From assembly GCA_964475595.1 (NCBI GenBank), contig CAYYXG010000009.1, positions 9,023 to 73,022 of the forward strand: a stretch of 64,000 nucleotides of DNA, read 5' to 3'. Made by a program: the position numbers and the translations under genes. Below are positions 1-64,000 of this stretch, piece by piece (within the stretch, counting starts at the first letter, position 1; the number at the start of each line of letters is the position of its first letter). The notes beneath the pieces are model-generated. The model worked only from the letters and a program-made list of their open reading frames with translations, searched no databases and had not been told where the DNA came from. This DNA comes from an uncultured Flavobacteriaceae bacterium (GTDB taxonomy: Bacteria; Bacteroidota; Bacteroidia; NS11-12g; UBA955).

Positions 1-1
1 G

Positions 2-490
2 CTGAAACATGAAGCGCCGGGTTATGCCATTGGCGGACTCAGTGTGGGTGAACCCCATGAAGACATGTACAGAATTACAGACCTGGTTACTGATATTCTG
101 CCGCAAAACAAGGCCCGTTATCTGATGGGCGTGGGTACACCCGAAAATCTGCTGGAATGCATAGAGCGAGGTATAGATATGTTTGACTGTGTAATGCCCA
201 CCCGAAACGGCAGAAACGGAACGATTTTCACCACCCAGGGCATCATCAATATCAGAAATAAGCGCTGGGCGAATGATTATGAACCGTTGGATGAATTGAC
301 CCCCGAGTATTCAAAGGCCTACATCCGTCACCTGTTTGCAGCCGATGAGATGCTGGGCCCAGTGGTGGCGAGTTTGCAAAACCTTAGGTTCTATCGCTGG
401 CTGATGTTAAATGCTAGAAAACATATTGTAGATGGAGATTTTATTGCCTGGAAAACGACAATACTGCCCATAATTACCAAAAAATGGTAA
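2..490 (+). CDS. tgt: queuine tRNA-ribosyltransferase, C-terminal part (gene starts upstream of window)
   Basis: Frame-2 translation from window edge reads LKHEAPGYAIGGLSVGEPHEDM...VMPTRNGRNG...LRFYRWLM, which matches the Tgt C-terminal half. Confidence 0.85.
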   Translation: MKHEAPGYAIGGLSVGEPHEDMYRITDLVTDILPQNKARYLMGVGTPENLLECIERGIDMFDCVMPTRNGRNGTIFTTQGIINIRNKRWANDYEPLDELTPEYSKAYIRHLFAADEMLGPVVASLQNLRFYRWLMLNARKHIVDGDFIAWKTTILPIITKKW

Positions 491-493
491 TAA

Positions 494-1576
494 ATGATGA
501 AAAAGCTGGATCTTTATATTGCCAAAAAGTTTCTTACCACGTTTGTGGTCACCATCCTGCTGTTTACCATCATTATCATTGTTTTTGACATTGCTGAAAA
601 ACTGGATGACTTTCTGGAGCATAAGACCTCTATTCACAGCATTGTCTTTACCTATTACGTGGCTTTTATTCCACACCTGATTAACACATTTAGCCCCATT
701 TTTATTTTTATTTCGGTCCTATATTTCACCAGCCGACTGGCATCGCGCTCTGAATTTATCAGCATGCTCGCCGGGGGAATGTCTTTAAAACGCATTCTGA
801 AGCCGTATATGATTGTGGCCGCTTTCCTTACATTGGTCAGTTATCTGCTCAATGCCTGGGTAATACCGGTTACCGACAAGGCCCGGGTGCGTTTTGAAAA
901 TATGTACCTGCGTGATTACTGGAGCCAGGCCAAATCTACCATTTACCGACAGATTCGACCCGGAGAAATACTGTATATGGAGTATTTCAATAACAACGAC
1001 AGTACCGCCATAGGGGTGAATATTGAAACCTATCAGGGAAAAGAGCTCAAAAGCAATTTGTTTTCGCGTTTCATGCGCTGGAATAAGGCCACCGGCAAAT
1101 GGAGAATGGAAATGGTATGGCAAAGAGAATTTCTACCCAACGGTAATCAAAAAATTGCCTACAAGCCCTTTATGGATACGGCTCTTCAATTCGATCCCCG
1201 TGATTTCTTCTTCAGGATTGATGATGTGCAAAGCTTAAACCAGAATGAACTCCGATCCTTTATTGCCAAGGAAAAAGTGAGGGGTTCAGAGAATATAAAA
1301 TTGCTCGAGACGGAGTTGCACCGCCGATATGCATCGCCATTCAGTACGTTTATTTTGGTGGCCATCGGGGTGTTTGTAGCAGGCCGAAAAACCCGGGGAG
1401 GTTTGGGTTATTCCCTCGCAATCGGTATATTCGTTATTATTTTCTTTTTGTTTTTTAGCAAGTATTTTATCAGCATGGGGCAAACCGGTGTTTTGCCTTC
1501 CTGGGTTTCAGTCTGGGCGCTCAATGTTTTGTTTGTGCCTGTGGCCTGGCTGTTTTACAGATTTGCGCAGAAATGA
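494..1576 (+). CDS. LptF/LptG family permease (YjgP/YjgQ)
   Basis: 360 aa with multiple TM segments. N-term MKKLDLYIAKKFL..., which is typical of LPS export permeases. Overlaps next gene by 4 nt. Confidence 0.7.
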   Translation: MMKKLDLYIAKKFLTTFVVTILLFTIIIIVFDIAEKLDDFLEHKTSIHSIVFTYYVAFIPHLINTFSPIFIFISVLYFTSRLASRSEFISMLAGGMSLKRILKPYMIVAAFLTLVSYLLNAWVIPVTDKARVRFENMYLRDYWSQAKSTIYRQIRPGEILYMEYFNNNDSTAIGVNIETYQGKELKSNLFSRFMRWNKATGKWRMEMVWQREFLPNGNQKIAYKPFMDTALQFDPRDFFFRIDDVQSLNQNELRSFIAKEKVRGSENIKLLETELHRRYASPFSTFILVAIGVFVAGRKTRGGLGYSLAIGIFVIIFFLFFSKYFISMGQTGVLPSWVSVWALNVLFVPVAWLFYRFAQK

Positions 1577-2250
1577 TCCGCCTAATGCTCATATCGCTAT
1601 GGCTGTGCATGACCTTTATCATTTCTTGTAAAAAAATAACCGAAGACTACAAGGCCAAAGGTCCGGAATATTTTCCGCTTAGGGTAGGTGCGGAAAGACT
1701 ATACCTATATGATTCCATTCACTATTCAAGACTGTTGAACAATACCCATAGTTTCCGTTTTTGGATTAAGGAATTTATCAAAGACAGTTTTATCGATCAG
1801 TCCGGTAATCTTTCCTATCGGTTTGAGCAATTTATTAGCAAGGATTCCGGTAAATCCTACGTATTTCATGATCTTTATACGGCTTCTGTTTCGCTTGGCG
1901 GTGTGCAAAGGGTGGAGGAAAATCGCCGTAACATGGTATTGAGTTTTCCGATCAGGAATTTGAAACTATGGTATCCCTATGACTTTTGGAATGACAGCTT
2001 CAGTACCTACATCAAGTATCAGTATACAGCAGTAGATAAGCCATTTGATAACGGTTATATCTCTAATCCGGAAGCGATTTTTATTAAACAACAATACGAC
2101 AGCAGCTTCATATTTATCAGGGAATCGCGTGAAGTGTACGGAAAAAATCAAGGGATGCTTTACCGGAGGAAACGAGATATCGATTTTCAGGATTTCCAAA
2201 AGCCCGATGGATTTGAAATTACCTGGCAATTAATCCGGTATTTCCCATGA
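1573..2250 (+). CDS. hypothetical lipoprotein (paralog A)
   Basis: Signal peptide plus lipobox (FIISCKK). Shares blocks with the next ORF (YRRN..VLSFPIRN vs YLKVSFPL; C-terminal EVYGK motifs). Confidence 0.55.
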   Translation: MIRLMLISLWLCMTFIISCKKITEDYKAKGPEYFPLRVGAERLYLYDSIHYSRLLNNTHSFRFWIKEFIKDSFIDQSGNLSYRFEQFISKDSGKSYVFHDLYTASVSLGGVQRVEENRRNMVLSFPIRNLKLWYPYDFWNDSFSTYIKYQYTAVDKPFDNGYISNPEAIFIKQQYDSSFIFIRESREVYGKNQGMLYRRKRDIDFQDFQKPDGFEITWQLIRYFP

Positions 2251-2909
2251 AAATTTACTTGCTTGTTTTTGCGCTTATTGTGGTTTCGTGGGGATGTAAA
2301 AAAGATGAGTTGAGTAAAACCGGACAGGAAAATTTATCGGCGTGGATACAATTAAAACCGGGGCAGCGGAGAATATATATGGTTGATTCTCTGGCTTTTC
2401 GCCGTGATAAATCACTCCCGGATACATTCACCTTTCAATGGATGGAAATGGTGGATACCGTTTTTGAGGACAATGTGCAGGAACTTGCCGCCAGGATTAA
2501 AATCGTTACCCGAAAAGACAGTCTGGATTTTTGGCAGTTCAAAAGAATGTATTATGCCAAAATTACGCGCGATTATTATGAACGAGTGGAGGAGAATATC
2601 CGGTACCTTAAGGTGAGTTTTCCGCTGGTGGAAGAGGCCCTGTGGAACATGAATAGTAGAAATAACCTGCCTGCCACCTGGCTGTATTACGAGGATTTAA
2701 ACAAGCCATACAAAGAAGGATTCATTCCCGCAGATAGTGCACTGACCATTGTGGCTAGGTCCATTGATAACAGCATTGAAAAGTACAGTTACCGCGAAGT
2801 ATATGGTAAAGGCATAGGACTGCTGTTTAAGGAGAATGTAGAAATGCTGAAGCAGGGAAATAATTGGGATGGTTATAAAAGAACGCAAAAACTTGTGTAT
2901 GCGGATTAA
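2247..2909 (+). CDS. hypothetical lipoprotein (paralog B)
   Basis: Signal peptide plus lipobox (SWGCKKD). Paralogous to 1573..2250. ATGA overlap with upstream gene. Confidence 0.55.
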   Translation: MKIYLLVFALIVVSWGCKKDELSKTGQENLSAWIQLKPGQRRIYMVDSLAFRRDKSLPDTFTFQWMEMVDTVFEDNVQELAARIKIVTRKDSLDFWQFKRMYYAKITRDYYERVEENIRYLKVSFPLVEEALWNMNSRNNLPATWLYYEDLNKPYKEGFIPADSALTIVARSIDNSIEKYSYREVYGKGIGLLFKENVEMLKQGNNWDGYKRTQKLVYAD

Positions 2910-4548
2910 ATTCACTATATTAGTGTGTTTATTCCCGCTCCTTTTAACAGCGGATACCACCGAATACTTTTTTTGGGTGACTTTCAGGGATAAAGCAGGT
3001 AGTGAGATCTATCTGAAACAACCGGAAACGTTCCTCAGCAGACGATCCATTCTAAAAAAACATGCTGCAGGCATCGGTATCACCTTTGACGATTTACCGG
3101 TTTCCCATCAGTACATTACAGGATTGAAATTACAGGGTTTTGCCGTGCAGTTTGGCAGCCGTTGGCTGAATGCCGCATTGGTGGTTACACCGGATTCAGG
3201 GGCAGTTCAGCATTTGTCGGAAATAGATTTTGTGAAATCGGTATTGCCGCTGGGCTATAAAACCCATGACAGGGCAGAAAAATCTGAGGCGGGGGTAATG
3301 GAAGAAGCATCCATCCCCGTAAAAACAGAACCGAGCGCCAGGAACTACTACGGGGCCGCCCAGGATCAAATCACACAAATGGGTATTGATGCATTACACC
3401 GCAAAGGATTTACGGGAAAGGGAATTACCATTGCTGTGCTGGATGCGGGATTTTACCAAGCCAGCAGGATGCAGTTGTTCGACAGTCTTTTTTCCCAGGG
3501 TAGAATGGTGAAAACCTTTGATTATGTGGACCATGAAGTGGATGTGTTTGATGATGATGACCATGGCATGCAGGTGCTGAGTTGCCTTGCTGCAAACAAA
3601 GAGGGGGTAATGGTGGGTTCTGCACCGGCAGCTACTTTTATGCTGTTTCGCACAGAGGATGCTGCCATTGAAATGCCCTTTGAGGAAGCATTGTGGGTAC
3701 AGGCAGCAGAGCAGGCGGATGCTTTGGGCGCAGATATTATTACAACATCGCTGGGATATACTACGTTTGATGATGAAAGGTATCATCATCGTTTGTCGGA
3801 TCTGGATGGCAAAACAACCCTCATAAGCCGGGCTGCTGAGATGGCTGCCTCGCGCGGAATGGTGGTGGTGTGCAGTGCCGGAAATGAAGGTGACAATTCC
3901 TGGGGTAAACTGGCAGCACCCGCTGATGCTGAGCATGTGATTGCCGTGGCTGCCGTGGGTAAGGATGGGGAAGTGGCCGGCTTTAGCAGTCGCGGCCCAA
4001 CAGCCGATGGGAGAATTAAACCGGATGTAGCAGCCATGGGAAAAAGAACAGCCGTTGCCTCCGGCAGTGGCTATATTGTAAAATCCAACGGAACCAGCTA
4101 CAGTGCGCCGATAATGGCAGGTGCGCTTGCCTCGGCCATGCAATATACAGGAATGACCGCCGCGGAATTGAGAAGCACACTTTTATCGGGCAATTCCCTC
4201 GATACGTTTGTAGGGTTTGGCATTCCTGATTTTTCAGATGCTAAATGGAAACCCGTAAAACCTAACCCAAAAAGTCATGAAGCTGCCGATCCGCGTTTTA
4301 TCCAGTGGGTTCCGGCAGACACTGTGAATTCCCCATTTGTAATCGGTACGCGATTTACGCCGGAGAAAACATGGTCATACAAACTTAGCTGCGATTGTGG
4401 CAAGATCTGGCAGAATGCCCCGCTGGAAAAGGTCTCCGCTAATTGGTATGGCACATTAATTGTTCCAAAAGTATCAGGATTACACTTTCTTGAGGTAACC
4501 GATGGAAAAACAGTTTTTAAAGAGAGTTTTTATTATCACAAACCATGA
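2899..4548 (+). CDS. S8 family subtilisin-like serine peptidase with T9SS C-terminal sorting tail
   Basis: Asp/His/Ser catalytic motifs GITIAVLDAGF, HGMQVLS, GTSYSAPIMAGA. Signal peptide present. C-terminus GLHFLEVTDGKTVFKESF resembles a Por_Secre_tail. Start taken at internal ATG (MRIKFTILV). Confidence 0.85.
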   Translation: MRIKFTILVCLFPLLLTADTTEYFFWVTFRDKAGSEIYLKQPETFLSRRSILKKHAAGIGITFDDLPVSHQYITGLKLQGFAVQFGSRWLNAALVVTPDSGAVQHLSEIDFVKSVLPLGYKTHDRAEKSEAGVMEEASIPVKTEPSARNYYGAAQDQITQMGIDALHRKGFTGKGITIAVLDAGFYQASRMQLFDSLFSQGRMVKTFDYVDHEVDVFDDDDHGMQVLSCLAANKEGVMVGSAPAATFMLFRTEDAAIEMPFEEALWVQAAEQADALGADIITTSLGYTTFDDERYHHRLSDLDGKTTLISRAAEMAASRGMVVVCSAGNEGDNSWGKLAAPADAEHVIAVAAVGKDGEVAGFSSRGPTADGRIKPDVAAMGKRTAVASGSGYIVKSNGTSYSAPIMAGALASAMQYTGMTAAELRSTLLSGNSLDTFVGFGIPDFSDAKWKPVKPNPKSHEAADPRFIQWVPADTVNSPFVIGTRFTPEKTWSYKLSCDCGKIWQNAPLEKVSANWYGTLIVPKVSGLHFLEVTDGKTVFKESFYYHKP

Positions 4549-5027
4549 ATAATTTGAAAAAGATAGCCCTGATGTGCTGTTTGATGCCACTTTCACTACT
4601 GGCTCAAAAAGTAGTTACCAAATCACGCCACCTACGCATCACCGATGCTGAAGTTACCGTGAGCTATCCCGGCATTCAGGGGGCACCCATTTTTCGGCAA
4701 TACAAGGTAACGGTGGTTTTGAGAAAATCGATGAAAACCTTACCGGATACCCTGTTTGCGGATGGTTTTGCCGAACAGCTAAAACTCACGCCCATCGATG
4801 CCGGAAATGGATTTTACAAGAAGGGCTCCAGTATTACGTTTATCGCAACCGTGACCGTAAACACCGCAGAAAATGCGGAGAATAATGATGCATATTCGAA
4901 GCAATCATCTCTGGCAGGAGATGGGGTTTGCATTATCCGTTACTATGTGACGAAAAGGTCAAAGCAGCAACCCATATACCTTCGTGCCAAAACCTTGAAT
5001 AAAGGGGCTGAAGTATTTATGCCGTAA
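4545..5027 (+). CDS. hypothetical secreted protein
   Basis: 160 aa, signal peptide MNNLKKIALMCCLMPLSLLAQ. Start overlaps the S8 gene stop (ATGA). Confidence 0.5.
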   Translation: MNNLKKIALMCCLMPLSLLAQKVVTKSRHLRITDAEVTVSYPGIQGAPIFRQYKVTVVLRKSMKTLPDTLFADGFAEQLKLTPIDAGNGFYKKGSSITFIATVTVNTAENAENNDAYSKQSSLAGDGVCIIRYYVTKRSKQQPIYLRAKTLNKGAEVFMP

Positions 5028-5032
5028 GGTTT

Positions 5033-6238
5033 TTATTCGATGTAAAGAACCAGCCCTTTGAGGTAATGTCCTTCCGGGTGAAATAAATTGACGGGATGAT
5101 CCGGTCCTTGGCCTAGTCTGTGAAGGATTCTTGCACTTCTTCCGGCTTCAATTCCAGCAGCGGTAACGGTGTTGGCAAACAAAGTGTCATCGATAACCTG
5201 ACTGCAGGAGAAGGTGAAAAGCAATCCCCCCGGTTTTACGGTTTGTATCCCCAGCTGATTGAGCCGTTTATATCCCATCACCGCTTGGTGTTTTTTGGAT
5301 AAACTTTTGGCAAATGCAGGCGGATCCAGCACCACTATGTCGTAGCATTCTTTATTGTCTTTCAGGTATTGAGGTACGTCTGCTGCCACGGTAAGGTGAT
5401 TCTGGGCTACCCCGTTCAATGCCGCGTTTTCTGCAGCCAGCTGCACCGCTTTTTCAGATATATCAACGCTACAAACTTCTGCAGCGCCGGCTTTCAGCGC
5501 ATATACTGAAAATCCGCCTGTGTAACAAAAAGTATTCAATACGGTTTTGCCATGGCTGTATTGCGCCAACAGTTGTCGGTTGTCTCGCTGATCCAGAAAA
5601 AAGCCCGTTTTTTGTCCGGCCACCCAATTCACTTTGAATTGAATGTGGTTTTCAGTGGCCACCGTTTCAGGGGTTTCTCCCTTTAGAAAAAGATCATCTG
5701 CACCGGGATCATGCATGGAGGCACGGCTTTTTGCAAAAATGGTTTTTAAGGCACCGCCGTATACTTCATCCAGGGCTTCTGCAATTGCTTTTTGGGCATA
5801 ATACATGCCGTGGCTGTGAGATTGAATGACAGCGCAATCGCCATAAATATCAATGATCAGTCCGGGTAGTTCATCTCCCTCGCCATGCACCAGCCGGTAA
5901 GCATTGGTAATGGAAAAGTCTCCGAATAATTTCTTCCGCAGATCAACACATGATTGTAGTCTGTTTTTCCAGAAAGTATGATTGGGGATTTCCTGTGTTC
6001 GGCTGAGTATTCTCAAGATAATGGATCCATTGCCAATGTGTCCTGATGCTAGGTATTCTCCTTTAGAATCAAGCACTTCGGCCCAATCTCCGGGTTGAAT
6101 ATTTTCGGCTTGATGAACGGCACCACTAAAAATCCACGGATGCCCCCTGAGAACTGAATGTTCTTTCCCGCGTTTCAGTATAATCTTTTTTGTTTTCAGT
6201 GCTGCAAAGTTCAGGTAATTCGCGGAACTTTGAAGCAT
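5033..6238 (-). CDS. rlmI: class I SAM-dependent 23S rRNA (m5C) methyltransferase, RlmI-like (PUA + MTase)
   Basis: KKIILKRGKEHSVLRGHPWIFSGAV N-term (PUA/RlmI signature) plus a SAM-MTase core. Confidence 0.75.
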   Translation of the reverse strand: MLQSSANYLNFAALKTKKIILKRGKEHSVLRGHPWIFSGAVHQAENIQPGDWAEVLDSKGEYLASGHIGNGSIILRILSRTQEIPNHTFWKNRLQSCVDLRKKLFGDFSITNAYRLVHGEGDELPGLIIDIYGDCAVIQSHSHGMYYAQKAIAEALDEVYGGALKTIFAKSRASMHDPGADDLFLKGETPETVATENHIQFKVNWVAGQKTGFFLDQRDNRQLLAQYSHGKTVLNTFCYTGGFSVYALKAGAAEVCSVDISEKAVQLAAENAALNGVAQNHLTVAADVPQYLKDNKECYDIVVLDPPAFAKSLSKKHQAVMGYKRLNQLGIQTVKPGGLLFTFSCSQVIDDTLFANTVTAAGIEAGRSARILHRLGQGPDHPVNLFHPEGHYLKGLVLYIE

Positions 6239-6240
6239 TC

Positions 6241-7338
6241 ATGAAATTGTTTGAAATAATTGAAGCCATTGAAAAGGTGGCACCGCCTTCCTTGCAGGAG
6301 GATTACGATAACAGCGGATTGCTCGTAGGTTCGCCACAGACTGAAATTAAAAAGGCCCTGTTAACGCTTGATACCACCGAGGCAGTGGTGGAAGAGGCCA
6401 TTTCGGAAGGATGCGATCTCATTATTTCCCATCACCCCATTGTATTTCGGGGTTTAAAGCGGTTGAACGGAAATAATTACGTAGAAAGGGTAGTGATGTC
6501 GGCCATCAAGAATAACATTGCCATTTATGCCTGCCATACCAATCTTGACAATGTGTTGAAGCAGGGTGTGAATAGTAAAATAGCAACTAAGCTGGGCTTA
6601 TCAGAACTACAGATTCTGAAACCCATGCAACAGGCATTGATGAAACTTACTGTTTTTACACCGCATACCCATGCAGACGCTGTTCGTGAGGCCCTGTTTG
6701 CAGGAGGTGCCGGCCACGTGGGCAACTATGATGAGTGCAGTTTTAATATTCATGGACAAGGTACTTTTCGGGGTGGGGAAAATACAAACCCTGTTATTGG
6801 AAAAAGGGGTGAAAGAACCGCGCTGGAAGAGCAGCGAATTGAGGTTTTATTGCCTAAAAATAGATTTTCACAGGTGATGAAATCGTTGCGAATAGCGCAT
6901 CCATATGAGGAAATTGCCTACTATTCCGTAGATCTGAATAATGTCTGGCAGGATGCAGGCAGTGGTGTAATCGGGGTGTTGGAAAAACCTATTCAGGGCG
7001 AACAATTTCCGGCTTTTGTAAAAGAAATGCTGAATGCAGAAGTAGTAAGGTATACGGCGCCTGTGGCTTGGGTTAAAAGGGTGGCAGTTTGCGGCGGAAG
7101 TGGGGCTTTTCTCATTAAAAATGCTGTTCAATCCGGCGCGGATGCATACATTACCGGTGATGTTAAATACCATGAATTTTTTGACGCTGAAAACCGCATG
7201 ATGATTTGCGATCCGGGGCATTATGAATCGGAACAATTTACAATCGAACTTTTTGCTGAGATTTTATCAGAAAAATTCCCTAATTTTGCAACCCGTTTTT
7301 CGCATACATACACCAACCCCATACAATATCACTATTAA
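6241..7338 (+). CDS. Nif3-like dinuclear metal center protein (YqfO/YbgI family)
   Basis: MKLFEIIEAIEKVAPP...DLIISHHP...GDVKYHEF motifs. Start moved to internal ATG 6241 to avoid a 49-nt overlap with rlmI. Confidence 0.8.
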   Translation: MKLFEIIEAIEKVAPPSLQEDYDNSGLLVGSPQTEIKKALLTLDTTEAVVEEAISEGCDLIISHHPIVFRGLKRLNGNNYVERVVMSAIKNNIAIYACHTNLDNVLKQGVNSKIATKLGLSELQILKPMQQALMKLTVFTPHTHADAVREALFAGGAGHVGNYDECSFNIHGQGTFRGGENTNPVIGKRGERTALEEQRIEVLLPKNRFSQVMKSLRIAHPYEEIAYYSVDLNNVWQDAGSGVIGVLEKPIQGEQFPAFVKEMLNAEVVRYTAPVAWVKRVAVCGGSGAFLIKNAVQSGADAYITGDVKYHEFFDAENRMMICDPGHYESEQFTIELFAEILSEKFPNFATRFSHTYTNPIQYHY

Positions 7339-7341
7339 CCA

Positions 7342-8142
7342 ATGGATATCAGCGTAGAAAAGAAACTCACCGATCTCTGGACTCTTCAAAAGATAGATTC
7401 ACGCCTGGACGGGCTTCGTTCCATGTTGGGTGAACTCCCCATGGAAGTTGCCGATCTGGAAGACAGCATCGTAGGTCTCGAAACCCGTGTAAGTCACGTT
7501 CAGGAAGAGATTGCCCAGGTAGAGGGTGAAATTTCCGATAAAAGAATCAGCATCAAAGATTTTAACCGCAACATCGAAAAATACGATGAGCAGTTAAATA
7601 ATATTAAAAACAGCCGCGAGTTCGAGGCCATTGAAAAAGAAAAGGAGATTGCCGGATTGGAAATTCTTCAGGCCGAGAAAAAAATCCGTGAATTGGGCAG
7701 GTTGTTGGATATCAAGAAAGAATTGCTGGATAAAACCACTGAAGATCTGGATAATCGCAAAAAAGACCTCGAATTTAAACAGAGCGAACTTTCTGAAATT
7801 GAGAAGGAAAACCAGGAGGAAATAGAAAAGATCCATGCTGAAAGAGTGAAAGCAGAGTCTTCCCTGGATGAGCGCTACAAAAGAGCATACAACCGCATTC
7901 GTGAAAATATGCGCAATGGCATTGCAGTGGCGCCTATTCTCCGCGGAAGTTGCGGAGGATGTTTCTCCAAAATTCCCCCTCAAAGACACAGCGATATCCG
8001 TGCACACTTCCGCATCATCGATTGCGAACATTGCGGTCGAATTTTGGTGGATCAAACCATTACAGGCCTTGAGTCCGTTGCAGAGGTGAAGGAGGAAAAA
8101 GCCACACGTCGCAAGATTCGTCTGACTGCAAAGGCAGAATAA
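7342..8142 (+). CDS. zinc-ribbon/coiled-coil protein (COG1579 family, usual Nif3 partner)
   Basis: Long coiled coil followed by a C4 zinc ribbon (CGGCF...CEHCGRIL). Conserved synteny downstream of nif3. Confidence 0.7.
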   Translation: MDISVEKKLTDLWTLQKIDSRLDGLRSMLGELPMEVADLEDSIVGLETRVSHVQEEIAQVEGEISDKRISIKDFNRNIEKYDEQLNNIKNSREFEAIEKEKEIAGLEILQAEKKIRELGRLLDIKKELLDKTTEDLDNRKKDLEFKQSELSEIEKENQEEIEKIHAERVKAESSLDERYKRAYNRIRENMRNGIAVAPILRGSCGGCFSKIPPQRHSDIRAHFRIIDCEHCGRILVDQTITGLESVAEVKEEKATRRKIRLTAKAE

Positions 8143-8164
8143 GAATTATCAAAAAATAACAATG

Positions 8165-8196
8165 AAAGCCGGACTCAGTACCGGCTTTTATTTTTT
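8165..8196 (+). terminator. rho-independent terminator (bidirectional, shared by convergent genes)
   Basis: AAAGCCGG-ACTCAGTA-CCGGCTTT hairpin followed by TATTTTTTA. Confidence 0.6.
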
Positions 8197-8853
8197 ATCC
8201 AGCACATACGTCAGGTCGGGCATCACCTGCACAATCTGCTCGCGGCTAAGGCCGGTTACATTCAGAAAATACACTTTCTGGTTTTGAATGTCGCATTGTC
8301 CGCCAATCCATGAAACATCTACCATATCATCGCCTTGCACATTTTTTCTGTAGCTGCGCACCGGTATCAGGCAATACCAGGCAGATGCAAATCCCTGATC
8401 ATCGGTGGCGGGCGCAATTTTTTGGATGGGACCTGCCAGAATCTTATCGTATTGTGGCCGGTCTTCATCATTCATTTTCATTCTTTTAATGTAGGCCTGT
8501 CGACTTTTATAGAACCGAATGATGGCATCGGGTGTAAATGAGGCCAGTTCTATGTAATTCTTTTCCTGCTCAGCCCTGCAAAGACGGTTCGCAGCCAGCT
8601 GAAATAAACGGGCAAATTTGATGCTGTCTTTGCCGGTTTCATCCCTTCCCGTGGTGTCTTTCAATGCTGGAACCGGAATGGAATCAAGTTTTTTTAGTGC
8701 AACCGGGTTGTTTTGAATTTCGGGAAGCAGGGCGCCATCTTTACCCTGCAGGGCATTGTGGGTGGTGGTATCAGTAGTTGTTGAATCCTGGTTGCCGGAC
8801 TGGCAGGAAAGGAACATGATTGTGCACAAAATGAAAGCGCAGGATAGTTTCAT
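8188..8853 (-). CDS. hypothetical lipoprotein
   Basis: MKLSCAFILCTIMFLSCQSG signal peptide plus lipobox. Low-complexity T/D-rich linker. Confidence 0.5.
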   Translation of the reverse strand: MKLSCAFILCTIMFLSCQSGNQDSTTTDTTTHNALQGKDGALLPEIQNNPVALKKLDSIPVPALKDTTGRDETGKDSIKFARLFQLAANRLCRAEQEKNYIELASFTPDAIIRFYKSRQAYIKRMKMNDEDRPQYDKILAGPIQKIAPATDDQGFASAWYCLIPVRSYRKNVQGDDMVDVSWIGGQCDIQNQKVYFLNVTGLSREQIVQVMPDLTYVLDKK

Positions 8854-9023
8854 GTGAGTATAATAACGAAAATGAGACCCCATTGATTGCGAAGATAGGA
8901 CAGAAGCGGCTGATAGGGTGATAATTTATTAAGTGAAATTTGTGCTTCAAGAAACGTATTTTGTCTAATTCACTCCTTATAAAATTAAGAACAAGTTTTT
9001 AAGAATTAGATTTCCATAACCCA

Positions 9024-9052
9024 TAAAAAAAGAGGCACCTTCCAGTGCCTCT
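9024..9052 (-). terminator. rho-independent terminator of dnaK
   Basis: AGAGGCAC-CTTCCA-GTGCCTCT hairpin with T7 tract on the minus strand, immediately 3' of dnaK. Confidence 0.65.
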
Positions 9053-9074
9053 TCTCATCATTTACCGTATGGGA

Positions 9075-10973
9075 TTATTTCACTTCTTCAAAGTCCACAT
9101 CTTCTACTTTACCGTCGCTGTCTGATTTTCCTGCACCTTCAGTGCCGGTGGTTTGTTCTGCCTGATTGGCTGCGTTGTACATGTCCTGGCTTGCCGCTTC
9201 CCATGCTTTGCTGAGTTCGGCCGTTGCCGTTTCAATGGCAGGCAAATCCTTGGATTCGTGCGCTTTTTTGAGCGTTTCCAAAGCAGATTCAATGGCACTT
9301 TTCTTTTCGGCTGGGATTTTATCGCCGTATTCTTTCAGCTGTTTTTCGGTGCTGAAAATCAGTGAATCGGCTGCATTCAGTTTATCTACTTCTTCACGAC
9401 GCTTGTTGTCGGCTTCTGCATTTTCCTGTGCCTCCTGCTTCATTTTTTCGATATCTTCCTTGCTTAATCCGCTGCTGGCTTCAATGCGTATCTTCTGCTC
9501 TTTTCCGGTGGCCTTGTCTTTAGCGCTTACACTCAAAATACCATTTGCGTCGATGTCAAAAGTAACCTCAATCTGAGGTACGCCGCGGGGTGCAGGCGGA
9601 ACTCCGTCCAGTATGAATTTGCCTATGGTTTTGTTGTCGCGAGCCATGGGTCTTTCACCTTGAAGGATGTGAATCTCAACTTGTGGCTGATTATCAGCGG
9701 CTGTGCTGAATACTTCGGTTTTCTTGGTTGGGATGGTGGTGTTTGACTCAATCATTTTGGTAAACACACTACCCATGGTTTCAATACCCAGGCTTAGTGG
9801 GGTAACATCCAGCAGCAGTATGTCTTTTACCTCACCGGTGAGAACGCCTCCCTGCAGGGCTGCGCCAATGGCAACTACCTCGTCGGGGTTTACGCCTTTA
9901 CTGGGGGCTTTGCCGAAGAAATCTTCCACCAATTTTTGTATGGCAGGGATACGGGTAGAGCCACCCACGAGAATTACTTCATCGATTTCGGAAGGATTCA
10001 TGCCTGCATCTGAGAGGGCCTTTTTGCAGGGCTCCAGGGTTCGCTGGATTAGGGTTGCGGCCAGTTGTTCAAACTTACTGCGGGTAAGCTTGCGTACCAG
10101 GTGGGCCGGAACTCCGTCTATGGCAGTTATATAGGGCAGATTGATGTCGGTTTCGGTGCTGCTAGACAGCTCGATTTTGGCCTTTTCAGCTGCTTCTTTC
10201 AAGCGCTGCAATGCCATTGGGTCTTTACGCAGATCCAAGTTTTGCTCCGTTTTGAATTCCTCTGCCAGCCAGTCAATGATTACCTGATCGAAGTCGTCGC
10301 CGCCCAGGTGGGTGTCACCATTGGTGCTTTTTACTTCAAATACACCGTCACCCAGTTCCAGCACGCTGATATCGAACGTACCACCTCCGAGGTCATATAC
10401 GGCTATTTTCATATCCTGTCCTTTTTTGTCCATGCCATAGGCAAGGGCAGCAGCGGTAGGTTCATTGATAATACGCTCAACTTTCAGTCCGGCAATTTCA
10501 CCGGCTTCTTTGGTAGCTTGTCTCTGTGCATCGTCAAAATAGGCAGGAACGGTCACCACGGCGCGGGTAACTTCCTGTCCCAGGAAATCTTCTGCTGTTT
10601 TCTTCATTTTCTGAAGAACCATTGCGCTAATTTCCTGCGGGGTGTAGGTGCGATCACCGATTTTTACACGGGGAGTATCATTGTCACCTTTTACCACTTC
10701 ATAGCTTACACGTCCGGTTTCAGTCTGTACGTTGGAGAATTTTTCTCCCATAAAACGCTTGATAGATGAAATGGTGTGCTTAGGGTTGGTGATGGCCTGA
10801 CGTTTCGCGGGATCACCTACTTTTCTTTCTCCGTTGCCGCCATCCAGAAAGGCAACAATGGAGGGGGTAGTGCGACGTCCTTCGCTGTTGGCAATCACAA
10901 CGGGTTCGTTTCCTTCCAATACGGCAACACAGCTATTGGTGGTGCCCAAATCAATACCTATAATTTTACTCAT
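9075..10973 (-). CDS. dnaK: molecular chaperone DnaK (Hsp70)
   Basis: [21 protein letters not shown]..., DLGGGTFD, 632 aa. Confidence 0.98.
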
Positions 10974-11059
10974 GATTTCAGTTTAGCCATGATGAAACAA
11001 CAAAAATGCCAAGCATTAAATTGCCGGTGGCGTATGACGAAATGGCAGTAAGTCTGATT

Positions 11060-12067
11060 TTATGGCAGTATGTTTAACGCCTTGGTTTCTGCGTTATTCC
11101 TCATGAAAATGATGGATCCACTGTCAAATTTTACTTTATCAATTTTTTGTATACAACGGCTGGCAAAAAGTCCGATTCCGCCCTGAATATTGCTGAATTC
11201 TGCCTGTTTTTGCACAATGCCGATAGAGGGCTCGTTCACTGAAATATAATCTGATAATAGCTGATTGCCCCCATAAACCCTGATACCTGCGTATCTCATT
11301 CTGTGATACAGGCCGGGATCTGCGGTAATCGTGTTACGCAGAAATTGCAATAATGCCAGCCGGGGAATTTTGTATAGCATATTGCTATTGCCTATGGCCG
11401 AGGCATTGGTGAGTACATTCCAGGTAGCCACTTTGGTGGTTTTGTTGAATGTGTCATTCACCGGAAACTCATCGTAGGTGATGTCCATTTTTACATCGTA
11501 GGCAAAGCTGTTAGACCCCGCTCTCATACTGATGGTGAGATATTCTGGGGTTACTGCAAAGTTGCTGTTGGAGTCGCGGAATGGCGATAGAATGTTGGCA
11601 GGACCAACCAGATTGGTTTCTGCGCGCACGGTGTTGCCGCTTTTGGGACTAAAGACTTCCAGAATGTATCGTTTACCGGGATTAAGCGATTTTGTGCCGG
11701 AGGTGTTTAAACGGTACAATGGATTTTTATCATTGGCAAACAATCCTGAGTCTTTGGCAATATTCCAAACCCGTGTGAGGTTATCGTTGAAAGTATTGTC
11801 CGTTGACCGAAGAGAAACCATGGCAGAATCCAAATACAAAGAATCGCTGATTTTGGCCACTTGCAGCGCCCCGGTATTCTCATTGAGAAATGCCTTGGCT
11901 ACACGGACGAACTGCACGCTGTCATTCACGTTGAGCATGCCATAAACGACCATGGTTTCTTTCCAATCAGCATTGATATCCAAATCGTTTTTACAAGAAA
12001 ACAATGCGATAATCGCCGTAAAAAATGCGGAGATTATGTGGCGGTATGCTGTTGGCAGTTTTTTCAC
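11060..12067 (-). CDS. hypothetical lipoprotein
   Basis: Signal peptide plus lipobox (IIALFSCKND). ORF start is GTG in the tracked frame; an internal ATG is possible. Confidence 0.5.
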   Translation of the reverse strand: MKKLPTAYRHIISAFFTAIIALFSCKNDLDINADWKETMVVYGMLNVNDSVQFVRVAKAFLNENTGALQVAKISDSLYLDSAMVSLRSTDNTFNDNLTRVWNIAKDSGLFANDKNPLYRLNTSGTKSLNPGKRYILEVFSPKSGNTVRAETNLVGPANILSPFRDSNSNFAVTPEYLTISMRAGSNSFAYDVKMDITYDEFPVNDTFNKTTKVATWNVLTNASAIGNSNMLYKIPRLALLQFLRNTITADPGLYHRMRYAGIRVYGGNQLLSDYISVNEPSIGIVQKQAEFSNIQGGIGLFASRCIQKIDKVKFDSGSIIFMRNNAETKALNILP

Positions 12068-12119
12068 AACGATGCTGAAGTCAGCTTTTTGGTCTAACTT
12101 TGCCTTTGCTCCTGCAAAG

Positions 12120-13421
12120 ATGAGGAAAATTATCGGCCTTTGTTGTCTGTTATGCTTTTTTTACCCTGCCCAAACACAGCAGGTTACCAAAGAGTTTATG
12201 AAACTGGTATGGGAAGATAACTTTCAGAAGCTGGAAAATCAATGGGCGCAGCAATCCACGGCCGATAATTTCTTCATAGGATCGTCAGAAGGTTTTGAGG
12301 TATGGCGCAAAAGTAAGAACAATGGCTATTTCATCTTTCCACAAAAGGTGCAGGAGTTCCGTGTTTTCGAGGTTTCGCTCCAATTTGTGTTTGATGGAAA
12401 GGGAGCTTCAGATCAAGCAGCAGGGCTGGTGATGCAAGCACAATCCGACGGTTCCGGGGCGGTAATTGTGGAGGTAAACCGGAAAAAACAATTTCGAATT
12501 CGCAGGGCTTCATCCCATCGAATAATGCCCGTAAATGAGCCCATTAAGGGTTGGCGGAAGCCTAATAAAAAAATTAAAGGGGAAACCATTACCCTCACCG
12601 TAAAAACCAACGATAAGGTGTATGACCTTTACATTAATGAGGTTTATACCTATTCATTTACAGAAATTGAGTTCTCAAAAGGATGGATAGGTTTGTATGT
12701 GGGGCCGGATACCCGTGTTATCTACAAAAAGCTCACTGTAAAGGTAGACGATGAATCTACCTCACTGCCATCTGAATTAACCCATTTTCCTGACGATAGA
12801 AAATCGTTACATCTGCAGGTGTCAAGATTGAAAGAGGTAATCCAAAAGAAAGATTTACGCATAGCGGAACTCGAAGGTCAATTGAAGGATCAGACGGGGC
12901 TAAATTACAAGGCGGACAGCGTTTTACTGAAGCAATCACAGGAAGCAGTAGCGCGGGTGGATGAATTGGAGATAGAGCTGGAAAAAGCAAGTGAGGATAA
13001 ACTGAAACTGGAAAAGGAATTGCTAAAACTGCAACAATTTAAAAATGCGGCTTCAGCGTCTGTGGATGTCAATGTGGCAGATAATCTCATAAATATTAAC
13101 GAAGAACTGCGTTTAGAGTTGCAAAAATCTAAAAAGAACATTGAAGAACTGGAGGCCAGTTTACTCAGGCAGCAATCTCAGGTTGATGGATGGATAAAAA
13201 AGCTGAACCAAATGGAGAACACCACGGAAGATTTTAAGAACAATGTTCAGTTTCAGCGTGGGTTGCTGATTCAAAAGGACAGCATCATACGCGAGCAGCA
13301 AAAGACCATTGATAAGCTGGAGAAAGCAGCGAAAGAATTGGAAAAGGATAGAAAAAAAGCAACTGTTCCGGCGAAAAAAGAGAAAGAAGTAAAAAAAGAG
13401 AACCTGTTTGATGAAAACTAA
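12120..13421 (+). CDS. secreted protein with N-terminal beta-sandwich domain and long C-terminal coiled coil
   Basis: Internal ATG start MRKIIGLCCLLCFFYPAQTQQ (signal peptide). C-terminal about 200 aa are heptad-rich (LKLEKELLKLQQ..., KK-rich tail). Confidence 0.55.
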   Translation: MRKIIGLCCLLCFFYPAQTQQVTKEFMKLVWEDNFQKLENQWAQQSTADNFFIGSSEGFEVWRKSKNNGYFIFPQKVQEFRVFEVSLQFVFDGKGASDQAAGLVMQAQSDGSGAVIVEVNRKKQFRIRRASSHRIMPVNEPIKGWRKPNKKIKGETITLTVKTNDKVYDLYINEVYTYSFTEIEFSKGWIGLYVGPDTRVIYKKLTVKVDDESTSLPSELTHFPDDRKSLHLQVSRLKEVIQKKDLRIAELEGQLKDQTGLNYKADSVLLKQSQEAVARVDELEIELEKASEDKLKLEKELLKLQQFKNAASASVDVNVADNLININEELRLELQKSKKNIEELEASLLRQQSQVDGWIKKLNQMENTTEDFKNNVQFQRGLLIQKDSIIREQQKTIDKLEKAAKELEKDRKKATVPAKKEKEVKKENLFDEN

Positions 13422-13424
13422 ACC

Positions 13425-14243
13425 ATGAGTATTCAGAAAAAAGAATTTAAAAAAATTACCACCCATGTGTTGCTTGAGATGAAGCAAAAGGGTGAAAAAA
13501 TTTCGATGCTAACGGCATACGATTTTTCCATGGCCAAGCTGGTAGATCAGGCGGGGATTGATGTGATATTGGTGGGTGATAGCGCCAGTAATGTGATGGC
13601 CGGGCATGAGACCACGCTGCCCATTACACTCGATCAGATGATATACCATGCATCGTCAGTGGTGCGAGGCATTGACAGGGCACTGGTGGTGGTTGATTTG
13701 CCTTTCGGCAGTTATCAGGGAAATAGCAAAGAGGCGCTGGTCAGTACCATACGAATTATGAAAGAGAGCGGCGCTCATGCCGTAAAAATGGAGGGCGGAG
13801 AGGAAATTATTGAAAGCATCAAGCGCATTCTCACAGCGGGAGTACCTGTGATGGGGCACCTGGGTCTTACCCCACAAAGTATTTATAAGTTTGGCACTTA
13901 TGCAGTGCGCGCTACTGAGGAGGAAGAGGCCGAAAAACTCATTCACGACAGTAAGTTGTTGGAAGAGGCGGGATGTTTTGCCTTAGTATTAGAAAAAATA
14001 CCCAGTAAGCTGGCCAAACGGGTGGCTGAAAATTTAACCATTCCAGTAATTGGCATTGGTGCTGGTCCTGAGGTAGACGGACAGGTGCTGGTTTTGCACG
14101 ATATGCTGGGGATTAATACCGAGTTTAAGCCTCGATTTCTGCGCAAGTATGCCGATTTGCACGGTATCATCACCGGTGCAGTGCAGCATTATGTTGATGA
14201 CGTAAAAAGGAAGGATTTTCCCAACGAAAGGGAACAATATTAA
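13425..14243 (+). CDS. panB: 3-methyl-2-oxobutanoate hydroxymethyltransferase
   Basis: [37 protein letters not shown] canonical PanB block. Confidence 0.93.
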
Positions 14244-14245
14244 GA

Positions 14246-14902
14246 TTAGCCGTTGGCCTTTTTATGGTCGGCCAGGAACTGAGCCAGTCCGATATCCGTA
14301 AGAGGGTGCTTGAACAGACCCAAAATGGCACTGAGCGGGCAGGTTACTACATCGGCACCGGCCTGGGCACTTTTCACAATATGTAAAGGATTGCGAACAC
14401 TGGCGGCCAGAATTTCGGTTTCATAACCCTGTATGGAATAGATTTCCGCAATTTGCTGAATCAATTCTATTCCGTCCCAGCTGCTGTCATCGAGGCGACC
14501 TATAAATGGCGACAAATAGGTGGCACCGGCTTTGGCTGCCAATATGGCTTGTCCTGAACTGAATACCAGTGTGCAGTTGGTGCGAATTCCTTTTTTGGTA
14601 AAGTGTGAAATGGCTTTTACTCCGTCTACGATCATGGGTACTTTCACCACAATGTTGGGGTGAAGTCCGGCCAGCCGCTCACCTTCATCAACCATGCCCT
14701 TGAAATCGGTGGAGATGACCTCTGCGCTTACATCTCCGTCTACAATGTTGCAGATGGCTTTGTAGTGATTAAGTACATTGTCATGTCCGGTAATTCCCTC
14801 TTTGGCCATGAGGGTTGGATTGGTGGTTACACCGTCAAGAATGCCGAGTTCATTGGCTTCGCGAATCTGATCGAGGTTGGCTGTGTCGATGAAGAATTTC
14901 AT
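14246..14902 (-). CDS. fsa: fructose-6-phosphate aldolase / transaldolase-like
   Basis: MKFFIDTANLDQIREANELGILDGVTTNPTL, about 218 aa, the short TalC/Fsa type. Confidence 0.9.
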   Translation of the reverse strand: MKFFIDTANLDQIREANELGILDGVTTNPTLMAKEGITGHDNVLNHYKAICNIVDGDVSAEVISTDFKGMVDEGERLAGLHPNIVVKVPMIVDGVKAISHFTKKGIRTNCTLVFSSGQAILAAKAGATYLSPFIGRLDDSSWDGIELIQQIAEIYSIQGYETEILAASVRNPLHIVKSAQAGADVVTCPLSAILGLFKHPLTDIGLAQFLADHKKANG

Positions 14903-14959
14903 GTTGTGGCAAAATTAGCACCTTTCTGCCGCTTGGCATTTGTGGACAACCGGAATTTA

Positions 14960-15601
14960 TCACCAACTTTTCACCCGATAAAAAATGTGCAGGCCACCAA
15001 ATGCCTGGCTCAGTCCGTAATCATAACCGGTGCGATTGGTGCTGTTTAGCCGCAGACCACCTTCTACTTTTAGGTGAATGGGGATTTTGAGTGGGGTGTA
15101 GTGAAAGGAAAGTCCAAACTGCGGCATATAGCGGCTTTGCGGCCATTGCCGCTCCGTGATAATGCCATTGCTGAATACTTCTGTGCCGCTTTCCTTGAAT
15201 ATACCCTGAAGACCAAACCAAATGGCCGGATTGAAGCGGGGTTTGTCGTTGAATTTAAGTTCTCCAATAGCATTTACGGTCCATAGTCGCAAACTTGCCT
15301 GATACAAAATGCTATTGCCGGAGCGGATGTCGGGGCGGTAGTTTACCTCGCCAAAACCCATGGATATATTGGCATTAAATAAGTGCGAAATTGAACTTTG
15401 AACCGATAAACCTGCCGAATAGGCATTGTTAATTCTGTCTGAATAAAAACTGCCCAGTTCCTCGTTTGCATAATAGCGATAGAAATTCGTTTCGCCCCTT
15501 CCGTAAATCCCAATACTGATATCCTCCGGGATAGAATTAATTTGGGCTAGTAACCTGATGTTAATCATCAGCATGGGAAGTAACAGCCAAATGTTCCTCA
15601 T
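14960..15601 (-). CDS. outer-membrane beta-barrel protein (hypothetical)
   Basis: Signal peptide, alternating hydrophobic beta-strand pattern, C-terminal aromatic residue. Confidence 0.45.
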   Translation of the reverse strand: MRNIWLLLPMLMINIRLLAQINSIPEDISIGIYGRGETNFYRYYANEELGSFYSDRINNAYSAGLSVQSSISHLFNANISMGFGEVNYRPDIRSGNSILYQASLRLWTVNAIGELKFNDKPRFNPAIWFGLQGIFKESGTEVFSNGIITERQWPQSRYMPQFGLSFHYTPLKIPIHLKVEGGLRLNSTNRTGYDYGLSQAFGGLHIFYRVKSW

Positions 15602-16041
15602 AGTGTTTGAAAATATTTTTGGTAACGGGGCTTTCTAATGGCAAGCATGAACCAGATGGCCGGAAACCAAAACATGGTAAATAAAGTATTTTTTCCTGAG
15701 AAATACACCCTGTCATAAATCATGGTTTGGTTATTTTTTTTCACCACGGCATGAATGTGGCGCCAGTTTTTTAATCCTGTGGGCAAAGTATGACCTTCAT
15801 CTGTGAAGCACCAGAAGTTTTTTTTGCTGCAAACCCGGGTGATGACGCCTGTCCAAAGCGTGGAGGTAAAAAGAGATTCTACCCGCATTTTCATTCCGGC
15901 CCCGACAAATAAGCCATCAAATTGTTCAATTTTTACAGTTATACCGGGGGGATTCAGGGTTTCCAGTAACTTTTGATCAAAACCATCCCTTACTTTCTCA
16001 AATGAACATTTTACGGCCGTTTTTAGGGTGATTTGAATCAT
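15598..16041 (-). CDS. hypothetical protein, possibly SRPBCC (Bet v1-like) fold
   Basis: 147 aa; ATGA-coupled to the upstream OMP gene; no strong motif. Confidence 0.3.
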   Translation of the reverse strand: MIQITLKTAVKCSFEKVRDGFDQKLLETLNPPGITVKIEQFDGLFVGAGMKMRVESLFTSTLWTGVITRVCSKKNFWCFTDEGHTLPTGLKNWRHIHAVVKKNNQTMIYDRVYFSGKNTLFTMFWFPAIWFMLAIRKPRYQKYFQTL

Positions 16042-16118
16042 TTATGTGTTTGAAATAAAACTTTTTTCAGGCGATTTGGTTTTTATAGTACGGTTTTTGC
16101 ACTGAAACATTAAACAAA

Positions 16119-16541
16119 ATGGCAAATTGGGTATCGGTAACGCGCACAGCACAATTTAATGCAGCACACAGGTTGCACGTGGCGGAGTGGAGCGACGAAA
16201 AAAACCGCGAGTTTTTTGGTTTGTGTAACAATCCCAATTACCACGGACATAACTACGAACTCCATGTCACCGTTTCCGGTCCGTTGGATCCTGTTTCCGG
16301 TTACCTTTTGGATATGAAGACTTTAAAGGACTGGATTGAGCAGGATGTAGAGCGTGCTTTCGACCACCGAAATTTGAATCTGGATACCGAGGAGTTTAAA
16401 AATCTCAATCCTACTGCAGAAAATATGGCGGTGGTTATTTGGGAAAAGCTGAAAAAGCGGTTACAGCCAGACATGAAACTAAAAATAAAATTATTTGAAA
16501 CCCCCCGTAACTTTGTAGAATTTGATGGAACACAATCATAA
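16119..16541 (+). CDS. queD: 6-carboxy-5,6,7,8-tetrahydropterin synthase
   Basis: AHRLHVAEWSDEKNREFFGLCNNPNYHGHNYELHV. Has the CxxxHGH zinc motif. Confidence 0.93.
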   Translation: MANWVSVTRTAQFNAAHRLHVAEWSDEKNREFFGLCNNPNYHGHNYELHVTVSGPLDPVSGYLLDMKTLKDWIEQDVERAFDHRNLNLDTEEFKNLNPTAENMAVVIWEKLKKRLQPDMKLKIKLFETPRNFVEFDGTQS

Positions 16542-17199
16542 ACATAATCACGATATGCTGGGCGATGACCATGTGGGTACCAATATGGAAACCCCACTGA
16601 GGCCCGATGCATTCCAAATGGATAATGAGCTGAAAATAGAGCTTATAGCCAAGCATTTTACCGAAATCATGCACATTTTAGGTCTGGATTTAAGTGATGA
16701 AAGCCTCAAGGGCACTCCACTTAGAGTAGCCAAAATGTTTGTCAATGAGCAATTCAAAGGCCTCGATCCGGAAAATCGTCCGCATCCTACCTTGTTTGAA
16801 AATGGTTTCAAATACAAGGAAATGCTGGTGGAAAAAGACATTCATTTCTTCAGTACCTGCGAACATCACTTTGTTCCTATTATGGGTAAAGCCCATCTGG
16901 CCTATGTGAGCAGCGGTAAAGTAATCGGATTGAGCAAGCTCAATCGCATTGTGGATTATTATGCCAAACGTCCTCAGGTGCAGGAAAGAATGACCGTTCA
17001 GATTGCCAATGAATTGATGGATGTGTTGGAAACCCCTGACGTGGCGGTAATTATAGATGCAAGGCATCTTTGTGTGGCCAGCCGGGGAATTAAAGATATC
17101 AGCAGTGCCACAGTCACCTCAAGCTATCATGGCAAGTTCAATGATCCACAGGTGCGTGCCGAACTGTTAAAATATATTGAGATGAACGGCTCTGAATAA
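16522..17199 (+). CDS. folE: GTP cyclohydrolase I
   Basis: FSTCEHHFVPIMGKAHLAYV and the other FolE blocks. His-rich N-terminus. The true start may be a downstream ATG (16555 or 16585), which would remove the 20-nt overlap with queD. Confidence 0.93.
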   Translation: MMEHNHKHNHDMLGDDHVGTNMETPLRPDAFQMDNELKIELIAKHFTEIMHILGLDLSDESLKGTPLRVAKMFVNEQFKGLDPENRPHPTLFENGFKYKEMLVEKDIHFFSTCEHHFVPIMGKAHLAYVSSGKVIGLSKLNRIVDYYAKRPQVQERMTVQIANELMDVLETPDVAVIIDARHLCVASRGIKDISSATVTSSYHGKFNDPQVRAELLKYIEMNGSE

Positions 17200-17232
17200 G
17201 GGTTGTTTTTTCTATAGTGTTGTTTGTAAAAT

Positions 17233-17258
17233 AAAGGCGCCATTAGGCGCCTTTATTT
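17233..17258. terminator. bidirectional rho-independent terminator
   Basis: AAAGGCGCC-ATTA-GGCGCCTTT perfect 9-bp hairpin flanked by A/T tracts on both strands. Sits between convergent folE and 17279..18172. Confidence 0.7.
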
Positions 17259-17278
17259 ATGATGCATTTAGCATGTTG

Positions 17279-18172
17279 TTATAGCATAACATCAGGCGAG
17301 TTTACATTTATGGTTGTTCTGATCCTTTTCCATACAGTACCCACATCCGGGTGGCTTTTCTGGCTGTCATAAGCGTAAATCCCCTTGTATTTATAGCCGG
17401 TGAGTCCTAAAATATCTTTATAGTGAAAGAACACCACGCGTTTTTGACTTGTATTTCGATGGGCCTCATAGTGTTCCAACTTGATGGTAGCATCGGCATG
17501 GGTTTCTATAATTTCCTCTTCGTCCGCACTCATCTGGTTTAGCCAGCCTTTTCTTGTCTTTTCCGAGGGCCACCATAGCAAATACGCTGCATTTTTTGGG
17601 TGTGAAATTCCGCCCAGTCTTAAATAGCCACGTTTGGTCTTGCTAAATTCAGCATCAAATAATGTGCAGATATCTTCAATATTGGATAGTGAAATATCGT
17701 CTGTGGTGCTAATGTTCTTTTTTAATTTCCAAAACTCCGGATTCCTCTCCGTATCGGGCTGCCAGGGTTTGAATGTGCCGTTTTTTTGCTGCGTTTCCAG
17801 TGCATTTAAAATTTCAGATACAATATGGTCAATCTGTTGGTGGATGTCTTTAAGTTCCTTCCGACAATCAATTACATACAGCGTATGACCGGTGTTGTTT
17901 TCAATTTCTATTTTTCGTATTTCGTCTGCTTGAATCCGATCCTCAGAGCTGTAGTGGGCCGGCTCATTCACTTCGATGTGGATGTTAAATTGAGGCAGAT
18001 AAACGTCGGTCAAGGCATATTTATCGCTGTGGCGATTTACGTATTGCTGTGGAACGATTTTTATTTCATCGTTGTCCAGTTTATGCCATAGTCTAGTCAG
18101 GCAATAGTGTTCAATGGCCTTGCTGCTGGTTTTCTGAAATAAACGCGTGATGAATTCAACCTTGTAGCTCAT
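17279..18172 (-). CDS. hypothetical protein (orphan; possible nuclease-like N-domain)
   Basis: 297 aa with no recognisable housekeeping family. Located in the tRNA-His-proximal slot. Confidence 0.45.
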   Translation of the reverse strand: MSYKVEFITRLFQKTSSKAIEHYCLTRLWHKLDNDEIKIVPQQYVNRHSDKYALTDVYLPQFNIHIEVNEPAHYSSEDRIQADEIRKIEIENNTGHTLYVIDCRKELKDIHQQIDHIVSEILNALETQQKNGTFKPWQPDTERNPEFWKLKKNISTTDDISLSNIEDICTLFDAEFSKTKRGYLRLGGISHPKNAAYLLWWPSEKTRKGWLNQMSADEEEIIETHADATIKLEHYEAHRNTSQKRVVFFHYKDILGLTGYKYKGIYAYDSQKSHPDVGTVWKRIRTTINVNSPDVML

Positions 18173-18181
18173 TATCAGAGC

Positions 18182-18841
18182 TTAAAATCCAAATCCCAAA
18201 CTCAGGCCAATTTTGGGTAATAGGCCGTTGTGGTAGATAAAGTATGCACCCGGACTTTGCTTGTAATCAAAACCATCATCACTTGATTGTATTTTGCTGT
18301 CTGAAATCCGCATGCCAGCGCCGGCATAGATATCCATGTAAAATGATTCACCCAAAGACTTTTGGAGCCCTATGACAAAACCCGGATACGCAGCTGTAGT
18401 GATAACTCGGCCGGTCTTTTCTTCGCTGTTGTAGGGTGGATTGGTGGAGTAAACATAGTGACGTGATTTCTCATCATAATACCCAAATTGTCCGAATACC
18501 CCTACGTAATAACCACTGGCTGTTTGTTTTCCGGTGATGGATTTTTCAACATGAAACCGACTCAAATAGTATTTGTACATATACTCCATGGTGGTGCCTG
18601 CGCCCTTGATAACACCGCTGTAATTATCCGTTGGCTGGCGGTACATGACTTCCATGCTTATCTGGTGGGCCTTGCTCTTGTCATTGTTTAAAAATTCTCC
18701 CGACATCCACAAACCACCGCGAATCAAATGTTGCGGACTAAACTTCAGTATGGTACCCGGAATTAACATGTCTGTTTTGGTTTGGGAAAATGCTACGGAC
18801 CCGGAGACCAGGAATGACAAAACAATGATGGCTTTTTTCAT
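18182..18841 (-). CDS. outer-membrane beta-barrel protein (hypothetical)
   Basis: Start at internal ATG: MKKAIIVLSFLVSGSVAFSQ signal peptide, ends GFGF. The upstream part of the ORF (to 19042) is just the tRNA-His gene translated. Confidence 0.6.
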   Translation of the reverse strand: MKKAIIVLSFLVSGSVAFSQTKTDMLIPGTILKFSPQHLIRGGLWMSGEFLNNDKSKAHQISMEVMYRQPTDNYSGVIKGAGTTMEYMYKYYLSRFHVEKSITGKQTASGYYVGVFGQFGYYDEKSRHYVYSTNPPYNSEEKTGRVITTAAYPGFVIGLQKSLGESFYMDIYAGAGMRISDSKIQSSDDGFDYKQSPGAYFIYHNGLLPKIGLSLGFGF

Positions 18842-18951
18842 AGTTATAATAACAAACAAATATACAGACATAATTTGAAACACCCCCAAAACGTCAACCT
18901 TGACAAAACAAAAAGCGGCTTTTAAGCCGCTTTTTGAAGAAAAAATTACTT

Positions 18952-19028
18952 TGGGCGAATAACCGGGTTCGAACCGGCGACCCCCAGTGCCACAAACTGG
19001 TGCTCTAACCAACTGAGCTATATCCGCC
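18952..19028 (-). tRNA. tRNA-His (anticodon GUG)
   Basis: Manual fold: encoded G-1 pairs with discriminator C73. Acceptor GCGGATA/TATTCGC. Anticodon stem CCAGT/ACTGG with loop TTGTGGC (GTG anticodon). T-loop TTCGAAC. Confidence 0.9.
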
Positions 19029-19194
19029 GTAAAGGGCTGCAAATTTAAGCAACATTCATCATTTTCTCAACAGGAATTCAATACGTTTTATCATCTTTGC
19101 ACCTATCCAAGCGCATAATTCCAAACATATCCTCCTTTATTGCAGCTGGTACCCGACCCCGGAAAGCCCGCTAAATGGCATTTTTTGCCGTGAA

Positions 19195-20244
19195 TTGGCC
19201 GCTCTGTTGACTGCCGGAAACAAAGTTTCAGTGGTTTATGTGCGTTATCATGCAAACGGAGGAAACCCTGAAATTGTGAAGCATTCGCAGTCAGGCTTTG
19301 ATGAATATGCCCTGAGTATTCCCCGCAGACATGGATTATTCGCATTTTTTTACCATCAGTTTCAGGTGAAAAAGTTGCTCAACCAATTTTTTGAAATATG
19401 CACTGATGTCAGCCTTGTGCATGTGCAGGTGGGCTGGAAAGCGGCTTGGGATACTGCGTTTTTTCTCAAAAGGAAAGGACTTCCGTGGGTTGTCACCGAG
19501 CACAACACAGATTGGCTGCCGCAGGACAGGCAATATCCGCATTGGAAAAGAATGCTCACTGCATGGACCTTGCGCAGGGCCAATGCCTTAACCGCAGTTT
19601 CAGATAATCTTGCCGATGTGCTTAAGGCCGCCACGGCACAATCGGTAACGGTAATTCCCAATCCGGTTGTTCGTGAATTTTCAAACGCAAACATCATCAT
19701 GCCCCAAAATGCAGGGCTTGTTTTTTTGCATGTATCCAATTTTAATTTATGGCAGAAACAGACTGACACTATCATCAGGGTGTTTTCAAGGTACGTACAG
19801 GAGAATCCAAAAGCCAAACTGCAATTAAATGTACCTGAGATTGCGTTTTTGAAGTTCAAGGAGGCAAACCCTCAATATTGTTGGGAAAACATGGAATGGT
19901 TGTCGCCAGTGACCGATAAAAAAGTTTTAATGCAACGCATGCAAAACGCTGACTTCTTGGTGAGTTATAGCAGGTTTGAAACATTTGGATTGGCAATTGC
20001 CGAGGCGTTGTGTCTGGGTGTTCCGGCTATTTATACCCCCTGCAAAGGTGCAGACATACATATTAACGAAAGAATGGGAATTGCTTGTGATGCCCACAAT
20101 GAGGAAACATTACTAAATGCGATGCGAGACTCTGCCCATTTTTCGGCAGACAGAAACTATATTGCAGGCAAAGCCAGAGCGGTTTTCCATTCGGATGCCG
20201 TATTGGATGCATATGAAGCCTTGTATCAAAAACTGTTGAGATAA
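19195..20244 (+). CDS. glycosyltransferase family 4 (GT1/GT4 fold), N-terminus lacks a canonical start
   Basis: C-domain motifs FETFGLAIAEALCLGVPAI. ORF begins with TTG. In-frame GT-like sequence (HILLYCSWYPTPESPLNGIFCRELAALL) extends upstream to about 19126 with no ATG/GTG/TTG. Confidence 0.7.
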   Translation: MAALLTAGNKVSVVYVRYHANGGNPEIVKHSQSGFDEYALSIPRRHGLFAFFYHQFQVKKLLNQFFEICTDVSLVHVQVGWKAAWDTAFFLKRKGLPWVVTEHNTDWLPQDRQYPHWKRMLTAWTLRRANALTAVSDNLADVLKAATAQSVTVIPNPVVREFSNANIIMPQNAGLVFLHVSNFNLWQKQTDTIIRVFSRYVQENPKAKLQLNVPEIAFLKFKEANPQYCWENMEWLSPVTDKKVLMQRMQNADFLVSYSRFETFGLAIAEALCLGVPAIYTPCKGADIHINERMGIACDAHNEETLLNAMRDSAHFSADRNYIAGKARAVFHSDAVLDAYEALYQKLLR

Positions 20245-20246
20245 TT

Positions 20247-22094
20247 ATGTGTGGAATTGCCGGAATATTCAGTCTAAAGCCAATCGCTGCAAGGGAAATG
20301 GCCAGGATTTGTGCGCAGTTTTCCGAAAATTTGTCGCACCGGGGGCCGGACGATGAGGGCTATGTGCTGATTGATACCCAATGGAAACCCCATGTGTTTG
20401 GAGGTGAGCGTACATTGGCAGAATTGCAATTGCCGCATATAAATTCCGCTACAGGCGACTTTTTGGGCGCATTGGTTCACAGGCGCTTGAGCATAATTAG
20501 TCCGGGTAAGTCCGGCCATCAACCATTGTATGACGAAAATCATGCTCTTAGTTACAATGGTGAGACATTCAATTTTCAAGATCTGGATAAAACACTGGGT
20601 GTCGAAAACCGCAGTCGGACAGATACGGAGACCGTTTTTAATCTGCTGAAAATTAAAGGTCCCGAATCCGTATTTTTATTGGATGGGTTTCATGCAATGG
20701 GATTTGCGGATTTGGGAAAACGCATCCTGCACCTTCGCCGCGATACCACCGGGGTGAAGCCGCTGTTTATTGCGCAGACTGATACGGCCTTTGCTTTTGC
20801 CTCAGAAACCCGTGCTCTGCGAAATTTGTTAAAATCGGTCACTGTGAATCCTCAAGCGGTTTTTCATCATTTATGTGAGGGGTTGTTGTTGCCCGAACAA
20901 GGTTTCTACCATGAAATAATGTCGGTACATGAGGGCTTAGATGTTGATTTACAAAATCTGGAAACAACCCCTGTTTATTACCCGGAAATTGATGAAAAGC
21001 CCAATCATGATTTGAAATCGCAGCTGGAAAACAGTGTGAGAAAACGCCTGATGTCTGATGTGCCGCTCGGATTTGCTGTGAGCGGAGGACTGGATAGTGC
21101 AGCCATTATTGGCCTTGCCAGAAAATCTCTGGGTACTGATGCCCCGCTTTCTTTATTTTCCATAATTTCTTCAGATCCATCATCAGATGAAGCTTTTTGG
21201 CAGCAGCAGGTGGCGGAATATAATCATGCGGAATGGCATCGCTTTGCCATAGAAGATTCCGGATCGCATTTGCTGGAAGAAGTTACCCGCGCCACCGATT
21301 TACCCCCTATTGCATGGAATAACCTGGCGCATTTTGAACTTTGCCGATTGGCAAAATCAAAGGGAGTAACGGTTTTCTTTAATGGGCAGGGTGCCGATGA
21401 GCTATTTGGAGGTTATCCTGATTATTTGTATCGCGATTTCTGGGCATTACAGGGAATTTTTTTGGGTAAAAATCATTTCCCTGTTTCATATAGCAATGCA
21501 TTAACGGAAACCCTGAAGCTTCAGGCCAAAATTTTCTTGCCGTTTCTGGCGAGAAAGATGGCAGTTAATAAAGCTAAAGGGTTGCTAAATGCAGATATGA
21601 TGCGGCATGAACTGTATATACCTCGTTTATCGCATTTGAGCGCCGATCATAAAATGCAGACCGATTTTTATGGTCAGAAATTGAGACAGATGCTTACATG
21701 GGAAGACTTAAACAGCATGGCCCACGGGTTGGAAAGTCGCAATCCTTTCGCCGATGATATGCAGCTGGCAAAATGGCTGAATGTGCAATTGAAGGAAAAA
21801 GTAAAAAATGGTTACACCAAAGGGATTTTGCGCGATGTGCTCAAGGATGTGATGCCCGAAAGCATCCGTTGGCGGGTAGATAAAAAAGGATTTACCGTGC
21901 CGGATGCAAACCTTACTTGGAAAAACCGAAATGCTTGGACTGGATATTTTATGTCGGAAGTTCTGGATCTTTGGTCGCCAAGGGCTCATAGAGAGCGTTT
22001 ATTAAAAAAATTACAGCAAAACGATGAAAACGGCCTGAAGTGGTTGTTTCGGCTTTCGGCAATGTCAGTATTTCTACAGCAATCTAAATCATGA
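20247..22094 (+). CDS. asparagine synthase (glutamine-hydrolysing), AsnB family amidotransferase
   Basis: N-terminal MCGIAGIF Ntn-glutaminase start plus SGGLDS PP-loop. Confidence 0.9.
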   Translation: MCGIAGIFSLKPIAAREMARICAQFSENLSHRGPDDEGYVLIDTQWKPHVFGGERTLAELQLPHINSATGDFLGALVHRRLSIISPGKSGHQPLYDENHALSYNGETFNFQDLDKTLGVENRSRTDTETVFNLLKIKGPESVFLLDGFHAMGFADLGKRILHLRRDTTGVKPLFIAQTDTAFAFASETRALRNLLKSVTVNPQAVFHHLCEGLLLPEQGFYHEIMSVHEGLDVDLQNLETTPVYYPEIDEKPNHDLKSQLENSVRKRLMSDVPLGFAVSGGLDSAAIIGLARKSLGTDAPLSLFSIISSDPSSDEAFWQQQVAEYNHAEWHRFAIEDSGSHLLEEVTRATDLPPIAWNNLAHFELCRLAKSKGVTVFFNGQGADELFGGYPDYLYRDFWALQGIFLGKNHFPVSYSNALTETLKLQAKIFLPFLARKMAVNKAKGLLNADMMRHELYIPRLSHLSADHKMQTDFYGQKLRQMLTWEDLNSMAHGLESRNPFADDMQLAKWLNVQLKEKVKNGYTKGILRDVLKDVMPESIRWRVDKKGFTVPDANLTWKNRNAWTGYFMSEVLDLWSPRAHRERLLKKLQQNDENGLKWLFRLSAMSVFLQQSKS

Positions 22095-23365
22095 GCAAAA
22101 GCAGCGCGCTCAATACCTTTATAAGTCAGTTGCTTAGAACCATACTTGCAGCTGTATTTGTGGTGCTATGTTCGCGCTGGATGGGGCCGGAGGGCAGGGG
22201 AGAGCTGGGTCTGATTCTGTTCTGGGTAGGGCTGTTGGCCACAGGCAGCGATTATGTGGGAGGAAGCAATTTGGCTAATGCGATGCAGCGAAATCCTCTG
22301 GCTTCCGTATTCCCGGTGAGTGTTTTATGGTCATGCGTTATTGTCCTAATGGGTTTTGCCGGCTTAAGTTACTTCTTTGGTTTATCGCTTGCGTGGAAAG
22401 TTGCCTCCCTGGCATTACCCTTGCTATTGTTGAGTATTTTGTACAATGTACAACAGGGCTTGGCGCTTGTTCGTCAGCGAAATAGACTACAATTATTGCT
22501 GGAAGTATTGAAGTTGTTGCTATTATTATTGTTTGTTAATACCACTCTTTCATCAAGTGTTTCTGTTTCTTCGGTCATTACCTCAATGGTTCTTGCTTAC
22601 GGGGTGGTTTTGACATTGGCCACCGGCTTGCTCAATCAGGTAATTGGTCAGGCGCTAAAAAGCAGACAAAGCCCTCCCAAAGATCTTTTCACCAATGGGT
22701 TTTGGAGTCAGAACGGCCATTTGGCGCAGTTTCTGGCATATCGCCTTAGTTTATATACACTTACCTATTTGCTGGGACATCATGCAGCGGCGGGTATATA
22801 TGCCAACGCATTACTGATAGCAGATGCCATCTGGATTTTTGCCAACAGTTTTGGTACCATCGCCCACGTTAGGATATTGCGCAGTAAAAACGAAAATTTC
22901 AAGGCAGATATCACCCTGCGTTATGCGATTTTTGCATTGGTGGGCACTTTACTTGCCTGTTTATTGCTGGCCATGTTGCCCACTCGGGTTTTTGTATGGG
23001 TGTTTGGTATCGGTTTTGAAAACCTCAAAGACACTACATTGCTGCTTATTCCGGCCATCTTAGCGGTGGCTGCGTCTAGTTTATTTAGCCATTATTTGCA
23101 TGCGGTAAACAGATTTAAAGCACTATTTTTTGCCAATGTATGCGGACTTATTCTTCAGACAGTCATGGGCTTTTGGCTGATTCCCCGCTGGGGCGTTTAT
23201 GGTGCTTGCCTGGCAGCCGATGTGGGTTTTATCCTTACGTTTTTATTAGTCTACGGTTTTTTCAAATCCCAGAATCCCCATGCACGCTTAAAAGGTAAAA
23301 TTCGTTTCAGACTTTTACTGAAAGTTTGTATGCGGATTGTAAAGGGACGATCTGCCAGTCTATAG
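22091..23365 (+). CDS. oligosaccharide flippase (Wzx/MOP superfamily) membrane protein
   Basis: 424 aa, about 12 predicted TM helices, ATGA overlap with the AsnB-like gene. Confidence 0.65.
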   Translation: MSKSSALNTFISQLLRTILAAVFVVLCSRWMGPEGRGELGLILFWVGLLATGSDYVGGSNLANAMQRNPLASVFPVSVLWSCVIVLMGFAGLSYFFGLSLAWKVASLALPLLLLSILYNVQQGLALVRQRNRLQLLLEVLKLLLLLLFVNTTLSSSVSVSSVITSMVLAYGVVLTLATGLLNQVIGQALKSRQSPPKDLFTNGFWSQNGHLAQFLAYRLSLYTLTYLLGHHAAAGIYANALLIADAIWIFANSFGTIAHVRILRSKNENFKADITLRYAIFALVGTLLACLLLAMLPTRVFVWVFGIGFENLKDTTLLLIPAILAVAASSLFSHYLHAVNRFKALFFANVCGLILQTVMGFWLIPRWGVYGACLAADVGFILTFLLVYGFFKSQNPHARLKGKIRFRLLLKVCMRIVKGRSASL

Positions 23366-23992
23366 CAATTCGTGTATCCAAACCGCTACGTGCCCGTCAA
23401 AAATGGCATACTCCATGATAAAATCCTGTTGTATACCGGGCTTGTGGAAGGAAGCGGAAAACCTGCCGGAATCGCCTGTCTCGAAAGGTCCAACCGTCAT
23501 ATGTTTTTTAAAATCCACTTCCTTTTTGCCATACCATTTATAGAGACTTTCTTTGGCGCCCCAAATAATTAAAAGGGAGATGCTATGGTGGGTTTTGCGG
23601 ATGTTGGATTTATCATCAACATTGCAAAATTTATCTTCTATTCTGAGGATTTTGGGACCTTGCGTTTCAATGTCAATACCGGTAGGACCGTTTTCGTCGA
23701 TGACAGCAGCAGCAAAGTTTCCACTGTGGCTGATACTTAGGTGCGGTGTACCTCCTTCAAAATGGGGTTTTCCCACCTCATCTTTGGTTAGTTTTCCTTC
23801 GGGAACAAGCGTGCGAAGCAGCAACCTGCTGCTTAGATAGTGCAATCTTTTGTTGGCATGTATTCCCTCTAAAAAAACAATCTCATCTGCCGTTGGGTCG
23901 TACATTTGTAAAAGCGTTTCTTCGTCCTCGGTAATTTGCCAAAAGGCAATTTTTTTACCGGGCTGTGGAAACATCAGACGATCCAACGGCAT
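23360..23992 (-). CDS. 4'-phosphopantetheinyl transferase (Sfp/EntD type)
   Basis: GTGIDIE and WGAKESLYK motifs. Start placed at internal ATG (MPLDRLMF); the ORF could extend to 24031. Confidence 0.8.
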   Translation of the reverse strand: MPLDRLMFPQPGKKIAFWQITEDEETLLQMYDPTADEIVFLEGIHANKRLHYLSSRLLLRTLVPEGKLTKDEVGKPHFEGGTPHLSISHSGNFAAAVIDENGPTGIDIETQGPKILRIEDKFCNVDDKSNIRKTHHSISLLIIWGAKESLYKWYGKKEVDFKKHMTVGPFETGDSGRFSASFHKPGIQQDFIMEYAIFDGHVAVWIHELL

Positions 23993-24881
23993 GACTGCGA
24001 AATTACAGGTAAAGCACCTCAAAACATACACCGGGCATCAATCGGCGATATATGCTTTGTGTTCGGATGGTGAGGGCGGTTTTTTTTCTGCCGGAGGCGA
24101 CGGAATGTTGGTGAGATGGAACCCGGAAAAGCAGGATGGTGTTTTGGTAGCCCGCATACCCGACAATGTGTACTGTCTGGCTTTTGATGAAACAAGGGGA
24201 ACATTGCTGGCCGGAACGCGTAAAGGCGAACTTTTTGTTATTACGGATATTTTGTCCACCACACCCATTGTCAAAAGGTTTGAGGCCCATGTGAAAGGGT
24301 TATACAAATTAATGGTTACCGTTGACGGGTACGTTTCGTCGGGGGGCGATGGCCATATTTTGTTTTGGGACAGGCAGTTTCAAGTTGTTGGAAAAATTAA
24401 TAATTCACTGGAATGTACGCGGGCACTGTGTTATGATCATGAGTACAATCTGTGGGCAGGCAGCAGCGATAATGCCATCAGGATTTACAACAGGGATTTA
24501 CAGCTTCAGACAACTCGAAGCGGCCATACGAATAGTGTTTTTTGTATAACGGCCATACCTGGGGGGAAAGTCATCAGCGGTGGTAGGGATGCCCAATTAA
24601 AACTGTGGAGTAAATCCGAAGCGCCTGAAACAAGCATTTCAGCTCACCTACTTCACATTCATGCCATTCAATTACAACCATCTGAGCGTTTGGTGGCCAC
24701 TGCAAGCATGGATAAAACGGTGAAAATTTGGGATGCCGGGACTTTGGATTTATTGAAGGTGCTGGATAAGGACAAGTTGCCATTTCATAAGGCCTCTGTG
24801 AACACGTTGTTATGGCTTGATGACCATACGCTAGCAAGTGCAGGTGATGATAAGTTGGTGTTTGTTTTTGAGGTTGGGTAA
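23991..24881 (+). CDS. WD40 repeat protein
   Basis: Repeated GH...WD/W units (MLVRWN, ILFWDRQ, LKLWSK, VKIWDAG). Start at internal ATG MTAKLQVKHL. Confidence 0.8.
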   Translation: MTAKLQVKHLKTYTGHQSAIYALCSDGEGGFFSAGGDGMLVRWNPEKQDGVLVARIPDNVYCLAFDETRGTLLAGTRKGELFVITDILSTTPIVKRFEAHVKGLYKLMVTVDGYVSSGGDGHILFWDRQFQVVGKINNSLECTRALCYDHEYNLWAGSSDNAIRIYNRDLQLQTTRSGHTNSVFCITAIPGGKVISGGRDAQLKLWSKSEAPETSISAHLLHIHAIQLQPSERLVATASMDKTVKIWDAGTLDLLKVLDKDKLPFHKASVNTLLWLDDHTLASAGDDKLVFVFEVG

Positions 24882-24945
24882 TGTTTTTACAGGAAAAAAT
24901 AGGCAGACTTATTAATTTACAATTTATAAAGTATATTTTTGCTTT

Positions 24946-25365
24946 ATGAAAATCTTTTTTTTTATAATTACTATTACTTTTATGGTGTTTGGCTGTAGCA
25001 CATTATCTAAAAACGGCGTTTTACTAAATCCTGATATTGTCGCTATTCCAGATACTTTAAGGACTCACTTGGATATAGATACTTCAAGAAAATTGGAAGG
25101 GATTAGCACTAAAAAGAAATTTATAGGTTTTACCATTGAGAGACCAAGTGAATTCTGCACATATTCCGAAATAAACAAGTATGGAAATAATGGCCTTCTT
25201 CACCAGGATTTGCGCGAGGCGGCTGTGTTCAATGCTTTATTGGGAACAAAATATGATATTTTAGTAATGCCCAAATTTGTAACGTACTCTACAAGATCAA
25301 TTTTCGGAAGTAAGATAGTAGTTAAAGTTACAGGCTATGGTGCACATCAATACATAACTAAATAA
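24946..25365 (+). CDS. hypothetical lipoprotein (AT-rich island gene 1)
   Basis: Lipobox VFGCSTLS; about 28 % GC. Confidence 0.5.
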   Translation: MKIFFFIITITFMVFGCSTLSKNGVLLNPDIVAIPDTLRTHLDIDTSRKLEGISTKKKFIGFTIERPSEFCTYSEINKYGNNGLLHQDLREAAVFNALLGTKYDILVMPKFVTYSTRSIFGSKIVVKVTGYGAHQYITK

Positions 25366-26999
25366 TGCGAAAGTTTGTCATTGTTCTTCTGGTTTTGAGT
25401 TTATTGTTAGTGCCAAATTTGAGCCATGCTCAAAAATTTATTTCGGATTATTTTTACGGTATAAAACATTCAAAGACGGATTCAATACTTCTTCAATTCA
25501 AGCCTAATCATAAAGATTTAATCATTGGGACACGATTTTCTAAAGGTAATGACGATTCAGATACTCTTATTATTTCACTAAATAACGAAAGTAAATATAA
25601 TATTCTTAGAAGGTTAAAGGGTGTTGTTTACAGCATTAGTCAAAATTATAATTCAGGGGCGTTTATTATTGATAGTATTAAACCTCTAGAAAATATTACG
25701 CTTAAATTTAAAATTTCTAAATCATCTGATTCATTATATCTTTTTTTAAGTGATTTTTCTAATGGAATTCGCAAACATTATTGTGGTAATGTAAACAATG
25801 AGGAGCCCAAAAAACAAGAAGATTTAGGTTTAAATGCTATTAGTTTTCAAAGAATCGAAATTGACGATTCAAGTTTAGTAGCTCAAATTCCCGTTAAAGC
25901 ATACAAGGTTGATGGTAAATTTCAATCAGGAGAAAAAGTACTCCTGAAATTTATTTATAAATTGAATGATTTAGCTTATCCTATTAGTAATATGAGGTTA
26001 AAAGTGACTGCGGAAAGCCATAATATTTCATTTATTCCTATCAAGCATCAGGTGTCAAATCCAAAGGCAGGTCAGCAATTAAGTTTTATTTATCAATGTG
26101 TTGCATCTGAAAACCTAAAAACTATACCGGTAGAATTGGAGCTTTCTGTAAATGGTAAACAATATAAAAAAGAGGTAGAAACTATAATTAACTCTAATGT
26201 TATTAAGACTGAAAACACCATTATTGCTCAAGAAGAAAGAAATATTGAATTAAATTTCAAGGAGAATATTTTGCAATTGAGTTTCAGGCTGCCACCAATA
26301 TCTTGGAATCAGTCGTACGAATTTAGATTAGATTATAATTTTGATAACAGTCAATATAAAGCTTATTATTTTAAATCAAATAGCTCCCAAGGGATAATAA
26401 GAGAAGTGGGTGTATCTGAAGAAAAATTTGTTAAGTATAACTTGTCTTACAAAAAGATAACTAATAATGACATTTTTAAAGGCTTAGTGTTTTGTTTAAC
26501 ACCTTCATACAGTAATCTTAGTCATATATCAAATTATAAATACGGATTTAGGCTTATTAGGGCAACAGATATTGGTTATTACATTGAAGCAAATACTACT
26601 CTTAATTTTCAAGAAGGAGATTATAATTACAATATTTTAACGAAAGAAATGCAAAATTTTGATAGTTACAAAAGCTATTATGAGTTTAAAAATGGATTGA
26701 GAGTTTTGTCAAGGGACATAGGTGCAGGACTCGTGTATCGTCCTTCTAAAAATTTATTGCTTCAATTAGGGATGTCTTATTATACGTTTAAAGTTAAGCA
26801 AAAAATTGATGTGATTGATTACGGAAATGAAATTGAATACATAAGCAAATATGCAACATTGTTAGATTATGATCTTAAAAAATTAGTCGTTAAGTCATCT
26901 ATTTGTTACATCTGGAACAGTACAATATTGGGCATAAGCTTCTCAAACTATGATAGCAATCAATTCAGACCGTCAATTAATATTGGGAAAAAACTATAA
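25365..26999 (+). CDS. hypothetical secreted beta-rich protein, possible OM beta-barrel (island gene 2)
   Basis: SPI signal peptide (LVPNLSHAQKF). C-terminal about 180 aa show an amphipathic beta-strand pattern. ATGA overlap with gene 1. Confidence 0.5.
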   Translation: MRKFVIVLLVLSLLLVPNLSHAQKFISDYFYGIKHSKTDSILLQFKPNHKDLIIGTRFSKGNDDSDTLIISLNNESKYNILRRLKGVVYSISQNYNSGAFIIDSIKPLENITLKFKISKSSDSLYLFLSDFSNGIRKHYCGNVNNEEPKKQEDLGLNAISFQRIEIDDSSLVAQIPVKAYKVDGKFQSGEKVLLKFIYKLNDLAYPISNMRLKVTAESHNISFIPIKHQVSNPKAGQQLSFIYQCVASENLKTIPVELELSVNGKQYKKEVETIINSNVIKTENTIIAQEERNIELNFKENILQLSFRLPPISWNQSYEFRLDYNFDNSQYKAYYFKSNSSQGIIREVGVSEEKFVKYNLSYKKITNNDIFKGLVFCLTPSYSNLSHISNYKYGFRLIRATDIGYYIEANTTLNFQEGDYNYNILTKEMQNFDSYKSYYEFKNGLRVLSRDIGAGLVYRPSKNLLLQLGMSYYTFKVKQKIDVIDYGNEIEYISKYATLLDYDLKKLVVKSSICYIWNSTILGISFSNYDSNQFRPSINIGKKL

Positions 27000-27001
27000 A
27001 A

Positions 27002-28084
27002 ATGAAAATAAAATCAGAATGTAATATATTTTTCTTGTTGTGTGTTTTATCACTCTTCGGGGTAAGCTTATTGTTGTGGGCATGCAAAGAGAAGGACTAT
27101 GGAGTAAAAGGATCAAATTTCAAGAATCAAGACCCTCCGCTACTGAATTGGGGAATGTTTGAACAAGGAGATACATTCGTGAAAATCAGATATGATTTCA
27201 TGTCTTTTGGTTCGAGAGTAATAAAAAAGGTTGATTTTCTTTATTCGGTTGACTCCTCGCTTGAAAATAATATTTTTTTAATATCTAATTTGGATTTTTT
27301 AAATTCAAGTAATGAATTTACAATAAAACCTATTAATCCTCAGAACAAGTATTGGGGGAAATTCATTATATATACGGATATTGATTCATTTCATTTCGGT
27401 GTAAAATTACTAATGGATAATCAAAAATATTTTTTAACATTATTCGGAAAAGATTTAATTGCCTGGTATCCTTTTGATGGCGACGCAAAAGATTACAGTG
27501 GTTTCGATAATCATGGCGTTCTAACAGGTGTAACCTTGGATGCAGATCGTGATAACCAAGCTAATAGATGCTATAGATTTAATGGGTCTAATTCTTATAT
27601 TCAAATTCCACATAATCCTATCTTTAATGTAGATGACTTTACAATAGCCATGTGGTTTAATGCAGCTGATTATACCGATGGTAATCAAGGTAATCAAAGA
27701 ATCCTCATTAGCAAACGCGAAGGCAGTGGGTGGGGAAATTCTTTTGAAAGTGTTTTAACTACAAATGGATTAAATGGTTTTGGTGTGAATTGGACACTTT
27801 CCAATACCGGAAATGGGTACTTTTGTTACTTTAACAATAATTTAAAGCAATCAACTTGGTATTTTATGACTTATGTTCATAAAACTGATTCCGCGCATCT
27901 GTTTTTGAACGGTATGAAAGTTGCTTCAATAGTTACTGGGAGAACGTTGAATTACAATACACTGCCCATTACGATTGGACAGAGAGGCAATGGTTTATCT
28001 AAATTTAGGGGCTTGTTAGATAATGTTACAATCTGGAGTCGTGCCTTGACAAATAATGAAATAAAATCTTTATATTTATTTTAA
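27002..28084 (+). CDS. LamG/concanavalin-A-like domain lipoprotein (island gene 3)
   Basis: Lipobox LLLWACKEK. C-terminal LamG_3-like block YPFDGDAKDYSG...NSYIQIP...FTIAMWF...LDNVTIWSRALTNNEIKSLY. Confidence 0.6.
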   Translation: MKIKSECNIFFLLCVLSLFGVSLLLWACKEKDYGVKGSNFKNQDPPLLNWGMFEQGDTFVKIRYDFMSFGSRVIKKVDFLYSVDSSLENNIFLISNLDFLNSSNEFTIKPINPQNKYWGKFIIYTDIDSFHFGVKLLMDNQKYFLTLFGKDLIAWYPFDGDAKDYSGFDNHGVLTGVTLDADRDNQANRCYRFNGSNSYIQIPHNPIFNVDDFTIAMWFNAADYTDGNQGNQRILISKREGSGWGNSFESVLTTNGLNGFGVNWTLSNTGNGYFCYFNNNLKQSTWYFMTYVHKTDSAHLFLNGMKVASIVTGRTLNYNTLPITIGQRGNGLSKFRGLLDNVTIWSRALTNNEIKSLYLF

Positions 28085-28109
28085 CCATACATGTATTTTT
28101 TAAAAATTA

Positions 28110-28946
28110 TTATTTAACTTTTCGTATACCGTTTGGAGTAATGTCAATTTTTCGTGCCTTATATAGGGTTCCCACGGCCTTTTTCCAGGCTTTTTTGCTC
28201 ATGCCGAATCGTTCGTAAATATCTTCAGGGCTGCTATTATCCGTGAGCCCGATATATCCGTTATTTTCCCTCAGGGTCTGTAAAATTCGTTCGGCCATAT
28301 CATCCACGTGGGCCATACCGCTTTTTTGCAATGCTAGGTCGGTTTTGCCATCAGGGCGAATATGCTTGATGTATCCTGTAATTTTATCGCCGGTTGTTAA
28401 GGGCTGAAAAACTTCGTTGGAATAAATGATACCGCTGTGTTCTTTGCCGATGATGGCATTGTAACCCAGGGGTGTTTTATTCCAGATGAGCAGTTCAACG
28501 GCATCGCCTTCCTCGAATGGCAACGGAGTTTTATTTAAATATTTGCTGATTTTGGCGGTTGCAGCAAGGCGTTCAGATACTTTATCAAAATAGACATAAA
28601 CCACATATTTCTTACCACGAATCATTGGGACATTTTGTTCGCGCACGGGCACCAGCAGGTCTTTCAGCAAGCCCCAGTCCATGAATGCCCCAAAGTGCGT
28701 GGTGGATTTACATGTGAGGGCAGCAAACTCGCCAAGCTGCACAAAAGGTTTTTCAGTGGTGGCCACGATTCTATCGTCTGAGTCATAATATACAAAGACA
28801 TCTACCATGTCGTCCGGTGCCGCATGGGGGGGCAGATACTTACCGGGCATCAGGATTTCGCCACCATCTCCATCATCGAGAAAAGCACCAAAATCTACGA
28901 GGCGGTTTATTTTTAAATGGTTGTATTTGCCCGGAGTGGCTTTCAT
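28110..28946 (-). CDS. cvfB: CvfB family S1-domain RNA-binding protein
   Basis: YNHLKINRLVDFGAFLDDGDGGEILMP plus further S1-like repeats and a C-terminal winged-helix region. Confidence 0.7.
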   Translation of the reverse strand: MKATPGKYNHLKINRLVDFGAFLDDGDGGEILMPGKYLPPHAAPDDMVDVFVYYDSDDRIVATTEKPFVQLGEFAALTCKSTTHFGAFMDWGLLKDLLVPVREQNVPMIRGKKYVVYVYFDKVSERLAATAKISKYLNKTPLPFEEGDAVELLIWNKTPLGYNAIIGKEHSGIIYSNEVFQPLTTGDKITGYIKHIRPDGKTDLALQKSGMAHVDDMAERILQTLRENNGYIGLTDNSSPEDIYERFGMSKKAWKKAVGTLYKARKIDITPNGIRKVK

Positions 28947-29041
28947 GGTGCAAAGCTACGCATGAATGCACGCATTTGGGTATTTGTCCACAAAACACCC
29001 ACCCTGATTGCCCTTCGGTAATCAATGTATATTTTCGCTCC

Positions 29042-29578
29042 ATGATTTTGTCTGACAAGCGCATACTGGAAGAAATTGACAAAGGGACGATAAAAATTGA
29101 GCCATACGACAGGGATTGTTTGGGCAGCAACAGCTACGATGTTCATTTGGGCAAATGGCTGGCTACCTACAAAGACCATATTCTGGATGCCAAGAAGCAC
29201 AACGAAATCGAGTATTTCGAAATTCCTGAGGACGGGTTTGTGCTGTATCCCCATGTTTTTTATCTGGGCGTAACTGAGGAATATACTGAAACGCATGCCC
29301 ATGTTCCGTTTTTGGAGGGGAAGAGCAGTACGGGCCGTTTAGGGATTGATATCCACGCAACAGCAGGCAAAGGAGACGTAGGTTTTTGCGGTAATTGGAC
29401 GTTGGAAATCAGCGTAAAACAGCCGGTGAAAGTATATAGGGGCATGCCGATTGGTCAGCTGATTTATTTCCCTGTGGAGGGAGAAATCGAGGTGAAATAC
29501 AACCAGAAGAAAAACGCTAAGTATTCCGGTCAGCCCGACAGGCCGATTGAGAGTATGATGTGGAAGAATACCTTTTAG
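29042..29578 (+). CDS. dcd: dCTP deaminase
   Basis: MILSDKRILEEI... 178 aa trimeric dUTPase-fold motifs (GKSSTGRLGI, GFCGNWTLEI). The upstream part of the ORF is read-through of the cvfB antisense strand. Confidence 0.85.
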   Translation: MILSDKRILEEIDKGTIKIEPYDRDCLGSNSYDVHLGKWLATYKDHILDAKKHNEIEYFEIPEDGFVLYPHVFYLGVTEEYTETHAHVPFLEGKSSTGRLGIDIHATAGKGDVGFCGNWTLEISVKQPVKVYRGMPIGQLIYFPVEGEIEVKYNQKKNAKYSGQPDRPIESMMWKNTF

Positions 29579-29584
29579 GGTGTT

Positions 29585-30151
29585 TTAAGGTCGGTAGTAG
29601 TGCAACTGAAAGAAGTTGGATTTGCTGCCAATGACCGATTCAACAGAAACATTATTTAACCAAACTGGGGCAGGATTTTCGTAGTAGTAGCGAAACGAGC
29701 TCATGGGCCATGCTTGGATATCGTCGGTAAAACCATGTTTAACGGGGTTTCGGTGTATGTAAACGAGGACCCGAAAAAAGTCGGTTTGGTCGCTGATAAT
29801 TCTGCGGCGGAGATTTTTCATAAACATGGAGCCGCGGCGGTTATATTTTTTATTATAGGCCTTGCAATAAGAGTTGAAGAAATTAGAAAATTGCTGGCTG
29901 TAATAACGTTCCTTTTTATCCGCTGGCAGACCTTCAAGGTCTATAAGACCTTGAAGGTCTGCCGGCGATTTGGTACGAATTAAAAAATGGAAATGGTTGG
30001 GCATCAGGCAGTACGCATAGGTATCCGCTACCGGACCTATATATTTCCCATACTGCTGCAAGAAAAATCGGTAATTCTCCGCTTCCTTAAATAAATTGTC
30101 ATGCCCGTTTGCATGGTTGTAAATGTGGTAGAACGTTTCAGGTAAAATCAT
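29585..30151 (-). mobile_element. REP-associated tyrosine transposase (RAYT) / IS200-like Y1 HuH transposase, solitary
   Basis: HuH motif CLMPNHFHFLI and catalytic-Tyr motif LVYIHRNPVKHGF. Start at internal ATG MILPETFYHIYNH. No partner tnpB or inverted repeats seen. Confidence 0.8.
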
Positions 30152-30262
30152 AAAAATAATAATAAAATAAATATAAATCGTAAATAAATAAACAACATGC
30201 AATAATAATACTTTTTTCTCATTTTCAACCCCTTTCCGCTTTTCCTATCTTTGCACCTTCCA

Positions 30263-31804
30263 ATGAACAACGAGGATCTCTTCAAAAAAGTCGTTTCCCA
30301 CTGCAAAGAATATGGGTTTGTTTTTCCTTCCAGCGAAATCTATGATGGCCTTGCTGCCGTTTATGATTACGGCCAAAACGGGGTAGAGCTGCGTAACAAT
30401 ATCCGCCAATACTGGTGGAAAGCCATGACCCAGCTGCAAACCAATATCCTCGGTATCGATGCGGCCATTTTTATGCACCCCAAAACATGGAAAGCCAGCG
30501 GACACATCGATGGGTTCAGCGATCCTATGATCGATAACAAAGACAGCAAAAAGCGGTATCGCGCCGATGTATTACTCGAAGATCATCAGGAAAAACTTCG
30601 TGCCAAAGCCGATAAAGAGGTTGAAAAAGCCCGCGCCCGTTTTGGTGATAGCTTCGATGAAACCATGTACCGATCCACCAACCCACGCGTGGTGGAATAC
30701 CTCAATGCCATCGCCCATATAGATAATACCCTGAAAGAAGGTCTCGAAACCGGCAATCTGGGCATGATAAAAGCCCTGATAGAAGAACTGGGTATCGTTT
30801 GTCCCGTTAGCGGCTCTAAAAACTGGACTGATGTACGTCAGTTCAACCTCATGTACAGTACCCAGATGAGCGCTGTTGAAAGCGGGGAAGACAGTCTGTA
30901 TTTACGACCTGAAACCGCCCAAGGCATTTTTGTGAATTTTCTCAATGTGCAAAAATCAGGTCGCACCAAAATTCCTTTTGGTATTGCCCAAACCGGAAAA
31001 GCTTTCCGAAATGAAATTGTAGCCAGACAGTTCATTATGCGCATGAAAGAGTTCGAACAAATGGAAATGCAGTTTTTCTGCAAACCCGGCACCGAACTGG
31101 AATGGTACGCCTACTGGAAGGAACAACGCCTGAAATGGCACCTGGCGTTAGGTACAGATAAAGACAGTTATCGCTACCACGACCATGTGAAACTGGCCCA
31201 CTATGCCAATGCAGCCGTGGATATTGAATTTGATTTTCCTTTCGGTTTTAAAGAGGTGGAAGGCATTCACAGCCGCACCGATTTCGATCTCAGTAAACAT
31301 GAGGAATTTAGCGGTAAAAAACTCCGTTATTTTGATCCTGAAACCAACGAAAGCTATATCCCTTATGTGGTTGAAACCAGCATCGGTCTCGATCGCATGT
31401 TTTTACTCGCTTTGTGTGCCGCCTATCAGGAAGAGCCGGTTGAAGGAGGGGAAGTGCGCACTGTGCTGAAATTGCATCCTGCGCTGGCTCCCGTAAAGGC
31501 AGCAATTTTACCCTTGGTAAAAAAGGATGGCTTGCCGGAATTGGCTGAAAAAATTTACAACGACCTGCGCTTCGATTTTAAACTGTACATCGAAGACAAA
31601 GACAGCATTGGCAAGCGTTACCGCCGCATGGATGCCATCGGTACACCTTTCTGTATTACTGTGGATCACGATAGTTTGAATAACGAAGATGTTACCATTC
31701 GCCACCGCGATACCATGGAGCAGCGCAGGGTTAAGATTTCCGAATTGCGCGATATACTGCACCGAGAAACTGATATGTCTTCATTACTCCAAAAATTAGC
31801 CTGA
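30263..31804 (+). CDS. glyQS: glycine--tRNA ligase (dimeric class II, GlyQS)
   Basis: [30 protein letters not shown]..., class II motifs, C-terminal anticodon-binding domain. Confidence 0.93.
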
Positions 31805-31815
31805 TTTATCCCATT

Positions 31816-33003
31816 ATGATAACCATTGATCAATTTAATTTCAAGGGCGAAAAAGTCCTTATTCGTGTAGATTTCAATGTGCCGCTGAACGCTGATTTCC
31901 AAATTACCGACGATTCACGCATAACAGCAACCCTGCCTACCCTTAATAAAATTCTGGGTGACGGCGGTTCCGTTATTCTGATGAGCCACCTGGGCCGACC
32001 TAAAACCGGACCGGAAGATAAATTCAGCCTGCGACATATCCTTCCGCACCTCGGCCAATTGTTGGGTAAAAACGTAAAATTTGCCACTGACTGCATCGGT
32101 GTTGATGCGACTGAACTGGCTGCAGGATTGGGTGCAGGAGAGGTGTTGCTACTGGAAAACCTCCGTTTTTACAAAGAAGAAGAAAAAGGCGACCGCGATT
32201 TTGCCCAAAAACTAGCCTCGCTGGGATCTTTCTATGTGAACGATGCCTTCGGAACAGCGCATCGTGCTCATGCTAGTACGGCCATTATTGCTGATTTCTT
32301 TCCGGGAAAAAAAGCCTTTGGCTATGTAATGGCACGTGAGGTAGAAAATGCCAATAAGGTGATGAAAGCGCCCCAAAGACCATTTACCGCTATTGTAGGT
32401 GGAGCTAAGGTTTCCGATAAAATCTTAATTGTTGAAAATCTGCTGAATGTGGCCGATCATATCATCATTGGTGGTGGCATGGCATATACGTTCTTTAAGG
32501 CACAGGGTGGTCAAATAGGGAAATCGCTGTGTGAAGATGAGCGTTTGCAAACCTGTATTGAGATTTTGGAAAAAGCAAAAGCCAAAGGAGTGAAAATCCA
32601 TTTGCCTTCTGACTCTGTGATTGCCGATAATTTTGCTGCTGATGCCACTACCCAAAACTGCAGTAGCAATAATATCCCAGATGGCTGGATGGGTCTTGAT
32701 ATTGGAACTTCTGCCTGCAACGATTTTAAGAATGTGCTGCTGAACAGCAAAACCATTTTGTGGAACGGCCCGATGGGTGTATTTGAGATGGATGCTTTTA
32801 GCAACGGCACCAAGACCGTAGCAGAGGCTGTAGCTGAAAGCACGCAAAATGGCGCTTTCAGTTTGATAGGCGGCGGCGACAGTGCAGCAGCCGTTCACAA
32901 GTTCGGTTTCGAGGAAAAGGTGAGTTATGTAAGCACCGGTGGTGGCGCACTGTTGGAATACTTCGAAGGAAAAACATTGCCGGGAATTGCGGCAATAGTT
33001 TAG
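31816..33003 (+). CDS. pgk: phosphoglycerate kinase
   Basis: [18 protein letters not shown], 395 aa. Confidence 0.97.
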
Positions 33004-33059
33004 AGTTAAGAGTTTAGAGTTAGGGGTTAAGAGTTAAAAGTTGATAGTCTACAGTTTGT
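33004..33059. repeat. tandem heptamer microsatellite (AGTTNNG x8)
   Basis: AGTTAAG AGTTTAG AGTTAGG GGTTAAG AGTTAAA AGTTGAT AGTCTAC AGTTTGT, directly after the pgk stop. Confidence 0.8.
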
Positions 33060-33360
33060 CAATGCCTGAATTTAGTTAATAGTATATTAGGTTTATTGGT
33101 TGAATGGTTTAATGGGTTAATTTATCTAACCTGCAATTAACCCCGAAGGGGTGGCATTATTGTAGCCCACAGGGCGTAAAATCCGACCCCAACGGGGTCG
33201 CACATATTCAAATGGTTTTTCGTGTTTTGTTGTCGGGCGGGGCAACCGCAATCAAAATCCATCACCCCAAAACACAATATGCGACCACCTTCGGGGTCGT
33301 GCATTCTATGCGCCGTTCCGGCTAGAGATATTTGACCCCGCTGGGGTCACAAGCACAATG

Positions 33361-33441
33361 CACAATGCAGATATGTGTGCCCATAAATCGTGCGTCGGCA
33401 ATCCCTGCATTTTTCATGGTTGCCGAAGATGCCAACCAAAC
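33361..33441. repeat. 81-bp direct repeat, copy 1
   Basis: CACAATGCAGATATGTGTGCCCATAAATCGTGCGTCGGCAATCCCTGCATTTTTC... Identical to copy 2 except 2 nt. Confidence 0.9.
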
Positions 33442-33512
33442 GACATCGCCATGACCACACTCGGGTCGAGCACAATTCACAATTCACAATTAGCAATGCA
33501 CAATTAGCAATG

Positions 33513-33593
33513 CACAATGCAGATATGTGTGCCCATAAATCGTGCGTCGGCAATCCCTGCATTTTTCGTGGTTACCGAAGATGCCAACCAAAC
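33513..33593. repeat. 81-bp direct repeat, copy 2 (period 152 bp)
   Basis: Same 81-mer with 2 mismatches. Separated from copy 1 by CACAATT/AGCAATG heptamer tandems (33467-33512). Confidence 0.9.
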
Positions 33594-33778
33594 ATCGAAA
33601 AAATGACCACACGACATCGCCATGACCCCAGCGGGGTCAAACATCTGTAGGCCTCGTGGGTGAGGGAATCGACCCCATCGGGGTCGCATATATCCTAATT
33701 ATCCATAGGTGCTCACCAAAAACAAAACAAGGACGGGCAATGCACCAAACCAATAAACCATTTTACCAATAAACCAAA

Positions 33779-34246
33779 CTACAATCCCCGTCTCTCTGCA
33801 TCACTCAGCAAATCACAGTCCTTCAAAAATGCCTTCATGGTGTCCCAAATAGGGTGCTTTTTGTCCAAATGAGACATTATCCATGCCTTGTCCTCTCGGG
33901 TATGGGAGGTTATGCCTAAAATCGCCGGTGCCCGACTCTCAAAACTGAATCGTAAAAAACGAACTTCCAAATTCTGTGGGGCAGTGGACACCGCCTTATT
34001 CAGTATAACGGCTGCTTCTTTCGCCAATGCGAATCGGCTTGCCGGATTCCAACCATGTTTCGCCTGCAGTGCTTTTCCCATTCCATAATAGGCCATTAAA
34101 ACTCCATTGTTCCCATAATTACCTGTCATTTTCACTAACGCATCCGCCTTGGCAGACACCTCTACCGCTTCTATATAGGTAGACCTCACCGAACTGATTT
34201 CTGAAAAACCGGTCAACAGCATCGCACACACGCTCATCCAAAGCAT
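33779..34246 (-). CDS. hypothetical secreted protein
   Basis: 155 aa, N-terminal signal-like segment, no motif recognised. Confidence 0.4.
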   Translation of the reverse strand: MLWMSVCAMLLTGFSEISSVRSTYIEAVEVSAKADALVKMTGNYGNNGVLMAYYGMGKALQAKHGWNPASRFALAKEAAVILNKAVSTAPQNLEVRFLRFSFESRAPAILGITSHTREDKAWIMSHLDKKHPIWDTMKAFLKDCDLLSDAERRGL

Positions 34247-34279
34247 GTATACTTAACAAAATTAAGCGGATTTCGTTTT

Positions 34280-35230
34280 TTACAGCCAGCCCCGGCGCCG
34301 GAAAAAGAACAGGGTAGAGATCGAAGACAACACCATCAAACCTATGGCAAACCAAAATCCATAGCGCCAGTCAAACTCTTCGGTAAATTTAAAATTCATG
34401 CCGTAAATGCTGGCAATAAGCGTGGGGGGCATGAAAATAACCGAGGCAACAGTGAAAATTTTAATGATTTTGTTCTGCTCGATGTTAATCAAACCCAAAA
34501 AGGTATTCTGCATGTATTCCAAACGCTCAAAATTGAACTTGGTATGTTCAATCAACGAATTGATGTCCTTGATAACCACGCGCAACCTTTCATATTCTTC
34601 ACCCACAAATTCTTGGCTTTTGAGGATGGCTGAAAGCACGCGCTGCTTGTCAATCACATTCTGGCGTATCACCATGGTCAATTCCTGTAATCGTGATATC
34701 GTTAATAGCACATCCTCATCGGGGCCTTTGTCGAAGGTTAGTTCGCGGCTGAGTTTGCCCACCTGTCTGCCCAGATTCTCCAGCAAATCAGCATCATTAT
34801 CTACGTCGGTTTCCAGCAGCGAAGTCATAATCTGCTTGCCACTGTGAAAAAGCCTTCCGGAAACCTTTATCTTTTTTACGCAGTCTGAAAATGTACCCAA
34901 ATCTGCATCACGATAAGTGAAGAGCACATCGTCCTGAAGGATAAATGATACGGCATGGGATATAAAATCCTCACCGCTATTGTTAAACTTTAAAAAATTA
35001 CTGTTGGCTATGATTTCGTCATCGGTTTCGAAATAGCGCGAGGAACTTTCAATTTCCAGCTGCTCTTGTCGACTTTGAAATTTGAATTCGAAATGGGCTT
35101 CTACATCGCTAATTTCAGCGGGAGTGGGGTTTTGAAGATCAATCCAGATAATATCTTCCTGGCTTTCCAGTTGGGAAAGTGCCTGCACTTTGTGCACACG
35201 GTTTTGCCTTCTGTAATAAACCCTCAGCAT
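34280..35230 (-). CDS. corA: magnesium/cobalt transporter CorA
   Basis: YGMNF (GMN) motif plus two C-terminal TM helices, 316 aa. Confidence 0.92.
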   Translation of the reverse strand: MLRVYYRRQNRVHKVQALSQLESQEDIIWIDLQNPTPAEISDVEAHFEFKFQSRQEQLEIESSSRYFETDDEIIANSNFLKFNNSGEDFISHAVSFILQDDVLFTYRDADLGTFSDCVKKIKVSGRLFHSGKQIMTSLLETDVDNDADLLENLGRQVGKLSRELTFDKGPDEDVLLTISRLQELTMVIRQNVIDKQRVLSAILKSQEFVGEEYERLRVVIKDINSLIEHTKFNFERLEYMQNTFLGLINIEQNKIIKIFTVASVIFMPPTLIASIYGMNFKFTEEFDWRYGFWFAIGLMVLSSISTLFFFRRRGWL

Positions 35231-35344
35231 GGTAATATCGACTACTGTCTCCGTCCATTCGGCGAATGTGCGGCAAAGGTAAGAATTAATTGCCTTGCTG
35301 CAGTATTTATATGATAAAATTGATGATAAATGTGGAAGTCAGGC

Positions 35345-36070
35345 CTATAACCTGCCAAACATGCTTTTTAATCGCAATTCAATAACCCCAAATAGGGCTT
35401 CCCTGAAGATCTTGGTGCTCATTTTGCTCACACCCAGCGTGCGGTCAGTGAAAATAATAGGAACTTCCCGGATGTTAAATCCTTTTTTCCAGGTTCTGAA
35501 TTTCATTTCAATCTGAAACGCATAGCCTTTGAATTTGATGCGGTCAAGCCCGATTTGCTCCAGTACCTTCCTTGAATAGCAAACAAAACCCGCTGTAGAA
35601 TCCGCTATGCGAAGCCCAGTCACGATACGCACATATTTACTGGCGTAATAACTCATCAAAACCCTGCCCATGGGCCAGTTTACCACATTTACCACACCTC
35701 CTGCGTATCGACTGCCAACTGCCATATCAGCCCCATCTATACAGGCAGTTACCAGTCTGTTTAAATCATCGGGGTTGTGGCTAAAATCGCAATCCATTTC
35801 GCAGATGTACTGATAATCTTTTTCAAGACACCATTTAAAACCGGCGATATACGCCGTTCCAAGTCCTGCCTTGCCTTTGCGCTTTAGCAGGTGAAGCCGG
35901 TCGCTATATGCTTTTTGCAGCGTTTCTACCTTGTCTGAAGTACCGTCGGGCGAGTTATCATCTACAATTAGCAAGTGAAAGGCGGGTTCCAATCCCATTA
36001 CCTTGTGCACCATGGCTTCGATGTTCTCGATTTCGTTGTAGGTAGGTATGATGACAATACGATCTGTCAC
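35345..36070 (-). CDS. polyprenol-phosphate mannosyltransferase (GT2, Dpm1-like)
   Basis: MTDRIVIIPTYNEIENIE...IVDDNSPDGT...DCDFSH GT2 motifs. Confidence 0.85.
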   Translation of the reverse strand: MTDRIVIIPTYNEIENIEAMVHKVMGLEPAFHLLIVDDNSPDGTSDKVETLQKAYSDRLHLLKRKGKAGLGTAYIAGFKWCLEKDYQYICEMDCDFSHNPDDLNRLVTACIDGADMAVGSRYAGGVVNVVNWPMGRVLMSYYASKYVRIVTGLRIADSTAGFVCYSRKVLEQIGLDRIKFKGYAFQIEMKFRTWKKGFNIREVPIIFTDRTLGVSKMSTKIFREALFGVIELRLKSMFGRL

Positions 36071-36103
36071 GATTGCTGCGAAAATACGTTATTTTGCAAC
36101 CAA

Positions 36104-36607
36104 ATGTATCAATCTTCTTCCCGACACTTTGAAAAAGCCATATTTCTCGACAGAGATGGCGTAATTAACCACGATCCCGGAGACTACACTACTTCTCTGG
36201 CCGAATTTGAAGTGTTGCCTGATACGATTGAAACACTTAAAAAATGGTTTGATGAGGGTTATGGGCTGGTTGTGATTACCAATCAGGGTGGTTTAGATAA
36301 AGATTTGTATGATGAAAATGCGGTAATTGCCATGCATCAATATTTACAGGGATTGTGCAACCTGCAAGGCTTTGCCATCGATGCCTTTTATTATTGTGTG
36401 CACCACCCCGAAATTTCAGGGAAATGCCTGTGCCGCAAACCGGGAAGTTTGATGGTGGAAAAAGCCCTGCACCGATTTGATCTAAAGCCTGAAAATTGTG
36501 TGATGATTGGTGACAGAGAAAGAGATGTGATAGCTGCTGAAGGAGCAGGTGTCAGGGGGATTCAAATAACCGTAAACACGGGTTTGAAGCAGGTACAACT
36601 CTCCTGA
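36104..36607 (+). CDS. HAD-IIIA family phosphatase, GmhB-like (D,D-heptose 1,7-bisphosphate phosphatase)
   Basis: KAIFLDRDGVIN ... VVITNQGG ... GDRERD motifs. Start at internal ATG 36104. Confidence 0.75.
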   Translation: MYQSSSRHFEKAIFLDRDGVINHDPGDYTTSLAEFEVLPDTIETLKKWFDEGYGLVVITNQGGLDKDLYDENAVIAMHQYLQGLCNLQGFAIDAFYYCVHHPEISGKCLCRKPGSLMVEKALHRFDLKPENCVMIGDRERDVIAAEGAGVRGIQITVNTGLKQVQLS

Positions 36608-36609
36608 TT

Positions 36610-37449
36610 TTATCTTCTTCGGTACCCCGAACCCCTTCTGTAAGTAGATTTTCTGTAGGAACCTCGGTAGCCTCGGCGGTAATAAGAGCGGTATACCGGC
36701 GAGCTAGGCAGTGCAAAGCTGCTGGCAGTAAAATTCATGGTGTCCTGTAATAAGCTGTCTTTTTTAAAATCGATGAGTAATTCCGGGTTGAATGGTTTTC
36801 CCAAAATGCGGGTTTCAAAGTGTAGGTGTGGTCCTGTGCTATAGCCGGTGCTTCCACCCAGTCCTATAATTTGTCCGGCATTTACCAAATCACCCGGATT
36901 GACCAAGCGCTGACTCAAATGGCCATAAAGGGTTTCCAACCCATTGTGGTGACGAACCACTACACAATTGCCGTATCCGTAATACCAGCGGCTCATGCGC
37001 ACAACGCCGTCAAAGGAACTGACAATGGTATCACCCGTTTTTAAACCGATGTCAATGCCAGCATGTACATGGCCCCAGCGCCATCCAAACGGGGAGGTCA
37101 TGGTGCCCAAAACCGGAAGTGCAAAACCGCAGTCTGCATCCAGCACCTGCAACTGCAATGCCCCTGCTATGGAATCGAAGTTGAATTTATACGGGTCTAT
37201 GTTGGCCGTATCCCAATAAGCGTATAAATCAAAAATGGGGGATATGCCCGGAATGATGGCAGGTGCAGCCAATTGGGTTGGGGTGTATCCGTCTGAATCG
37301 TGGTAGTTTAAAATTCCTGCAGGCACAGCATGAAGGTGATTGCTAATCATGAGTAAACCCAGCAATAAACAAACCTTAAATAGTAACAAGTGCCATTTTG
37401 GCGGCTTCACAGTCTTGCCCGATTTGTTCTTTGAGTGCCTCAAGATCAT
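36610..37449 (-). CDS. M23 family metallopeptidase
   Basis: HxxxD ... GLETLYGHLS ... TGPHLHFE zinc motifs. The ORF N-terminus overlaps the ribF 3' end by 74 nt, so the start is uncertain. Confidence 0.8.
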   Translation of the reverse strand: MILRHSKNKSGKTVKPPKWHLLLFKVCLLLGLLMISNHLHAVPAGILNYHDSDGYTPTQLAAPAIIPGISPIFDLYAYWDTANIDPYKFNFDSIAGALQLQVLDADCGFALPVLGTMTSPFGWRWGHVHAGIDIGLKTGDTIVSSFDGVVRMSRWYYGYGNCVVVRHHNGLETLYGHLSQRLVNPGDLVNAGQIIGLGGSTGYSTGPHLHFETRILGKPFNPELLIDFKKDSLLQDTMNFTASSFALPSSPVYRSYYRRGYRGSYRKSTYRRGSGYRRR

Positions 37450-38308
37450 TAAAAGTGTATTCCGGCCTTAGGTAAGCAATCAGCTCCAAGCGGATTGCAA
37501 TTTCGTAAATATCTCCCGAAAATCCAAATAAATGTGCTTCTATACTGAACCCTTTACCCGGAATAGTAGGGTTGTATCCTATATTCAATGCACCTCCATA
37601 AGTGCCCGAAGGCAGATGAGCCCGTATAGCATAAACACCGGTCGCAGGAATGAGTTTATAGGGATCTTCAATTTCAATATTGGCTGTTGGAAATCCCAAT
37701 GTGCGACCAAGTTTTCTGCCATGAATTACCTTGCCAGAAAGGGTGTAGGGCCTGCCAAGCAACTGATTGGCCTGTGAAAGATCTCCGGACAGAAGCGCTT
37801 TTCGTATGCGTGTACTGGAAATGGCAATATGTTCTATTTCTCCTGCAGGAATCTCCTTAACCTTGAAATTTAACATTTCACCATATTGGAGAAGGTCATC
37901 AAAACTTCCTTCTCTATTTTTTCCAAATCGATGGTCATAACCCACAATCATGGTCGTTACATGGAGTTTGTTTACCAGCACTCCGCGTACAAAATCCAAC
38001 GGGCTGAGATTGGCTACCTCAGAAGTGAAGGGTAGTATGGTTAGATGATCAATCCCGCATGCCTCCACCATCTGTATCTTTTCATCCAGACTGCTCAGCA
38101 TCCGCAAGGGATTGTCATTGGGATACAGCACCAATCGGGGATGCGGGAAAAAGGTAAGCAGCATGCTTTCCAGCCCGGATTGCTTTGCTTCGGAAACCAC
38201 ATTCTCCAACACTTTTACATGCCCCAGGTGCACGCCGTCAAACGTTCCCTGTGTGAGAACCAAGCCGCTAAACTGAGGAATGTCATCCAAACTGTGGTAT
38301 ACCTGCAT
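37376..38308 (-). CDS. ribF: bifunctional riboflavin kinase / FMN adenylyltransferase
   Basis: GTFDGVHLGH, riboflavin kinase C-domain (GFPTANI). Confidence 0.92.
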   Translation of the reverse strand: MQVYHSLDDIPQFSGLVLTQGTFDGVHLGHVKVLENVVSEAKQSGLESMLLTFFPHPRLVLYPNDNPLRMLSSLDEKIQMVEACGIDHLTILPFTSEVANLSPLDFVRGVLVNKLHVTTMIVGYDHRFGKNREGSFDDLLQYGEMLNFKVKEIPAGEIEHIAISSTRIRKALLSGDLSQANQLLGRPYTLSGKVIHGRKLGRTLGFPTANIEIEDPYKLIPATGVYAIRAHLPSGTYGGALNIGYNPTIPGKGFSIEAHLFGFSGDIYEIAIRLELIAYLRPEYTFNDLEALKEQIGQDCEAAKMALVTI

Positions 38309-38410
38309 AAAAGTGCAAATTTCGGCCAAAACACACTAGGGTAAAATTTTATATTGTTCACAACCTGAGTGGTGTTTTCCACCTTACCTTTGATACCTTT
38401 GCATGACTGA

Positions 38411-39448
38411 ATGCGATTGCCGGCGTTATTTATATTGATTATAACTGGCCAATACTGGGTGTCTGCACAAATAGGCGGAAGCGGGATTTATCGGGTACTG
38501 GTGCAACCTGTAGGAGCCAGAGAGGCAGCATGGGGCGGTTATTGCAACGCTTTTCGCAATAAAGACGTAACATTGTTCGCACACAATCCTGCCCTGCTTA
38601 ATAGTCAAATGCATTTGAGAAGCGCCCTCACTTTTAATACACATCTTAAAGGGGTATGGACCGGTAATGCCGCTTTTGCCAAAAACATAAAAAAAGGTAC
38701 CGGCGGGTTGCAAATTGCCTACATTGATTACGGAATGATGGATGCTTATGACGATGGCGGCAATCCTGAAGGGAAAATTCCGGCCAACGAAACATCCGTT
38801 ACCGCAGGTTTTGCCCGAGAGATTAAACCGGGTCTCTATGCCGGTGCCAATGTGAAATTTGCCTACAGCATTTTGGGTCCTTATATATCCACCGGAGCTG
38901 CCCTTGACGCCGGATTGGTTTGGCGCAGTAAAGACAGTCTTTTTACCGCAGCCGCCGTTTTACGCAATGCCGGTGTGCAACTGCTAACCTACACCCCAGG
39001 GAGTCGTGAGCCACTCCCTTTTTCTGCAGAGCTGGGGGTGAATTTTAAGCCGCGTTACATGCCATTTCGGTTCAATATCACTGCACACAATCTGCAAAAA
39101 CCGGATATGACATACAACCAGTTTTTACAAAGCAATTCCATTGACCTGAGTGGTCAGCCGGCTGCATCAAAACAGGCATCTATTGGTGATAAAGCATTGA
39201 GGCATTTTACCTTTGGAACTGAGCTACTATTGGGAAAAAACTTTGGCATATTAATGGGGTACAATCACCAACGAAGAAAAGAAATGACGCCGGATGTGCG
39301 TCCGGGGGTTGCCGGTTACAGCTGGGGGCTGCAGTTCAAAATCAGCAGGATTCAGATTACCTACGCCAGCATGGCCTACTTCCCGGGTTTTAATGCCAAT
39401 TTATTTACGTTTAGTGCAGCTCCTTCTGATTTTCAGGTTAAAAAGTAA
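38411..39448 (+). CDS. porQ: outer-membrane beta-barrel protein, putative T9SS PorQ
   Basis: Signal peptide, FAHNPALLN motif, beta-barrel pattern. Sits immediately upstream of cmk; I recall PorQ-cmk adjacency in Porphyromonas. Confidence 0.5.
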   Translation: MRLPALFILIITGQYWVSAQIGGSGIYRVLVQPVGAREAAWGGYCNAFRNKDVTLFAHNPALLNSQMHLRSALTFNTHLKGVWTGNAAFAKNIKKGTGGLQIAYIDYGMMDAYDDGGNPEGKIPANETSVTAGFAREIKPGLYAGANVKFAYSILGPYISTGAALDAGLVWRSKDSLFTAAAVLRNAGVQLLTYTPGSREPLPFSAELGVNFKPRYMPFRFNITAHNLQKPDMTYNQFLQSNSIDLSGQPAASKQASIGDKALRHFTFGTELLLGKNFGILMGYNHQRRKEMTPDVRPGVAGYSWGLQFKISRIQITYASMAYFPGFNANLFTFSAAPSDFQVKK

Positions 39449-39453
39449 ATTGA

Positions 39454-40146
39454 TTGAAACGCATCATTATTGCCATCGACGGACACAGCAGTTGCGGTAA
39501 AGGTACCCTGGCAAAACAACTTGCCCTTGCGCTCGGATATAAGTTTATTGACAGCGGTGCCATGTATCGTGCCGTAACCCTCTTTTTGTTGAATTCAGGC
39601 ATTAATCCGTATGATGAAGCTGCAGTTACTTCAATTCTGCCCAATATAAATATTGATTTTCAAGCCAATGCGGAAACAGGCAGAAGTGACATTTGGTTAA
39701 ACTATCATAACGTAGAAAAGCAGATTCGTACTTTGAAAGTAGCGGAATCAGTCAGTCAGGTGGCAAGGATTTCTGCGGTAAGACGCTATCTAGTTGCGAT
39801 GCAGCAAAAAATGGGGGAAGAGAGAGGTGTGGTGATGGATGGCAGAGACATTGGTACGGTGGTTTTCCCATCCGCAGAACTGAAAATCTTTATGACAGCA
39901 TCCCCCCAGGTTCGTGCTGTAAGAAGGTTCAATGAATTATCAGAAAGCGGTGTGGTAACAACCGTTGATGAGGTGCTCGCAAACCTTAAGCAAAGAGACC
40001 TTATAGACAGTAATAGAGAGGATAGTCCGCTTACCATGACTAATGACTATAAATTGCTTGATAATTCGGAAATGTCTAAAGAACAGCAGTTTGAAATAGC
40101 CATGCAATGGGCTAAATTGGCAATGGGTGAATCTACCCAAATATAA
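39454..40146 (+). CDS. cmk: cytidylate kinase
   Basis: IIAIDGHSSCGKGT P-loop, 230 aa. Confidence 0.93.
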   Translation: MKRIIIAIDGHSSCGKGTLAKQLALALGYKFIDSGAMYRAVTLFLLNSGINPYDEAAVTSILPNINIDFQANAETGRSDIWLNYHNVEKQIRTLKVAESVSQVARISAVRRYLVAMQQKMGEERGVVMDGRDIGTVVFPSAELKIFMTASPQVRAVRRFNELSESGVVTTVDEVLANLKQRDLIDSNREDSPLTMTNDYKLLDNSEMSKEQQFEIAMQWAKLAMGESTQI

Positions 40147-40250
40147 CAAAAAAAATCGGTATTTCCAAATTAATAGTTCTTTAGATATCATGAATAATTC
40201 ATTCATTGTATTTCTGTTTTTCGCCAATATAGGCGAACTTTGCAGCCGCA

Positions 40251-41012
40251 ATGAGAACCAAAATAATTGCAGGCAACTGGAAAATGAATAAGACCCTCGA
40301 AGAAGGGCATGCGCTTGTAACTGAAATTCGCGGCATTGTTCGCGATGAACATACCGGAAAATCACAGGTGATTTTATGTCCACCCTTTACTTCGCTGGCT
40401 TCTGCTGCCAGACTGTTGGAAGGCACGGGCATTGCACTTGGTGCACAGAATTGTCATTACGAAGATAGTGGCGCTTTTACCGGAGAAATTAGTCCCTTGA
40501 TGGTAAAAAGTACAGGAGCTCAGTACGTGATCATCGGCCATAGCGAAAGAAGACAATATTTCGCTGAAACGGGTGAATTGTTGTTCAAAAAGGCAAAAGC
40601 AGCCATCAGGCATGGCCTCAAAGTGATATTTTGTGTGGGTGAATCCCTTAGGGAGCGGGAGGAGAAAATCTTCTTTAAAGTAGTGGAAAGCCAGCTTCAG
40701 GAAGGACTTTTCGCCTTGGACCGCAAAGAATTCTCCAATGTGGTTATTGCCTATGAACCTGTTTGGGCTATTGGCACTGGATTGTCGGCTACCCCCGAAC
40801 AAGCGCAGGAAATGCACAACTACATACGCAAAGTGATAGGGGTAAACTACACCGAGGAAATTGCGGAAGAGACCACCATTCTCTATGGTGGCAGTATGAA
40901 GCCCGATAATGCTGCCGGACTTATGGCGCAAGCTGATATTGATGGAGGATTGATTGGAGGTGCAGCGCTCAAAGCGCGTGATTTTGCGGACATAATCAAG
41001 GCTGTGGGATAA
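40251..41012 (+). CDS. tpiA: triose-phosphate isomerase
   Basis: IAGNWKMN, AYEPVWAIGTG, GGS(M/V)K motifs. Confidence 0.97.
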   Translation: MRTKIIAGNWKMNKTLEEGHALVTEIRGIVRDEHTGKSQVILCPPFTSLASAARLLEGTGIALGAQNCHYEDSGAFTGEISPLMVKSTGAQYVIIGHSERRQYFAETGELLFKKAKAAIRHGLKVIFCVGESLREREEKIFFKVVESQLQEGLFALDRKEFSNVVIAYEPVWAIGTGLSATPEQAQEMHNYIRKVIGVNYTEEIAEETTILYGGSMKPDNAAGLMAQADIDGGLIGGAALKARDFADIIKAVG

Positions 41013-41067
41013 ATCTCTCAGGTTTCTTACGTTTTCGGCACGGTTTTTCCTGTTCTTTGTGTAAATA

Positions 41068-44000
41068 ATGAACAGGTTTTTTCGTTTCATATTGCAAATG
41101 CGTTGGTTTTACTTTGCTTGCACACTTCTCGTATCTGCGTTTAGCGTTCCGGTCAATGCGCAAATTCGGAGTTTTAGTCCGGATCCTGCTGTTTTTATTA
41201 AAGAGCTCGAAACGCATATTACTTCCGCATCCAGTAAGGAATTAAACCAAACTTTTGCTGTTTTTCGCGAAAGCTGGGAAATGGGCAAGTTCAGCCCTGA
41301 GCAGCAAAAAAATATCATGGCCATATGCAGTGATATGGTTTCCGATAGAATGCCTGTTCAGCCCCACTTTGATTATCTTATTCAATCCATAACCGCCTAT
41401 CTGCAGAAAAAACTTCCCGAAAAAGTATTACAGCAATGGCAGCAGGCCACTCGGAAACTGATCGGTTCAGGCAGCACAAATTATGTAGAGTTTCTGAAAA
41501 TGACTACCGGACTTTTTCGCAACGGGACGCTTTTTACAGATAATAATAAGCGATGGTCTGTAGATTCCTGCGATTTTGATTTGCTGTTTGACAAAGGTGA
41601 AATTGTGGTGAAATTTCCGTCTACCACATTAACCTGCCATGGTCCGGTGGATAAAATGAAAATTTACAACACGGCGGGTACATTTTATCCGGTTAAAAAG
41701 GTTTGGACAGGAACCTCCGGCGAAACTACGTTTGAAAGGGTATTGCCCGATGACGATGTTCAGGTAAGCTGGAAAAAGTTTACCATCAACCTGGAAGAAT
41801 CCGACTATAAAATTGATACAGCTACCCTTCAGTATGTTGGCTATTTTAATAATGGTGTTAAAGGTCGTTTTCAGGATAAAATTAGTTTCTCACCGGATTC
41901 TGCCGTGGTGAAAAAATCGCCCTGGCCGAGATTTTCCAGCTTTGAAAATAGTTTGCAGATTTTCGGAATAGTAGGGCCTAATGCTTCGCTGAAAGGTGGT
42001 TTTAGTATGGTAGGTGGTGATATAAACACCCAAACAGCCAATGGTGAAGAAACAGTAATTAACATTCTGTACAAAAACCAGAAAAGAATAACCCTGAAGA
42101 GTAAGACTTTCAAAATAGCCAATGGGGCAGCAGCCAGCCGCAAAGCATCGATGATCATATATGTGGATAGTACCACCATTACCCACCCTGCAGTTGAGGT
42201 AAATTTTCAGTTTGAGGAAAATAAACTGGTGATTACACGCGGATCGGAAGGCCTGATGAGAGCCCCGTTTTATGACGATTACCACAAAGTGGATATCGAT
42301 GCACAGCAACTCCGTTGGAAATTGGATGAGCCGTTTGTAGATTTTGATAACATTAACAATGACCAGGATGCAAAAATTTCCAGTGCCGATTTTTATAAGG
42401 AAATGCTGTATGCCCGAATACAGGGCCCCCTCAGCTTTAATCCCCTGGAAAGTTTATATGCATTTTACAACCGACAGCCGGAAGATCCAGTGGCCCGGGC
42501 CATGGAAAAAGAGTTAAAAGCACTGATTAGCAGAAATAAGCCGGAGGATAAAGCGTTGATAGACCAAAAGTTGAAAGCCCTTCAGGCACGCAAGAAAGAA
42601 ACCCGTACCTACTATGCCGCTGAAAGGCGCATGAAATTTGCCCTATCTGATTATGCGAATTTTTGCAAAATGCAACCCGAGCACCTGCGATCACCCTTTA
42701 TTGAATTGCATGATGCCGGCTACATCACCTATTATCCTGAGCAGGACTCCGCCATGTTTAGAACCAAACTGTTCAGATGGGTTCAGAGTCATGAAAAAAA
42801 CCGGGATTATGATGTGATTCGCCTTTCTTCAATTATTGGAAAACGCAGCAATATGTCGCTGAATCTGCTTAGCCATGAGATGAACGTGGAAGGTGTGCAG
42901 AAATTCTTCTTTTCCGATTCTCAAAATGTGGTGGTTGTACCCTACGAACAGCAGGTTACTTTGTTGAAAAACAGACGCATTCGTTTTGGTGGGATGGTAC
43001 GTGCCGGGCGTTTTGATTTTTTTGGTAAAAAATTTGAATTTGATTACGCTAACTTCCTGGTGCAATCGGATGTTATTGATAGTCTAAGATTGTATTTCCC
43101 GGATAGTACAGGTAGGTCCCTCATTCCCATAAAAAGTGTGTTGCGAAATATCAATGGTACCATTTACATTGATAAACCCAATAATAAATCAGGGCTTGTA
43201 AACTATCCCGAGTATCCGATTTTTAAGGCACTTAAAGGTTCCGAAGTGCTATATGACAAGCCATCCATTCACGGTGGTCAGTATAAGGCCGAATCATTTA
43301 AGTTTGTTATTGATCCCTTCACCATTGACAGTTTGGATAATTTTACCATTGCTGGCCTGCGGTTTGAAGGCTCTTTTCTAAGTGATGGCATTTTCCCTGA
43401 ATTCCGTCACTATGTGTATATACAGCCGGATTACTCACTGGGTTTTGTAACGCCTACACCGCCGGGAGGGTATAGTATGTACAGAGGCAAAGGCAAAGGA
43501 GAAATGACCATGAATCTGAGTGAACGTGGTTTCTATGGTGAGCAGGGAAATATTGCCTACAGTGGCTCAACCACCAAGTTTCAGCGGATTTTACTATTGC
43601 CAAAGGCAGCAAAAGGTACTGTGGATTCGTATGAACTGCCCCAAAGTACCATTTATCCGCAGATCTATGCATCCAATGCCAATATGGAATGGATTCCGTA
43701 CCATGATAAATTTAATATTTCCAACGGACCTACACCCATTAAGGTGTTTAAATCTGAATATGATTTTATCGGTACAATTACACAGAAGCCCTCTAAAGTA
43801 ACAGGCAATGGAACCTTGGCCTGGCCTGAAGCCAAATTCAGCAGCGATGAGATGTTGTTTGCTCCCAATAAAACCAGTGCAGATAAAGCCAATCTTACCA
43901 TTTATGGCGCAGATTCTTCCAAAGTGGCTTTTGAAACTAACGATATACGTGGGACAATGGATTTTAATACCCGTATCGGATCGTTTAATACCAATAAGGT

Positions 44001-45618
44001 GGGTGCAGAAACACGATTCCCCTTCAATAGTTATATGACCAACCTCAATGATTATCGTTGGGATATGAATGGTAAAACCATCGAGGCCAGAATGGGTGCA
44101 GCCATGTCGGGTAAACAACCCTTGTGGATGAGTACCAATCCCACACAGGATAGTCTCAAGTTTGCCGGAATTAGAGGGGTGTATGACCTAAAAAATTACA
44201 CATTGAATGTACAGCAAATACCTTTCATAGATATTGCAGACAGCCGTGTGGTGCTCAAAGATGGCAAAGTAACCATTCGCGAAAACGGGGATATGGATAT
44301 TGTGGATAGCGCGAGGTTGTTTGCCAACCGATTTGATAAATTCCATGAAATTTATCGCAGCCGACTAAAGATTTACGGTAAAAATAAAATGCGTGGCTCC
44401 GGGTTGTATCAGTACGTAAACAAGCTGGGCAAAAGACAGGAGTTTTTCCTGGATAGCATAATCGTTAATCGCGACAGAAATATAGAAGGCTGGGGAAAAA
44501 TTGACGAATCTCAGAATTTTACCCTCGATACCAAAATCGGATATAAAGGTTTTGCACAAATCCTGAGCACAGAACAGAATCTTCAGTTTACCGGCTATGT
44601 AAAACCATTGCATACCTTTAAAAATATACTTCCTTCTGCATGGCTTCGCTACAGCGACCGCGTTGATCCTAAAAATGTTGTTATCAATGTGCAAGATCCC
44701 CGTGACAAGGATAACAAGAAACAATATGTGGGGCTTTTTGTGGCCAATGACAGCAGCCATGTTTATCCATTGTTCTTTAGCTGGAAACGCCGGTATAGTG
44801 ACCCTGATGTGACTAACGATACCGGTATTTTCTATTATGACCACGAAAAGGAAAGTTTTTTTGCCGGTAGCAAAGACAAATTACTCAATGACGGTTTGAA
44901 GGGCAGTTATATTCAGCTGAATGAGAAAAATCATACCGTGCACGCCGAAGGTCCTCTGGATTTTGGACTGGAAAGTAATAACATCCGATTTAAAAATGCA
45001 GGTACTGCAGATTTGAAGGAAGGTGACAGCAGCTTTGTCTTTAACCTGGCCATGATGTTGGATTTCCCCTTGCACAAGGATTTCATTTCACGCCTGAAAG
45101 AGATGTTCCAAACCAGTAGCGGTGGTTCTGTAAATATCAATACAGAATTCTTTAAAAATGCCATTGGAGAGATGGTGGCCGAAGACAAAACTGCCCGAAA
45201 CATCATCAAGAACATTGAGAAAAATGGAGAATTGTCTGGAAAGGATGAAGCAGAATACACCCTGATTTTGAGCGATGCAACATTCCGTTGGGATAGTAAA
45301 TACCGTGGTATGTATTGTAATGATAATGTGAGTGTAGCTTCATTTGCAGGTACGCCCATCAATAAAGATATAAAGACTACCATGCTGATTGAACACAAGC
45401 GTGGCGGTGAAAATATGTATATCTATTTTGATTTTGGTGGCAATGAGTGGATTTACATCAATCTCACTAAAACCGTGGCCAATATCCTAAGCAGCGATGT
45501 AAAGCTCAATGAAATACTGGTGAATACAGCAGATAAACTCAAGGTTGAAGATTTTTATGTGAAACCTGCTACGGCAAAGCAAGTAGAGCGCTTTCTCAAA
45601 CGTTTGGGGGCTGAATAA
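41068..45618 (+). CDS. giant secreted hypothetical protein (1516 aa)
   Basis: Cleavable signal peptide (VPVNAQ). About 120-aa helical N-region followed by a long beta-rich body. No T9SS tail, no recognisable enzymatic motif. Confidence 0.6.
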   Translation: MNRFFRFILQMRWFYFACTLLVSAFSVPVNAQIRSFSPDPAVFIKELETHITSASSKELNQTFAVFRESWEMGKFSPEQQKNIMAICSDMVSDRMPVQPHFDYLIQSITAYLQKKLPEKVLQQWQQATRKLIGSGSTNYVEFLKMTTGLFRNGTLFTDNNKRWSVDSCDFDLLFDKGEIVVKFPSTTLTCHGPVDKMKIYNTAGTFYPVKKVWTGTSGETTFERVLPDDDVQVSWKKFTINLEESDYKIDTATLQYVGYFNNGVKGRFQDKISFSPDSAVVKKSPWPRFSSFENSLQIFGIVGPNASLKGGFSMVGGDINTQTANGEETVINILYKNQKRITLKSKTFKIANGAAASRKASMIIYVDSTTITHPAVEVNFQFEENKLVITRGSEGLMRAPFYDDYHKVDIDAQQLRWKLDEPFVDFDNINNDQDAKISSADFYKEMLYARIQGPLSFNPLESLYAFYNRQPEDPVARAMEKELKALISRNKPEDKALIDQKLKALQARKKETRTYYAAERRMKFALSDYANFCKMQPEHLRSPFIELHDAGYITYYPEQDSAMFRTKLFRWVQSHEKNRDYDVIRLSSIIGKRSNMSLNLLSHEMNVEGVQKFFFSDSQNVVVVPYEQQVTLLKNRRIRFGGMVRAGRFDFFGKKFEFDYANFLVQSDVIDSLRLYFPDSTGRSLIPIKSVLRNINGTIYIDKPNNKSGLVNYPEYPIFKALKGSEVLYDKPSIHGGQYKAESFKFVIDPFTIDSLDNFTIAGLRFEGSFLSDGIFPEFRHYVYIQPDYSLGFVTPTPPGGYSMYRGKGKGEMTMNLSERGFYGEQGNIAYSGSTTKFQRILLLPKAAKGTVDSYELPQSTIYPQIYASNANMEWIPYHDKFNISNGPTPIKVFKSEYDFIGTITQKPSKVTGNGTLAWPEAKFSSDEMLFAPNKTSADKANLTIYGADSSKVAFETNDIRGTMDFNTRIGSFNTNKVGAETRFPFNSYMTNLNDYRWDMNGKTIEARMGAAMSGKQPLWMSTNPTQDSLKFAGIRGVYDLKNYTLNVQQIPFIDIADSRVVLKDGKVTIRENGDMDIVDSARLFANRFDKFHEIYRSRLKIYGKNKMRGSGLYQYVNKLGKRQEFFLDSIIVNRDRNIEGWGKIDESQNFTLDTKIGYKGFAQILSTEQNLQFTGYVKPLHTFKNILPSAWLRYSDRVDPKNVVINVQDPRDKDNKKQYVGLFVANDSSHVYPLFFSWKRRYSDPDVTNDTGIFYYDHEKESFFAGSKDKLLNDGLKGSYIQLNEKNHTVHAEGPLDFGLESNNIRFKNAGTADLKEGDSSFVFNLAMMLDFPLHKDFISRLKEMFQTSSGGSVNINTEFFKNAIGEMVAEDKTARNIIKNIEKNGELSGKDEAEYTLILSDATFRWDSKYRGMYCNDNVSVASFAGTPINKDIKTTMLIEHKRGGENMYIYFDFGGNEWIYINLTKTVANILSSDVKLNEILVNTADKLKVEDFYVKPATAKQVERFLKRLGAE

Positions 45619-46363
45619 CAGGTGTTGTTTTTTCAAAATCCGGATAAATCACATCGGATAAGAACAACCCCTTTGCCGGCGCGGATTTGCCTGCCATATT
45701 TCGATTTCCGGTATGCAAAAACTCTGCGAAATCTTGTATGCTCATCTTTCCTAAGCCCACTTTTAACAAGGTGCCTACCATGCTTCGCACCATGCTGCGT
45801 AAAAATCGATTGGCAGTTACCGTAAATAACAATCCTGCAGTAGTTTCTAACCATATAGCTTCCATAATTGTGCATTTATAGCTGCCTCCGGGTGCTTTTC
45901 CCTTGCAAAAGCAGCGAAATTCGGTGTGTGATAATAGCATTTTAGCCGCCTCATTCATCAAGGCTAAATCGGGCTTGTGTGGCAGAAAAAAAGTCATTTC
46001 GGATAAAAAAGGATTTTTACTGTGGGTAATAAAGTATCGGTAAGTGCGAGATACCGCTGAAAACCGAGCATGCATCTCTTCTGAAACAGGCCGACAATTG
46101 AATATAGTAATGCTTTTGGGAAGCATACCATTGAGCCGGTAAACCAAATTTTTTGGCACTTCTATCGTTGTGTCAAAATGGGCAACAAAATAGGCAGCAT
46201 GCACCCCGGTGTCTGTCCTTCCACAACCATAAATTTCAGTGCTATCCCTTAAAATTAATGATAGTTTGCTTTCAAGCAATGCCTGAACACTGCTTACTTC
46301 ATCCTGTTTCTGCCAACCTCCAAAGACAGTTCCATTGTAAGCCAGTTCCAGAAAATAACGCAT
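45596..46363 (-). CDS. truA: tRNA pseudouridine(38-40) synthase
   Basis: YNGTVFGGWQKQ ... GCGRTDTGVHA catalytic-Asp block. Confidence 0.93.
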   Translation of the reverse strand: MRYFLELAYNGTVFGGWQKQDEVSSVQALLESKLSLILRDSTEIYGCGRTDTGVHAAYFVAHFDTTIEVPKNLVYRLNGMLPKSITIFNCRPVSEEMHARFSAVSRTYRYFITHSKNPFLSEMTFFLPHKPDLALMNEAAKMLLSHTEFRCFCKGKAPGGSYKCTIMEAIWLETTAGLLFTVTANRFLRSMVRSMVGTLLKVGLGKMSIQDFAEFLHTGNRNMAGKSAPAKGLFLSDVIYPDFEKTTPVIQPPNV

Positions 46364-47562
46364 TATGCTTTTTCAAAAACCACAGCGCAGCCCTGACCCA
46401 CACCAATGCACATGGTGGCCAGACCGTAACGGGCATTGGCATTTCTCTTCATTTCATGCAGCAGGGTAGTGCTAATGCGGGCTCCACTGGCTCCCAGCGG
46501 GTGACCGATTGCAATGCTGCCACCATTGGGGTTCACAATTTCCGGATTGATTTTCAATTCTCGCATGCTGGCCAGAACCTGACTCGCAAAAGCTTCGTTA
46601 AGTTCCGCAATGGACAGGTCATTTACACCGATTCCGGCGTGTTTAAGCGCTTTTTGTGAGGCAGGAACCGGACCAATCCCCATAATGGCCGGATCTACGC
46701 CTGCCGCTCCAACGCCTGCGATGCGTGCAATCGGTGTAAGGTTATAGCGTTTTACTGCATCGCCAGAAGCCAGAATCAAACAGGCAGCGCCGTCGTTGAT
46801 GCCACTGCTGTTGCCGGCTGTAACACTTCCGTCTTTCTTGAAAGCGGGTTTTAAAGTAGCCAGAATATCAACACCGCTCAATCTGGGATGTTCATCAGTT
46901 TCGAAGTGATGAAATTCACCTTTTTTACCGGGAATAGGCACTGCAACAATCTCATCTTTGAATTTACCTGCTTCCTGGGCCTGTTTCCATTTGGTTTGAG
47001 AGCCAAAGGCAAAAACATCCTGGTCCTCACGGCTGATTCCGTATTTTTCCGCAACATTTTCGGCCGTTTCACCCATGCTGTATGGATGATAAAGTTGAGC
47101 CAGTGTTTTGTTGGTAAAACGCCATCCTATGGTGGTGTCGTATATTTCAGTGCTTCGTTGAAATGCGCTCTCCGCTTTTGCCATCACAAATGGAGCCCGC
47201 GTCATGCTCTCGGTTCCGCCTGCAATGATTAGTTCAGCAGTTCCGGATTTGATAGCCATGTAACCATTCATAATGCTTTGCAAACCGCTGGCGCAAAGTC
47301 TGTTTACGGTGTATCCGGGAATGGTTGTGGGCAAGCCGGCGAGCAATAGTGCCATCCTGGCTACATTTCGGTTGTCTTCACCGGCCTGGTTGGCGGCTCC
47401 GAAAATGACTTCATCTGTGTTGGCAAAATCAATGCCGGCGTTGCGATCCATAATAGCACGAATCACATGAGCTGCCAGATCATCCGGCCTAACTCCCGAA
47501 AGGCTTCCGCCAAATTTACCCACCGGTGTGCGAAGGGCGTCTATTACAAAAACATCTTGCAT
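46363..47562 (-). CDS. acetyl-CoA C-acyltransferase (thiolase II)
   Basis: VIDALRTPVGKFGG, NRLCASGL, GHPLGASG, CIGVGQG motifs. The TAATG stop/start overlap couples it to truA. Confidence 0.93.
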   Translation of the reverse strand: MQDVFVIDALRTPVGKFGGSLSGVRPDDLAAHVIRAIMDRNAGIDFANTDEVIFGAANQAGEDNRNVARMALLLAGLPTTIPGYTVNRLCASGLQSIMNGYMAIKSGTAELIIAGGTESMTRAPFVMAKAESAFQRSTEIYDTTIGWRFTNKTLAQLYHPYSMGETAENVAEKYGISREDQDVFAFGSQTKWKQAQEAGKFKDEIVAVPIPGKKGEFHHFETDEHPRLSGVDILATLKPAFKKDGSVTAGNSSGINDGAACLILASGDAVKRYNLTPIARIAGVGAAGVDPAIMGIGPVPASQKALKHAGIGVNDLSIAELNEAFASQVLASMRELKINPEIVNPNGGSIAIGHPLGASGARISTTLLHEMKRNANARYGLATMCIGVGQGCAVVFEKA

Positions 47563-47614
47563 TCGGTTGCAAAGTTACCAATTGAAACTATCAATTTTTA
47601 CAATATAATGAAAG

Positions 47615-48145
47615 GTGCTGCAACAGGATGGCTTAAATTTGCGATGTACATTGCTTCAAAAAGCATCCATATTCTCTCGTATTGCGATTGCCGCCATCAT
47701 TGCACTTTTCCCGCTGCTTAGTGCTTTATCCATTATGTATCACAAACAATACATGCACAAAAAGATAGAAGCACAATGGGAATCGGTGCTATTGGAAAAG
47801 CTGGATTTGAAAAAGTCAGATTTTCCTGATTTACTTAAGCGCAAGGAAATTGATTTTAAAGGAAATCGGTATGATTTGGTGAAGGTGACAGATAATGGCG
47901 ATAGTTGGCTGGTTTCGGCCATCAACGATACCAAGGAAAAATGGCTGGAATCAAACATGAATGCCTCAGGGAATGGTCAAAAATTCACATCGTGCTGGAT
48001 TTTTACTGTGATGCTTGCCCTACCGCTTGAACTTAAAACTCCTGCAATGAATGCTGTGATATTAAAACAGCGATCAATTGCGGAAATCATTGCCATTTAC
48101 ATACTTCCAATTGCCCCGCCACCGGAGCCATTTTGTGTTTCTTAA
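47615..48145 (+). CDS. hypothetical small membrane protein
   Basis: One clear TM segment (IAIAAIIALFPLLSALSIMY). Start uncertain, weak call. Confidence 0.3.
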   Translation: MLQQDGLNLRCTLLQKASIFSRIAIAAIIALFPLLSALSIMYHKQYMHKKIEAQWESVLLEKLDLKKSDFPDLLKRKEIDFKGNRYDLVKVTDNGDSWLVSAINDTKEKWLESNMNASGNGQKFTSCWIFTVMLALPLELKTPAMNAVILKQRSIAEIIAIYILPIAPPPEPFCVS

Positions 48146-48214
48146 CTAAGATAGAATCAGAATCTTCTAATCGTCGTCTAGCACGATCTCTCTTAAACAC
48201 AAAATATTTTAACC

Positions 48215-50443
48215 ATGAAAAAAACAACGTTTATGCTGTTGGCAATAGCTTATGTGCTAATGGCTCAGGCTCAAAATGAGCTTGAAAACCATATAAAAGA
48301 TTCCAGTGAGCTGGAAAATATGGATGAGGTTTTGGTCTCATCACAGCGTTTTGGCTCATCCAGGGCTAATACAACCAGACAAATAGAGGTAATTACCCAA
48401 AAGCAAATGCAGTTTGCGCAGCAGGGAACCATGGCAGATGTATTGTCTCAAACCGGGCAGGTGTTCGTGCAAAAAAGTCAGTTGGGTGGGGGAAGTCCTG
48501 TCTTGCGCGGATTCGAGGCAAGTAGAGTTTTGCTGGTGGTGGATGGAGTAAGAATGAATAATGCTACCTATAGGGCTGGACATTTACAGGACATTATTAC
48601 GGTAGACCAATTTATGCTGGACAGAGCAGAAGTTTTTTTCGGCTCCGGTTCTACCCAATTTGGTAGTGATGCTCTTGGTGGTGTGGTTTACATGAAAACC
48701 CGAGATCCTAAATTCAGAAATGCCAATTTCGGATTTGCCAAGGCCAATGCGAATTTCAGGTATTTGTCGGCAGCAGGTGCCACAGTTTCCAATGTAAATT
48801 TTGAATTAAGTGGTCGTAAGGTAGCTTGGGTTTTTAGTTCAACAAACAGCGACTTTGGCAACCTGAGAATGGGCCAACAACGCCACTTTTCCCGGTGGGA
48901 TACATTCGGAATGCGGAAATTTTATGCCGTTAGAATCAATGGTAGAGATACAATGCAACAGAATGGAGACCCGTTCATTCAGACGGGGAGTTCTTATGCG
49001 CAAAACGATGTTTTTAGCAAACTGCTGGTAAGAACAGGAAATTTTTCTCACACATTAAACTTGCAATTTTCAAGGTCGTCAGTAATTCCCCGTTATGATC
49101 GGCTCTCCGATTTTTCAGCAGGTAAGCTACGATTTGCCCGATGGGATTATGTGCCTCAGAATAGAGATTTTATCTCTTACACGTTGCAATTCCCCGGTAA
49201 AGGAAAGTGGCAGCATCGTTTTATAGCTTCTCATCAGCGCACAGAGGTTGGAAGGATCACAAGACGGTTTGGCAATCCAAACGAACTTACCCAGCGTGAC
49301 AAAGTGGGTATGACGGCCGTAAATTATGATTTTGCATACTCCTTGAACCCAAAAGTGCAATTTCAGGGTGGTGGGGAATGGGTAAAAAACAGCGTGAATT
49401 CGTTTGCTTCGCTCAAAGATGTTAATACTGAAATTGTTACTCCTAGTAAAAATACGCGATACGCTGACGGAGGTTCCGTAACCCAATCCTATGCAGCATT
49501 TGTTAATACTATTTACAGTATCCGCCCCAAAGATTTTATTCTTGAAGGGGGTGTGCGAATTACCCAATACAATTTGAATGCCGTTTTTAGTCCTGATAAT
49601 TTTTTGAATCTTCCTTATTCAAATGCTCAAATCAACAGTTTTTCTGCCGTTTACAATGTAGGCCTTTCAAAGAAAATGGACTGGGATGGGTTGTTTTTTA
49701 AAGCTAGCCTTGCGACCGGCTTCAGAAACCCCAATGTGGATGATATGACTAAATTATTTGAAAGTGTTCCCGGAAGTAAATTGGTGATACCCAATTGCAA
49801 TTTAAAACCTGAGCGCACGAGAACATTGGACTTGGGATTTCGATTTGAACGAAGGAAAATCCATATGGAATTTGGTGGCTACTATACCCATATTACCCAA
49901 TTATTGATTGACGAGCCGGCTAATTTCAATGGCAAAGATTCTTTTGATTTTGATGGTCAGCAAACCCCTGTATTCCGCATGGGGAATTCCGCTGAAGGTT
50001 TTGTAACTGGGGGGTATTTTGCTGCTAAAATTCAACTAATTCCAGGGTTGTTTGCGGATGTAAACTACAATAGCACTTTCGGGCGTTATCGCCAGTCATT
50101 GGGAAGTATTTGGACTCCCCTGGACCACATCGCACCCGACCATGGTAGGATAGGAATTCGCTGGTCCAGCGAAAACTGGCAGTGTGAGGCTTTTATGCTC
50201 TTTAATGGTAGAAAAGTACAAAGCGAATATAGTCCTTCCGGTGAAGATAATGCCCAGTATGCTCCAGGGTGGGAAACACCGTCATGGCAAACCTATAATT
50301 TTAGGGCAAGTTGGCAGGTAAACAAGTATATTAATGCTTCTTTCGCTGCAGAAAACCTTCTTGATTTGAATTACAGACAGTTTTCTAGCGGTATCAGTGC
50401 GCCCGGTAGAAACCTCATTGTATCCTTAAAAGTTTCTTTTTAA
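48215..50443 (+). CDS. TonB-dependent receptor (no SusD partner)
   Basis: Signal peptide, plug-domain motifs (DEVLVSS, GGSPVLRG, NRVLLVVDGVRMNNA). Ends in a C-terminal aromatic residue (...KVSF). Confidence 0.9.
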   Translation: MKKTTFMLLAIAYVLMAQAQNELENHIKDSSELENMDEVLVSSQRFGSSRANTTRQIEVITQKQMQFAQQGTMADVLSQTGQVFVQKSQLGGGSPVLRGFEASRVLLVVDGVRMNNATYRAGHLQDIITVDQFMLDRAEVFFGSGSTQFGSDALGGVVYMKTRDPKFRNANFGFAKANANFRYLSAAGATVSNVNFELSGRKVAWVFSSTNSDFGNLRMGQQRHFSRWDTFGMRKFYAVRINGRDTMQQNGDPFIQTGSSYAQNDVFSKLLVRTGNFSHTLNLQFSRSSVIPRYDRLSDFSAGKLRFARWDYVPQNRDFISYTLQFPGKGKWQHRFIASHQRTEVGRITRRFGNPNELTQRDKVGMTAVNYDFAYSLNPKVQFQGGGEWVKNSVNSFASLKDVNTEIVTPSKNTRYADGGSVTQSYAAFVNTIYSIRPKDFILEGGVRITQYNLNAVFSPDNFLNLPYSNAQINSFSAVYNVGLSKKMDWDGLFFKASLATGFRNPNVDDMTKLFESVPGSKLVIPNCNLKPERTRTLDLGFRFERRKIHMEFGGYYTHITQLLIDEPANFNGKDSFDFDGQQTPVFRMGNSAEGFVTGGYFAAKIQLIPGLFADVNYNSTFGRYRQSLGSIWTPLDHIAPDHGRIGIRWSSENWQCEAFMLFNGRKVQSEYSPSGEDNAQYAPGWETPSWQTYNFRASWQVNKYINASFAAENLLDLNYRQFSSGISAPGRNLIVSLKVSF

Positions 50444-50464
50444 TTAGATGCATAAAGCGCATGA

Positions 50465-50497
50465 GCAGGGGAAGCTGTCGTTTCCCCTGCTTATTTT
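50465..50497 (+). terminator. rho-independent terminator of the TBDR gene
   Basis: GCAGGGGAA-GCTGTCG-TTCCCCTGC hairpin followed by TTATTTT. Confidence 0.65.
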
Positions 50498-50536
50498 AAG
50501 GTACTTCAAACTCCTTGTATTAATTTTGCAAAACCA

Positions 50537-51253
50537 ATGGGACGCATATTCGAAAAACGAAAACACAAAATGTTTGCCCGCTTCGACCGTATGGCGAAGC
50601 AATTTACCCGCATAGGGAAGGAAATAGCCATTGCAGTAAAGCAAGGTGGGGTTAATCCCGATTACAACCCGCGTCTGCGCATGGCCATTCAAAACGCTAA
50701 AAGCGTGAATATGCCCAAAGACAGGGTAGATGCTGCCATCAAACGTGCCAGTGATAAAGATACTGCCGGCTATGAGGAAATTAAATACGAAGGCTACGGG
50801 CCGCATGGGGTCGCTATTCTGGTTGAATCTGCAACAGATAACAATACCCGAACCGTGGCCAATGTCCGTTCCCATTTCAACAAATGCGATGGTGCACTAG
50901 GAAAAACAGGTTCCCTCGATTTTGTTTTTACCCGAAAAGGGGTTTTTAAAATCTCAAAATCAGTGCTTAAAGGCAAGGATCTTGATGAGTTTGAACTGGA
51001 AATAATAGATTTTGGCTGTGAAGATCTGGCCATTGACGAAGAGGATGTGTATGTTTACACTAGCTTTACAGATTTTGGCAATATGCAGAAAGGACTTGAA
51101 GAACTCGGTATTGAGCCTGCCAGTGCCGAATTGCAGTATATCCCAAATTCTTTTGTTGATCTTGAAGAAGCACAGGCCAATGAAGTGCTGGAACTGGTAG
51201 AGCGCCTTGAGTCAGACGATGACGTTCAGAACGTCTATCATAATTTGCGATAA
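50537..51253 (+). CDS. YebC/PmpR family DNA-binding transcriptional regulator
   Basis: MGRIFEKRKHKMFARFDRMAKQFTRIGKEIAIAVKQGG hallmark N-terminus. Confidence 0.92.
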   Translation: MGRIFEKRKHKMFARFDRMAKQFTRIGKEIAIAVKQGGVNPDYNPRLRMAIQNAKSVNMPKDRVDAAIKRASDKDTAGYEEIKYEGYGPHGVAILVESATDNNTRTVANVRSHFNKCDGALGKTGSLDFVFTRKGVFKISKSVLKGKDLDEFELEIIDFGCEDLAIDEEDVYVYTSFTDFGNMQKGLEELGIEPASAELQYIPNSFVDLEEAQANEVLELVERLESDDDVQNVYHNLR

Positions 51254-51258
51254 GTCAG

Positions 51259-52389
51259 TTATCGTGGGCAGGTAGCACATTTTGGTTTTTCCCTTTCAGG
51301 TAAATGGGCCACCAGGTATAAATTCCTTTCAGATTGTGCCGGATCATTGCATATTACGCTAATGGTTTGGGTGCTTTTACCATGCTTTATTCCGGTATCA
51401 AAACGCATTTTTACCACCATGTTTTCTCCGGGCTTTAAAATATTTTTTGTGAATTCAACCTTTACACATGGACACTGTGGAGTGATTTCATGAATTTTTA
51501 AATCGGATTTTCCGGAATTGGTAAAAGTAAATTGGGTATTAAAAATTTCTCCACTTTCCGCATTGCCCAAATCAATGACAGTTTTGTCTGTGGTCAATTT
51601 TGGTGCTTTTGACATTTCCTTGGCCCCTAGTTTTGGGAAATACTGCTTTCTCTCATAAGCCACATAAAATCCTGTGTAGGGAAAAAGAACATTATCAGTG
51701 GGCACGGCTACTTCAAATGCACCAAAGCCGTAACTTTTAATATTTCTGCCATCCAATACCACTTTTACCTTGGCACTTTCATTGGGTTCAAGGTTTTTTG
51801 GCATCCCGATAACTTTGCAATAAGGTGGGAGATTTTCAAATTCTGAAAACTGCGTGCTGTATGCCGTTCCATTGGTGATTCTGAATGTTTGTGTGTCGGC
51901 CTTGTGGTCAAATAGAGGCTTAAAGTTAATGGTAGGGGGATTGAACATGATTTGACCCGGCGAAACATATTCAGGTTCTTTATTGATGACCTCTTTCTGT
52001 ACATTCCCTAAAATATCAAGATGTACAAAAGGGAAATTCACCGCATTGCTATATACCGTAATCGTTTTTTGAAAGCTTCCTATCCGCCCGATAGTCTCAT
52101 ATTTTGCATCTACAAAACCACTTTCTCCCGGTTTTATAGTGTCCCTTGTCCAGTCCGGAGTTGTGCATCCACAGCTGGTTTGAACGGTGTTTATGAATAA
52201 ATCCTTATTTCCGGTATTTTTAAAACTAAATCGATGGGTTGCATATTTCATGTCCTCCCTTATATCCCCAAAATTGTGCTGCTTTTCGCTAAACTCTATT
52301 TTGGCACCATCCGTTTTGGGTGTCATTTGTGCCATTAGACTTTGCTGAAGCGGCAAAATGCATAATAAAGTAAAAATCCGTACGATCAT
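51259..52389 (-). CDS. DUF1573 domain protein (secreted, two SCGCT repeats)
   Basis: TSCGCTTPDW and QCPCVKVEF-type Cys motifs. Signal peptide from internal ATG MIVRIFTLLCIL. Confidence 0.65.
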   Translation of the reverse strand: MIVRIFTLLCILPLQQSLMAQMTPKTDGAKIEFSEKQHNFGDIREDMKYATHRFSFKNTGNKDLFINTVQTSCGCTTPDWTRDTIKPGESGFVDAKYETIGRIGSFQKTITVYSNAVNFPFVHLDILGNVQKEVINKEPEYVSPGQIMFNPPTINFKPLFDHKADTQTFRITNGTAYSTQFSEFENLPPYCKVIGMPKNLEPNESAKVKVVLDGRNIKSYGFGAFEVAVPTDNVLFPYTGFYVAYERKQYFPKLGAKEMSKAPKLTTDKTVIDLGNAESGEIFNTQFTFTNSGKSDLKIHEITPQCPCVKVEFTKNILKPGENMVVKMRFDTGIKHGKSTQTISVICNDPAQSERNLYLVAHLPEREKPKCATCPR

Positions 52390-52434
52390 TTTAGATTTAA
52401 GCCTCAAAAAGTGTTCCATTAAATGCAGACGATG

Positions 52435-54372
52435 TTACCTTGCATGGGGTTGTTTAATGTACCACTCGTTTTGCCGAATGTTATGGGTAAAAAGCTGAAT
52501 ATGCGCTTTTAATAACCGCAGCATCGAGTTATATATCTCCCCTTCTTTTTTAAGCATTACCGGCTTCTTTCTGTTTCTGTATTGCAGATGGAAGTCTTTG
52601 ACATAGCCATTGGCATCGATTCCAAGCGAATAGGGATAGTTAATGATGTAATACAAATTTTTTTCCTTATGAAAACTATACCCTGAATATGCCGAATCGA
52701 ACGGATTTTTTCCAAATCCATAAAACGAACCGTTGAAATTACTCAAGTGCATAATCGCAGGTACAATGTCACATTGAGAAACTGTTTTATCGATTACACG
52801 GGGTTGAATGCCATTGCCATAAAATAGCAATGGTATTTCAAAATGGCCGCTTGTACTGTAGAAATAGTCATCTTCTCCGTAACTGGTATGGTCTCCGGTT
52901 ACAATAAAAAGGGTATTGTCATACCAACTATATTTTTTGGCTGCGTCAAAGAACTTCATTAAGGCGTAGTCAGCATATCTTATGCTTTTGTGAATGGGGA
53001 GATTACCTCCATTAAATTGTGCTTCAAGTTCGCGTGGAACCTTGTATGGGTGATGAGATGAAAGTGTAAATACAGCATTGAAGAAGGGTTTTCTCATGGT
53101 GTCACAACAACGCAGAAAGTATTTTAAATAAGGCTCATCATAAATACCCCAATGGTTATCAAAATCAAGTTTATAGTCCTCTTTTGGATATTCGTTTAGT
53201 CCATAATATTGAACCTTGCCCGTTTGCTGCAGAAAACCTTGAAAAAACATAGTGCCGTTCGCCGCACCATGAAAAAAGGATGTGTTGTAGCCTGCTTTGC
53301 TAAAAACATCAAATGCATTTTGAATGGTGTTTCCGGCATAACCGCTATTCAGATAATGGGTTTCGATCAATCCTGGCATACCACAAAAAATACTGGGGAG
53401 CATTTCTATGCTGCGTGTTCCATTGGCATAACAATACCGAAAATTCAAACATCGTTTGCTGAACGTATCTAAAAAGGGTGTATAGGGTTTGTTGTTCAAG
53501 AAGCCTGTGTAATCTCTTCCAAGACTCTCTACAATAATTAATACGATGTTGTTTGGCGTAAGTTTCTTTTCACCGGATGAAACAAAAATGGGTTTCACAA
53601 TATCCTTGGCGCTATCAATGTCCATGAAATGGATTTCAGGCACCGCCTCCCCACCTGGCATTGAGATAATGTTTAATGGTGTACTAACGGTTAATAGCGT
53701 TAATTCCGGTCTGACATAAAGGCCGGCATGTAAAGTGCAAAGCGGTTTTAGGTGAAAACCACCTCGTGCACTAAAAAGCCATACACTGAAGTATACAATA
53801 AAAATACCGCTCACACGACGCTTGTCTTGAACAAACTCTTGATACAATGGTAATCCTGCTGTAGGGGCAAACCTATATATAAGGAAAAGAGAGATCAAAA
53901 AAAGAAGAATTCCATACCAGTAATCAGTAAGGTAAGGCCCAATAGAATTTGCGGGGTCTGATAATGTGTCAAAAATTTCTGCACCGCTTCGCCTCCCGGA
54001 AACCTTGCTGTAGGCAGTATCTATTCCGTTTAATATCAATATGGGTGCAGCACCAACAGTGATTAGTATCTTCGAAACGATGGGCCTCCGGATCGCTTTT
54101 TTAGGGAAAAAGATCATCCAGATCCAAAGGGGTAGAAAAAAATAGGCCAGTAATGGCAAATCGAAAAATATGCCCCAAAGCATGCCTTTCAAAATTTCAA
54201 TCGCACTCGCATCAGAGAAGATTTCCTGATTAAATAGGCCCCAAAATGCCCTGGAAATGCTTGTTATTAACAAACAAAAACCTACTTGTTGGATTACGGT
54301 AAGTGAAAAAAATCTTTTAAATAGGCCTCTGATTCTCAAGTCTGGCGTGAAATTATACCGATTTGGTAACAC
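52435..54372 (-). CDS. LTA-synthase/sulfatase-family membrane protein (phosphoglycerol/phosphoethanolamine transferase-like)
   Basis: 5 N-terminal TM helices plus an extracytoplasmic alkaline-phosphatase-superfamily domain (IVLIIVESLGRDY). Confidence 0.7.
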   Translation of the reverse strand: MLPNRYNFTPDLRIRGLFKRFFSLTVIQQVGFCLLITSISRAFWGLFNQEIFSDASAIEILKGMLWGIFFDLPLLAYFFLPLWIWMIFFPKKAIRRPIVSKILITVGAAPILILNGIDTAYSKVSGRRSGAEIFDTLSDPANSIGPYLTDYWYGILLFLISLFLIYRFAPTAGLPLYQEFVQDKRRVSGIFIVYFSVWLFSARGGFHLKPLCTLHAGLYVRPELTLLTVSTPLNIISMPGGEAVPEIHFMDIDSAKDIVKPIFVSSGEKKLTPNNIVLIIVESLGRDYTGFLNNKPYTPFLDTFSKRCLNFRYCYANGTRSIEMLPSIFCGMPGLIETHYLNSGYAGNTIQNAFDVFSKAGYNTSFFHGAANGTMFFQGFLQQTGKVQYYGLNEYPKEDYKLDFDNHWGIYDEPYLKYFLRCCDTMRKPFFNAVFTLSSHHPYKVPRELEAQFNGGNLPIHKSIRYADYALMKFFDAAKKYSWYDNTLFIVTGDHTSYGEDDYFYSTSGHFEIPLLFYGNGIQPRVIDKTVSQCDIVPAIMHLSNFNGSFYGFGKNPFDSAYSGYSFHKEKNLYYIINYPYSLGIDANGYVKDFHLQYRNRKKPVMLKKEGEIYNSMLRLLKAHIQLFTHNIRQNEWYIKQPHAR

Positions 54373-54418
54373 AAACTTAACATTATTTCATCGGATTAAG
54401 AAAATTTTACTTACAGTG

Positions 54419-54448
54419 TTGGTTTTGCAAAAAAATAGCCTTATTTTT
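54419..54448 (+). promoter_or_regulatory. putative Bacteroidetes sigmaA promoter (-33 TTG / -7 TAttTTTG) of the rpsL operon
   Basis: TTG at 54419-21, 19-nt spacer, then TATTTTTG at 54441-48, which is 23 nt upstream of the rpsL ATG. Confidence 0.4.
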
Positions 54449-54471
54449 GCTGCCCTTTTTGAGGAGATAGT

Positions 54472-54849
54472 ATGCCTACTATTCAACAGTTAATACGCAA
54501 AGGTCGCCAGGAGACGCTCTGGAAGAGTAAGTCTCCCGCCCTAGATTCATGCCCCCAGCGTCGTGGTGTTTGCACCCGTGTTTACACCACCACGCCCAAG
54601 AAACCAAACTCTGCACTTCGCAAAGTTGCTCGTGTTCGTCTGAGCAATGGCAAGGAAGTGAATGCCTACATACCCGGCGAAGGTCACAACCTACAGGAGC
54701 ACAGCATTGTGCTGGTTCGTGGCGGCAGGGTAAAGGACCTGCCGGGTGTTCGATATCACATCGTTCGCGGTGCCCTCGATACAGCCGGTGTGGAAGGCCG
54801 TAACCAGCGAAGATCTAAGTATGGAACCAAACGTCCAAAGAAAAAATAA
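54472..54849 (+). CDS. rpsL: 30S ribosomal protein S12
   Basis: [12 protein letters not shown]...[16 protein letters not shown]. Confidence 0.98.
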
Positions 54850-54884
54850 GTACTACACCATTATATAGGTATAACGAATAGACC

Positions 54885-55355
54885 ATGAGAAAAACCCGCG
54901 CCAAAAAACGCATCCTGCTGCCAGATCCTAAGTTCAACGATACCGTTGTAACCCGTTTTGTGAACGGTCTTATGTATGACGGTAAAAAATCCCTGGCATA
55001 TAGCTTGTTTTATGATGCACTGGAATTAGTTGAGAAAAAAGCTCCCGATGAGCCCGGTTTGGAGACTTGGCGCAAAGCGCTGAATAATGTAATGCCTACC
55101 GTCGAAGTTAAAGCACGCAGAGTGGGTGGAGCTACATTTCAAATCCCAACCGAAGTTTCTCCTCGCCGCCGCACGGCCGTGGGTATGAAATGGATGATAG
55201 GATATGCCCGCAAGCGCAATGAAAAATCTATGGCTGAAAAACTCGCCGGTGAAATTCTTGCAGCTTCAAGAGGTGAAGGTGCTGCCGTAAAAAAGAAAGA
55301 AGATACCCATAAAATGGCAGAAGCTAACAAGGCGTTCTCACACTTTAGGGTTTAA
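54885..55355 (+). CDS. rpsG: 30S ribosomal protein S7
   Basis: MRKTRAKKR...DPKFND..; 156 aa. Confidence 0.97.
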
Positions 55356-55386
55356 TGATACAAATTAGATAGAAGAGAAAAGATTC

Positions 55387-57522
55387 ATGTCACGCGACCT
55401 TAGATATACTAGAAACATAGGAATTGCCGCCCACATCGATGCCGGTAAAACCACCACCACTGAACGCATTCTTTATTATGCGGGCGTGAACCACAAAATT
55501 GGTGAGGTGCACGATGGTGCGGCTACGATGGACTGGATGGTGCAGGAGCAGGAGAGAGGTATTACCATCACTTCAGCTGCAACAACGGTTAAATGGAACT
55601 ACCCGACCACAGACGGTCGTCCTAACGCCGATACCAAAGAATATCACATTAACATTATTGATACTCCGGGCCACGTTGACTTTACCGTAGAAGTAAACCG
55701 CTCGTTGCGCGTACTCGATGGATTGGTGTTCCTTTTTAGTGCGGTAGATGGAGTTGAACCACAGTCTGAAACCAACTGGCGTTTGGCTAATAACTACAAT
55801 GTTGCCCGCATAGGTTTCGTAAATAAAATGGATCGTGCAGGCGCTGATTTTCTTAATGTGGTTAATCAGGTACGTGACATGTTGGGAAGCAACGCAGTTC
55901 CACTGCAGTTGCCAATCGGTGCTGAAGATAACTTTAAAGGGGTAGTTGATCTCATCAACAACCGCGGTATGATCTGGAACGAAGCCGATAAAGGTATGAC
56001 CTATCAGGTAGTTCCTATTCCTGCTGAAATGGAAGCGGAAGCCAACGAATGGCGTGAAAAACTGCTTGAGGCTGTTTCAGAATATGACGTTACCTTGATG
56101 GAGAAATTTTTCGAGGATCCTAACAGCATCACAGAAAGAGAAATCTTAAATGCACTTCGCCAGGCTACACTGGAAATGAAAATCGTTCCCATGGTTTGTG
56201 GTTCGTCTTTCAAAAATAAAGGCGTACAAACCATGTTGGATCTGGTTATGGAATTAATGCCCAGCCCGCTTGATAAGGAAAGCATCAAAGGTACCAACCC
56301 TGATACTGAGGCTGAAATTTTCCGCAAGCCTTCATACAATGAACCTTTCAGTGCATTGGCTTTCAAAATTGCGACCGATCCTTACGTGGGTCGTCTTGCT
56401 TTCATGCGCGCCTACAGTGGCAAACTGGATGCCGGTTCCTACGTGCTCAATACCCGCAGTGGTAACAAAGAACGTATCAGCCGTATCTTCCAGATGCATG
56501 CCAACAAACAAAATGCTATTGAATCTCTCGGTGCCGGTGACATCGGTGCCGCAGTAGGTTTTAAAGACATTAAAACTGGGGATACACTTTGCGATGAAAA
56601 ACATCCCATTGTTCTTGAATCAATGGTATTCCCTGACCCGGTTATCGGTCTTGCTATCGAGCCCAAAACTCAGGCGGATAGCGATAAATTGAGTACTGCC
56701 CTGGCAAAACTTGCTGAAGAAGATCCTACTTTCCGTGTGCAAACTGATCAGGATACCGGACAAACCGTGGTTTCTGGTATGGGTGAGTTACACCTCGAAA
56801 TTATTGTGGATCGTTTGAAGCGCGAATTCAAAGTTGAATGTAATCAGGGTGCTCCTCAGGTTGCTTATAAAGAAGCTATTACCAAAAACTATACACACCG
56901 TGAGGTTTATAAGAAACAAACCGGTGGTCGTGGTAAGTTTGCCGATATACAGTTTGAACTGGGTCCGGCTGATGCCGATTTCAAAGGTGAAGGCCTTCAG
57001 TTTGTGAATGAAATTGTGGGTGGTTCCATTCCCCGTGAATTCATACCCTCAGTAGAGAAAGGATTTAAGGCTGCTATGCAAAATGGTGTACTCGCCGGAT
57101 ATCCTATCAGTTCTATCAAGGTACGTTTGTTCGACGGTTCATTCCACCCTGTAGACTCAGACTCACTGTCTTTCGAAGTTGCAGCAAGAGGCGGTTTCCG
57201 GGATGCTGCTCGCAATTGTGGTCCCGTTCTACTCGAACCCATCATGAAGTTGGAAGTTGTTACCCCTGCTGAAAATACAGGTGATGTAATGGGTGATCTT
57301 AACCGTCGCCGCGGTCAGCTCGAAGGAATTGATGAGCGCGCAGGTTCTCAGGTAGTAAAAGCGAAAGTTCCACTGAGCGAAATGTTTGGTTATGTAACCA
57401 CCCTTCGCACAATAACTTCCGGTCGTGCTACCTCATCCATGGAATTCAGTCATTACTCAGAAACACCTAGAAATATCGCTGACGAAGTACTCAAAAAAGT
57501 TAATGGTGCAGCAAGTAAATAA
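55387..57522 (+). CDS. fusA: elongation factor G
   Basis: [28 protein letters not shown]; 711 aa. Confidence 0.98.
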
Positions 57523-57530
57523 TCAATAAA

Positions 57531-57839
57531 ATGTTAAGTCAGAAAATTCGCATAAAACTGAAGTCTTTCGATCACAGCCTGCTCGATAAAAGCGCAGAGA
57601 AAATTGTGAAGGCAGTGCGTACCACCGATGTAGTGGTTAGCGGTCCTGTTCCTCTTCCTACCAGGAAGAAGATCTTTACAGTACTTCGTTCGCCCCACGT
57701 AAATAAAAAGGCACGTGAGCAGTTCCAGTATTGCACCTACCAAAGATTGATTGATATTTATAACGGCTCTACAAAAACCGTAGACGCCCTGATGAAGATA
57801 GAATTGCCCAGCGGGGTAGAAGTTGAAATCAAACTGTAA
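57531..57839 (+). CDS. rpsJ: 30S ribosomal protein S10
   Basis: [16 protein letters not shown]...GPVPLPT. Confidence 0.97.
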
Positions 57840-57847
57840 TTGGAGTT

Positions 57848-58474
57848 ATGGAAGGATTAATTGGAAAAAAACTCGGAATGACCAGCATATTTGATGCTGA
57901 TGGTCGCAAGGTAGCCTGCACGGTTATTGAAGCAGGTCCATGTGTAATTACGCAAGTAAAAACTCAGGAAAAAGACGGATATTCTGCTATCCAGATGGCT
58001 TGGGGAGAGAAAAAAGAAAAAAATGCCGGTGCCGCCTTGAAAGGACACTGTGCCAAAGCTAACACTGAAGCTAAGAAATCCTTTATAGAATTTCGTAACC
58101 CAAGTGAGAATGAGGCAACTGCAAAACTTGGAGATACATTCGATGTTTCAATATTTGAGGAAGGCCAGTTTGTTGATGTAGTTGGTACATCAAAGGGTAA
58201 AGGTTTTCAGGGTGTTGTAAAGCGTCACGGTTTTGCCGGTGTAGGTGAAGCAACCCACGGTCAGCATAACAGACTTCGTGCTCCCGGTTCTATCGGAGCA
58301 TGTTCTTTTCCCGCACGTGTATTTAAAGGGATAAGAATGGCAGGTCAAACCGGAAATCGTCGTGTAAAAGCGCTCAACGTACAAGTTTTGCGCATCGTAC
58401 CTGAGCAAAATTTATTGTTGGTTAAGGGTTCAGTTCCCGGCCATAATGGTTCCACCGTAATAGTAGAGCGTTAA
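57848..58474 (+). CDS. rplC: 50S ribosomal protein L3
   Basis: [13 protein letters not shown]... Confidence 0.97.
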
Positions 58475-58476
58475 TT

Positions 58477-59103
58477 ATGAAGTTAAATGTATTAAACAAG
58501 CAGGGAGCTGAGACCGGAAGAACTGTTACACTGCCCGGTGATATCTTTGGGATCGAACCCAATGATCATGCAATTTGGTTGGATGTAAAGCAATTCCAGG
58601 CCAATCAGCGTCAGGGAACTCACAAAACCAAAGACCGTTCGGAGATTTCACGCAGTACCCGCAAGGTATTTCGTCAAAAGGGTACCGGCGGTGCTCGTCA
58701 TGGTAGTTTGAAATCCGGTATCTATGTGGGTGGTGGTCGTATTCACGGACCTCGTCCACGCGATTATTCTTTCAAACTCAACAAAAAATTGAAAAAACTA
58801 GCTCGTTTGAGCGCCCTTTCATACAAGGCAAAAGAGAATAATATTTTGGTAGTTGAAGATTTTGAGATGGCTACACCAAAAACAGCCGAGTTCAAAGGGT
58901 TTTTAAATGCTTTGAATATCAATGGTCGTTCGTTGGTTGTTACAGCTGATACCAACAAAAACCTGTATTTAAGCGGAAGAAATATTGAAGGTAACCGTGT
59001 AATGAAAGCTGCCGATATTAATACCTATGAGGTATTGAAAGCCGGTAAGCTCATTCTTACCGAGGGTGCATTAACCAAATTAGAAGAATCCAATAAACAA
59101 TGA
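58477..59103 (+). CDS. rplD: 50S ribosomal protein L4
   Basis: [12 protein letters not shown]. Confidence 0.96.
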
Positions 59104-59384
59104 TACTTAAGAAACCGTTGATTACTGAAAAAATGACCGCTATCATGGATAAGCGTGGTCAGTATGGTTTCGTGGTAGACAAAAAATCTACCAAAGACGA
59201 AATCAAAAAGGCCATTGAAGATTTCTATGGAGTGGAAGTAGCTTCCGTAAACACAATGATTGCAAGGGGGAAAATGCGTCGTAATAGACGTACTGGCCAG
59301 ATCTCCGGTTATACCAACGGGTATAAAAAGGCCATCGTGACGTTAAAAGAAGGTTTTAACATAGACTTTTACGAAAACATCTGA
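59100..59384 (+). CDS. rplW: 50S ribosomal protein L23
   Basis: [10 protein letters not shown]; 94 aa. Confidence 0.95.
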
Positions 59385-59386
59385 TC

Positions 59387-60223
59387 ATGGCAGTTAAACG
59401 TTTAAATCCAACTACGCCCGGTCAACGGTTTCACATAGCAAATTCATTTGCTGAAATCACAGCGGATAAACCGGAAAAATCCCTGATTGTTCCCATTAAG
59501 AAGTCAGGAGGAAGAAATAATCAAGGACGCATGACCATGCGTTTCATAGGAGGCGGTCACAAGAGACGCTACCGTTTGATTGACTTTAAAAGAGCCAATC
59601 ATGGTGTTGCAGGTGAAGTTCTGACCGTAGAATATGATCCCAATCGCAGTGCATTTATTTCTTTGGTACAATATGCCGATGGTGATAAAAGATACATCAT
59701 TGCGCCCAATGGTATCAAAGTAGGTCAAAAAATTGAACAGGGTCCCAGTGTTCCTCCAGAAGTTGGCAATGCTATGCCGATGTCTGAAATACCATTGGGC
59801 TCATTGATTCACAATATTGAAATGTCTCCCGGACAGGGTGCAAAAATCTGCAGAAGTGCCGGTTCATACGCACAATTACTGGGTCGTGAAGATAAATACG
59901 CTACTATCAAATTGCCTTCCGGTGAAATGAGGAAAGTTTTGTCTGCATGCTTGGCTACTATTGGTTCTGTAAGCAACAGTGAACACAACCTTACGCGCAA
60001 AGGCAAAGCCGGCAGAAGTCGCTGGATGGGTATTCGTCCACGCACCAGAAGTACCGCTATGAACCCTGTGGATCATCCTATGGGTGGTGGTGAAGGCCGT
60101 AATAAAGGTGGACAGGCAAGATCAAGAAACCTGATTTATTCACAAGGTCAGAAAACACGTGCGCCTAAAAAAGCCACGAGCAGACTGATCATTGAACGTA
60201 GAAAAAGTAAGAGGAATAAATAA
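59387..60223 (+). CDS. rplB: 50S ribosomal protein L2
   Basis: GGGHKRRYR ... [12 protein letters not shown]. Confidence 0.98.
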
Positions 60224-60236
60224 TAATTAAAAGAAA

Positions 60237-60494
60237 ATGGCAAGGTCAGTAAAAAAAGGACCCTTTGTAGATTATAAATTGATGCGTAAGGTTACCGTTT
60301 TGAATGAAGGTAACAAGAAATCAGTAGTAAAAACCTGGTCGCGTCGCAGCATGATTCTCCCCGATTTTGTGGGACACACATTTGCTGTGCACAACGGAAA
60401 CAAATTCATTCCGGTTTATGTGACTGAGAATATGGTAGGTCATAAGTTGGGTGAATTTGCTCCAACACGTACTTTCAAAGGTCATAGCAAGTAA
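60237..60494 (+). CDS. rpsS: 30S ribosomal protein S19
   Basis: [12 protein letters not shown] ... [10 protein letters not shown]. Confidence 0.97.
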
Positions 60495-60510
60495 TACGGA
60501 GAGAAACAAA

Positions 60511-60876
60511 ATGGAAGCTAAAGCAATTTTGAGAAACTGCCCACTATCGCCTCGCAAAATGCGCATGGTAGCCGATTTGGTACGTGGTCAGAAAGTAGAA
60601 CGTGCACTCAATATACTGCAGTGGAATCAAAAGCCGGGCTATGCCCTCTTTTTGAGCAAACTAATCCGCAGCGGTGTAGCAAACTGGAGTCAGATTAATT
60701 CCGGTGAGAGAATCGAAGACAGTGATTTGTATGTAAAATCAATTTTGGTAGATGGTGGTGTTACCATGAAGCGTCTCCGCACTGCTCCTCAGGGAAGAGG
60801 TTACAGACAGCGTAAACGCAGTAATCATGTAACTATTACCATTGATACTGTAACAAAAAGTGAGGTAAATAACTAA
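60511..60876 (+). CDS. rplV: 50S ribosomal protein L22
   Basis: [26 protein letters not shown]; start at internal ATG. Confidence 0.95.
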
Positions 60877-60877
60877 T

Positions 60878-61630
60878 ATGGGACAAAAGGTAAACCCAAT
60901 AGGATTGCGTCTTGGAATTATACGTGGTTGGGATTCTAACTGGTATGGTGGTAAAGACTACGGTGATAAACTGGTAGAAGACGAGAAAATCCGCAAATAT
61001 CTGCGTGTACGTATTCCTAAAGGCGGAATAGCAAAAGTGGTAATTGAGCGTACTTTAAAGCGCATCACCATCACTATTCACACATCAAGACCCGGAATTG
61101 TTATCGGACGTGGTGGACAGGAAGTTGATACCATCCGTGAGGAAATTCGCAAGATTACAGGTAAAGATGTTCAGATAAACATTAATGAAATCAAAAGGCC
61201 TGAACTTGATGCCCAATTGGTGGGTGAAAATATTGCACAGCAGATTGAAAACCGTTTTTCCTATAAACGTGCCGTAAAAAATGCCATTCAGAGTAGCATG
61301 AAAATGGGAGCTGAAGGGATAAAGGTTAGAATCAGTGGTCGTTTGAATGGAGGTGAAATTGCTCGTTCTGAAATGTACAAAGATGGACGTACCCCATTGC
61401 ATACGCTCAGAAGCAACATCGATTATGCAATCGTTGAGGCACAAACCGTTTATGGTAAAATCGGTATTAAAGTTTGGCTTTGTCGTGGAGAAATTTATGG
61501 TAAGGTTGATCTTGCACCACAAGTTGACACAGAAAGAAAGCGTGACGGCGGCAGAGGTCGTGATGACAGAGGAAGAGATCGTGACAGAGGCCCTCGTTCA
61601 GGCGGAGGAGATCGTCGCAAACGCAAATAA
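60878..61630 (+). CDS. rpsC: 30S ribosomal protein S3 (RG-rich C-terminal tail)
   Basis: [14 protein letters not shown]...; KH domain. Confidence 0.97.
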
Positions 61631-61652
61631 TTTAGATTTAAAGGAATAAACA

Positions 61653-62078
61653 ATGCTTAGCCCAAAAAGAACCAAATATAGAAAGCAGCAGAAAGGCCGT
61701 GTTAAAGGTGTTGCCACCCGCGGACACAGAGTTGATTTCGGTAGTTTCGGACTCAAAAGTCTGGAGCCTCACTGGATTACGGCTCGTCAGATTGAAGCGG
61801 CCCGTATTGCATTGACCCGTTATCTTAAACGTGAGGGTCAGGTATGGATTCGTATTTTTCCGGACAAGCCGGTAACTAAGAAGCCAGCTGAAGTGCGTAT
61901 GGGTAAAGGTAAAGGAGCACCAGAATATTGGGTTGCTACCGTTAAACCTGGTACCATTATGTTTGAAGTAAGTGGTGTTCCGTTGGAAACCGCAAAGGAA
62001 GGAATGAGACTGGCCGCCCAAAAGCTTCCTATAACCACCAAGTTTGTTGTACGCCCTGATTTTGCTGAGGAGGCATAA
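61653..62078 (+). CDS. rplP: 50S ribosomal protein L16
   Basis: [16 protein letters not shown]. Confidence 0.97.
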
Positions 62079-62080
62079 AA

Positions 62081-62317
62081 ATGAAAAACGAAGAAATTAA
62101 AGGAATGTCAAACAAGGAACTGGTAACCGCCTATAAAGAAGAACGTATGCGTTATCAAAAGATGAAGTTCCAAAATACAGTTTCTCAGATTGAACAACCC
62201 CACAAATTGTCGATTACCCGTAAAAGCATTGCAAGAATGCTTACCGAATTGAACAATCGCAGGATCCATGCTGAGTTGGCTGCTTACATGAAAAAGAATA
62301 ACGGAGATAATAACTAA
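62081..62317 (+). CDS. rpmC: 50S ribosomal protein L29
   Basis: 78 aa, helical. ELNNRR; position between rplP and rpsQ. Confidence 0.9.
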
Positions 62318-62577
62318 TGGAAATAGCAAGGAATTCACGCAAGGAAATTACCGGCACGGTGACCAGTACCAAGATGGATAAGACCATCGTAGTATCGGTT
62401 GTTCGTAACGTGAAACACCCCAAATACGGTAAGTATTTCAAGAAGACCAAGAAATACACAGCGCACGATGAGTCAAATCAGTGTGGTGAGAATGATATTG
62501 TTCGCATCATGGAAACTCGTCCAATGAGCAAAACCAAACGTTGGAGATTGGTCGAAGTAGTAGAAAAAGCTAAATAA
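62317..62577 (+). CDS. rpsQ: 30S ribosomal protein S17
   Basis: [19 protein letters not shown]. Confidence 0.95.
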
Positions 62578-62578
62578 A

Positions 62579-62947
62579 ATGGTACAACAAGAATCAAGAC
62601 TAAAAGTTGCCGACAACAGTGGTGCCCGTGAGGTGCTTTGCATTCGAGTGCTCGGTGGATCAGGCCGTCGTTATGCATCTGTAGGAGATAAAATCGTGGT
62701 AAGCGTAAAAGATGCTATGCCAGGTGGTGGTGTGAAAAAAGGTGCCGTTTCTAAGGCAGTTGTTGTTCGCGTTAAAAAAGAAGTTCGTCGTCCTGATGGT
62801 TCTTATATTCGTTTCGATGAGAACAGCTGTGTTCTTTTGAATGCTTCAGATGAGCCCAGAGGTACCCGTATTTTCGGACCGGTTGCCAGAGAGCTTCGCG
62901 ACAAACAGTTCATGAAAATCGTTTCACTTGCACCCGAGGTGCTTTAA
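62579..62947 (+). CDS. rplN: 50S ribosomal protein L14
   Basis: [16 protein letters not shown]. Confidence 0.97.
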
Positions 62948-62953
62948 TCAACA

Positions 62954-63280
62954 TTGAAAGTGTCAAAAGTTAAATTGCATATCAAAAAAGGAGATACTGT
63001 TAAAGTTATTTCTGGCGATGACAAAGGAAAAACCGGTAAGGTATTGAAAGTTATTGTATCAGATAACCGTGCCCTGGTGGAAGGTTTAAATATCGTAACC
63101 AAGCACCGCAAACCAACCGCCCAAAATACCGGTGGTAAAATAGACAAAGTGGAGGCTCCCATTCATATCTCAAACCTAATGGTGGTGGTAGGTGGAAAGC
63201 CTACCCGCATTGGCAGAAAACTGAATGATGAAGGAAAGCTCCAAAGAGTAGCCCGTAAAACCGGAGAATTTATTAAATAA
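62954..63280 (+). CDS. rplX: 50S ribosomal protein L24
   Basis: [24 protein letters not shown] (KOW motif). Confidence 0.95.
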
Positions 63281-63291
63281 GAATTAAAAAG

Positions 63292-63843
63292 ATGAGTTAT
63301 AAACCGCTTCTGCAAACACGCTACGAAGAAGTTGTTGTGCCGGCTCTTAAAGAGAAATTCGGCTACAAAAATGTAATGGAAATGCCCCGTCTGGTTAAGG
63401 TTAGCCTCAATCAAGGTGTAGGTGCTGCAGTGAATGATAAAAAACTGGTGGATGCCGCTGTTGAAGAAATGACCAAAATTTCTGGTCAAAGAGCCCAAGC
63501 CACTTTTTCACGAAAGGCCATTTCAAACTTTAAATTACGCGAGAATATGCCTATCGGCGCAAGGGTAACCCTTCGTAAAGAGGCTATGTATGATTTTATA
63601 CACCGCTTAATTAGTATCGCGTTGCCTCGTGTACGTGATTTTCAGGGTCTTAATGTAAAAGGATTTGATGGGCGTGGAAACTTCAACATGGGTATCACCG
63701 AACAGATCATTTTCCCTGAAATTGATATTGATAAAGTTAACAGAATCACCGGTATGGATATCACCATCGTTACTACGGCCAAAACAGACGAAGAATGTTT
63801 GGAGTTGTTAAAATTGATGGGTTTCCCCTTTAAAAGTAAATAA
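63292..63843 (+). CDS. rplE: 50S ribosomal protein L5
   Basis: 183 aa; [15 protein letters not shown]. Confidence 0.96.
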
Positions 63844-63848
63844 TATAC

Positions 63849-64000
63849 ATGGCAAAAGAATCCATAAAGGCCAGACAGCGTAAGCGTGAAGCACTGGTTG
63901 CTCGCTTTGCAGAAAAACGGGCCGCATTGAAAGCAGAAGGAAATTATGAAGCGTTACAGCGCATTCCAAGAAACGCGTCACCTGTTCGCTTGCGCAATAG
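63849..64000 (+). CDS. rpsN: 30S ribosomal protein S14, N-terminal part (runs off window)
   Basis: [28 protein letters not shown]. Confidence 0.85.

What the first reader, a model, noticed from the sequence alone, without database searches (positions are those of the whole stretch)
24882..28109. Sharply AT-rich 3.2-kb island encoding a lipoprotein, a large secreted beta-rich protein and a LamG-domain lipoprotein
GC drops from about 45-50 % in the flanks to about 25-30 % across three co-oriented genes. The first two are ATGA-coupled and the second and third are 2 nt apart. The island is inserted between a WD40 gene and convergent cvfB. All three products are envelope-targeted (lipobox, SPI signal, lipobox). 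None matches a housekeeping family. Only the third has a recognisable fold, a concanavalin-A/LamG jellyroll. A putative -7 box TATTTTTG sits 5 nt before the first ATG, suggesting leaderless or very short-leader expression. Compositional anomaly plus an operon of unknown surface proteins is the classic signature of a horizontally acquired cell-surface module (adhesin, fimbria-like or cargo-binding system) that has not been characterised.
Basis: seen in the sequence. Interest (0 to 1): 0.65.

Follow-up and report, generated by a model that had tools for sequence, protein, structure and literature searches.

The report
Inserted AT-rich outer-membrane three-gene cassette
A 3.2-kb AT-rich block was inserted between two conserved genes of a freshwater Bacteroidota genome; it carries a rare, uncharacterised three-gene cassette (small lipoprotein, outer-membrane barrel protein, lipoprotein with an exchangeable sugar-binding-type head) that probably puts a binding protein on the cell surface.

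Summary
The island is 30.2 % GC against 43.9 ± 1.6 % in the rest of the window (z = -8.6), and its GC3 is 0.23-0.29 against 0.43-0.55. Eight syntenic metagenomic contigs from related organisms have cvfB and the WD40 gene about 37 nt apart with no island, so it is an insertion (window ~24868-28122).

The three genes form a conserved, tightly coupled cassette. It occurs in at least five other genomic contexts and is always AT-rich. It is very rare: about 15 clusters of A among 5.8 billion proteins, and 5 full-length B representatives among 1.84 billion.

- A is a lipoprotein with no export signal.
- B has an SPI signal obeying the Bacteroidetes Q-rule, three Ig-like beta-sandwiches and a C-terminal OmpX/OmpA-like 8-stranded barrel.
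- C is a lipoprotein with an export-signal-like K-E-(D/E) start, a cassette-specific N-domain and a swappable head (LamG, FISUMP-like, or other).

Best reading, inferred rather than shown: an outer-membrane complex that displays a variable lectin-type head.

No pilin, T9SS, Slam, defence, phage or plasmid signature was found. How the island moves and why it stays AT-rich are unexplained. Function is untested.

The parts
24868..28122 (.). Inserted AT-rich island: the stretch with no counterpart in relatives that have the empty site.
   Evidence: blastn homology to L017/L022 stops at 24867 (L017; at 24113 in L022/L023, whose WD40 genes are more diverged) and resumes at 28123. Alignments place the junctions near 24908 and 28122. 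GC is 0.302 against 0.44.
24105..24881 (+). Left flank: WD40-repeat gene (258 aa as called on the Logan copy).
   Evidence: Pfam WD40, E 1.1e-31. Gene call in L003. Present in all empty-site relatives at 52-82 % aa identity.
24934..24941 (+). TATTTTTG, a Bacteroidota -7-box-like octamer 4 nt before the ATG of A. Possible promoter element, not validated.
   Evidence: Sequence read. The motif is not enriched in the window (58 found, 68 expected) and is not positionally conserved in relatives.
24946..25365 (+). Gene A: 139-aa lipoprotein (lipobox VFGC, Cys17). No acidic export signal after the Cys, so it is predicted to face the periplasm. New family.
25365..26999 (+). Gene B: 544-aa protein. Its start overlaps the stop of A by 1 nt (TAATG).
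   Evidence: Only 3 hits in the word-indexed search. 5 full-length representatives in the exhaustive HMMER search of 1.84 billion proteins.
25365..25430 (+). B signal peptide (residues 1-22), cleavage SHA|Q.
   Evidence: Q23 is invariant. All 13 family N-termini have Q at +1. This fits the Bacteroidetes Q-rule (PMC5837995).
25440..26462 (+). B residues 26-366: three predicted Ig-like beta-sandwich domains, with the invariant motif I-x-I-D-D-S-S/T-L/P-V at residues 164-172.
26475..26996 (+). B residues 371-544: 8-stranded OmpX/OmpA/Ail-like beta-barrel, probably membrane-embedded, with an extended outward hairpin.
27002..28084 (+). Gene C: 360-aa lipoprotein (lipobox LWAC, Cys28), starting 2 nt after B.
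27086..27436 (+). C residues 29-145: the export-signal-like start (KEKD) followed by the cassette-specific conserved N-domain.
   Evidence: Conserved in all C homologues at 26-36 % identity, while the rest is swapped. No Pfam hit. Export-signal consensus from PMC5080379.
27581..28066 (+). C residues 194-355: LamG / concanavalin-A-like jellyroll head.
   Evidence: Pfam Laminin_G_3, E 1.6e-23. Replaced by a FISUMP-like domain in L001/L005 and by an unrelated sequence in L047.
28113..28121 (-). Last three codons of cvfB (K-V-K). They differ from the L-E-M of all empty-site relatives and are probably island-derived.
28110..28946 (-). Right flank: cvfB (S1_2 plus CvfB winged-helix domains), convergent with the cassette.
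   Evidence: Pfam hits. 85-97 % aa identity in relatives.

Best explanation
The island is a horizontally acquired insertion carrying a self-contained three-gene cassette for an outer-membrane complex.

Shown:
- Insertion into an otherwise conserved cvfB/WD40 junction.
- The order A-B-C, with overlapping or nearly abutting reading frames, is kept in every relative found, down to 23 % identity in B.
- The cassette is always about 30-35 % GC in hosts of 43-55 % GC.
- Only the C-terminal head of C is exchanged between lineages.

Inferred mechanism:
- B is exported by Sec/SPI and inserted by BAM through its C-terminal 8-stranded OmpX-like barrel.
- Both barrel termini face the periplasm, so the three Ig-like domains of B hang into the periplasm.
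- A is an inner-leaflet outer-membrane lipoprotein with no export signal. It binds B through its highly conserved N-terminal segment, which is disordered in the monomer model, and acts as a partner or assembly factor.
- C carries a Bacteroidota lipoprotein-export-signal-like K-E-(D/E) start. It is flipped to the cell surface and docks on the barrel and its protruding hairpin through its conserved N-domain.
- C presents a variable lectin-type head (LamG here) that binds an external ligand, most likely a glycan. The cassette therefore works as an exchangeable adhesin or ligand-capture module.
For: Insertion:
- Empty sites in L017-L023 and L027.
- Composition z = -8.6.

Cassette conservation and coupling:
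- Seen in L001/L002, L005-L007, L009, L011/L012, L014-L016, L045, L047 and two contigs without DNA.
- At least five different neighbourhoods.
- AT-rich in all.

Targeting signals:
- Lipobox cysteines conserved.
- Q-rule in 13 of 13 B-family N-termini.
- C starts C-K-E-D-D, C-K-E-D-V, C-K-E-E-V, C-E-E-H-Q or C-K-E-K-D, against the experimentally defined K-(D/E)2 export signal.
- A starts C-[SG]-T-L-[ST]-K with no acidic residue.

Barrel:
- pLDDT about 90.
- Two-residue periplasmic turns, a hydrophobic belt of 4-5 alternating residues per strand, and a Gly/Ser-rich opposite face.
- Relatives end in ...LGxxF.

Head swapping:
- LamG (window, L009, L011, L015).
- FISUMP-like (L001, L005).
- A third unrelated sequence (L047).
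Against: - No experiment or co-folding shows that A, B and C interact.
- The A model is poor (pLDDT 62).
- The window's own C starts K-E-K-D, a weak export-signal match. The K sits at +2, not the optimal +3, and the L047 C has L-K-D-K-N.
- The window's B ends in ...IGKKL, not in an aromatic residue.
- An 8-stranded barrel gives no obvious route for communication between a surface lipoprotein and periplasmic domains.
- The ligand is unknown. LamG and FISUMP domains are not always lectins.
- No mobility genes explain the transfer.
Confidence: 0.45

Rival explanations
1. Periplasmic envelope module. All three proteins act on the periplasmic side. B is an OmpA-like anchor whose Ig-like array reaches the peptidoglycan or inner membrane. 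A is an RcsF-like small lipoprotein associated with or threaded through the barrel. The lectin-type head of C binds a periplasmic glycan such as peptidoglycan or a polysaccharide in transit. The function would be envelope tethering or stress sensing.
For: - Standard topology puts the N-terminal domains of B in the periplasm.
- The export-signal match is weak in the window copy and in L047.
- Regulator genes (LytTR, XRE) adjoin some cassettes.
Against: - The RcsF similarity is weak and rests on a low-confidence model. DUF74/YbjQ scores higher.
- A lacks the four cysteines of RcsF (that RcsF has two disulfides is my own knowledge; the A sequences are).
- The acidic K-E-(D/E) start is conserved in 4 of 6 C lineages.
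- Head swapping and an accessory, horizontally transferred distribution fit outward-facing proteins under diversifying selection better than housekeeping envelope functions.
- The neighbouring regulators are not conserved.
Confidence: 0.2
2. Phage- or predator-related surface modification. The cassette is an accessory 'armour' or decoy that masks or mimics a receptor. The lectin head binds the cell's own surface polysaccharide or incoming phage. It would spread by horizontal transfer under phage pressure.
For: - A small, compositionally foreign island with a patchy distribution.
- It sits at the edge of a variable surface-polysaccharide gene segment.
- Relatives lie beside GIY-YIG-like, HNH-like and Kinase-PolyVal genes.
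- LamG heads resemble domains of phage structural proteins in PHROGs.
Against: - No PADLOC hit for A, B or C.
- No copy on IMG/VR viral contigs, GenBank phages or plasmids.
- No direct evidence of any kind.
Confidence: 0.12
3. Nutrient (glycan) capture accessory. C is a surface glycan-binding lipoprotein of the SGBP kind. It feeds substrate to transporters encoded elsewhere, and A and B only anchor it.
For: - LamG and FISUMP-like heads.
- An export-signal-like start.
- Bacteroidota widely use surface lipoproteins for glycan capture (PMC5080379).
Against: No SusC/TonB-dependent transporter, SusD or glycoside hydrolase lies in or next to any cassette copy.
Confidence: 0.1
4. Type V (Fim/Mfa-like) or other fimbrial operon.
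For: - Lipoprotein precursors and a weak NCBIfam 'TafC family fimbrial protein' hit.
- Foldseek lists usher structures among its low-TM hits.
Against: - The TafC score is 34.5 bits against a cutoff of 410. It covers only the LamG domain, and TafC is a haloarchaeal Tat-fimbria subunit.
- No fimbrillin or Mfa Pfam hit.
- The usher hits have TM-scores of 0.07-0.10.
- The barrel has 8 strands, far too small for an usher.
Confidence: 0.03
5. Not an acquisition. The cassette is ancestral at this site and was deleted in all sampled relatives.
For: The nearest empty-site relative is only 81-88 % identical in nucleotide sequence, so no same-species comparison exists.
Against: - Eight contigs from at least three diverged lineages all have the same ~37-nt junction.
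- The strong compositional contrast.
- The same cassette lies in unrelated neighbourhoods elsewhere.
Confidence: 0.03

Closest known systems
OmpX / Ail / OmpA-N / NspA family of 8-stranded outer-membrane barrels
   Different: - No Pfam OMP_b-brl or OmpA_membrane match. hhalign gives only 6-33 % probability.
- The barrel is at the C-terminus, after about 350 residues of Ig-like domains. OmpA has the reverse order.
- There is no OmpA_C peptidoglycan-binding domain.
- The window copy lacks a terminal aromatic residue.
Uncharacterised PEGA / CarboxypepD_reg-repeat proteins with the same C-terminal barrel (P0023-P0029)
   Same: They are the only detectable sequence relatives of the B barrel (E 1e-13 to 2e-5). 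They share the layout of signal peptide with Q at +1, beta-sandwich repeats and a barrel.
   Different: Their N-terminal domains are unrelated in sequence. The one locus examined (L046) has no A- or C-like neighbours and is not AT-rich. They are also functionally uncharacterised.
RcsF-OmpA/OmpC/OmpF lipoprotein-barrel complexes of Enterobacteria
   Different: No sequence similarity. The A model is of low confidence. The N-terminal segment of A is strongly conserved rather than a low-complexity linker. No Rcs phosphorelay components are present. The phylum is different.
Bacteroidota surface-exposed lipoproteins carrying the lipoprotein export signal (SusD-like, BtuG, SGBPs) bound to an outer-membrane barrel partner
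   Same: The lipobox Cys is followed by K/E/D-rich residues, as in the K-(D/E)2 export signal (PMC5080379). The gene is adjacent to a barrel gene. The head is a putative glycan or ligand binder.
   Different: The partner barrel has 8 strands and is not a 22-stranded TonB-dependent transporter. There are no transport or enzyme genes. The K is at +2 rather than +3. Surface exposure is untested.
Slam (type XI secretion) substrates such as TbpB, HpuA and hemophilin
   Different: Those barrels are soluble and need a DUF560 Slam translocon. None is encoded here, and I know of that system only in Proteobacteria (my own knowledge). The B barrel has a lipid-facing hydrophobic belt and a Gly/Ser lumen face.

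Membership tests
Horizontally acquired genomic island | Base composition and codon usage deviate from the host genome. | tested here: met
   GC 0.302 against 0.4395 ± 0.016, z = -8.6. GC3 0.23-0.29 against 0.43-0.55.
Horizontally acquired genomic island | Absent from the syntenic site in related genomes (empty site). | tested here: met
   Eight contigs with the same flanking synteny have ~37 nt between the cvfB and WD40 stop codons.
Horizontally acquired genomic island | Mobility signatures: integrase or transposase, tRNA target, direct repeats or target-site duplication. | tested here: not met
   The island holds only A, B and C. The nearest tRNA is 6 kb away. No significant terminal repeats. 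No target-site duplication in the junction alignments. No copies on plasmids or phages.
Bacterial lipoproteins (A and C) | Signal peptide ending in a lipobox with an invariant Cys. | tested here: met
   A: VFGC, with Cys17 conserved in at least 90 % of 15 sequences. C: LWAC, with Cys28 invariant in 5 sequences.
Bacteroidota surface lipoproteins (lipoprotein export signal) | K or a polar residue followed by at least two D/E within positions +2 to +6 (optimum C-X-K-(D/E)2). | tested here: inconclusive
   C family: CKEDD, CKEDV, CKEEV, CEEHQ; window CKEKD; L047 CLKDK. The K is one position earlier than the optimum (PMC5080379). A family: no acidic residues.
8-stranded outer-membrane beta-barrels (OmpX/OmpA-like) | Eight antiparallel strands closing a barrel, with short periplasmic turns. 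| tested here: met
8-stranded outer-membrane beta-barrels (OmpX/OmpA-like) | A lipid-facing hydrophobic belt with a polar or small-residue lumen. | tested here: met
   In the alignment-averaged Kyte-Doolittle profile, most strands show 3-5 alternating hydrophobic positions opposite G/S/N/Q/R positions. The pattern is weaker in strands 392-400 and 403-412.
8-stranded outer-membrane beta-barrels (OmpX/OmpA-like) | C-terminal beta-signal ending in an aromatic residue. | tested here: inconclusive
   Most relatives end in ...LGxxF. The window protein and its closest relatives end in ...IGKKL...IGKIL...LGLKI or ...IGAKI.
8-stranded outer-membrane beta-barrels (OmpX/OmpA-like) | Sequence membership in Pfam OMP_b-brl or OmpA_membrane. 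| tested here: not met
   No Pfam hit at E <= 0.1. hhalign probability is 6 % to an OMP_b-brl protein and 33 % to OmpX over one hairpin.
Laminin_G_3 / concanavalin-A-like lectin superfamily (C head) | Pfam PF13385 match above the gathering score. | tested here: met
   83.9 bits against a cutoff of 27.6, full-length model match 1-151.
TafC family fimbrial protein (NCBIfam NF052521) | Score above the curated cutoff (410 bits). | tested here: not met
   34.5 bits, LamG region only. TafC is a haloarchaeal Tat-fimbria subunit.
Type V pili (FimA/Mfa) | Fimbrillin or Mfa-like domains in lipoprotein precursors. | tested here: not met
   No such Pfam or NCBIfam hit for A, B or C. The B fold is Ig-like sandwiches plus a barrel.
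RcsF | Sequence or fold membership with the conserved disulfide-bonded signalling domain. | tested here: not met
Slam / T11SS substrate | A neighbouring DUF560 Slam translocon. | tested here: not met
   No such gene in the island or in any related locus.
T9SS cargo | A C-terminal sorting domain (Por_Secre_tail and related). | tested here: not met
   No CTD family hit in Pfam or NCBIfam for A, B or C.
Known anti-phage defence systems | Match to PADLOC models. | tested here: not met
   0 families for A, B and C at E <= 0.1.

The most novel reading that the evidence does not exclude
A-B-C is a previously unrecognised, self-contained trans-outer-membrane device specific to Bacteroidota. A surface lectin lipoprotein (C) with exchangeable heads is coupled through a small OmpX-like barrel (B), with the threaded or plugging lipoprotein A, to a periplasmic Ig-like array. 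Ligand binding outside would then be transmitted or anchored inside. The cassette would move between genomes as a compositionally distinct unit without mobility genes, and its AT-richness would be maintained by selection, for example for silencing or regulation.
Probability: 0.15. Interest if true: 0.75.

Novelty: new variant of a known kind. Interest (0 to 1): 0.55.

Why it matters
Surface lipoprotein-barrel complexes dominate the Bacteroidota cell surface. The understood examples are built on large TonB-dependent transporters or on BAM.

This cassette would be a minimal, mobile alternative built from three new protein families (A, the N-terminal region of B, the N-domain of C), an unclassified barrel family and a plug-in binding head. 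It offers three things:
- A tractable three-gene system to test how export-signal lipoproteins are retained at the surface.
- A case of domain swapping that marks the specificity determinant.
- A clean example of gene transfer without recognisable mobility machinery, in which AT-richness persists across deep divergence.

The practical impact is modest until a ligand or phenotype is known.

Tried and rejected
- **Family and structure-sequence searches.** Pfam, NCBIfam, PADLOC and PHROGs scans gave nothing for A or B. For C they gave only LamG-type hits. PDB sequence searches with profiles of A, B and the barrel gave nothing significant.
- **TafC fimbria lead.** Rejected: LamG-only match, archaeal family.
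- **Phage or plasmid carriage.** No hits in IMG/VR, GenBank phages or PLSDB.
- **Genome and metagenome scans with the A profile.** The GTDB species representatives hold a single locus, a MAG labelled Chitinophaga pinensis. The pattern scan of JGI metagenome contigs found none, although other look-ups did find JGI copies. That negative therefore reflects the method.
- **N-domain of C.** The search returned only one fragment (P0037) and not even the query proteins. 'Absent elsewhere' is weakly supported.
- **Homology between the N-domain of C and any B domain.** None.
- **Terminal repeats, target-site duplication or tRNA at the borders.** None convincing. The 26-nt, 77 % direct repeat D2 lies inside the A and C coding sequence and is ordinary for AT-rich DNA.
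- **Leaderless or -7-box idea.** The motif occurs at chance frequency and is not conserved in position.
- **Terminator after C.** None detected by the scan.
- **AFDB Foldseek.** Unavailable.
- **Literature.** Nothing relevant on PEGA-plus-barrel proteins.
- **L046 locus.** Checked for A/C-like partners of a PEGA-barrel relative; none found.


Full report
**1. The observation**

Sliding-window composition shows a single deep trough in the 64-kb window. GC is 0.27-0.35 between about 24.85 and 28.15 kb, and 0.38-0.50 everywhere else.
- The stated interval is 0.302 GC. All other 3.2-kb windows average 0.4395 (sd 0.016, minimum 0.3875), so z = -8.6.
- The drop affects all codon positions. GC3 is 0.293, 0.231 and 0.283 for the three genes against 0.43-0.55 in ten neighbours. 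GC1 is about 0.35 against about 0.50.
- The three ORFs are as described: A 24946-25365 (139 aa), B 25365-26999 (544 aa) and C 27002-28084 (360 aa).
- Flanks are a WD40 gene (24105-24881, +) and convergent cvfB (28110-28946, -).

Small corrections:
- The A/B junction is TAATG, a 1-nt overlap, not ATGA.
- The octamer TATTTTTG ends 4 nt before the ATG.
- TANNTTTG is not enriched in the window (58 found, 68 expected) and is not positionally conserved upstream of homologous cassettes.

**2. It is an insertion**

A scan of metagenome contigs with CvfB returned eight contigs from related organisms (CvfB 85-97 % aa identity). tblastn of the window's proteins on them shows the same order throughout: pgk-glyS-205-aa gene-dcd-cvfB, then convergent WD40-PPTase-424-aa membrane protein-AsnB-like. 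Only about 37 nt separate the two stop codons, and there is no trace of A, B or C.
- Nucleotide homology to the nearest relative (L017, 81-88 % identity) stops at window 24867 and resumes at 28123.
- Junction alignments place the left break near 24908 and the right break near 28122.
- The last three codons of cvfB read K-V-K here and L-E-M in all relatives, so they are probably island-derived.
- There is no integrase, transposase, tRNA, target-site duplication or convincing terminal repeat.
- Gain in the window's lineage is far more parsimonious than loss in at least three diverged lineages. However, no same-species genome was available, so the insertion cannot be dated.

**3. A conserved, rare cassette**

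B has only three hits among 5.8 billion clustered proteins in the word-indexed search. An exhaustive profile HMMER search of 1.84 billion representatives found five full-length representatives. A has 15 clusters, all unnamed.

Wherever the contig is long enough, the order A-B-C recurs, with frames overlapping by 1 or 4 nt or separated by 2-13 nt.
- The loci are L001/L002, L005-L007, L009, L011/L012, L014-L016, L045, L047 and two contigs without DNA.
- The most divergent B (P0022, 23 % identity) still sits between an A homologue (38-42 %) and a lipoprotein carrying the N-domain of C.

The neighbourhoods differ:
- WD40/cvfB in the window.
- FTCD upstream with AhpC-TSA and an HTH gene downstream (L001/L005).
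- A LytTR gene upstream and an HNH-like gene downstream (L008/L009).
- A divergent XRE regulator plus a ~200-aa cytoplasmic protein whose gene overlaps A, with or without a GIY-YIG-like gene (L010, L011, L014, L045).

Every copy is 0.28-0.35 GC, while adjacent housekeeping genes are 0.43-0.55. No copy was found on viral contigs, GenBank phages or plasmids. Only one of 185,579 GTDB species representatives carries it.

**4. The proteins**

*A.* It has a lipobox with a conserved Cys17. The mature protein starts C-[S/G]-T-L-[S/T]-K, with no acidic residues.
- The segment I-V-x-I-P-D-T-x-R-T-x-L-x-I-D-T-S-x-x-L-E-G-x-S is nearly invariant, and so is the C-terminal V-K-V-T-G-Y-G-A-x-Q.
- The AF2 model is weak (pLDDT 62). 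Residues 16-36 are unstructured, followed by a strand, helices and a beta-hairpin.

*B.* All 13 family N-termini expose Gln after the signal peptide, which fits the Bacteroidetes Q-rule for SPI substrates (PMC5837995).
- The AF2 model has a mean pLDDT of 74.9, rising to about 90 for residues 370-544.
- It shows three beta-sandwich regions (about 26-141, 159-274 and 293-366) followed by an 8-stranded barrel.
- Foldseek gives probability 1.00 to OmpA, OmpX and Ail. It matches MG, FN3 and transglutaminase sandwich arrays for the N-terminal part, with no meaningful global match.

I favour a membrane barrel (about 0.8) for five reasons:
- The inter-strand connections on the side of the termini are 2-residue turns, while the connections at 380-391 and 413-436 on the other side are long.
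- Most strands have a run of 3-5 alternating hydrophobic positions next to those turns, opposite a Gly/Ser/Asn/Gln/Arg face. The distal halves of the long strands are polar on both faces.
- Most relatives end in ...LGxxF.
- hhalign picks the OmpX G-x-G-x-x-Y-R hairpin, though at only 33 % probability.
- No Slam-type partner is present.

The barrel domain alone is shared with proteins whose N-termini are PEGA/CarboxypepD_reg repeats. The one such locus examined has no A/C partners and normal GC.

*C.* It has a lipobox with an invariant Cys28.
- The mature N-terminus is C-K-E-K-D here. In relatives it is C-K-E-D-D, C-K-E-D-V, C-K-E-E-V, C-E-E-H-Q or C-L-K-D-K.
- The experimentally defined Bacteroidota lipoprotein export signal is K-(D/E)2, optimally C-X-K-(D/E)2 (PMC5080379). 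Most C proteins resemble it, shifted by one position. The window copy is a weaker match.
- Residues ~29-145 form a domain conserved in all C proteins and found nowhere else. That negative is weak, because the search did not even recover the queries.
- The head varies. It is Laminin_G_3 here and in L009, L011 and L015. It is FISUMP-like in L001/L005, below the curated cutoffs. It is an unrelated sequence in L047.

**5. Mechanism**

Shown:
- Insertion into a conserved junction.
- Conservation and tight coupling of the cassette.
- Sec/SPI and lipoprotein targeting signals.
- A high-confidence OmpX-like barrel model.
- Head exchange in C.

Inferred:
- B is a BAM-inserted outer-membrane protein with periplasmic Ig-like domains.
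- A is an inner-leaflet lipoprotein partner that binds B through its conserved segment, which is disordered in the monomer model.
- C is exported to the surface, held by its N-domain on the complex, and presents a lectin-type head.

I put about 0.45 on this 'exchangeable surface-binding module'. The rivals are:
- A wholly periplasmic tether or sensor of the RcsF-OmpA kind (0.2).
- A phage- or predator-related surface modification (0.12).
- A glycan-capture accessory (0.1).
- A fimbria (0.03).
- An ancestral locus lost elsewhere (0.03).

**6. Comparison with known systems**

The barrel works like OmpX/OmpA but is not a sequence member of their Pfam families. The LamG head is a bona fide PF13385 member. 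TafC, type V pilins, RcsF, Slam substrates, T9SS cargo and PADLOC defence systems each fail a defining test (see the membership table). No paper in the searchable library describes this architecture.

**7. Verdict**

The finding is real and the horizontal-acquisition reading is confirmed. The cassette is a new, very rare three-family outer-membrane module whose parts are of familiar kinds (lipoproteins, a small barrel, Ig-like domains, a lectin head). I therefore class it as a new variant of a known kind. Two points remain unexplained: the persistent AT-richness across deeply diverged copies, and movement without mobility genes. Interest is moderate (0.55). It is attractive as a minimal model for surface lipoprotein display, but it has no phenotype yet.

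Noticed in passing
window 17279-18172 (-) and 18954-19027 (-): A PvuRts1I-like N-terminal plus SRA-domain endonuclease, the type that cuts modified cytosine DNA. It lies next to the only tRNA gene in the window.
   Followed up: no
window 29585-30202 (-): A 205-aa IS200/Y1-transposase-like (RAYT-like) gene with a weak Pfam hit. It is 95-98 % identical in L017/L018 but only 33-58 % in L019-L023, while the adjacent dcd and cvfB stay 85-99 %. This is a locally replaced or fast-evolving gene 1.5 kb from the island. It is also present in relatives that lack the island, so it is not linked to the insertion.
   Followed up: partly
window 19195-24881: The left flank is a surface-polysaccharide-type segment: GT4 glycosyltransferase, AsnB-like amidotransferase, a 424-aa membrane protein with no Pfam hit, a PPTase and the WD40 gene. 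Apart from the PPTase (83-96 %), it is much less conserved among relatives (52-82 % aa) than the right flank (85-99 %). The island therefore sits at the boundary between a variable and a conserved segment.
   Followed up: partly
L010 4949-6039; L014 1098-1682; L045 2-577; L009 4101-4562; L009 112-858: In other lineages the cassette has extra neighbours: a ~200-aa cytoplasmic protein whose gene overlaps the start of A, a GIY-YIG-like 135-aa protein, an HNH-like 153-aa protein, a divergent XRE regulator or a LytTR protein. None has a counterpart in the window.
   Followed up: partly
L001 6436-7866; L005 11489-12919; L046 11330-12736: A ~470-aa AhpC-TSA/thioredoxin-like protein follows the cassette in L001/L005, where it is also lower in GC (0.37). 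A similar one lies near the PEGA-barrel relative in L046. This may be coincidence, since I know such genes to be abundant in Bacteroidota.
   Followed up: no
window 52001-53000: A second, milder GC dip (0.381 against ~0.44). Not examined.
   Followed up: no
window 11060-12067 (-) and 9075-10973 (-): A DUF4249 protein, which I recall as a Bacteroidota-typical lipoprotein family, lies next to dnaK. Together with the Q-rule signal peptides, this supports a Bacteroidota origin for the window.
   Followed up: no
L021 8001-8891: The cvfB homologue in L021 aligns over 297 columns against 275 in the others. This implies a ~22-codon insertion in an otherwise conserved gene.
   Followed up: no

What the first reader, a model, noticed from the sequence alone, without database searches (positions are those of the whole stretch)
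29585..30202. Solitary RAYT / IS200-like HuH tyrosine transposase without tnpB or terminal hairpins
The protein carries the diagnostic HuH motif (MPNHFHFLI) and the Y1 catalytic motif (YIHRNPVKHG), typical of REP-associated tyrosine transposases. It is single-copy in the window, wedged divergently 60 bp from glyQS. Its immediate flanks contain no subterminal hairpins. The long ORF reported by the six-frame track is an artefact: its first 17 codons read through an AT-rich leader, and the real start is the internal ATG at 30151. Domesticated RAYTs are thought to mobilise REPs in trans, and the REP-like nest at 33.0-33.8 kb is the obvious candidate substrate.
Basis: partly seen in the sequence, partly recalled or inferred. 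Interest (0 to 1): 0.5.

Follow-up and report, generated by a model that had tools for sequence, protein, structure and literature searches.

The report
Fixed RAYT gene carrying its own hairpin
This is a single-copy, vertically inherited relative of the REP-associated tyrosine transposases in a Chitinophagaceae-like bacterium; it has no hairpins beside it but carries a perfectly conserved hairpin inside its own reading frame, and the hairpin cluster 3 kb away belongs to a different, IS200-type system.

Summary
The ORF is real. The gene is 29585-30151(-), 188 aa. It has an intact HuH motif (NHFH) and a catalytic Tyr motif (YIHRNP). The predicted fold is closest to E. coli TnpA_REP (4ER8). The ATG at 30151 is the start used by all homologs. 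It is single-copy in the window, has no tnpB, lies 6 bp from dcd and 111 bp from glyQS, and has no flanking hairpins.

It is an 18-bp perfect stem with a 3-nt loop at 29925-29963, in frame, in the loop after the HuH motif. All syntenic orthologs keep it, through compensatory double substitutions.

Across 74 relatives from other species, 57 carry related, mostly 15-3-15 hairpins in or beside the gene. This is the family's cognate REP.

The gene sits at the same glyQS/dcd site in relatives down to 58% identity. Its dS matches its neighbours' and its dN/dS is 0.05-0.25, so it is fixed and selected, not an active IS.

The GACCCC nest at 33.1-33.7 kb is not its substrate. No such hairpin occurs in 1.19 Mb around 80 family genes. 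Elsewhere the same modules flank true IS200-type TnpA genes.

Verdict: a known kind (RAYT). The in-frame, internal-only hairpin is the notable detail.

The parts
29585..30151 (-). RAYT-like (class-2 TnpA_Y1) gene, 188 aa including the stop codon
   Evidence: ORF. Homolog N-termini and the public gene call fix the start at ATG 30151. AF2 pLDDT is 90.7. The top Foldseek hit is 4ER8 TnpA_REP, E=2.9e-8. NCBIfam NF047646 scores 56.5 bits.
29987..29998 (-). HuH motif N52-H53-F54-H55 on strand beta3
   Evidence: N52, H53 and H55 are invariant in 25 homologs. The model has a strand at residues 53-60.
29925..29963 (.). In-frame perfect palindrome with an 18-bp stem and a 3-nt loop (imperfect extension 29921-29967). 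It encodes ADLQGLIDLEGLP in the beta3-alphaC loop and is the cognate REPIN-like hairpin of this family.
   Evidence: It is conserved with compensatory changes in orthologs. The same hairpin type flanks relatives. The encoded loop has lower model confidence.
29744..29761 (-). Catalytic tyrosine motif Y131-I-H-R-N-P on helix alphaD (class-2 'Y...NP' signature)
   Evidence: Y131 and N135 are invariant. The model has a helix at residues 122-138. It aligns to the Tyr region of 4ER8.
29585..29726 (-). Fast-evolving C-terminal tail (about 45 aa after the W-P-x-S-S motif)
   Evidence: DNA identity to orthologs falls to 32-58% here, against 80-95% in the rest of the gene.
30152..30262 (.). AT-rich 111-bp divergent intergenic region between the RAYT start and the glyQS start. 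The spurious 17-codon ORF extension (to 30202) lies here. It contains no hairpin.

Best explanation
The gene encodes a class-2 HuH/Y1 single-strand DNA nuclease-ligase of the RAYT (TnpA_REP) type. It belongs to a large family found mainly in Bacteroidota. In most family members the gene is bracketed by a characteristic AT-rich hairpin, and often also interrupted by it in frame. The hairpin has 15-nt arms and a 3-nt loop (33 nt, 11 codons). Each arm is itself a mini-palindrome, and there is no GTAG tag.

In this lineage the gene has become a fixed chromosomal gene between glyQS and dcd. The flanking hairpins are gone and only the in-frame copy remains.

Shown: identity, fold, intact catalytic residues, fixed position, purifying selection, and conservation of the hairpin by compensatory change.

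Inferred: the protein binds this hairpin on single-stranded DNA and cuts and rejoins next to it through Tyr131, with His53/His55 holding the metal, as E. coli TnpA_REP does with REPs. The internal hairpin would then be kept because it is the enzyme's own recognition site. It could act as a self-carried substrate or master copy, a brake on its own expression, or both.
For: Identity and fold:
- HuH and Tyr motifs are present, with 20 invariant residues.
- The model is confident.
- The best structural match is 4ER8, followed by IS200, ISDra2 and IS608 TnpA.
- There are 3928 homologs, many named RayT by JGI.

Fixed position and selection:
- The same glyQS-RAYT-dcd-cvfB order holds for orthologs at 97, 78, 60 and 58% identity.
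- The 80 more distant relatives lie at other sites.
- dS equals that of the neighbours, and dN/dS is 0.05-0.25.

Hairpin:
- It is the longest in 64 kb.
- Orthologs keep perfect pairing through double changes: CAAGGTCT/AGACCTTG, CCAGGTCT/AGACCTGG and CCAGGTTT/AAACCTGG; in the outer stem GGC/GCC against CCC/GGG.
- Over 19 sequences, 97.7% of cells are paired, 15 of 18 pairs changed on both sides, and none changed on one side only.

Family pattern:
- 57 of 74 loci have a perfect hairpin of at least 11 bp in the gene or within 400 bp of it. That is 114 hairpins in 111 kb against 54 in 1082 kb elsewhere.
- Internal and flanking copies are at least 9/11 identical in 8 of 9 loci.
- 9 of 74 loci are 'internal only', like this one.

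Precedent: in-frame REPs between the HuH and Tyr motifs of tnpA_REP are described for subclass 2.4 (PMC6006769).
Against: - Curated profile cut-offs are not reached.
- No biochemical data exist for this family.
- No second copy of the hairpin lies in 64 kb, so there is no visible population of elements for the enzyme to act on here.
- Perfect pairing could be kept by arm-to-arm repair of a palindrome rather than by selection.
- The 12 non-orthologous sequences in the covariation count were chosen because they had perfect stems.
- RAYT evolves about 5-10 times faster at non-synonymous sites than dcd and glyQS.
Confidence: 0.7

Rival explanations
1. One reading: the RAYT mobilises in trans the GACCCC hairpin nest at 33.1-33.7 kb.
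For: - The nest lies only 3 kb away and is a real cluster.
- The stem ends GACC/GGTC resemble the internal hairpin AGACC...GGTCT.
- In one metagenome locus (L115), a canonical RAYT (NF047646, 99 bits) has a CGACCCC hairpin 280 bp upstream.
Against: - There are 0 GACCCCnnnGGGGTC hairpins in 1.19 Mb around 80 family genes, and none in the orthologous 20-kb locus L082.
- The family's own hairpins are of a different type, 15-3-15 and AT-rich.
- The nest modules flank true IS200-type TnpA genes: L123 on both sides, L114 and L122 downstream. These genes score Pfam Y1_Tnp 84-96 bits and pass NF033573.
Confidence: 0.08
2. It is an ordinary, currently mobile IS200-like insertion sequence that happens to be single-copy in this window.
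For: - It is a HuH/Y1 transposase relative.
- A few distant relatives occur twice within 20 kb (L007, L032).
- The family shows no conserved location across species.
Against: - It occupies the same site in orthologs down to 58% identity, with dS like its neighbours.
- It has no terminal hairpins and no room for ends, with 6 bp to dcd.
- It has the class-2 Y...NP motif rather than Y...Q.
- There is no tnpB.
Confidence: 0.03
3. It is a decaying relic. The gene has no function, and the palindrome persists only because palindromes self-correct or by chance.
For: - Non-synonymous rate is higher than in the neighbours, and the C-terminal tail is very variable.
- No external hairpin copies exist within 64 kb.
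Against: - The ORF is intact in all 7 distinct orthologs.
- dN/dS is 0.05-0.25.
- All catalytic and 20 other positions are invariant across 25 homologs at 45-97% identity.
Confidence: 0.07
4. The enzyme is domesticated for a host function unrelated to REP mobility. The internal hairpin works at the RNA level, for example as a translational brake or an RNase site, rather than as a DNA substrate.
For: - As RNA, the stem has a predicted dG of about -36 to -44 kcal/mol, strong enough to slow ribosomes.
- The gene is fixed and selected.
Against: - No G-U intermediates appear in any of 18 pairs over 19 sequences, as expected for DNA pairing.
- In relatives the same hairpin also lies outside the transcript-coding part, on both sides of the gene, and is dispersed in some loci.
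Confidence: 0.12

Closest known systems
E. coli TnpA_REP / RAYT (PDB 4ER8; Quentin subclass 2.2, Bertels group 2)
   Same: - HuH/Y1 fold (top structural hit, TM 0.62/0.70).
- Y...NP tyrosine motif.
- A W-P-x-S-S/T tail after the Tyr helix.
- Single-copy chromosomal gene.
- Association of the family with small palindromes.
   Different: - Only 17% identity.
- Phe replaces the conserved Trp of the WQ motif.
- The family's hairpins lack the GTAG tag and are 33-nt AT-rich doublets.
- This gene has no flanking REPs.
Subclass 2.4 TnpA_REP with REPs inserted in frame in the gene (Quentin et al. 2018, PMC6006769; Bertels group 4)
   Same: - A palindrome identical in type to the family's flanking repeats lies in frame between the HuH and Tyr motifs.
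- It sits in a surface loop after beta3.
- Protein length is about 190-200 aa, and the group occurs in Bacteroidetes.
   Different: - REPs of 2.4 are GTAG-tagged, GC-rich stems (for example GTAGGGGCGACC...).
- The WQ and YIxNNP motifs are not matched.
- Here the internal copy is the only one left.
Subclass 2.6 TnpA_REP of Bacteroidetes (Bertels group 5)
   Same: - Phylum.
- A YIH.NP motif and the SS tail motif.
- HuH-to-Tyr distance of about 80 aa.
- Untagged 'atypical' hairpins with 3-4-nt loops.
   Different: - The listed 2.6 hairpins are 8-10-bp GC-rich stems with a GCTRG foot, not 15-3-15 AT-rich doublets.
- The HuH middle residue is F, not L/I/V.
- Assignment is not verifiable without the authors' HMMs.
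IS200 TnpA (IS200/IS605 family, subclass 1.1/1.2)
   Same: HuH/Y1 catalytic core.
   Different: - IS200 has the Y...Q motif, proteins of about 150 aa and subterminal end hairpins, and is multicopy.
- Those features fit the genes that accompany the nest-type modules in L123, L114 and L122, not this gene.
Rickettsia palindromic elements (RPE) inserted in frame in genes (as cited in PMC3733652)
   Same: A short palindromic repeat is tolerated in frame inside a functional ORF.
   Different: RPEs are about 100-150 bp and sit in many unrelated genes. Here a 33-39-nt hairpin sits in the gene of its presumed own enzyme.

Membership tests
HuH/Y1 superfamily (TnpA_Y1) | HuH metal-binding motif on a beta strand | tested here: met
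   N52-H53-F54-H55. H53 and H55 are invariant in 25 homologs. The model has a strand at residues 53-60.
HuH/Y1 superfamily (TnpA_Y1) | Single catalytic Tyr on the C-terminal helix, and the overall fold | tested here: met
   Y131 is invariant and lies on helix 122-138. Foldseek matches 4ER8, 2F4F, 2XMA and 2VJV.
HuH/Y1 superfamily (TnpA_Y1) | Pfam PF01797 gathering score | tested here: not met
   14.7 bits against a cut-off of 23. Some homologs do carry PF01797.
RAYT / TnpA_REP (class 2) | Y...NP tyrosine motif, as opposed to Y...Q in IS200 | tested here: met
   YIHRNP. The family shows YIH.NP. The criterion is from PMC6006769.
RAYT / TnpA_REP (class 2) | NCBIfam NF047646 equivalog cut-off | tested here: not met
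   56.5 bits against 80. Relatives score 57-67 bits.
RAYT / TnpA_REP (class 2) | Low copy number and vertical inheritance | tested here: met
   One copy in 64 kb. It is syntenic in orthologs down to 58% identity, with dS equal to the neighbours'. Genome-wide copy number is not testable.
RAYT / TnpA_REP (class 2) | Gene flanked by its REPs (REPtron) | tested here: not met
   There is no hairpin in the 6-bp or the 111-bp flank. The feature is met by most relatives: 48 of 74 have a flanking hairpin and 24 have one on both sides.
RAYT / TnpA_REP (class 2) | Dispersed genomic population of the cognate REP/REPIN | tested here: inconclusive
   There is no other copy in the 64-kb window or in 20 kb of L082. 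The whole genome is not available.
RAYT / TnpA_REP (class 2) | Sequence- and structure-specific cleavage and joining of single-stranded REP DNA | not testable with these tools
   Needs biochemistry.
IS200/IS605 insertion sequence | Left and right subterminal hairpins, multicopy, optional tnpB | tested here: not met
   There are no end hairpins, no tnpB, only a single copy, and a fixed site.
Quentin subclass 2.4 | REP inserted in frame between the HuH and Tyr motifs | tested here: met
   The palindrome at 29925-29963 begins 7 residues after the HuH motif.
Quentin subclass 2.4 | GTAG-tagged REPs, and the WQ and YIxNNP motifs | tested here: not met
   The family hairpins have no conserved tag. 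The protein has F, not W (GSMFMK), and YIHRNP.
Quentin subclass 2.6 | Bacteroidetes, YIH[QN]NP, SS tail, HuH-to-Tyr distance about 82 aa, NH[LIV]H | tested here: inconclusive
   Chitinophagaceae context, YIH.NP, WPMSS, and 78 aa from H53 to Y131. However the HuH motif is NHFH, the hairpin type differs, and the subclass HMMs are not available.

The most novel reading that the evidence does not exclude
The in-frame palindrome is not a tolerated passenger but a selected part of the system. The enzyme gene carries, inside its own ORF, the last (master) copy of its recognition hairpin. Selection on the gene shelters it, and compensatory change has kept it perfect over a divergence at which synonymous sites are saturated. 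It would serve as a self-targeting regulatory site, as a seed from which a REPIN-like population can re-expand, or as both. This would be a way for an enzyme-repeat pair to persist after the dispersed repeats are lost.
Probability: 0.2. Interest if true: 0.6.

Novelty: new member of a known kind. Interest (0 to 1): 0.38.

Why it matters
RAYTs are the standard example of a domesticated bacterial transposase, but their function and their tie to REPs remain unsettled outside Proteobacteria.

This locus gives a clean, testable case in Bacteroidota. It is a fixed, selected RAYT whose only nearby cognate hairpin is inside its own reading frame and co-evolves arm with arm.

It also shows that proximity is a poor guide to partnership. 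The neighbouring hairpin nest belongs with a different Y1 enzyme type, IS200-like and of the Quentin subclass 1.2 kind, which was reported as having no associated repeats.

Both points are useful for annotating Y1 genes and small palindromic repeats in Bacteroidota genomes.

Tried and rejected
- **Second copy or pseudogene of the RAYT in the window.** tblastn with 120 homologs plus a motif regex found only short noise at 11.3, 16.2 and 59.8 kb.
- **Rfam on 28.0-35.5 kb.** Nothing significant. The best hit was Acido-Lenti-1, 19.6 against 37 bits.
- **Hairpin as terminator.** The consensus scan did not call it one.
- **Empty site.** I looked for glyQS next to dcd without the RAYT, using dcd relatives at 90-92% identity. 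Their neighbourhoods differ altogether (L129-L134), so the insertion boundaries could not be defined.
- **Source genome.** The best GTDB species hit for the RAYT is only 49%, so the source genome is not in that collection. Genome-wide hairpin counts were therefore impossible.
- **Subclass assignment in the Quentin scheme.** The motifs split between 2.1, 2.4 and 2.6. The published REP lists for 2.4, 2.6 and 2.7 do not contain the 15-3-15 hairpin motif strings I searched for.
- **Full-text search for the hairpin sequences.** It found nothing relevant.
- **GACCCC pattern with a 4-nt loop.** My first search found one site only. The loops are 3 nt.

Full report
**Observation**

The ORF at 29585-30202 on the minus strand exists. 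It carries the HuH motif (MPNHFHFLI) and the tyrosine motif (YIHRNPVKHG). Sixteen aligned homologs all begin at the internal methionine. The public gene call on an identical Logan contig is 188 aa. The gene is therefore 29585-30151, and the 17 upstream codons are read-through of an AT-rich leader.

The stop codon lies 6 bp from the stop of dcd (29042-29578, convergent). The start lies 111 bp from the glyQS start at 30263, not 60 bp. No other copy or fragment is in the window. The neighbours are CvfB, dcd, glyQS and pgk, with no tnpB.

**Identity**

Curated profiles are matched only weakly. Pfam Y1_Tnp scores 14.7 bits against a cut-off of 23. NCBIfam REP-associated tyrosine transposase scores 56.5 against 80. 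Relatives score 57-67.

The family is nonetheless large. There are 3928 clusters at E<=1e-3, mostly Bacteroidota MAGs, and JGI often names them RayT. Twenty positions are invariant across 25 members, including H53, H55 and Y131.

An AlphaFold model built on that alignment is confident (pLDDT 90.7). Its best PDB match is E. coli TnpA_REP bound to a REP hairpin (4ER8, E=2.9e-8, TM 0.62/0.70). The IS200, ISDra2 and IS608 transposases follow. The Y...NP signature places it in class 2 (TnpA_REP-like) of the scheme of Quentin et al. 2018 (PMC6006769).

I could not fix the subclass. NHFH, Phe at the conserved Trp position, YIH.NP, an SS tail and a 78-aa HuH-to-Tyr distance fit parts of 2.1, 2.4 and 2.6.

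**Evolutionary status**

Orthologs at 97, 78, 60 and 58% protein identity sit in the same glyQS / RAYT / dcd / cvfB arrangement. Eighty relatives from other GTDB species (at most 54% identity) show no such synteny.

Synonymous divergence of the RAYT equals that of its neighbours:
- 0.29 against 0.28 for the closest pair.
- 0.93 against 0.76-1.96 for the next pair.

dN/dS is 0.05-0.25, against 0.02-0.04 for dcd, glyQS and pgk. The last 45 or so codons are much more variable than the rest.

This is the pattern of a vertically inherited gene under purifying but relaxed selection, not an active insertion sequence or a pseudogene. The dcd homologs place the organism in the Chitinophagaceae.

**The overlooked feature**

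The flanks indeed hold no hairpin, but the gene does. Positions 29925-29963 form an 18-bp perfect stem with a 3-nt loop. It is the longest perfect hairpin in the 64-kb window; the other three with stems of 9 bp or more look like terminators. As ssDNA its dG is -25 kcal/mol, z = -8.1.

It lies in frame and encodes ADLQGLIDLEGLP in the loop between strand beta3 (HuH) and helix alphaC. Model confidence dips there.

All seven distinct syntenic orthologs keep the hairpin at the same place, although synonymous sites are saturated between the deeper pairs. Pairing is preserved by double changes:
- CAAGGTCT/AGACCTTG in the window, L088 and L082.
- CCAGGTCT/AGACCTGG in L127.
- CCAGGTTT/AAACCTGG in L089, L091 and L128.
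- In the outer stem, GGC/GCC in the window against CCC/GGG in L082.

These changes alter the peptide.

Counted over 19 sequences, 97.7% of cells pair. Fifteen of 18 pairs show changes on both sides and none on one side only. The slid controls collapse to 55% or less. The absence of G-U intermediates points to pairing at the DNA level. One caveat applies: the twelve non-orthologous sequences in that alignment were picked because their stems were perfect.

**Family context**

- In 20 of the 74 scanned relatives with recognisable motifs, a perfect hairpin of at least 14 bp lies in the same loop. Most are 15-3-15, which is 33 nt or 11 codons.
- The same sequence usually recurs just upstream and just downstream of the gene, and in some loci is dispersed (L034, L042, L046, L018).
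- Perfect hairpins of at least 11 bp number 114 in the genes plus 400-bp flanks (111 kb), against 54 in the remaining 1082 kb. That is about a 20-fold enrichment.
- Of 74 loci with full flanks, 57 have such a hairpin in or beside the gene, and 24 have one on both sides. Eighteen have an internal hairpin, and 9 are 'internal only' like the window.
- Internal and flanking copies are at least 9/11 identical in 8 of 9 loci.
- The arms follow A[AG]AC[CT]T...A[AG]GT[CT]T. Each arm is itself a small palindrome, so the unit looks like a compact REPIN doublet. No GTAG-like tag is conserved next to it.

In-frame REPs between the HuH and Tyr motifs of tnpA_REP are already described for subclass 2.4. The REPs listed there for Bacteroidetes are GTAG-tagged, GC-rich stems. 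My searches for the 15-3-15 arm motifs found no such hairpin in that paper's REP table, apart from a shorter, GTAG-tagged 2.7 hairpin from Emticicia that shares the GACAGGTT core.

**The nest at 33.1-33.7 kb**

It is real. Six to seven hairpins of the form GACCCC-nnn-GGGGTC occur nowhere else in the window. They are arranged as three roughly 70-nt modules: a TGACCCC hairpin, then CTAG plus a CCC..GGG hairpin, then a CGACCCC hairpin followed by CAYATAT. Two modules are direct and one is inverted, and a 152-bp tandem duplication lies among them. Short-read contigs break inside the nest.

It is not the RAYT's partner:
- No GACCCCnnnGGGGTC occurs in 1.19 Mb around the 80 family genes, or in 20 kb of the orthologous locus L082. 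In L082, pgk is followed directly by another gene.
- The extended motif CGACCCCnnnGGGGTCGCAYATAT occurs in 33 metagenome stretches from varied habitats.
- In several of these the modules directly flank a 153-156-aa gene with DH[IV]H and Y..NQKEHH motifs. This is seen in L123 on both sides and in L114 and L122 downstream.
- Those genes are genuine IS200-type TnpA. Pfam Y1_Tnp scores 84-96 bits. The two scored against NCBIfam (L122, L123) pass NF033573. They match the subclass 1.2 signature of Quentin et al.
- No such gene is in the window.
- One canonical RAYT (L115) also has a CGACCCC hairpin upstream, so a link to some class-2 enzymes cannot be excluded. There is still no link to this family.

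**Mechanism**

By homology, the protein should bind a DNA hairpin on single-stranded DNA and cleave and rejoin beside it through Tyr131. His53/His55 would hold the metal. That step is inferred, not shown.

The cognate hairpin of the family is the 15-3-15 doublet. Here the only copy in reach is the one in the gene itself. I think it most likely that this copy is retained because it is still recognised. It would serve as a self-carried substrate or master copy, as a brake on expression, or as both. Self-correction of a palindrome without selection remains possible.

**Verdict**

The 'no hairpins' statement is incomplete, and the proposed substrate is wrong on present evidence.

The gene is a new member of a known kind (RAYT/TnpA_REP), with a feature already known in another subclass (an in-frame REP). 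The internal-only state with compensatory evolution, and the untagged AT-rich doublet of this Bacteroidota family, are modestly new details. Interest is moderate to low.

Noticed in passing
window 33131-33693 (modules about 33139-33207 +, 33277-33349 -, 33623-33693 +; degenerate copy 33445-33475): The hairpin nest is built of a roughly 70-nt three-hairpin module. The same module flanks genuine IS200-type TnpA genes (Y..NQKEHH, Quentin subclass 1.2, reported there as lacking repeats) in metagenome loci L123, L114 and L122. The nest looks like miniature derivatives or REP-like partners of that enzyme type, whose gene is not in the window.
   Followed up: partly
window 33356-33441 and 33508-33593: An 86-nt segment is repeated at 98% identity with 152-bp spacing inside the nest. 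Two public short-read contigs (L092, L093) end inside the nest, about 240 bp beyond the 155-aa gene, as expected for a repeat.
   Followed up: partly
window 33087-33118 and 33747-33778: 32-nt imperfect inverted repeats (84% complementary; GGTTTATTGGTT / ACCAATAAACC motifs) bracket the whole nest, as if it were one composite element of about 690 bp.
   Followed up: no
window 32997-33045: Directly after the pgk stop codon there is a run of 7-nt units (GAGTTAA / GAGTTTA / GGGTTAA), seen as three 14-nt-spaced copies.
   Followed up: no
L089 and L091 (orthologous RAYT genes), just 3' of the main hairpin: The 58-60% orthologs carry a second small in-frame palindrome (TTGGCGC AGAAG GCGCCAA, encoding GAEGAK) next to the main one. 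It accounts for their extra residues. Palindromic insertions seem to recur in this loop.
   Followed up: partly
window 28110-28946 (cvfB) compared with L082 and L089: CvfB is 93% identical in L089 but only 61% in L082, while dcd and glyQS stay at 94-97% in L082 and dcd at 97% in L089. The region next to the RAYT is mosaic, which suggests allelic replacement by recombination.
   Followed up: no
metagenome loci L095, L098, L104, L114, L115, L119, L122, L126: A second, roughly 130-nt modular element occurs in low-GC contigs. It consists of hairpin A + AAATGTTTATA, about 25 nt, the CGACCCC hairpin + CACATAT, about 20 nt, then TATAAACAT + hairpin C. It is repeated within contigs and lies next to Y1 genes in L114, L115 and L122.
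   Followed up: no
metagenome loci L094, L096, L097, L099, L101, L106, L110-L113, L117, L120, L124, L125 (most from human-gut assemblies): In contigs of about 50% GC, most from human-gut assemblies, the same CGACCCCAGCGGGGTCGCATATAT hairpin is followed by a long conserved hairpin (GGCATGGGTCATACAAGCC...). In L097, L106 and L110 it lies about 200 bp from dnaK.
   Followed up: no
L032 (Sediminibacterium goheungense) 6511-7083 and 10865-11437; L007: Some distant family members are present twice within 20 kb, each copy with its own flanking hairpins. Parts of the family may therefore still duplicate.
   Followed up: no

What the first reader, a model, noticed from the sequence alone, without database searches (positions are those of the whole stretch)
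33004..33778. Intergenic repeat nest: REP-like GACCCC-N3-GGGGTC hairpins, two 81-bp direct repeats and heptamer microsatellites downstream of pgk
A 775-bp non-coding stretch contains three distinct repeat classes. (i) An AGTTNNG x8 heptamer array starts 1 nt after the pgk stop. (ii) At least six short hairpins with the core [C/T]GACCCC-NNN-GGGGTC[G/A], four perfect and two imperfect, have GCA(C/T)AT-like flanks and alternate in orientation. This is the architecture of REP/BIME elements. (iii) Two near-identical 81-bp direct repeats (2 mismatches, 152-bp period) are separated by CACAATT/AGCAATG heptamer tandems. A RAYT-type Y1 transposase gene lies only about 3 kb away at 29585-30151. REP-RAYT systems are well described in Proteobacteria but poorly so in Bacteroidetes, so this REP family may be new. 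It is not a CRISPR array: there is no constant repeat/spacer periodicity and no cas genes.
Basis: seen in the sequence. Interest (0 to 1): 0.6.

Follow-up and report, generated by a model that had tools for sequence, protein, structure and literature searches.

The report
Transposase-linked hairpin repeat nest
The long spacer after the pgk gene is a recently gained cluster of small DNA hairpin cassettes that, in other Bacteroidota and Ignavibacteria genomes, sit directly beside an IS200-like single-strand DNA transposase gene, which is a different gene from the "RAYT" 3 kb away; it also holds ordinary heptamer microsatellites and one local duplication.

Summary
The repeats are real. The 775-nt convergent spacer (33004-33778) holds four perfect and two or three imperfect GACCCC-N3-GGGGTC hairpins, an 86-nt direct repeat (98%, period 152) and 7/8-mer arrays. 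None of these occurs elsewhere in the 64 kb.

The three classes have separate origins:
- **Hairpins.** They form composite "A-B" doublets: a variable, covarying hairpin plus an ACATNTNTAG tail, about 20 nt of linker, then CGACCCC-N3-GGGGTCG plus CAYATAT. The same module occurs across Bacteroidota and Ignavibacteria. It lies next to a ~153-aa IS200-like Y1 transposase (motifs DHIH…WQ…YIxNQKEHH, "subclass 1.2") in 6/6 gene-first loci, against 0/80 pgk-first loci.
- **Nearby RAYT-like gene.** The window has no subclass-1.2 gene. The class-2 RAYT-like gene (29585-30151) is not flanked by modules. A relative with 92% PGK identity keeps that gene but has no modules.
- **Heptamer arrays.** These are a known, widespread kind of microsatellite, and this array differs in length in the relative.
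- **86-nt repeat.** This is a local duplication.

Best reading: a gene-less, REPtron/MITE-like cassette cluster, mobilised as single-stranded DNA and then expanded by slippage. Mobilisation is inferred. High-copy dispersal was not shown.

The parts
33130..33214 (+). A-B doublet 1. Hairpin A is 33140-33152 with tail GGCATTATTGTAG (33153-33165). A mini-hairpin GCCC-ACA-GGGC follows at 33165-33175. Hairpin B is CGACCCCAACGGGGTCG (33184-33200) with tail CACATAT (33201-33207).
   Evidence: Covariance model R1 scores 64.8 bits, but this copy was in the training set. Sequence.
33270..33357 (-). A-B doublet 2, inverted. Hairpin A is TGACCCCGCTGGGGTCA (33333-33349) with tail CTAGAGATATT (33322-33332, read on the - strand). 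The mini-hairpin is GCCG-TTC-CGGC (33312-33322). Hairpin B is degenerate (33282-33299). Together with doublet 1 it forms a gene-less A(+)B(+)…B(-)A(-) cassette spanning 33130-33357.
   Evidence: R1 scores 47.2 bits, E=1e-6, and this copy was not in the training set. Inverted repeats I6 and I12. The same layout flanks the Y1 gene in L002, L006 and L007.
33615..33700 (+). A-B doublet 3, a half cassette. Hairpin A is 33623-33639 with tail AACATCTGTAG (33640-33650). Hairpin B is 33670-33686 with tail CATATAT (33687-33693).
   Evidence: R1 scores 65.9 bits (training member). It forms a 28-nt, 93% inverted repeat with 33322-33349 (I2).
33350..33622 (+). Local tandem duplication. Each unit is a hairpin, then (GCACAAT)n, then the 86-nt core, then CGACATCGCCA. 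The cores lie at 33356-33441 and 33508-33593. A degenerate hairpin lies at 33452-33469. The second copy carries an extra 33594-33612 segment that includes a half-hairpin duplicate.
   Evidence: D1, D7. The core has no match elsewhere in the window, in 140 fetched loci or in JGI metagenome contigs. It is not significantly structured (z=-0.24).
32997..33042 (+). Heptamer microsatellite AGTTAAG x6.6. It overlaps the pgk stop codon.
   Evidence: TRF. The homologous array in relative L130 has about 4 copies of AGTTAAC.
33470..33518 (+). Heptamer array CACAATT/AGCAATG x6.9, with a shorter CACAATG x3.3 array at 33348-33369. Both directly follow a hairpin and resemble an expanded B-type tail (GCACAAT…GCAGATAT).
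   Evidence: TRF. Sequence. The link to the tail is my inference.
33087..33118 (+). Left arm of the outer inverted repeat, made of 8-mers (GGTTAATG x3.9).
   Evidence: Inverted repeat I1: 32 nt, 84% complementary to 33747-33778. TRF. Its role is unexplained.
33747..33778 (+). Right arm of the outer inverted repeat (AAACCAAT x3.9). It abuts the stop codon of the 155-aa ORF.
29585..30151 (-). Class-2 RAYT-like Y1 gene (NHFH…YIHRNP) with an in-frame 47-nt palindrome at 29921-29967. It is listed here because the finding names it, but it is NOT linked to the hairpin nest.

Best explanation
The hairpins are a gene-less cluster of cassettes. They belong to a conserved hairpin-module family whose full form sits immediately beside, or on both sides of, a ~153-aa IS200-like Y1 (HUH) transposase gene of 'subclass 1.2' in Bacteroidota and Ignavibacteria.

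Each module is a string of hairpins spaced about 51 nt apart:
- A/C units: the stem is free to vary but always pairs, and the tail is ACATNTTTATAG.
- B unit: the stem CGACCCC/GGGGTCG is conserved in sequence, and the tail is CAYATAT.

Proposed mechanism, with status of each step:
- The units fold as hairpins in single-stranded DNA. Folding is predicted computationally.
- The Y1 enzyme binds them. This is inferred.
- The enzyme cuts and rejoins near the conserved tails, so gene-less cassettes can be moved in trans to new intergenic sites. This is inferred by analogy with IS608/ISDra2 TnpA and E. coli TnpA-REP.
- The cassettes arrived here after the split from a relative with 92% identical PGK. 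This is shown.
- Hairpin-promoted slippage or unequal exchange then changed unit numbers and produced the 152-nt duplication. Such change is shown elsewhere as a clean 51-nt unit indel between orthologous loci, and is inferred here.
- The heptamer arrays are an independent microsatellite phenomenon.
For: **The module is real and conserved.** The 24-mer CGACCCCNNNGGGGTCGCAYATAT was found in 33 stretches from about 25 different Bacteroidota/Ignavibacteria MAGs. By my arithmetic about 2 are expected by chance in 596 Gb. The surrounding context is shared across these hits.

**Hairpin A covaries.** Six of 7 pairs show double-sided changes, and 0/500 shuffles reach the observed score.

**Link to the Y1 gene.**
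- Six motif-first loci carry a Y1_Tnp gene (Pfam E=2e-27; NCBIfam IS200 65-73 bits, cutoff 55; nearest structures ISDra2 and IS608 TnpA). Most of these genes have modules directly beside them, and in L002, L006 and L007 the layout is A(+)B(+) gene B(-)A(-).
- In the reverse test, 6/6 independent gene-first loci have modules within about 10-100 nt of the gene.
- By contrast there are 0 modules in 80 pgk-first loci (430,691 nt) and no GC-rich unit by a model-free regex.
- A seventh, more diverged gene (Bernardetia, 60% identity) has four hairpins at the same 51-56 nt spacing but with a different stem, GTTGC/GCAAC. This suggests co-variation of protein and hairpin.

**Spread without the gene.**
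- No subclass-1.2 gene was found in the other 27 of the 33 motif-first stretches.
- At least 9 copies of a ~330-nt MITE-like element with B-unit termini occur in one MAG.

**Recent gain here.** Eight syntenic relatives have 8-214-nt spacers in place of 775 nt. L130 shares the heptamer array and about 70 nt after it, but has no module.

**Unit dynamics.** There is a 51-nt one-unit indel between L014 and L015.

**Folding.** Canonical modules fold as single-stranded DNA with z = -4.3 to -6.2.
Against: - No subclass-1.2 gene lies within the 64-kb window. Whether the source genome has one is unknown.
- No excision or insertion junction, target duplication or cleavage site has been defined. Mobilisation is an inference.
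- Copy number looks low and clustered, unlike classical REPs.
- The flanking arrangement is inverted, unlike IS200/IS605 ends.
- The only survey of this protein class reports it as lacking terminal hairpins and IS properties (PMC6006769).
- In three gene-first loci the module lies only downstream of the gene, so it could also be a 3' regulatory element of that gene.
- The gene-first proteins were top hits of a profile built from motif-first proteins, so the 6/6 result holds for that subfamily only.
Confidence: 0.6

Rival explanations
1. First reader's model. The hairpins are REP/BIME elements of the class-2 RAYT-like gene at 29585-30151, which disperses them genome-wide.
For: The gene is a genuine RAYT relative. 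It hits NCBIfam REP_Tyr_transpos at E=2.8e-15 and JGI names its homologues RayT. It sits in a conserved chromosomal position, as domesticated RAYTs do. It lies 3 kb from the nest.
Against: - Its flanks (6 nt on one side, an AT-rich promoter region on the other) carry no hairpins.
- Its orthologue in L130 is present without any module in 20.6 kb, and no module occurs in L130-L134.
- No homologue of it lies next to modules in 33 motif-first loci.
- Its own internal palindrome (AGACCTTCAAGGTCT…) is a different sequence and is unique in the window.
Confidence: 0.05
2. The modules act at the RNA level, as a structured 3'UTR, terminator, processing element or small RNA. The cluster would then be a set of duplicated RNA structures and not mobile DNA.
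For: - Hairpin A shows compensatory changes.
- The modules lie at gene ends: a convergent spacer here, and directly after the Y1 stop codon in L039, L042 and L046.
- The folds are strong.
Against: - Units occur in both orientations relative to neighbouring genes.
- The B unit flips orientation between loci.
- There is no U-tract.
- No Rfam family matches, the best hit being Acido-Lenti-1 at 19.6 bits against a threshold of 37.
- Tandem arrays of up to 2.3 kb exist.
- There is a specific link to an HUH single-strand DNA enzyme.
- Covariation is equally expected for DNA hairpins.
Confidence: 0.12
3. The nest is an inert relic. A single gene-bearing Y1 cassette once inserted here, the gene was deleted, and everything else arose by local duplication. 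There would be no trans-mobilisation and no current activity.
For: - The A(+)B(+)…B(-)A(-) layout of 33130-33357 is exactly the gene-flanking layout.
- There is clear local duplication.
- Modules are confined to one site in 64 kb.
Against: - No trace of Y1 coding sequence remains (tblastn).
- Doublets 1 and 3 differ in stem, loop and linker, so they are not simple recent copies.
- Gene-less clusters are common in other genomes.
- A B-unit MITE has multiplied in one MAG.
Confidence: 0.18
4. The whole stretch 33087-33778 is one composite MITE bounded by the 32-nt inverted 8-mer arrays, which merely carries hairpins inside.
For: There is a 32-nt, 84% inverted repeat exactly at the edges, and the right arm abuts the neighbouring stop codon. 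Relatives have very short spacers.
Against: - No second copy of these arms exists in any of 129 loci.
- There is no target-site duplication.
- The arms are low-complexity tandem 8-mers.
- The start of the left arm may be ancestral, since L130 has TAGGTTTTACC at that position.
Confidence: 0.05

Closest known systems
REP/BIME elements with their RAYT (TnpA-REP) gene, 'REPtrons' (E. coli, Pseudomonas; Nunvar 2010, Ton-Hoang 2012, Bertels & Rainey 2011)
   Same: Both have short GC-rich palindromic units clustered in intergenic, often convergent, spacers. In some genomes a Y1 HUH gene is flanked by inverted units. Gene-less units occur elsewhere, and units come in composite arrays.
   Different: - The associated protein is class 1 (IS200-like, Y…Q..HH), not class 2 RAYT (Y…NP).
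- There is no GTAG/CGTC tag at the hairpin foot. The conserved TAG lies 8-10 nt 3' of the stem.
- There are two unit types with a fixed spacing of about 51 nt.
- The B stem is conserved across phyla and is not species-specific.
- The copy number seen is low and clustered.
IS200/IS605 insertion sequences (IS608, ISDra2) and their subterminal hairpins
   Same: The partner protein passes the NCBIfam IS200 model, and its nearest solved structures are ISDra2 and IS608 TnpA. Both have hairpins plus a short conserved sequence about 10 nt away, as at the IS608 right end.
   Different: - The ends here are in inverted, not same-strand, arrangement.
- There are several hairpins per side.
- The gene often abuts the upstream gene with no left end at all.
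- The gene is low copy.
- The hairpin cassettes exist without the gene.
TnpA-Y1 'subclass 1.2' of Quentin et al. 2018 (PMC6006769)
   Same: The motifs DH[IV]H, WQ and Y---Q--HH match, as do the ~150-aa length, the Bacteroidetes distribution and the low copy number.
   Different: That survey lists this subclass as having no REP and generally no terminal secondary structures. Here every examined gene of this subfamily has hairpin modules beside it.
MITEs / REPINs
   Same: Both are non-autonomous and built from inverted terminal hairpin units. The A(+)B(+)…B(-)A(-) cassette (228 nt) and the 330-nt CAMQYL01 element look like this.
   Different: No target-site duplication or defined termini were found in the window, and only one site is present in 64 kb.
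Long simple-sequence heptanucleotide repeats (Mrazek 2007; TAACTGA repeats, MacGregor 2015, PMC4679880)
   Same: Both are intergenic period-7 arrays next to start or stop codons in Bacteroidetes, and both vary in length between relatives.
   Different: The unit here is AGTTAAG (CTTAACT on the other strand), not TAACTGA. These arrays are not part of the hairpin system.

Membership tests
REP/BIME-RAYT system | Short (20-40 nt) imperfect palindromic unit in intergenic DNA | tested here: met
   The units are 17-nt hairpins with 7-13-nt tails.
REP/BIME-RAYT system | High copy number dispersed over the genome (typically more than 100) | tested here: inconclusive
   Units occur at only one site in 64 kb. 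None occur in 430 kb of relatives. The exact 24-mer is mostly present once per genome. The source genome was not available.
REP/BIME-RAYT system | Conserved GTAG or CGTC tetranucleotide directly at the hairpin foot | tested here: not met
   The conserved [AG]TAG lies 8-10 nt 3' of the stem, and the B unit ends in CAYATAT.
REP/BIME-RAYT system | A class-2 RAYT gene (HUH, Y…NP) flanked by the same units in inverted orientation | tested here: not met
   The window's class-2 gene has no units on its flanks, and L130-L134 likewise have none. The flanked gene elsewhere is class 1.
IS200/IS605 family | Encodes a Y1 HUH TnpA that passes the family model | tested here: met
   This was met in related loci only: NF033573 scores 65-73 bits against a cutoff of 55, and Pfam Y1_Tnp gives E=2e-27. 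No such gene is in the window.
IS200/IS605 family | Left and right subterminal hairpins recognised on the same strand, with no inverted repeats | tested here: not met
   The modules are inverted around the gene (L002, L006, L007, L139) or lie on one side only (L039, L042, L046).
IS200/IS605 family | Several near-identical gene-bearing copies per genome | not testable with these tools
   Only fragments of genomes could be fetched. PMC6006769 reports low copy number for subclass 1.2.
TnpA-Y1 subclass 1.2 (protein partner) | Motifs DH[IV]H, WQ and Y---Q--HH, length about 150 aa | tested here: met
   Alignment A2 has DHIH, WQ and YIxxQKEHH invariant, with lengths of 152-155 aa.
MITE | Terminal inverted repeats plus target-site duplication, with multiple copies | tested here: inconclusive
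   Inverted doublets are present. No target-site duplication and no second copy were found in the window. A clear multi-copy example exists only in MAG CAMQYL01.
CRISPR array | Constant repeat with unique spacers of regular length, and cas genes | tested here: not met
   The 'spacers' are duplicated or irregular, no cas genes are present, and no Rfam CRISPR hit occurs in the window.
Any Rfam RNA family | Score at or above the gathering threshold | tested here: not met
   Only a tRNA in the window passes. The best hit in the region is Acido-Lenti-1 at 19.6 bits against 37.

The most novel reading that the evidence does not exclude
The A-B-C hairpin module plus the subclass-1.2 Y1 protein is an unrecognised partnership spanning two phyla (Bacteroidota and Ignavibacteria/Chlorobi group). 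On this reading a conserved, possibly domesticated HUH enzyme works on a conserved DNA hairpin, CGACCCC/GGGGTCG, and the system has a cellular role beyond selfish spread. One hint is that 3 of 7 gene-first copies sit inside restriction-modification operons. The pgk nest would be one of its dispersed substrate sites.
Probability: 0.2. Interest if true: 0.75.

Novelty: new variant of a known kind. Interest (0 to 1): 0.5.

Why it matters
Y1 (HUH) transposases and their hairpin substrates are the model for single-strand DNA transposition and for how REPs shape bacterial genomes. The 'subclass 1.2' branch is very large: at least 8000 protein clusters at 90% identity were returned in my search. It has been described as having neither IS ends nor REPs, so its substrate and function are unknown. 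The module found here gives a concrete, conserved candidate substrate with two unit types, fixed spacing and conserved tails. That substrate can be tested directly by binding and cleavage assays. It also gives a covariance model for census work in Bacteroidota. For annotation, it shows that a nearby 'RayT' label is not evidence that local palindromes belong to that gene.

Tried and rejected
- **Rfam.** Gathering and permissive scans gave nothing usable.
- **Coding potential.** ORFs in the spacer have no Pfam hit. No Y1 remnant was found by tblastn.
- **86-nt core as a dispersed repeat.** There is no match in the window, in the loci, or in JGI metagenome contigs. It has no significant fold.
- **Class-2 RAYT as partner.** Rejected.
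- **Internal palindrome of that gene as the REP of the nest.** It is a different sequence and is unique in the window and absent from the loci fetched at that point.
- **Heptamer arrays as regular companions of modules.** They are not. Only occasional short arrays lie near modules, while period-7 arrays are common in module-free pgk loci.
- **8-mer arms as a recurring terminus.** No other copy exists.
- **Finding the source genome.** The exact proteins occur only on short Logan contigs (SRR14492188, SRR14492199), which break inside the nest at 33303 and 33538. Genome-wide counting in the source was therefore impossible.
- **Phage or plasmid carriage of the Y1 gene.** There was one megaplasmid hit and no phage hit.
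- **Defence-system models (PADLOC).** No meaningful hit.
- **Pairing of the A tail with the C tail as a conserved helix.** It is predicted in canonical modules but not in the window's copies, and I did not test it for covariation.
Full report
**1. Observation**

The stretch 33004-33778 is the spacer between convergent pgk (31816-33003, Pfam PGK E=2e-157) and a 155-aa ORF with no family hit (33779-34246, minus strand). A CorA gene lies behind that ORF.

GACCCCNNNGGGGTC occurs four times, at 33185, 33334, 33624 and 33671, and nowhere else in the 64 kb. Only 0.15 are expected, and 0 of 100 shuffles reach four. Two degenerate copies (33282-33299, 33452-33469) and a 5-bp version (33140-33152) complete the set.

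The direct repeat is 86 nt long, 98% identical, with a period of 152 (33356-33441 and 33508-33593).

Tandem Repeats Finder finds short-period arrays only in this spacer within the whole window:
- AGTTAAG x6.6 at 32997-33042, overlapping the pgk stop codon.
- CACAATT/AGCAATG x6.9 at 33470-33518.
- Two 8-mer arrays that are reverse complements of each other, sitting at the two edges. They form a 32-nt inverted repeat with 84% complementarity.

Rfam finds only a tRNA in the window. The observation therefore stands, with small corrections to counts and orientation.

**2. What the hairpins are**

I scanned one genome per species for the 24-mer CGACCCCNNNGGGGTCGCAYATAT, which is the form of two window copies. 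It returned 33 stretches. By my own arithmetic about 2 are expected by chance. Nearly all come from different Bacteroidota and Ignavibacteria MAGs.

The flanks showed that the hairpin is part of a larger conserved module:
- An upstream hairpin 'A'. Its stem sequence varies but always pairs, and it is followed by (A/C)ACATNTTTATAG.
- About 20 nt of linker.
- The 'B' hairpin, with the tail CAYATAT.
- Often TTCTATAAACAT plus a third hairpin 'C' in inverted orientation.

Hairpin centres are about 51 nt apart.

In an alignment of 24 A-B doublets, six of the seven A-stem pairs show changes on both sides. No shuffle out of 500 reaches the observed covariation. The B stem is invariant there by construction.

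A covariance model of the doublet (R1) was run over the window with filters off. It finds exactly three copies:
- 33130-33214 (+).
- 33615-33700 (+).
- 33270-33357 (-), an independent match that was not used in training (47.2 bits, E=1e-6).

The first and third of these listed doublets (33130-33214 and 33270-33357) make an inverted A(+)B(+)…B(-)A(-) cassette. The copy at 33615-33700 is a half cassette. A model-free scan for a hairpin plus tail also finds units only in this spacer.

**3. The partner gene**

Six of the 33 motif-first loci carry a ~153-aa ORF, and in most of them modules lie directly beside it. In the Ignavibacteria loci (L002, L006, L007) the order is A(+)B(+), gene, B(-)A(-).

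The protein has these properties:
- It is a Y1 HUH transposase: Pfam Y1_Tnp E=2e-27, and NCBIfam IS200/IS605 65-73 bits against a cutoff of 55.
- Its nearest solved structures are ISDra2 and IS608 TnpA.
- Its motifs DHIH, WQ and YIxxQKEHH match 'subclass 1.2' of Quentin et al. 2018. That survey describes the subclass as low-copy, found in Cyanobacteria and Bacteroidetes, generally without terminal hairpins, and with no REP (PMC6006769).
- Members are 54-84% identical between phyla.

They are annotated as 'IS200/IS605 family transposase' or 'RayT'.

As a reverse, gene-first test I fetched contigs for six such proteins chosen only for long contigs. All six have modules within about 10-100 nt of the gene.

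In the Bacteroidota examples a full A-B-C module starts right after the stop codon, and nothing lies upstream. In the Chlorobi/Ignavibacteria example modules lie on both sides.

A seventh, more diverged gene on a Bernardetia megaplasmid (60% identity) is preceded by four hairpins at 51-56-nt spacing. They have the same tails but a different stem, GTTGC/GCAAC, and none occurs elsewhere in 40 kb. This looks like co-variation of protein and hairpin.

The controls were:
- 80 pgk-first loci from related bacteria (430,691 nt) contain no R1 hit and no GC-rich unit by regex.
- The five class-2 RAYT-first contigs L130-L134, which carry two close orthologues of the window's gene, contain none.

**4. The nearby 'RAYT'**

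The ORF 29585-30151 is a distant RAYT relative: NF047646 at 56.5 bits, below the cutoff of 80, and 4er8 at E=0.006. Its motifs are NHFH…YIHRNP. [quoted passage not shown]

Its flanks hold no hairpin units. In relative L130 (PGK 92% identical, this protein 78% identical) it sits in the same place, in the order DCD, RAYT-like, GlyRS, PGK. There is no module in 20.6 kb of that contig. It is therefore a stable chromosomal gene that is not connected with the nest. The window has no subclass-1.2 gene.

**5. History of this spacer**

Eight syntenic relatives keep the order aaRS, pgk, convergent ORF155 homologue, corA. Their spacers are only 8-214 nt.

L130 shares the heptamer array, with about 4 copies of AGTTAAC against 6.6 of AGTTAAG. 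It also shares the next ~70 nt and then diverges. The hairpin nest is thus a recent, lineage-specific gain, and the heptamer array is an older, length-variable microsatellite.

Short-read contigs of the same organism break at 33303 and 33538, inside the nest. The local repeats explain this.

**6. The other repeat classes**

*Heptamer arrays.* Among non-multiples of three, period-7 and period-14 arrays are strongly over-represented in the module-free pgk loci: 16 and 17 arrays, against 2-6 for periods 6, 8, 10, 11 and 13. Some abut pgk itself, such as GGGTGAC x8.7 in L056 and AATGATT x6 in L111. Such heptanucleotide repeats are a described class (Mrazek 2007, as cited in PMC4679880; TAACTGA repeats in Bacteroidetes).

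*The 86-nt core.* It has no match anywhere I could search and no significant fold. Each copy is preceded by a hairpin plus (GCACAAT)n-GCAGATAT, which resembles an expanded B tail. The second copy carries a half-hairpin duplicate. Both features point to slippage around hairpins, which is my inference.

*Unit-number change elsewhere.* Orthologous loci L014 and L015 differ by exactly one 51-nt unit. A Saprospiraceae MAG has a 2.3-kb array with the Y1 gene inside it.

**7. Mechanism**

*Shown:*
- The conserved two-type hairpin module exists.
- Hairpin A covaries.
- The module is tightly adjacent to the subclass-1.2 Y1 gene.
- Gene-less copies exist, including a 330-nt MITE-like element with B-unit termini present at least 9 times in one MAG.
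- The nest was gained recently here.

*Predicted:*
- Canonical modules fold as single-stranded DNA into hairpin A, a stem formed by the two tails that encloses hairpin B, and hairpin C (z = -4.3 to -6.2).

*Inferred from the established biochemistry of IS608/ISDra2 TnpA and E. coli TnpA-REP:*
- The Y1 enzyme binds these hairpins on single-stranded DNA.
- It cleaves near the conserved tails.
- It moves gene-less cassettes in trans.

*Arguing for a DNA-level role over an RNA-level one:*
- Units occur in both orientations relative to transcription.
- The B unit flips between loci.

*Arguing for caution:*
- No junctions or cleavage sites have been defined.
- Copy number is low.
- The ends are inverted, unlike IS200/IS605.
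- No partner gene is present in the window.

**8. Comparison, novelty and verdict**

The nest works like a REPtron/BIME or a MITE. It fails REP membership on two counts, the GTAG/CGTC tag and the class of the partner protein. It fails IS200/IS605 membership on end geometry.

In the searchable literature I found no description of hairpin modules associated with subclass 1.2. The main survey reports their absence.

I rate it a new variant of a known kind, of moderate interest. The window itself holds only a gene-less cluster, but it led to a testable substrate for a large uncharacterised Y1 branch.

Noticed in passing
window 29921-29967 (inside the ORF 29585-30151, minus strand); L130 10185-10231: The class-2 RAYT-like gene contains an in-frame 47-nt perfect-stem palindrome (DNA fold -24.8 kcal/mol, z=-10.5) between its HUH and Tyr motifs. 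The orthologue in L130 has it at the same place, with compensatory changes in the outer stem (CTGGC/GCCGG becomes TACCC/GGGTG). The palindrome itself is therefore maintained inside coding sequence. It resembles the 'REP inserted in tnpA-REP' trait reported for subclass 2.4.
   Followed up: partly
L039 3001-3465, L042 3001-3462, L135 2001-2462: Three of seven gene-first subclass-1.2 Y1 genes sit inside restriction-modification operons: HsdR-BroN-Y1-HsdM-HsdS, ResIII-Y1-Mod, and MTase-Y1-HsdS. They are co-oriented, the start codon lies 0-5 nt after the upstream gene, and the hairpin module lies between Y1 and the next R-M gene. There is no PADLOC hit. The cause, whether an insertion preference or a functional link, is unknown.
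   Followed up: partly
L050-L129 (e.g. L056 4177-4237, L111 2308-2349, L112 2929-2989): Period-7 and period-14 tandem arrays are strongly over-represented in intergenic DNA of these pgk-carrying Bacteroidota contigs, and several abut the pgk start or stop. The units differ between lineages (GGGTGAC, AATGATT, TCTAACG). Because 7 is not a multiple of 3, units containing a stop triplet put stops in all three frames.
   Followed up: partly
L010, L012, L016, L019, L022-L024, L026 (MAG CAMQYL01, Bacteroidales): A ~330-nt MITE-like element is present at least 9 times. Its ~45-nt inverted termini are each a hairpin plus a (G/A)CATAT(A)TTAGGC(C)ATGGTCATACAA tail. The left hairpin is the B unit CGACCCCAGCGGGGTCG.
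   Followed up: partly
window 33087-33118 and 33747-33778: Two tandem 8-mer arrays (GGTTAATG and AAACCAAT) form a 32-nt, 84% inverted repeat exactly bracketing the hairpin nest. No other copy occurs in any fetched locus. Their role is unexplained.
   Followed up: partly
L014 5180-5709 versus L015 3706-4240: Orthologous loci about 95% identical differ by a clean 51-nt indel, which equals one hairpin unit. The break runs from inside one hairpin to the same position in the next. This shows that module arrays change by whole units.
   Followed up: yes
L142 19796-19968 (Bernardetia sp. megaplasmid NZ_CP147018.1): A diverged subclass-1.2 gene (DHTH, YVLNQPEHH) is preceded by four GTTGC-N3-GCAAC hairpins at 51-56-nt spacing with the same tail motifs. 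The stem sequence differs from GACCCC, which suggests that protein and hairpin co-evolve.
   Followed up: partly
window 33165-33175, 33312-33322, about 33651-33665; L003 135-146: The window's doublets carry an extra mini-hairpin in the A-B linker (GCCC-ACA-GGGC; GCCG-TTC-CGGC). Among the aligned doublets I saw this only in the Flavobacteriales MAG locus L003 (GCCC-GCCA-GGGC). Other lineages have A-rich linkers.
   Followed up: no
window 33139-33174 (minus strand): There is a weak sub-threshold Rfam match to Acido-Lenti-1 RNA (19.6 bits against a gathering score of 37, E=0.066) over hairpin A plus its tail. It may only reflect a similar hairpin-plus-tag shape.
   Followed up: no
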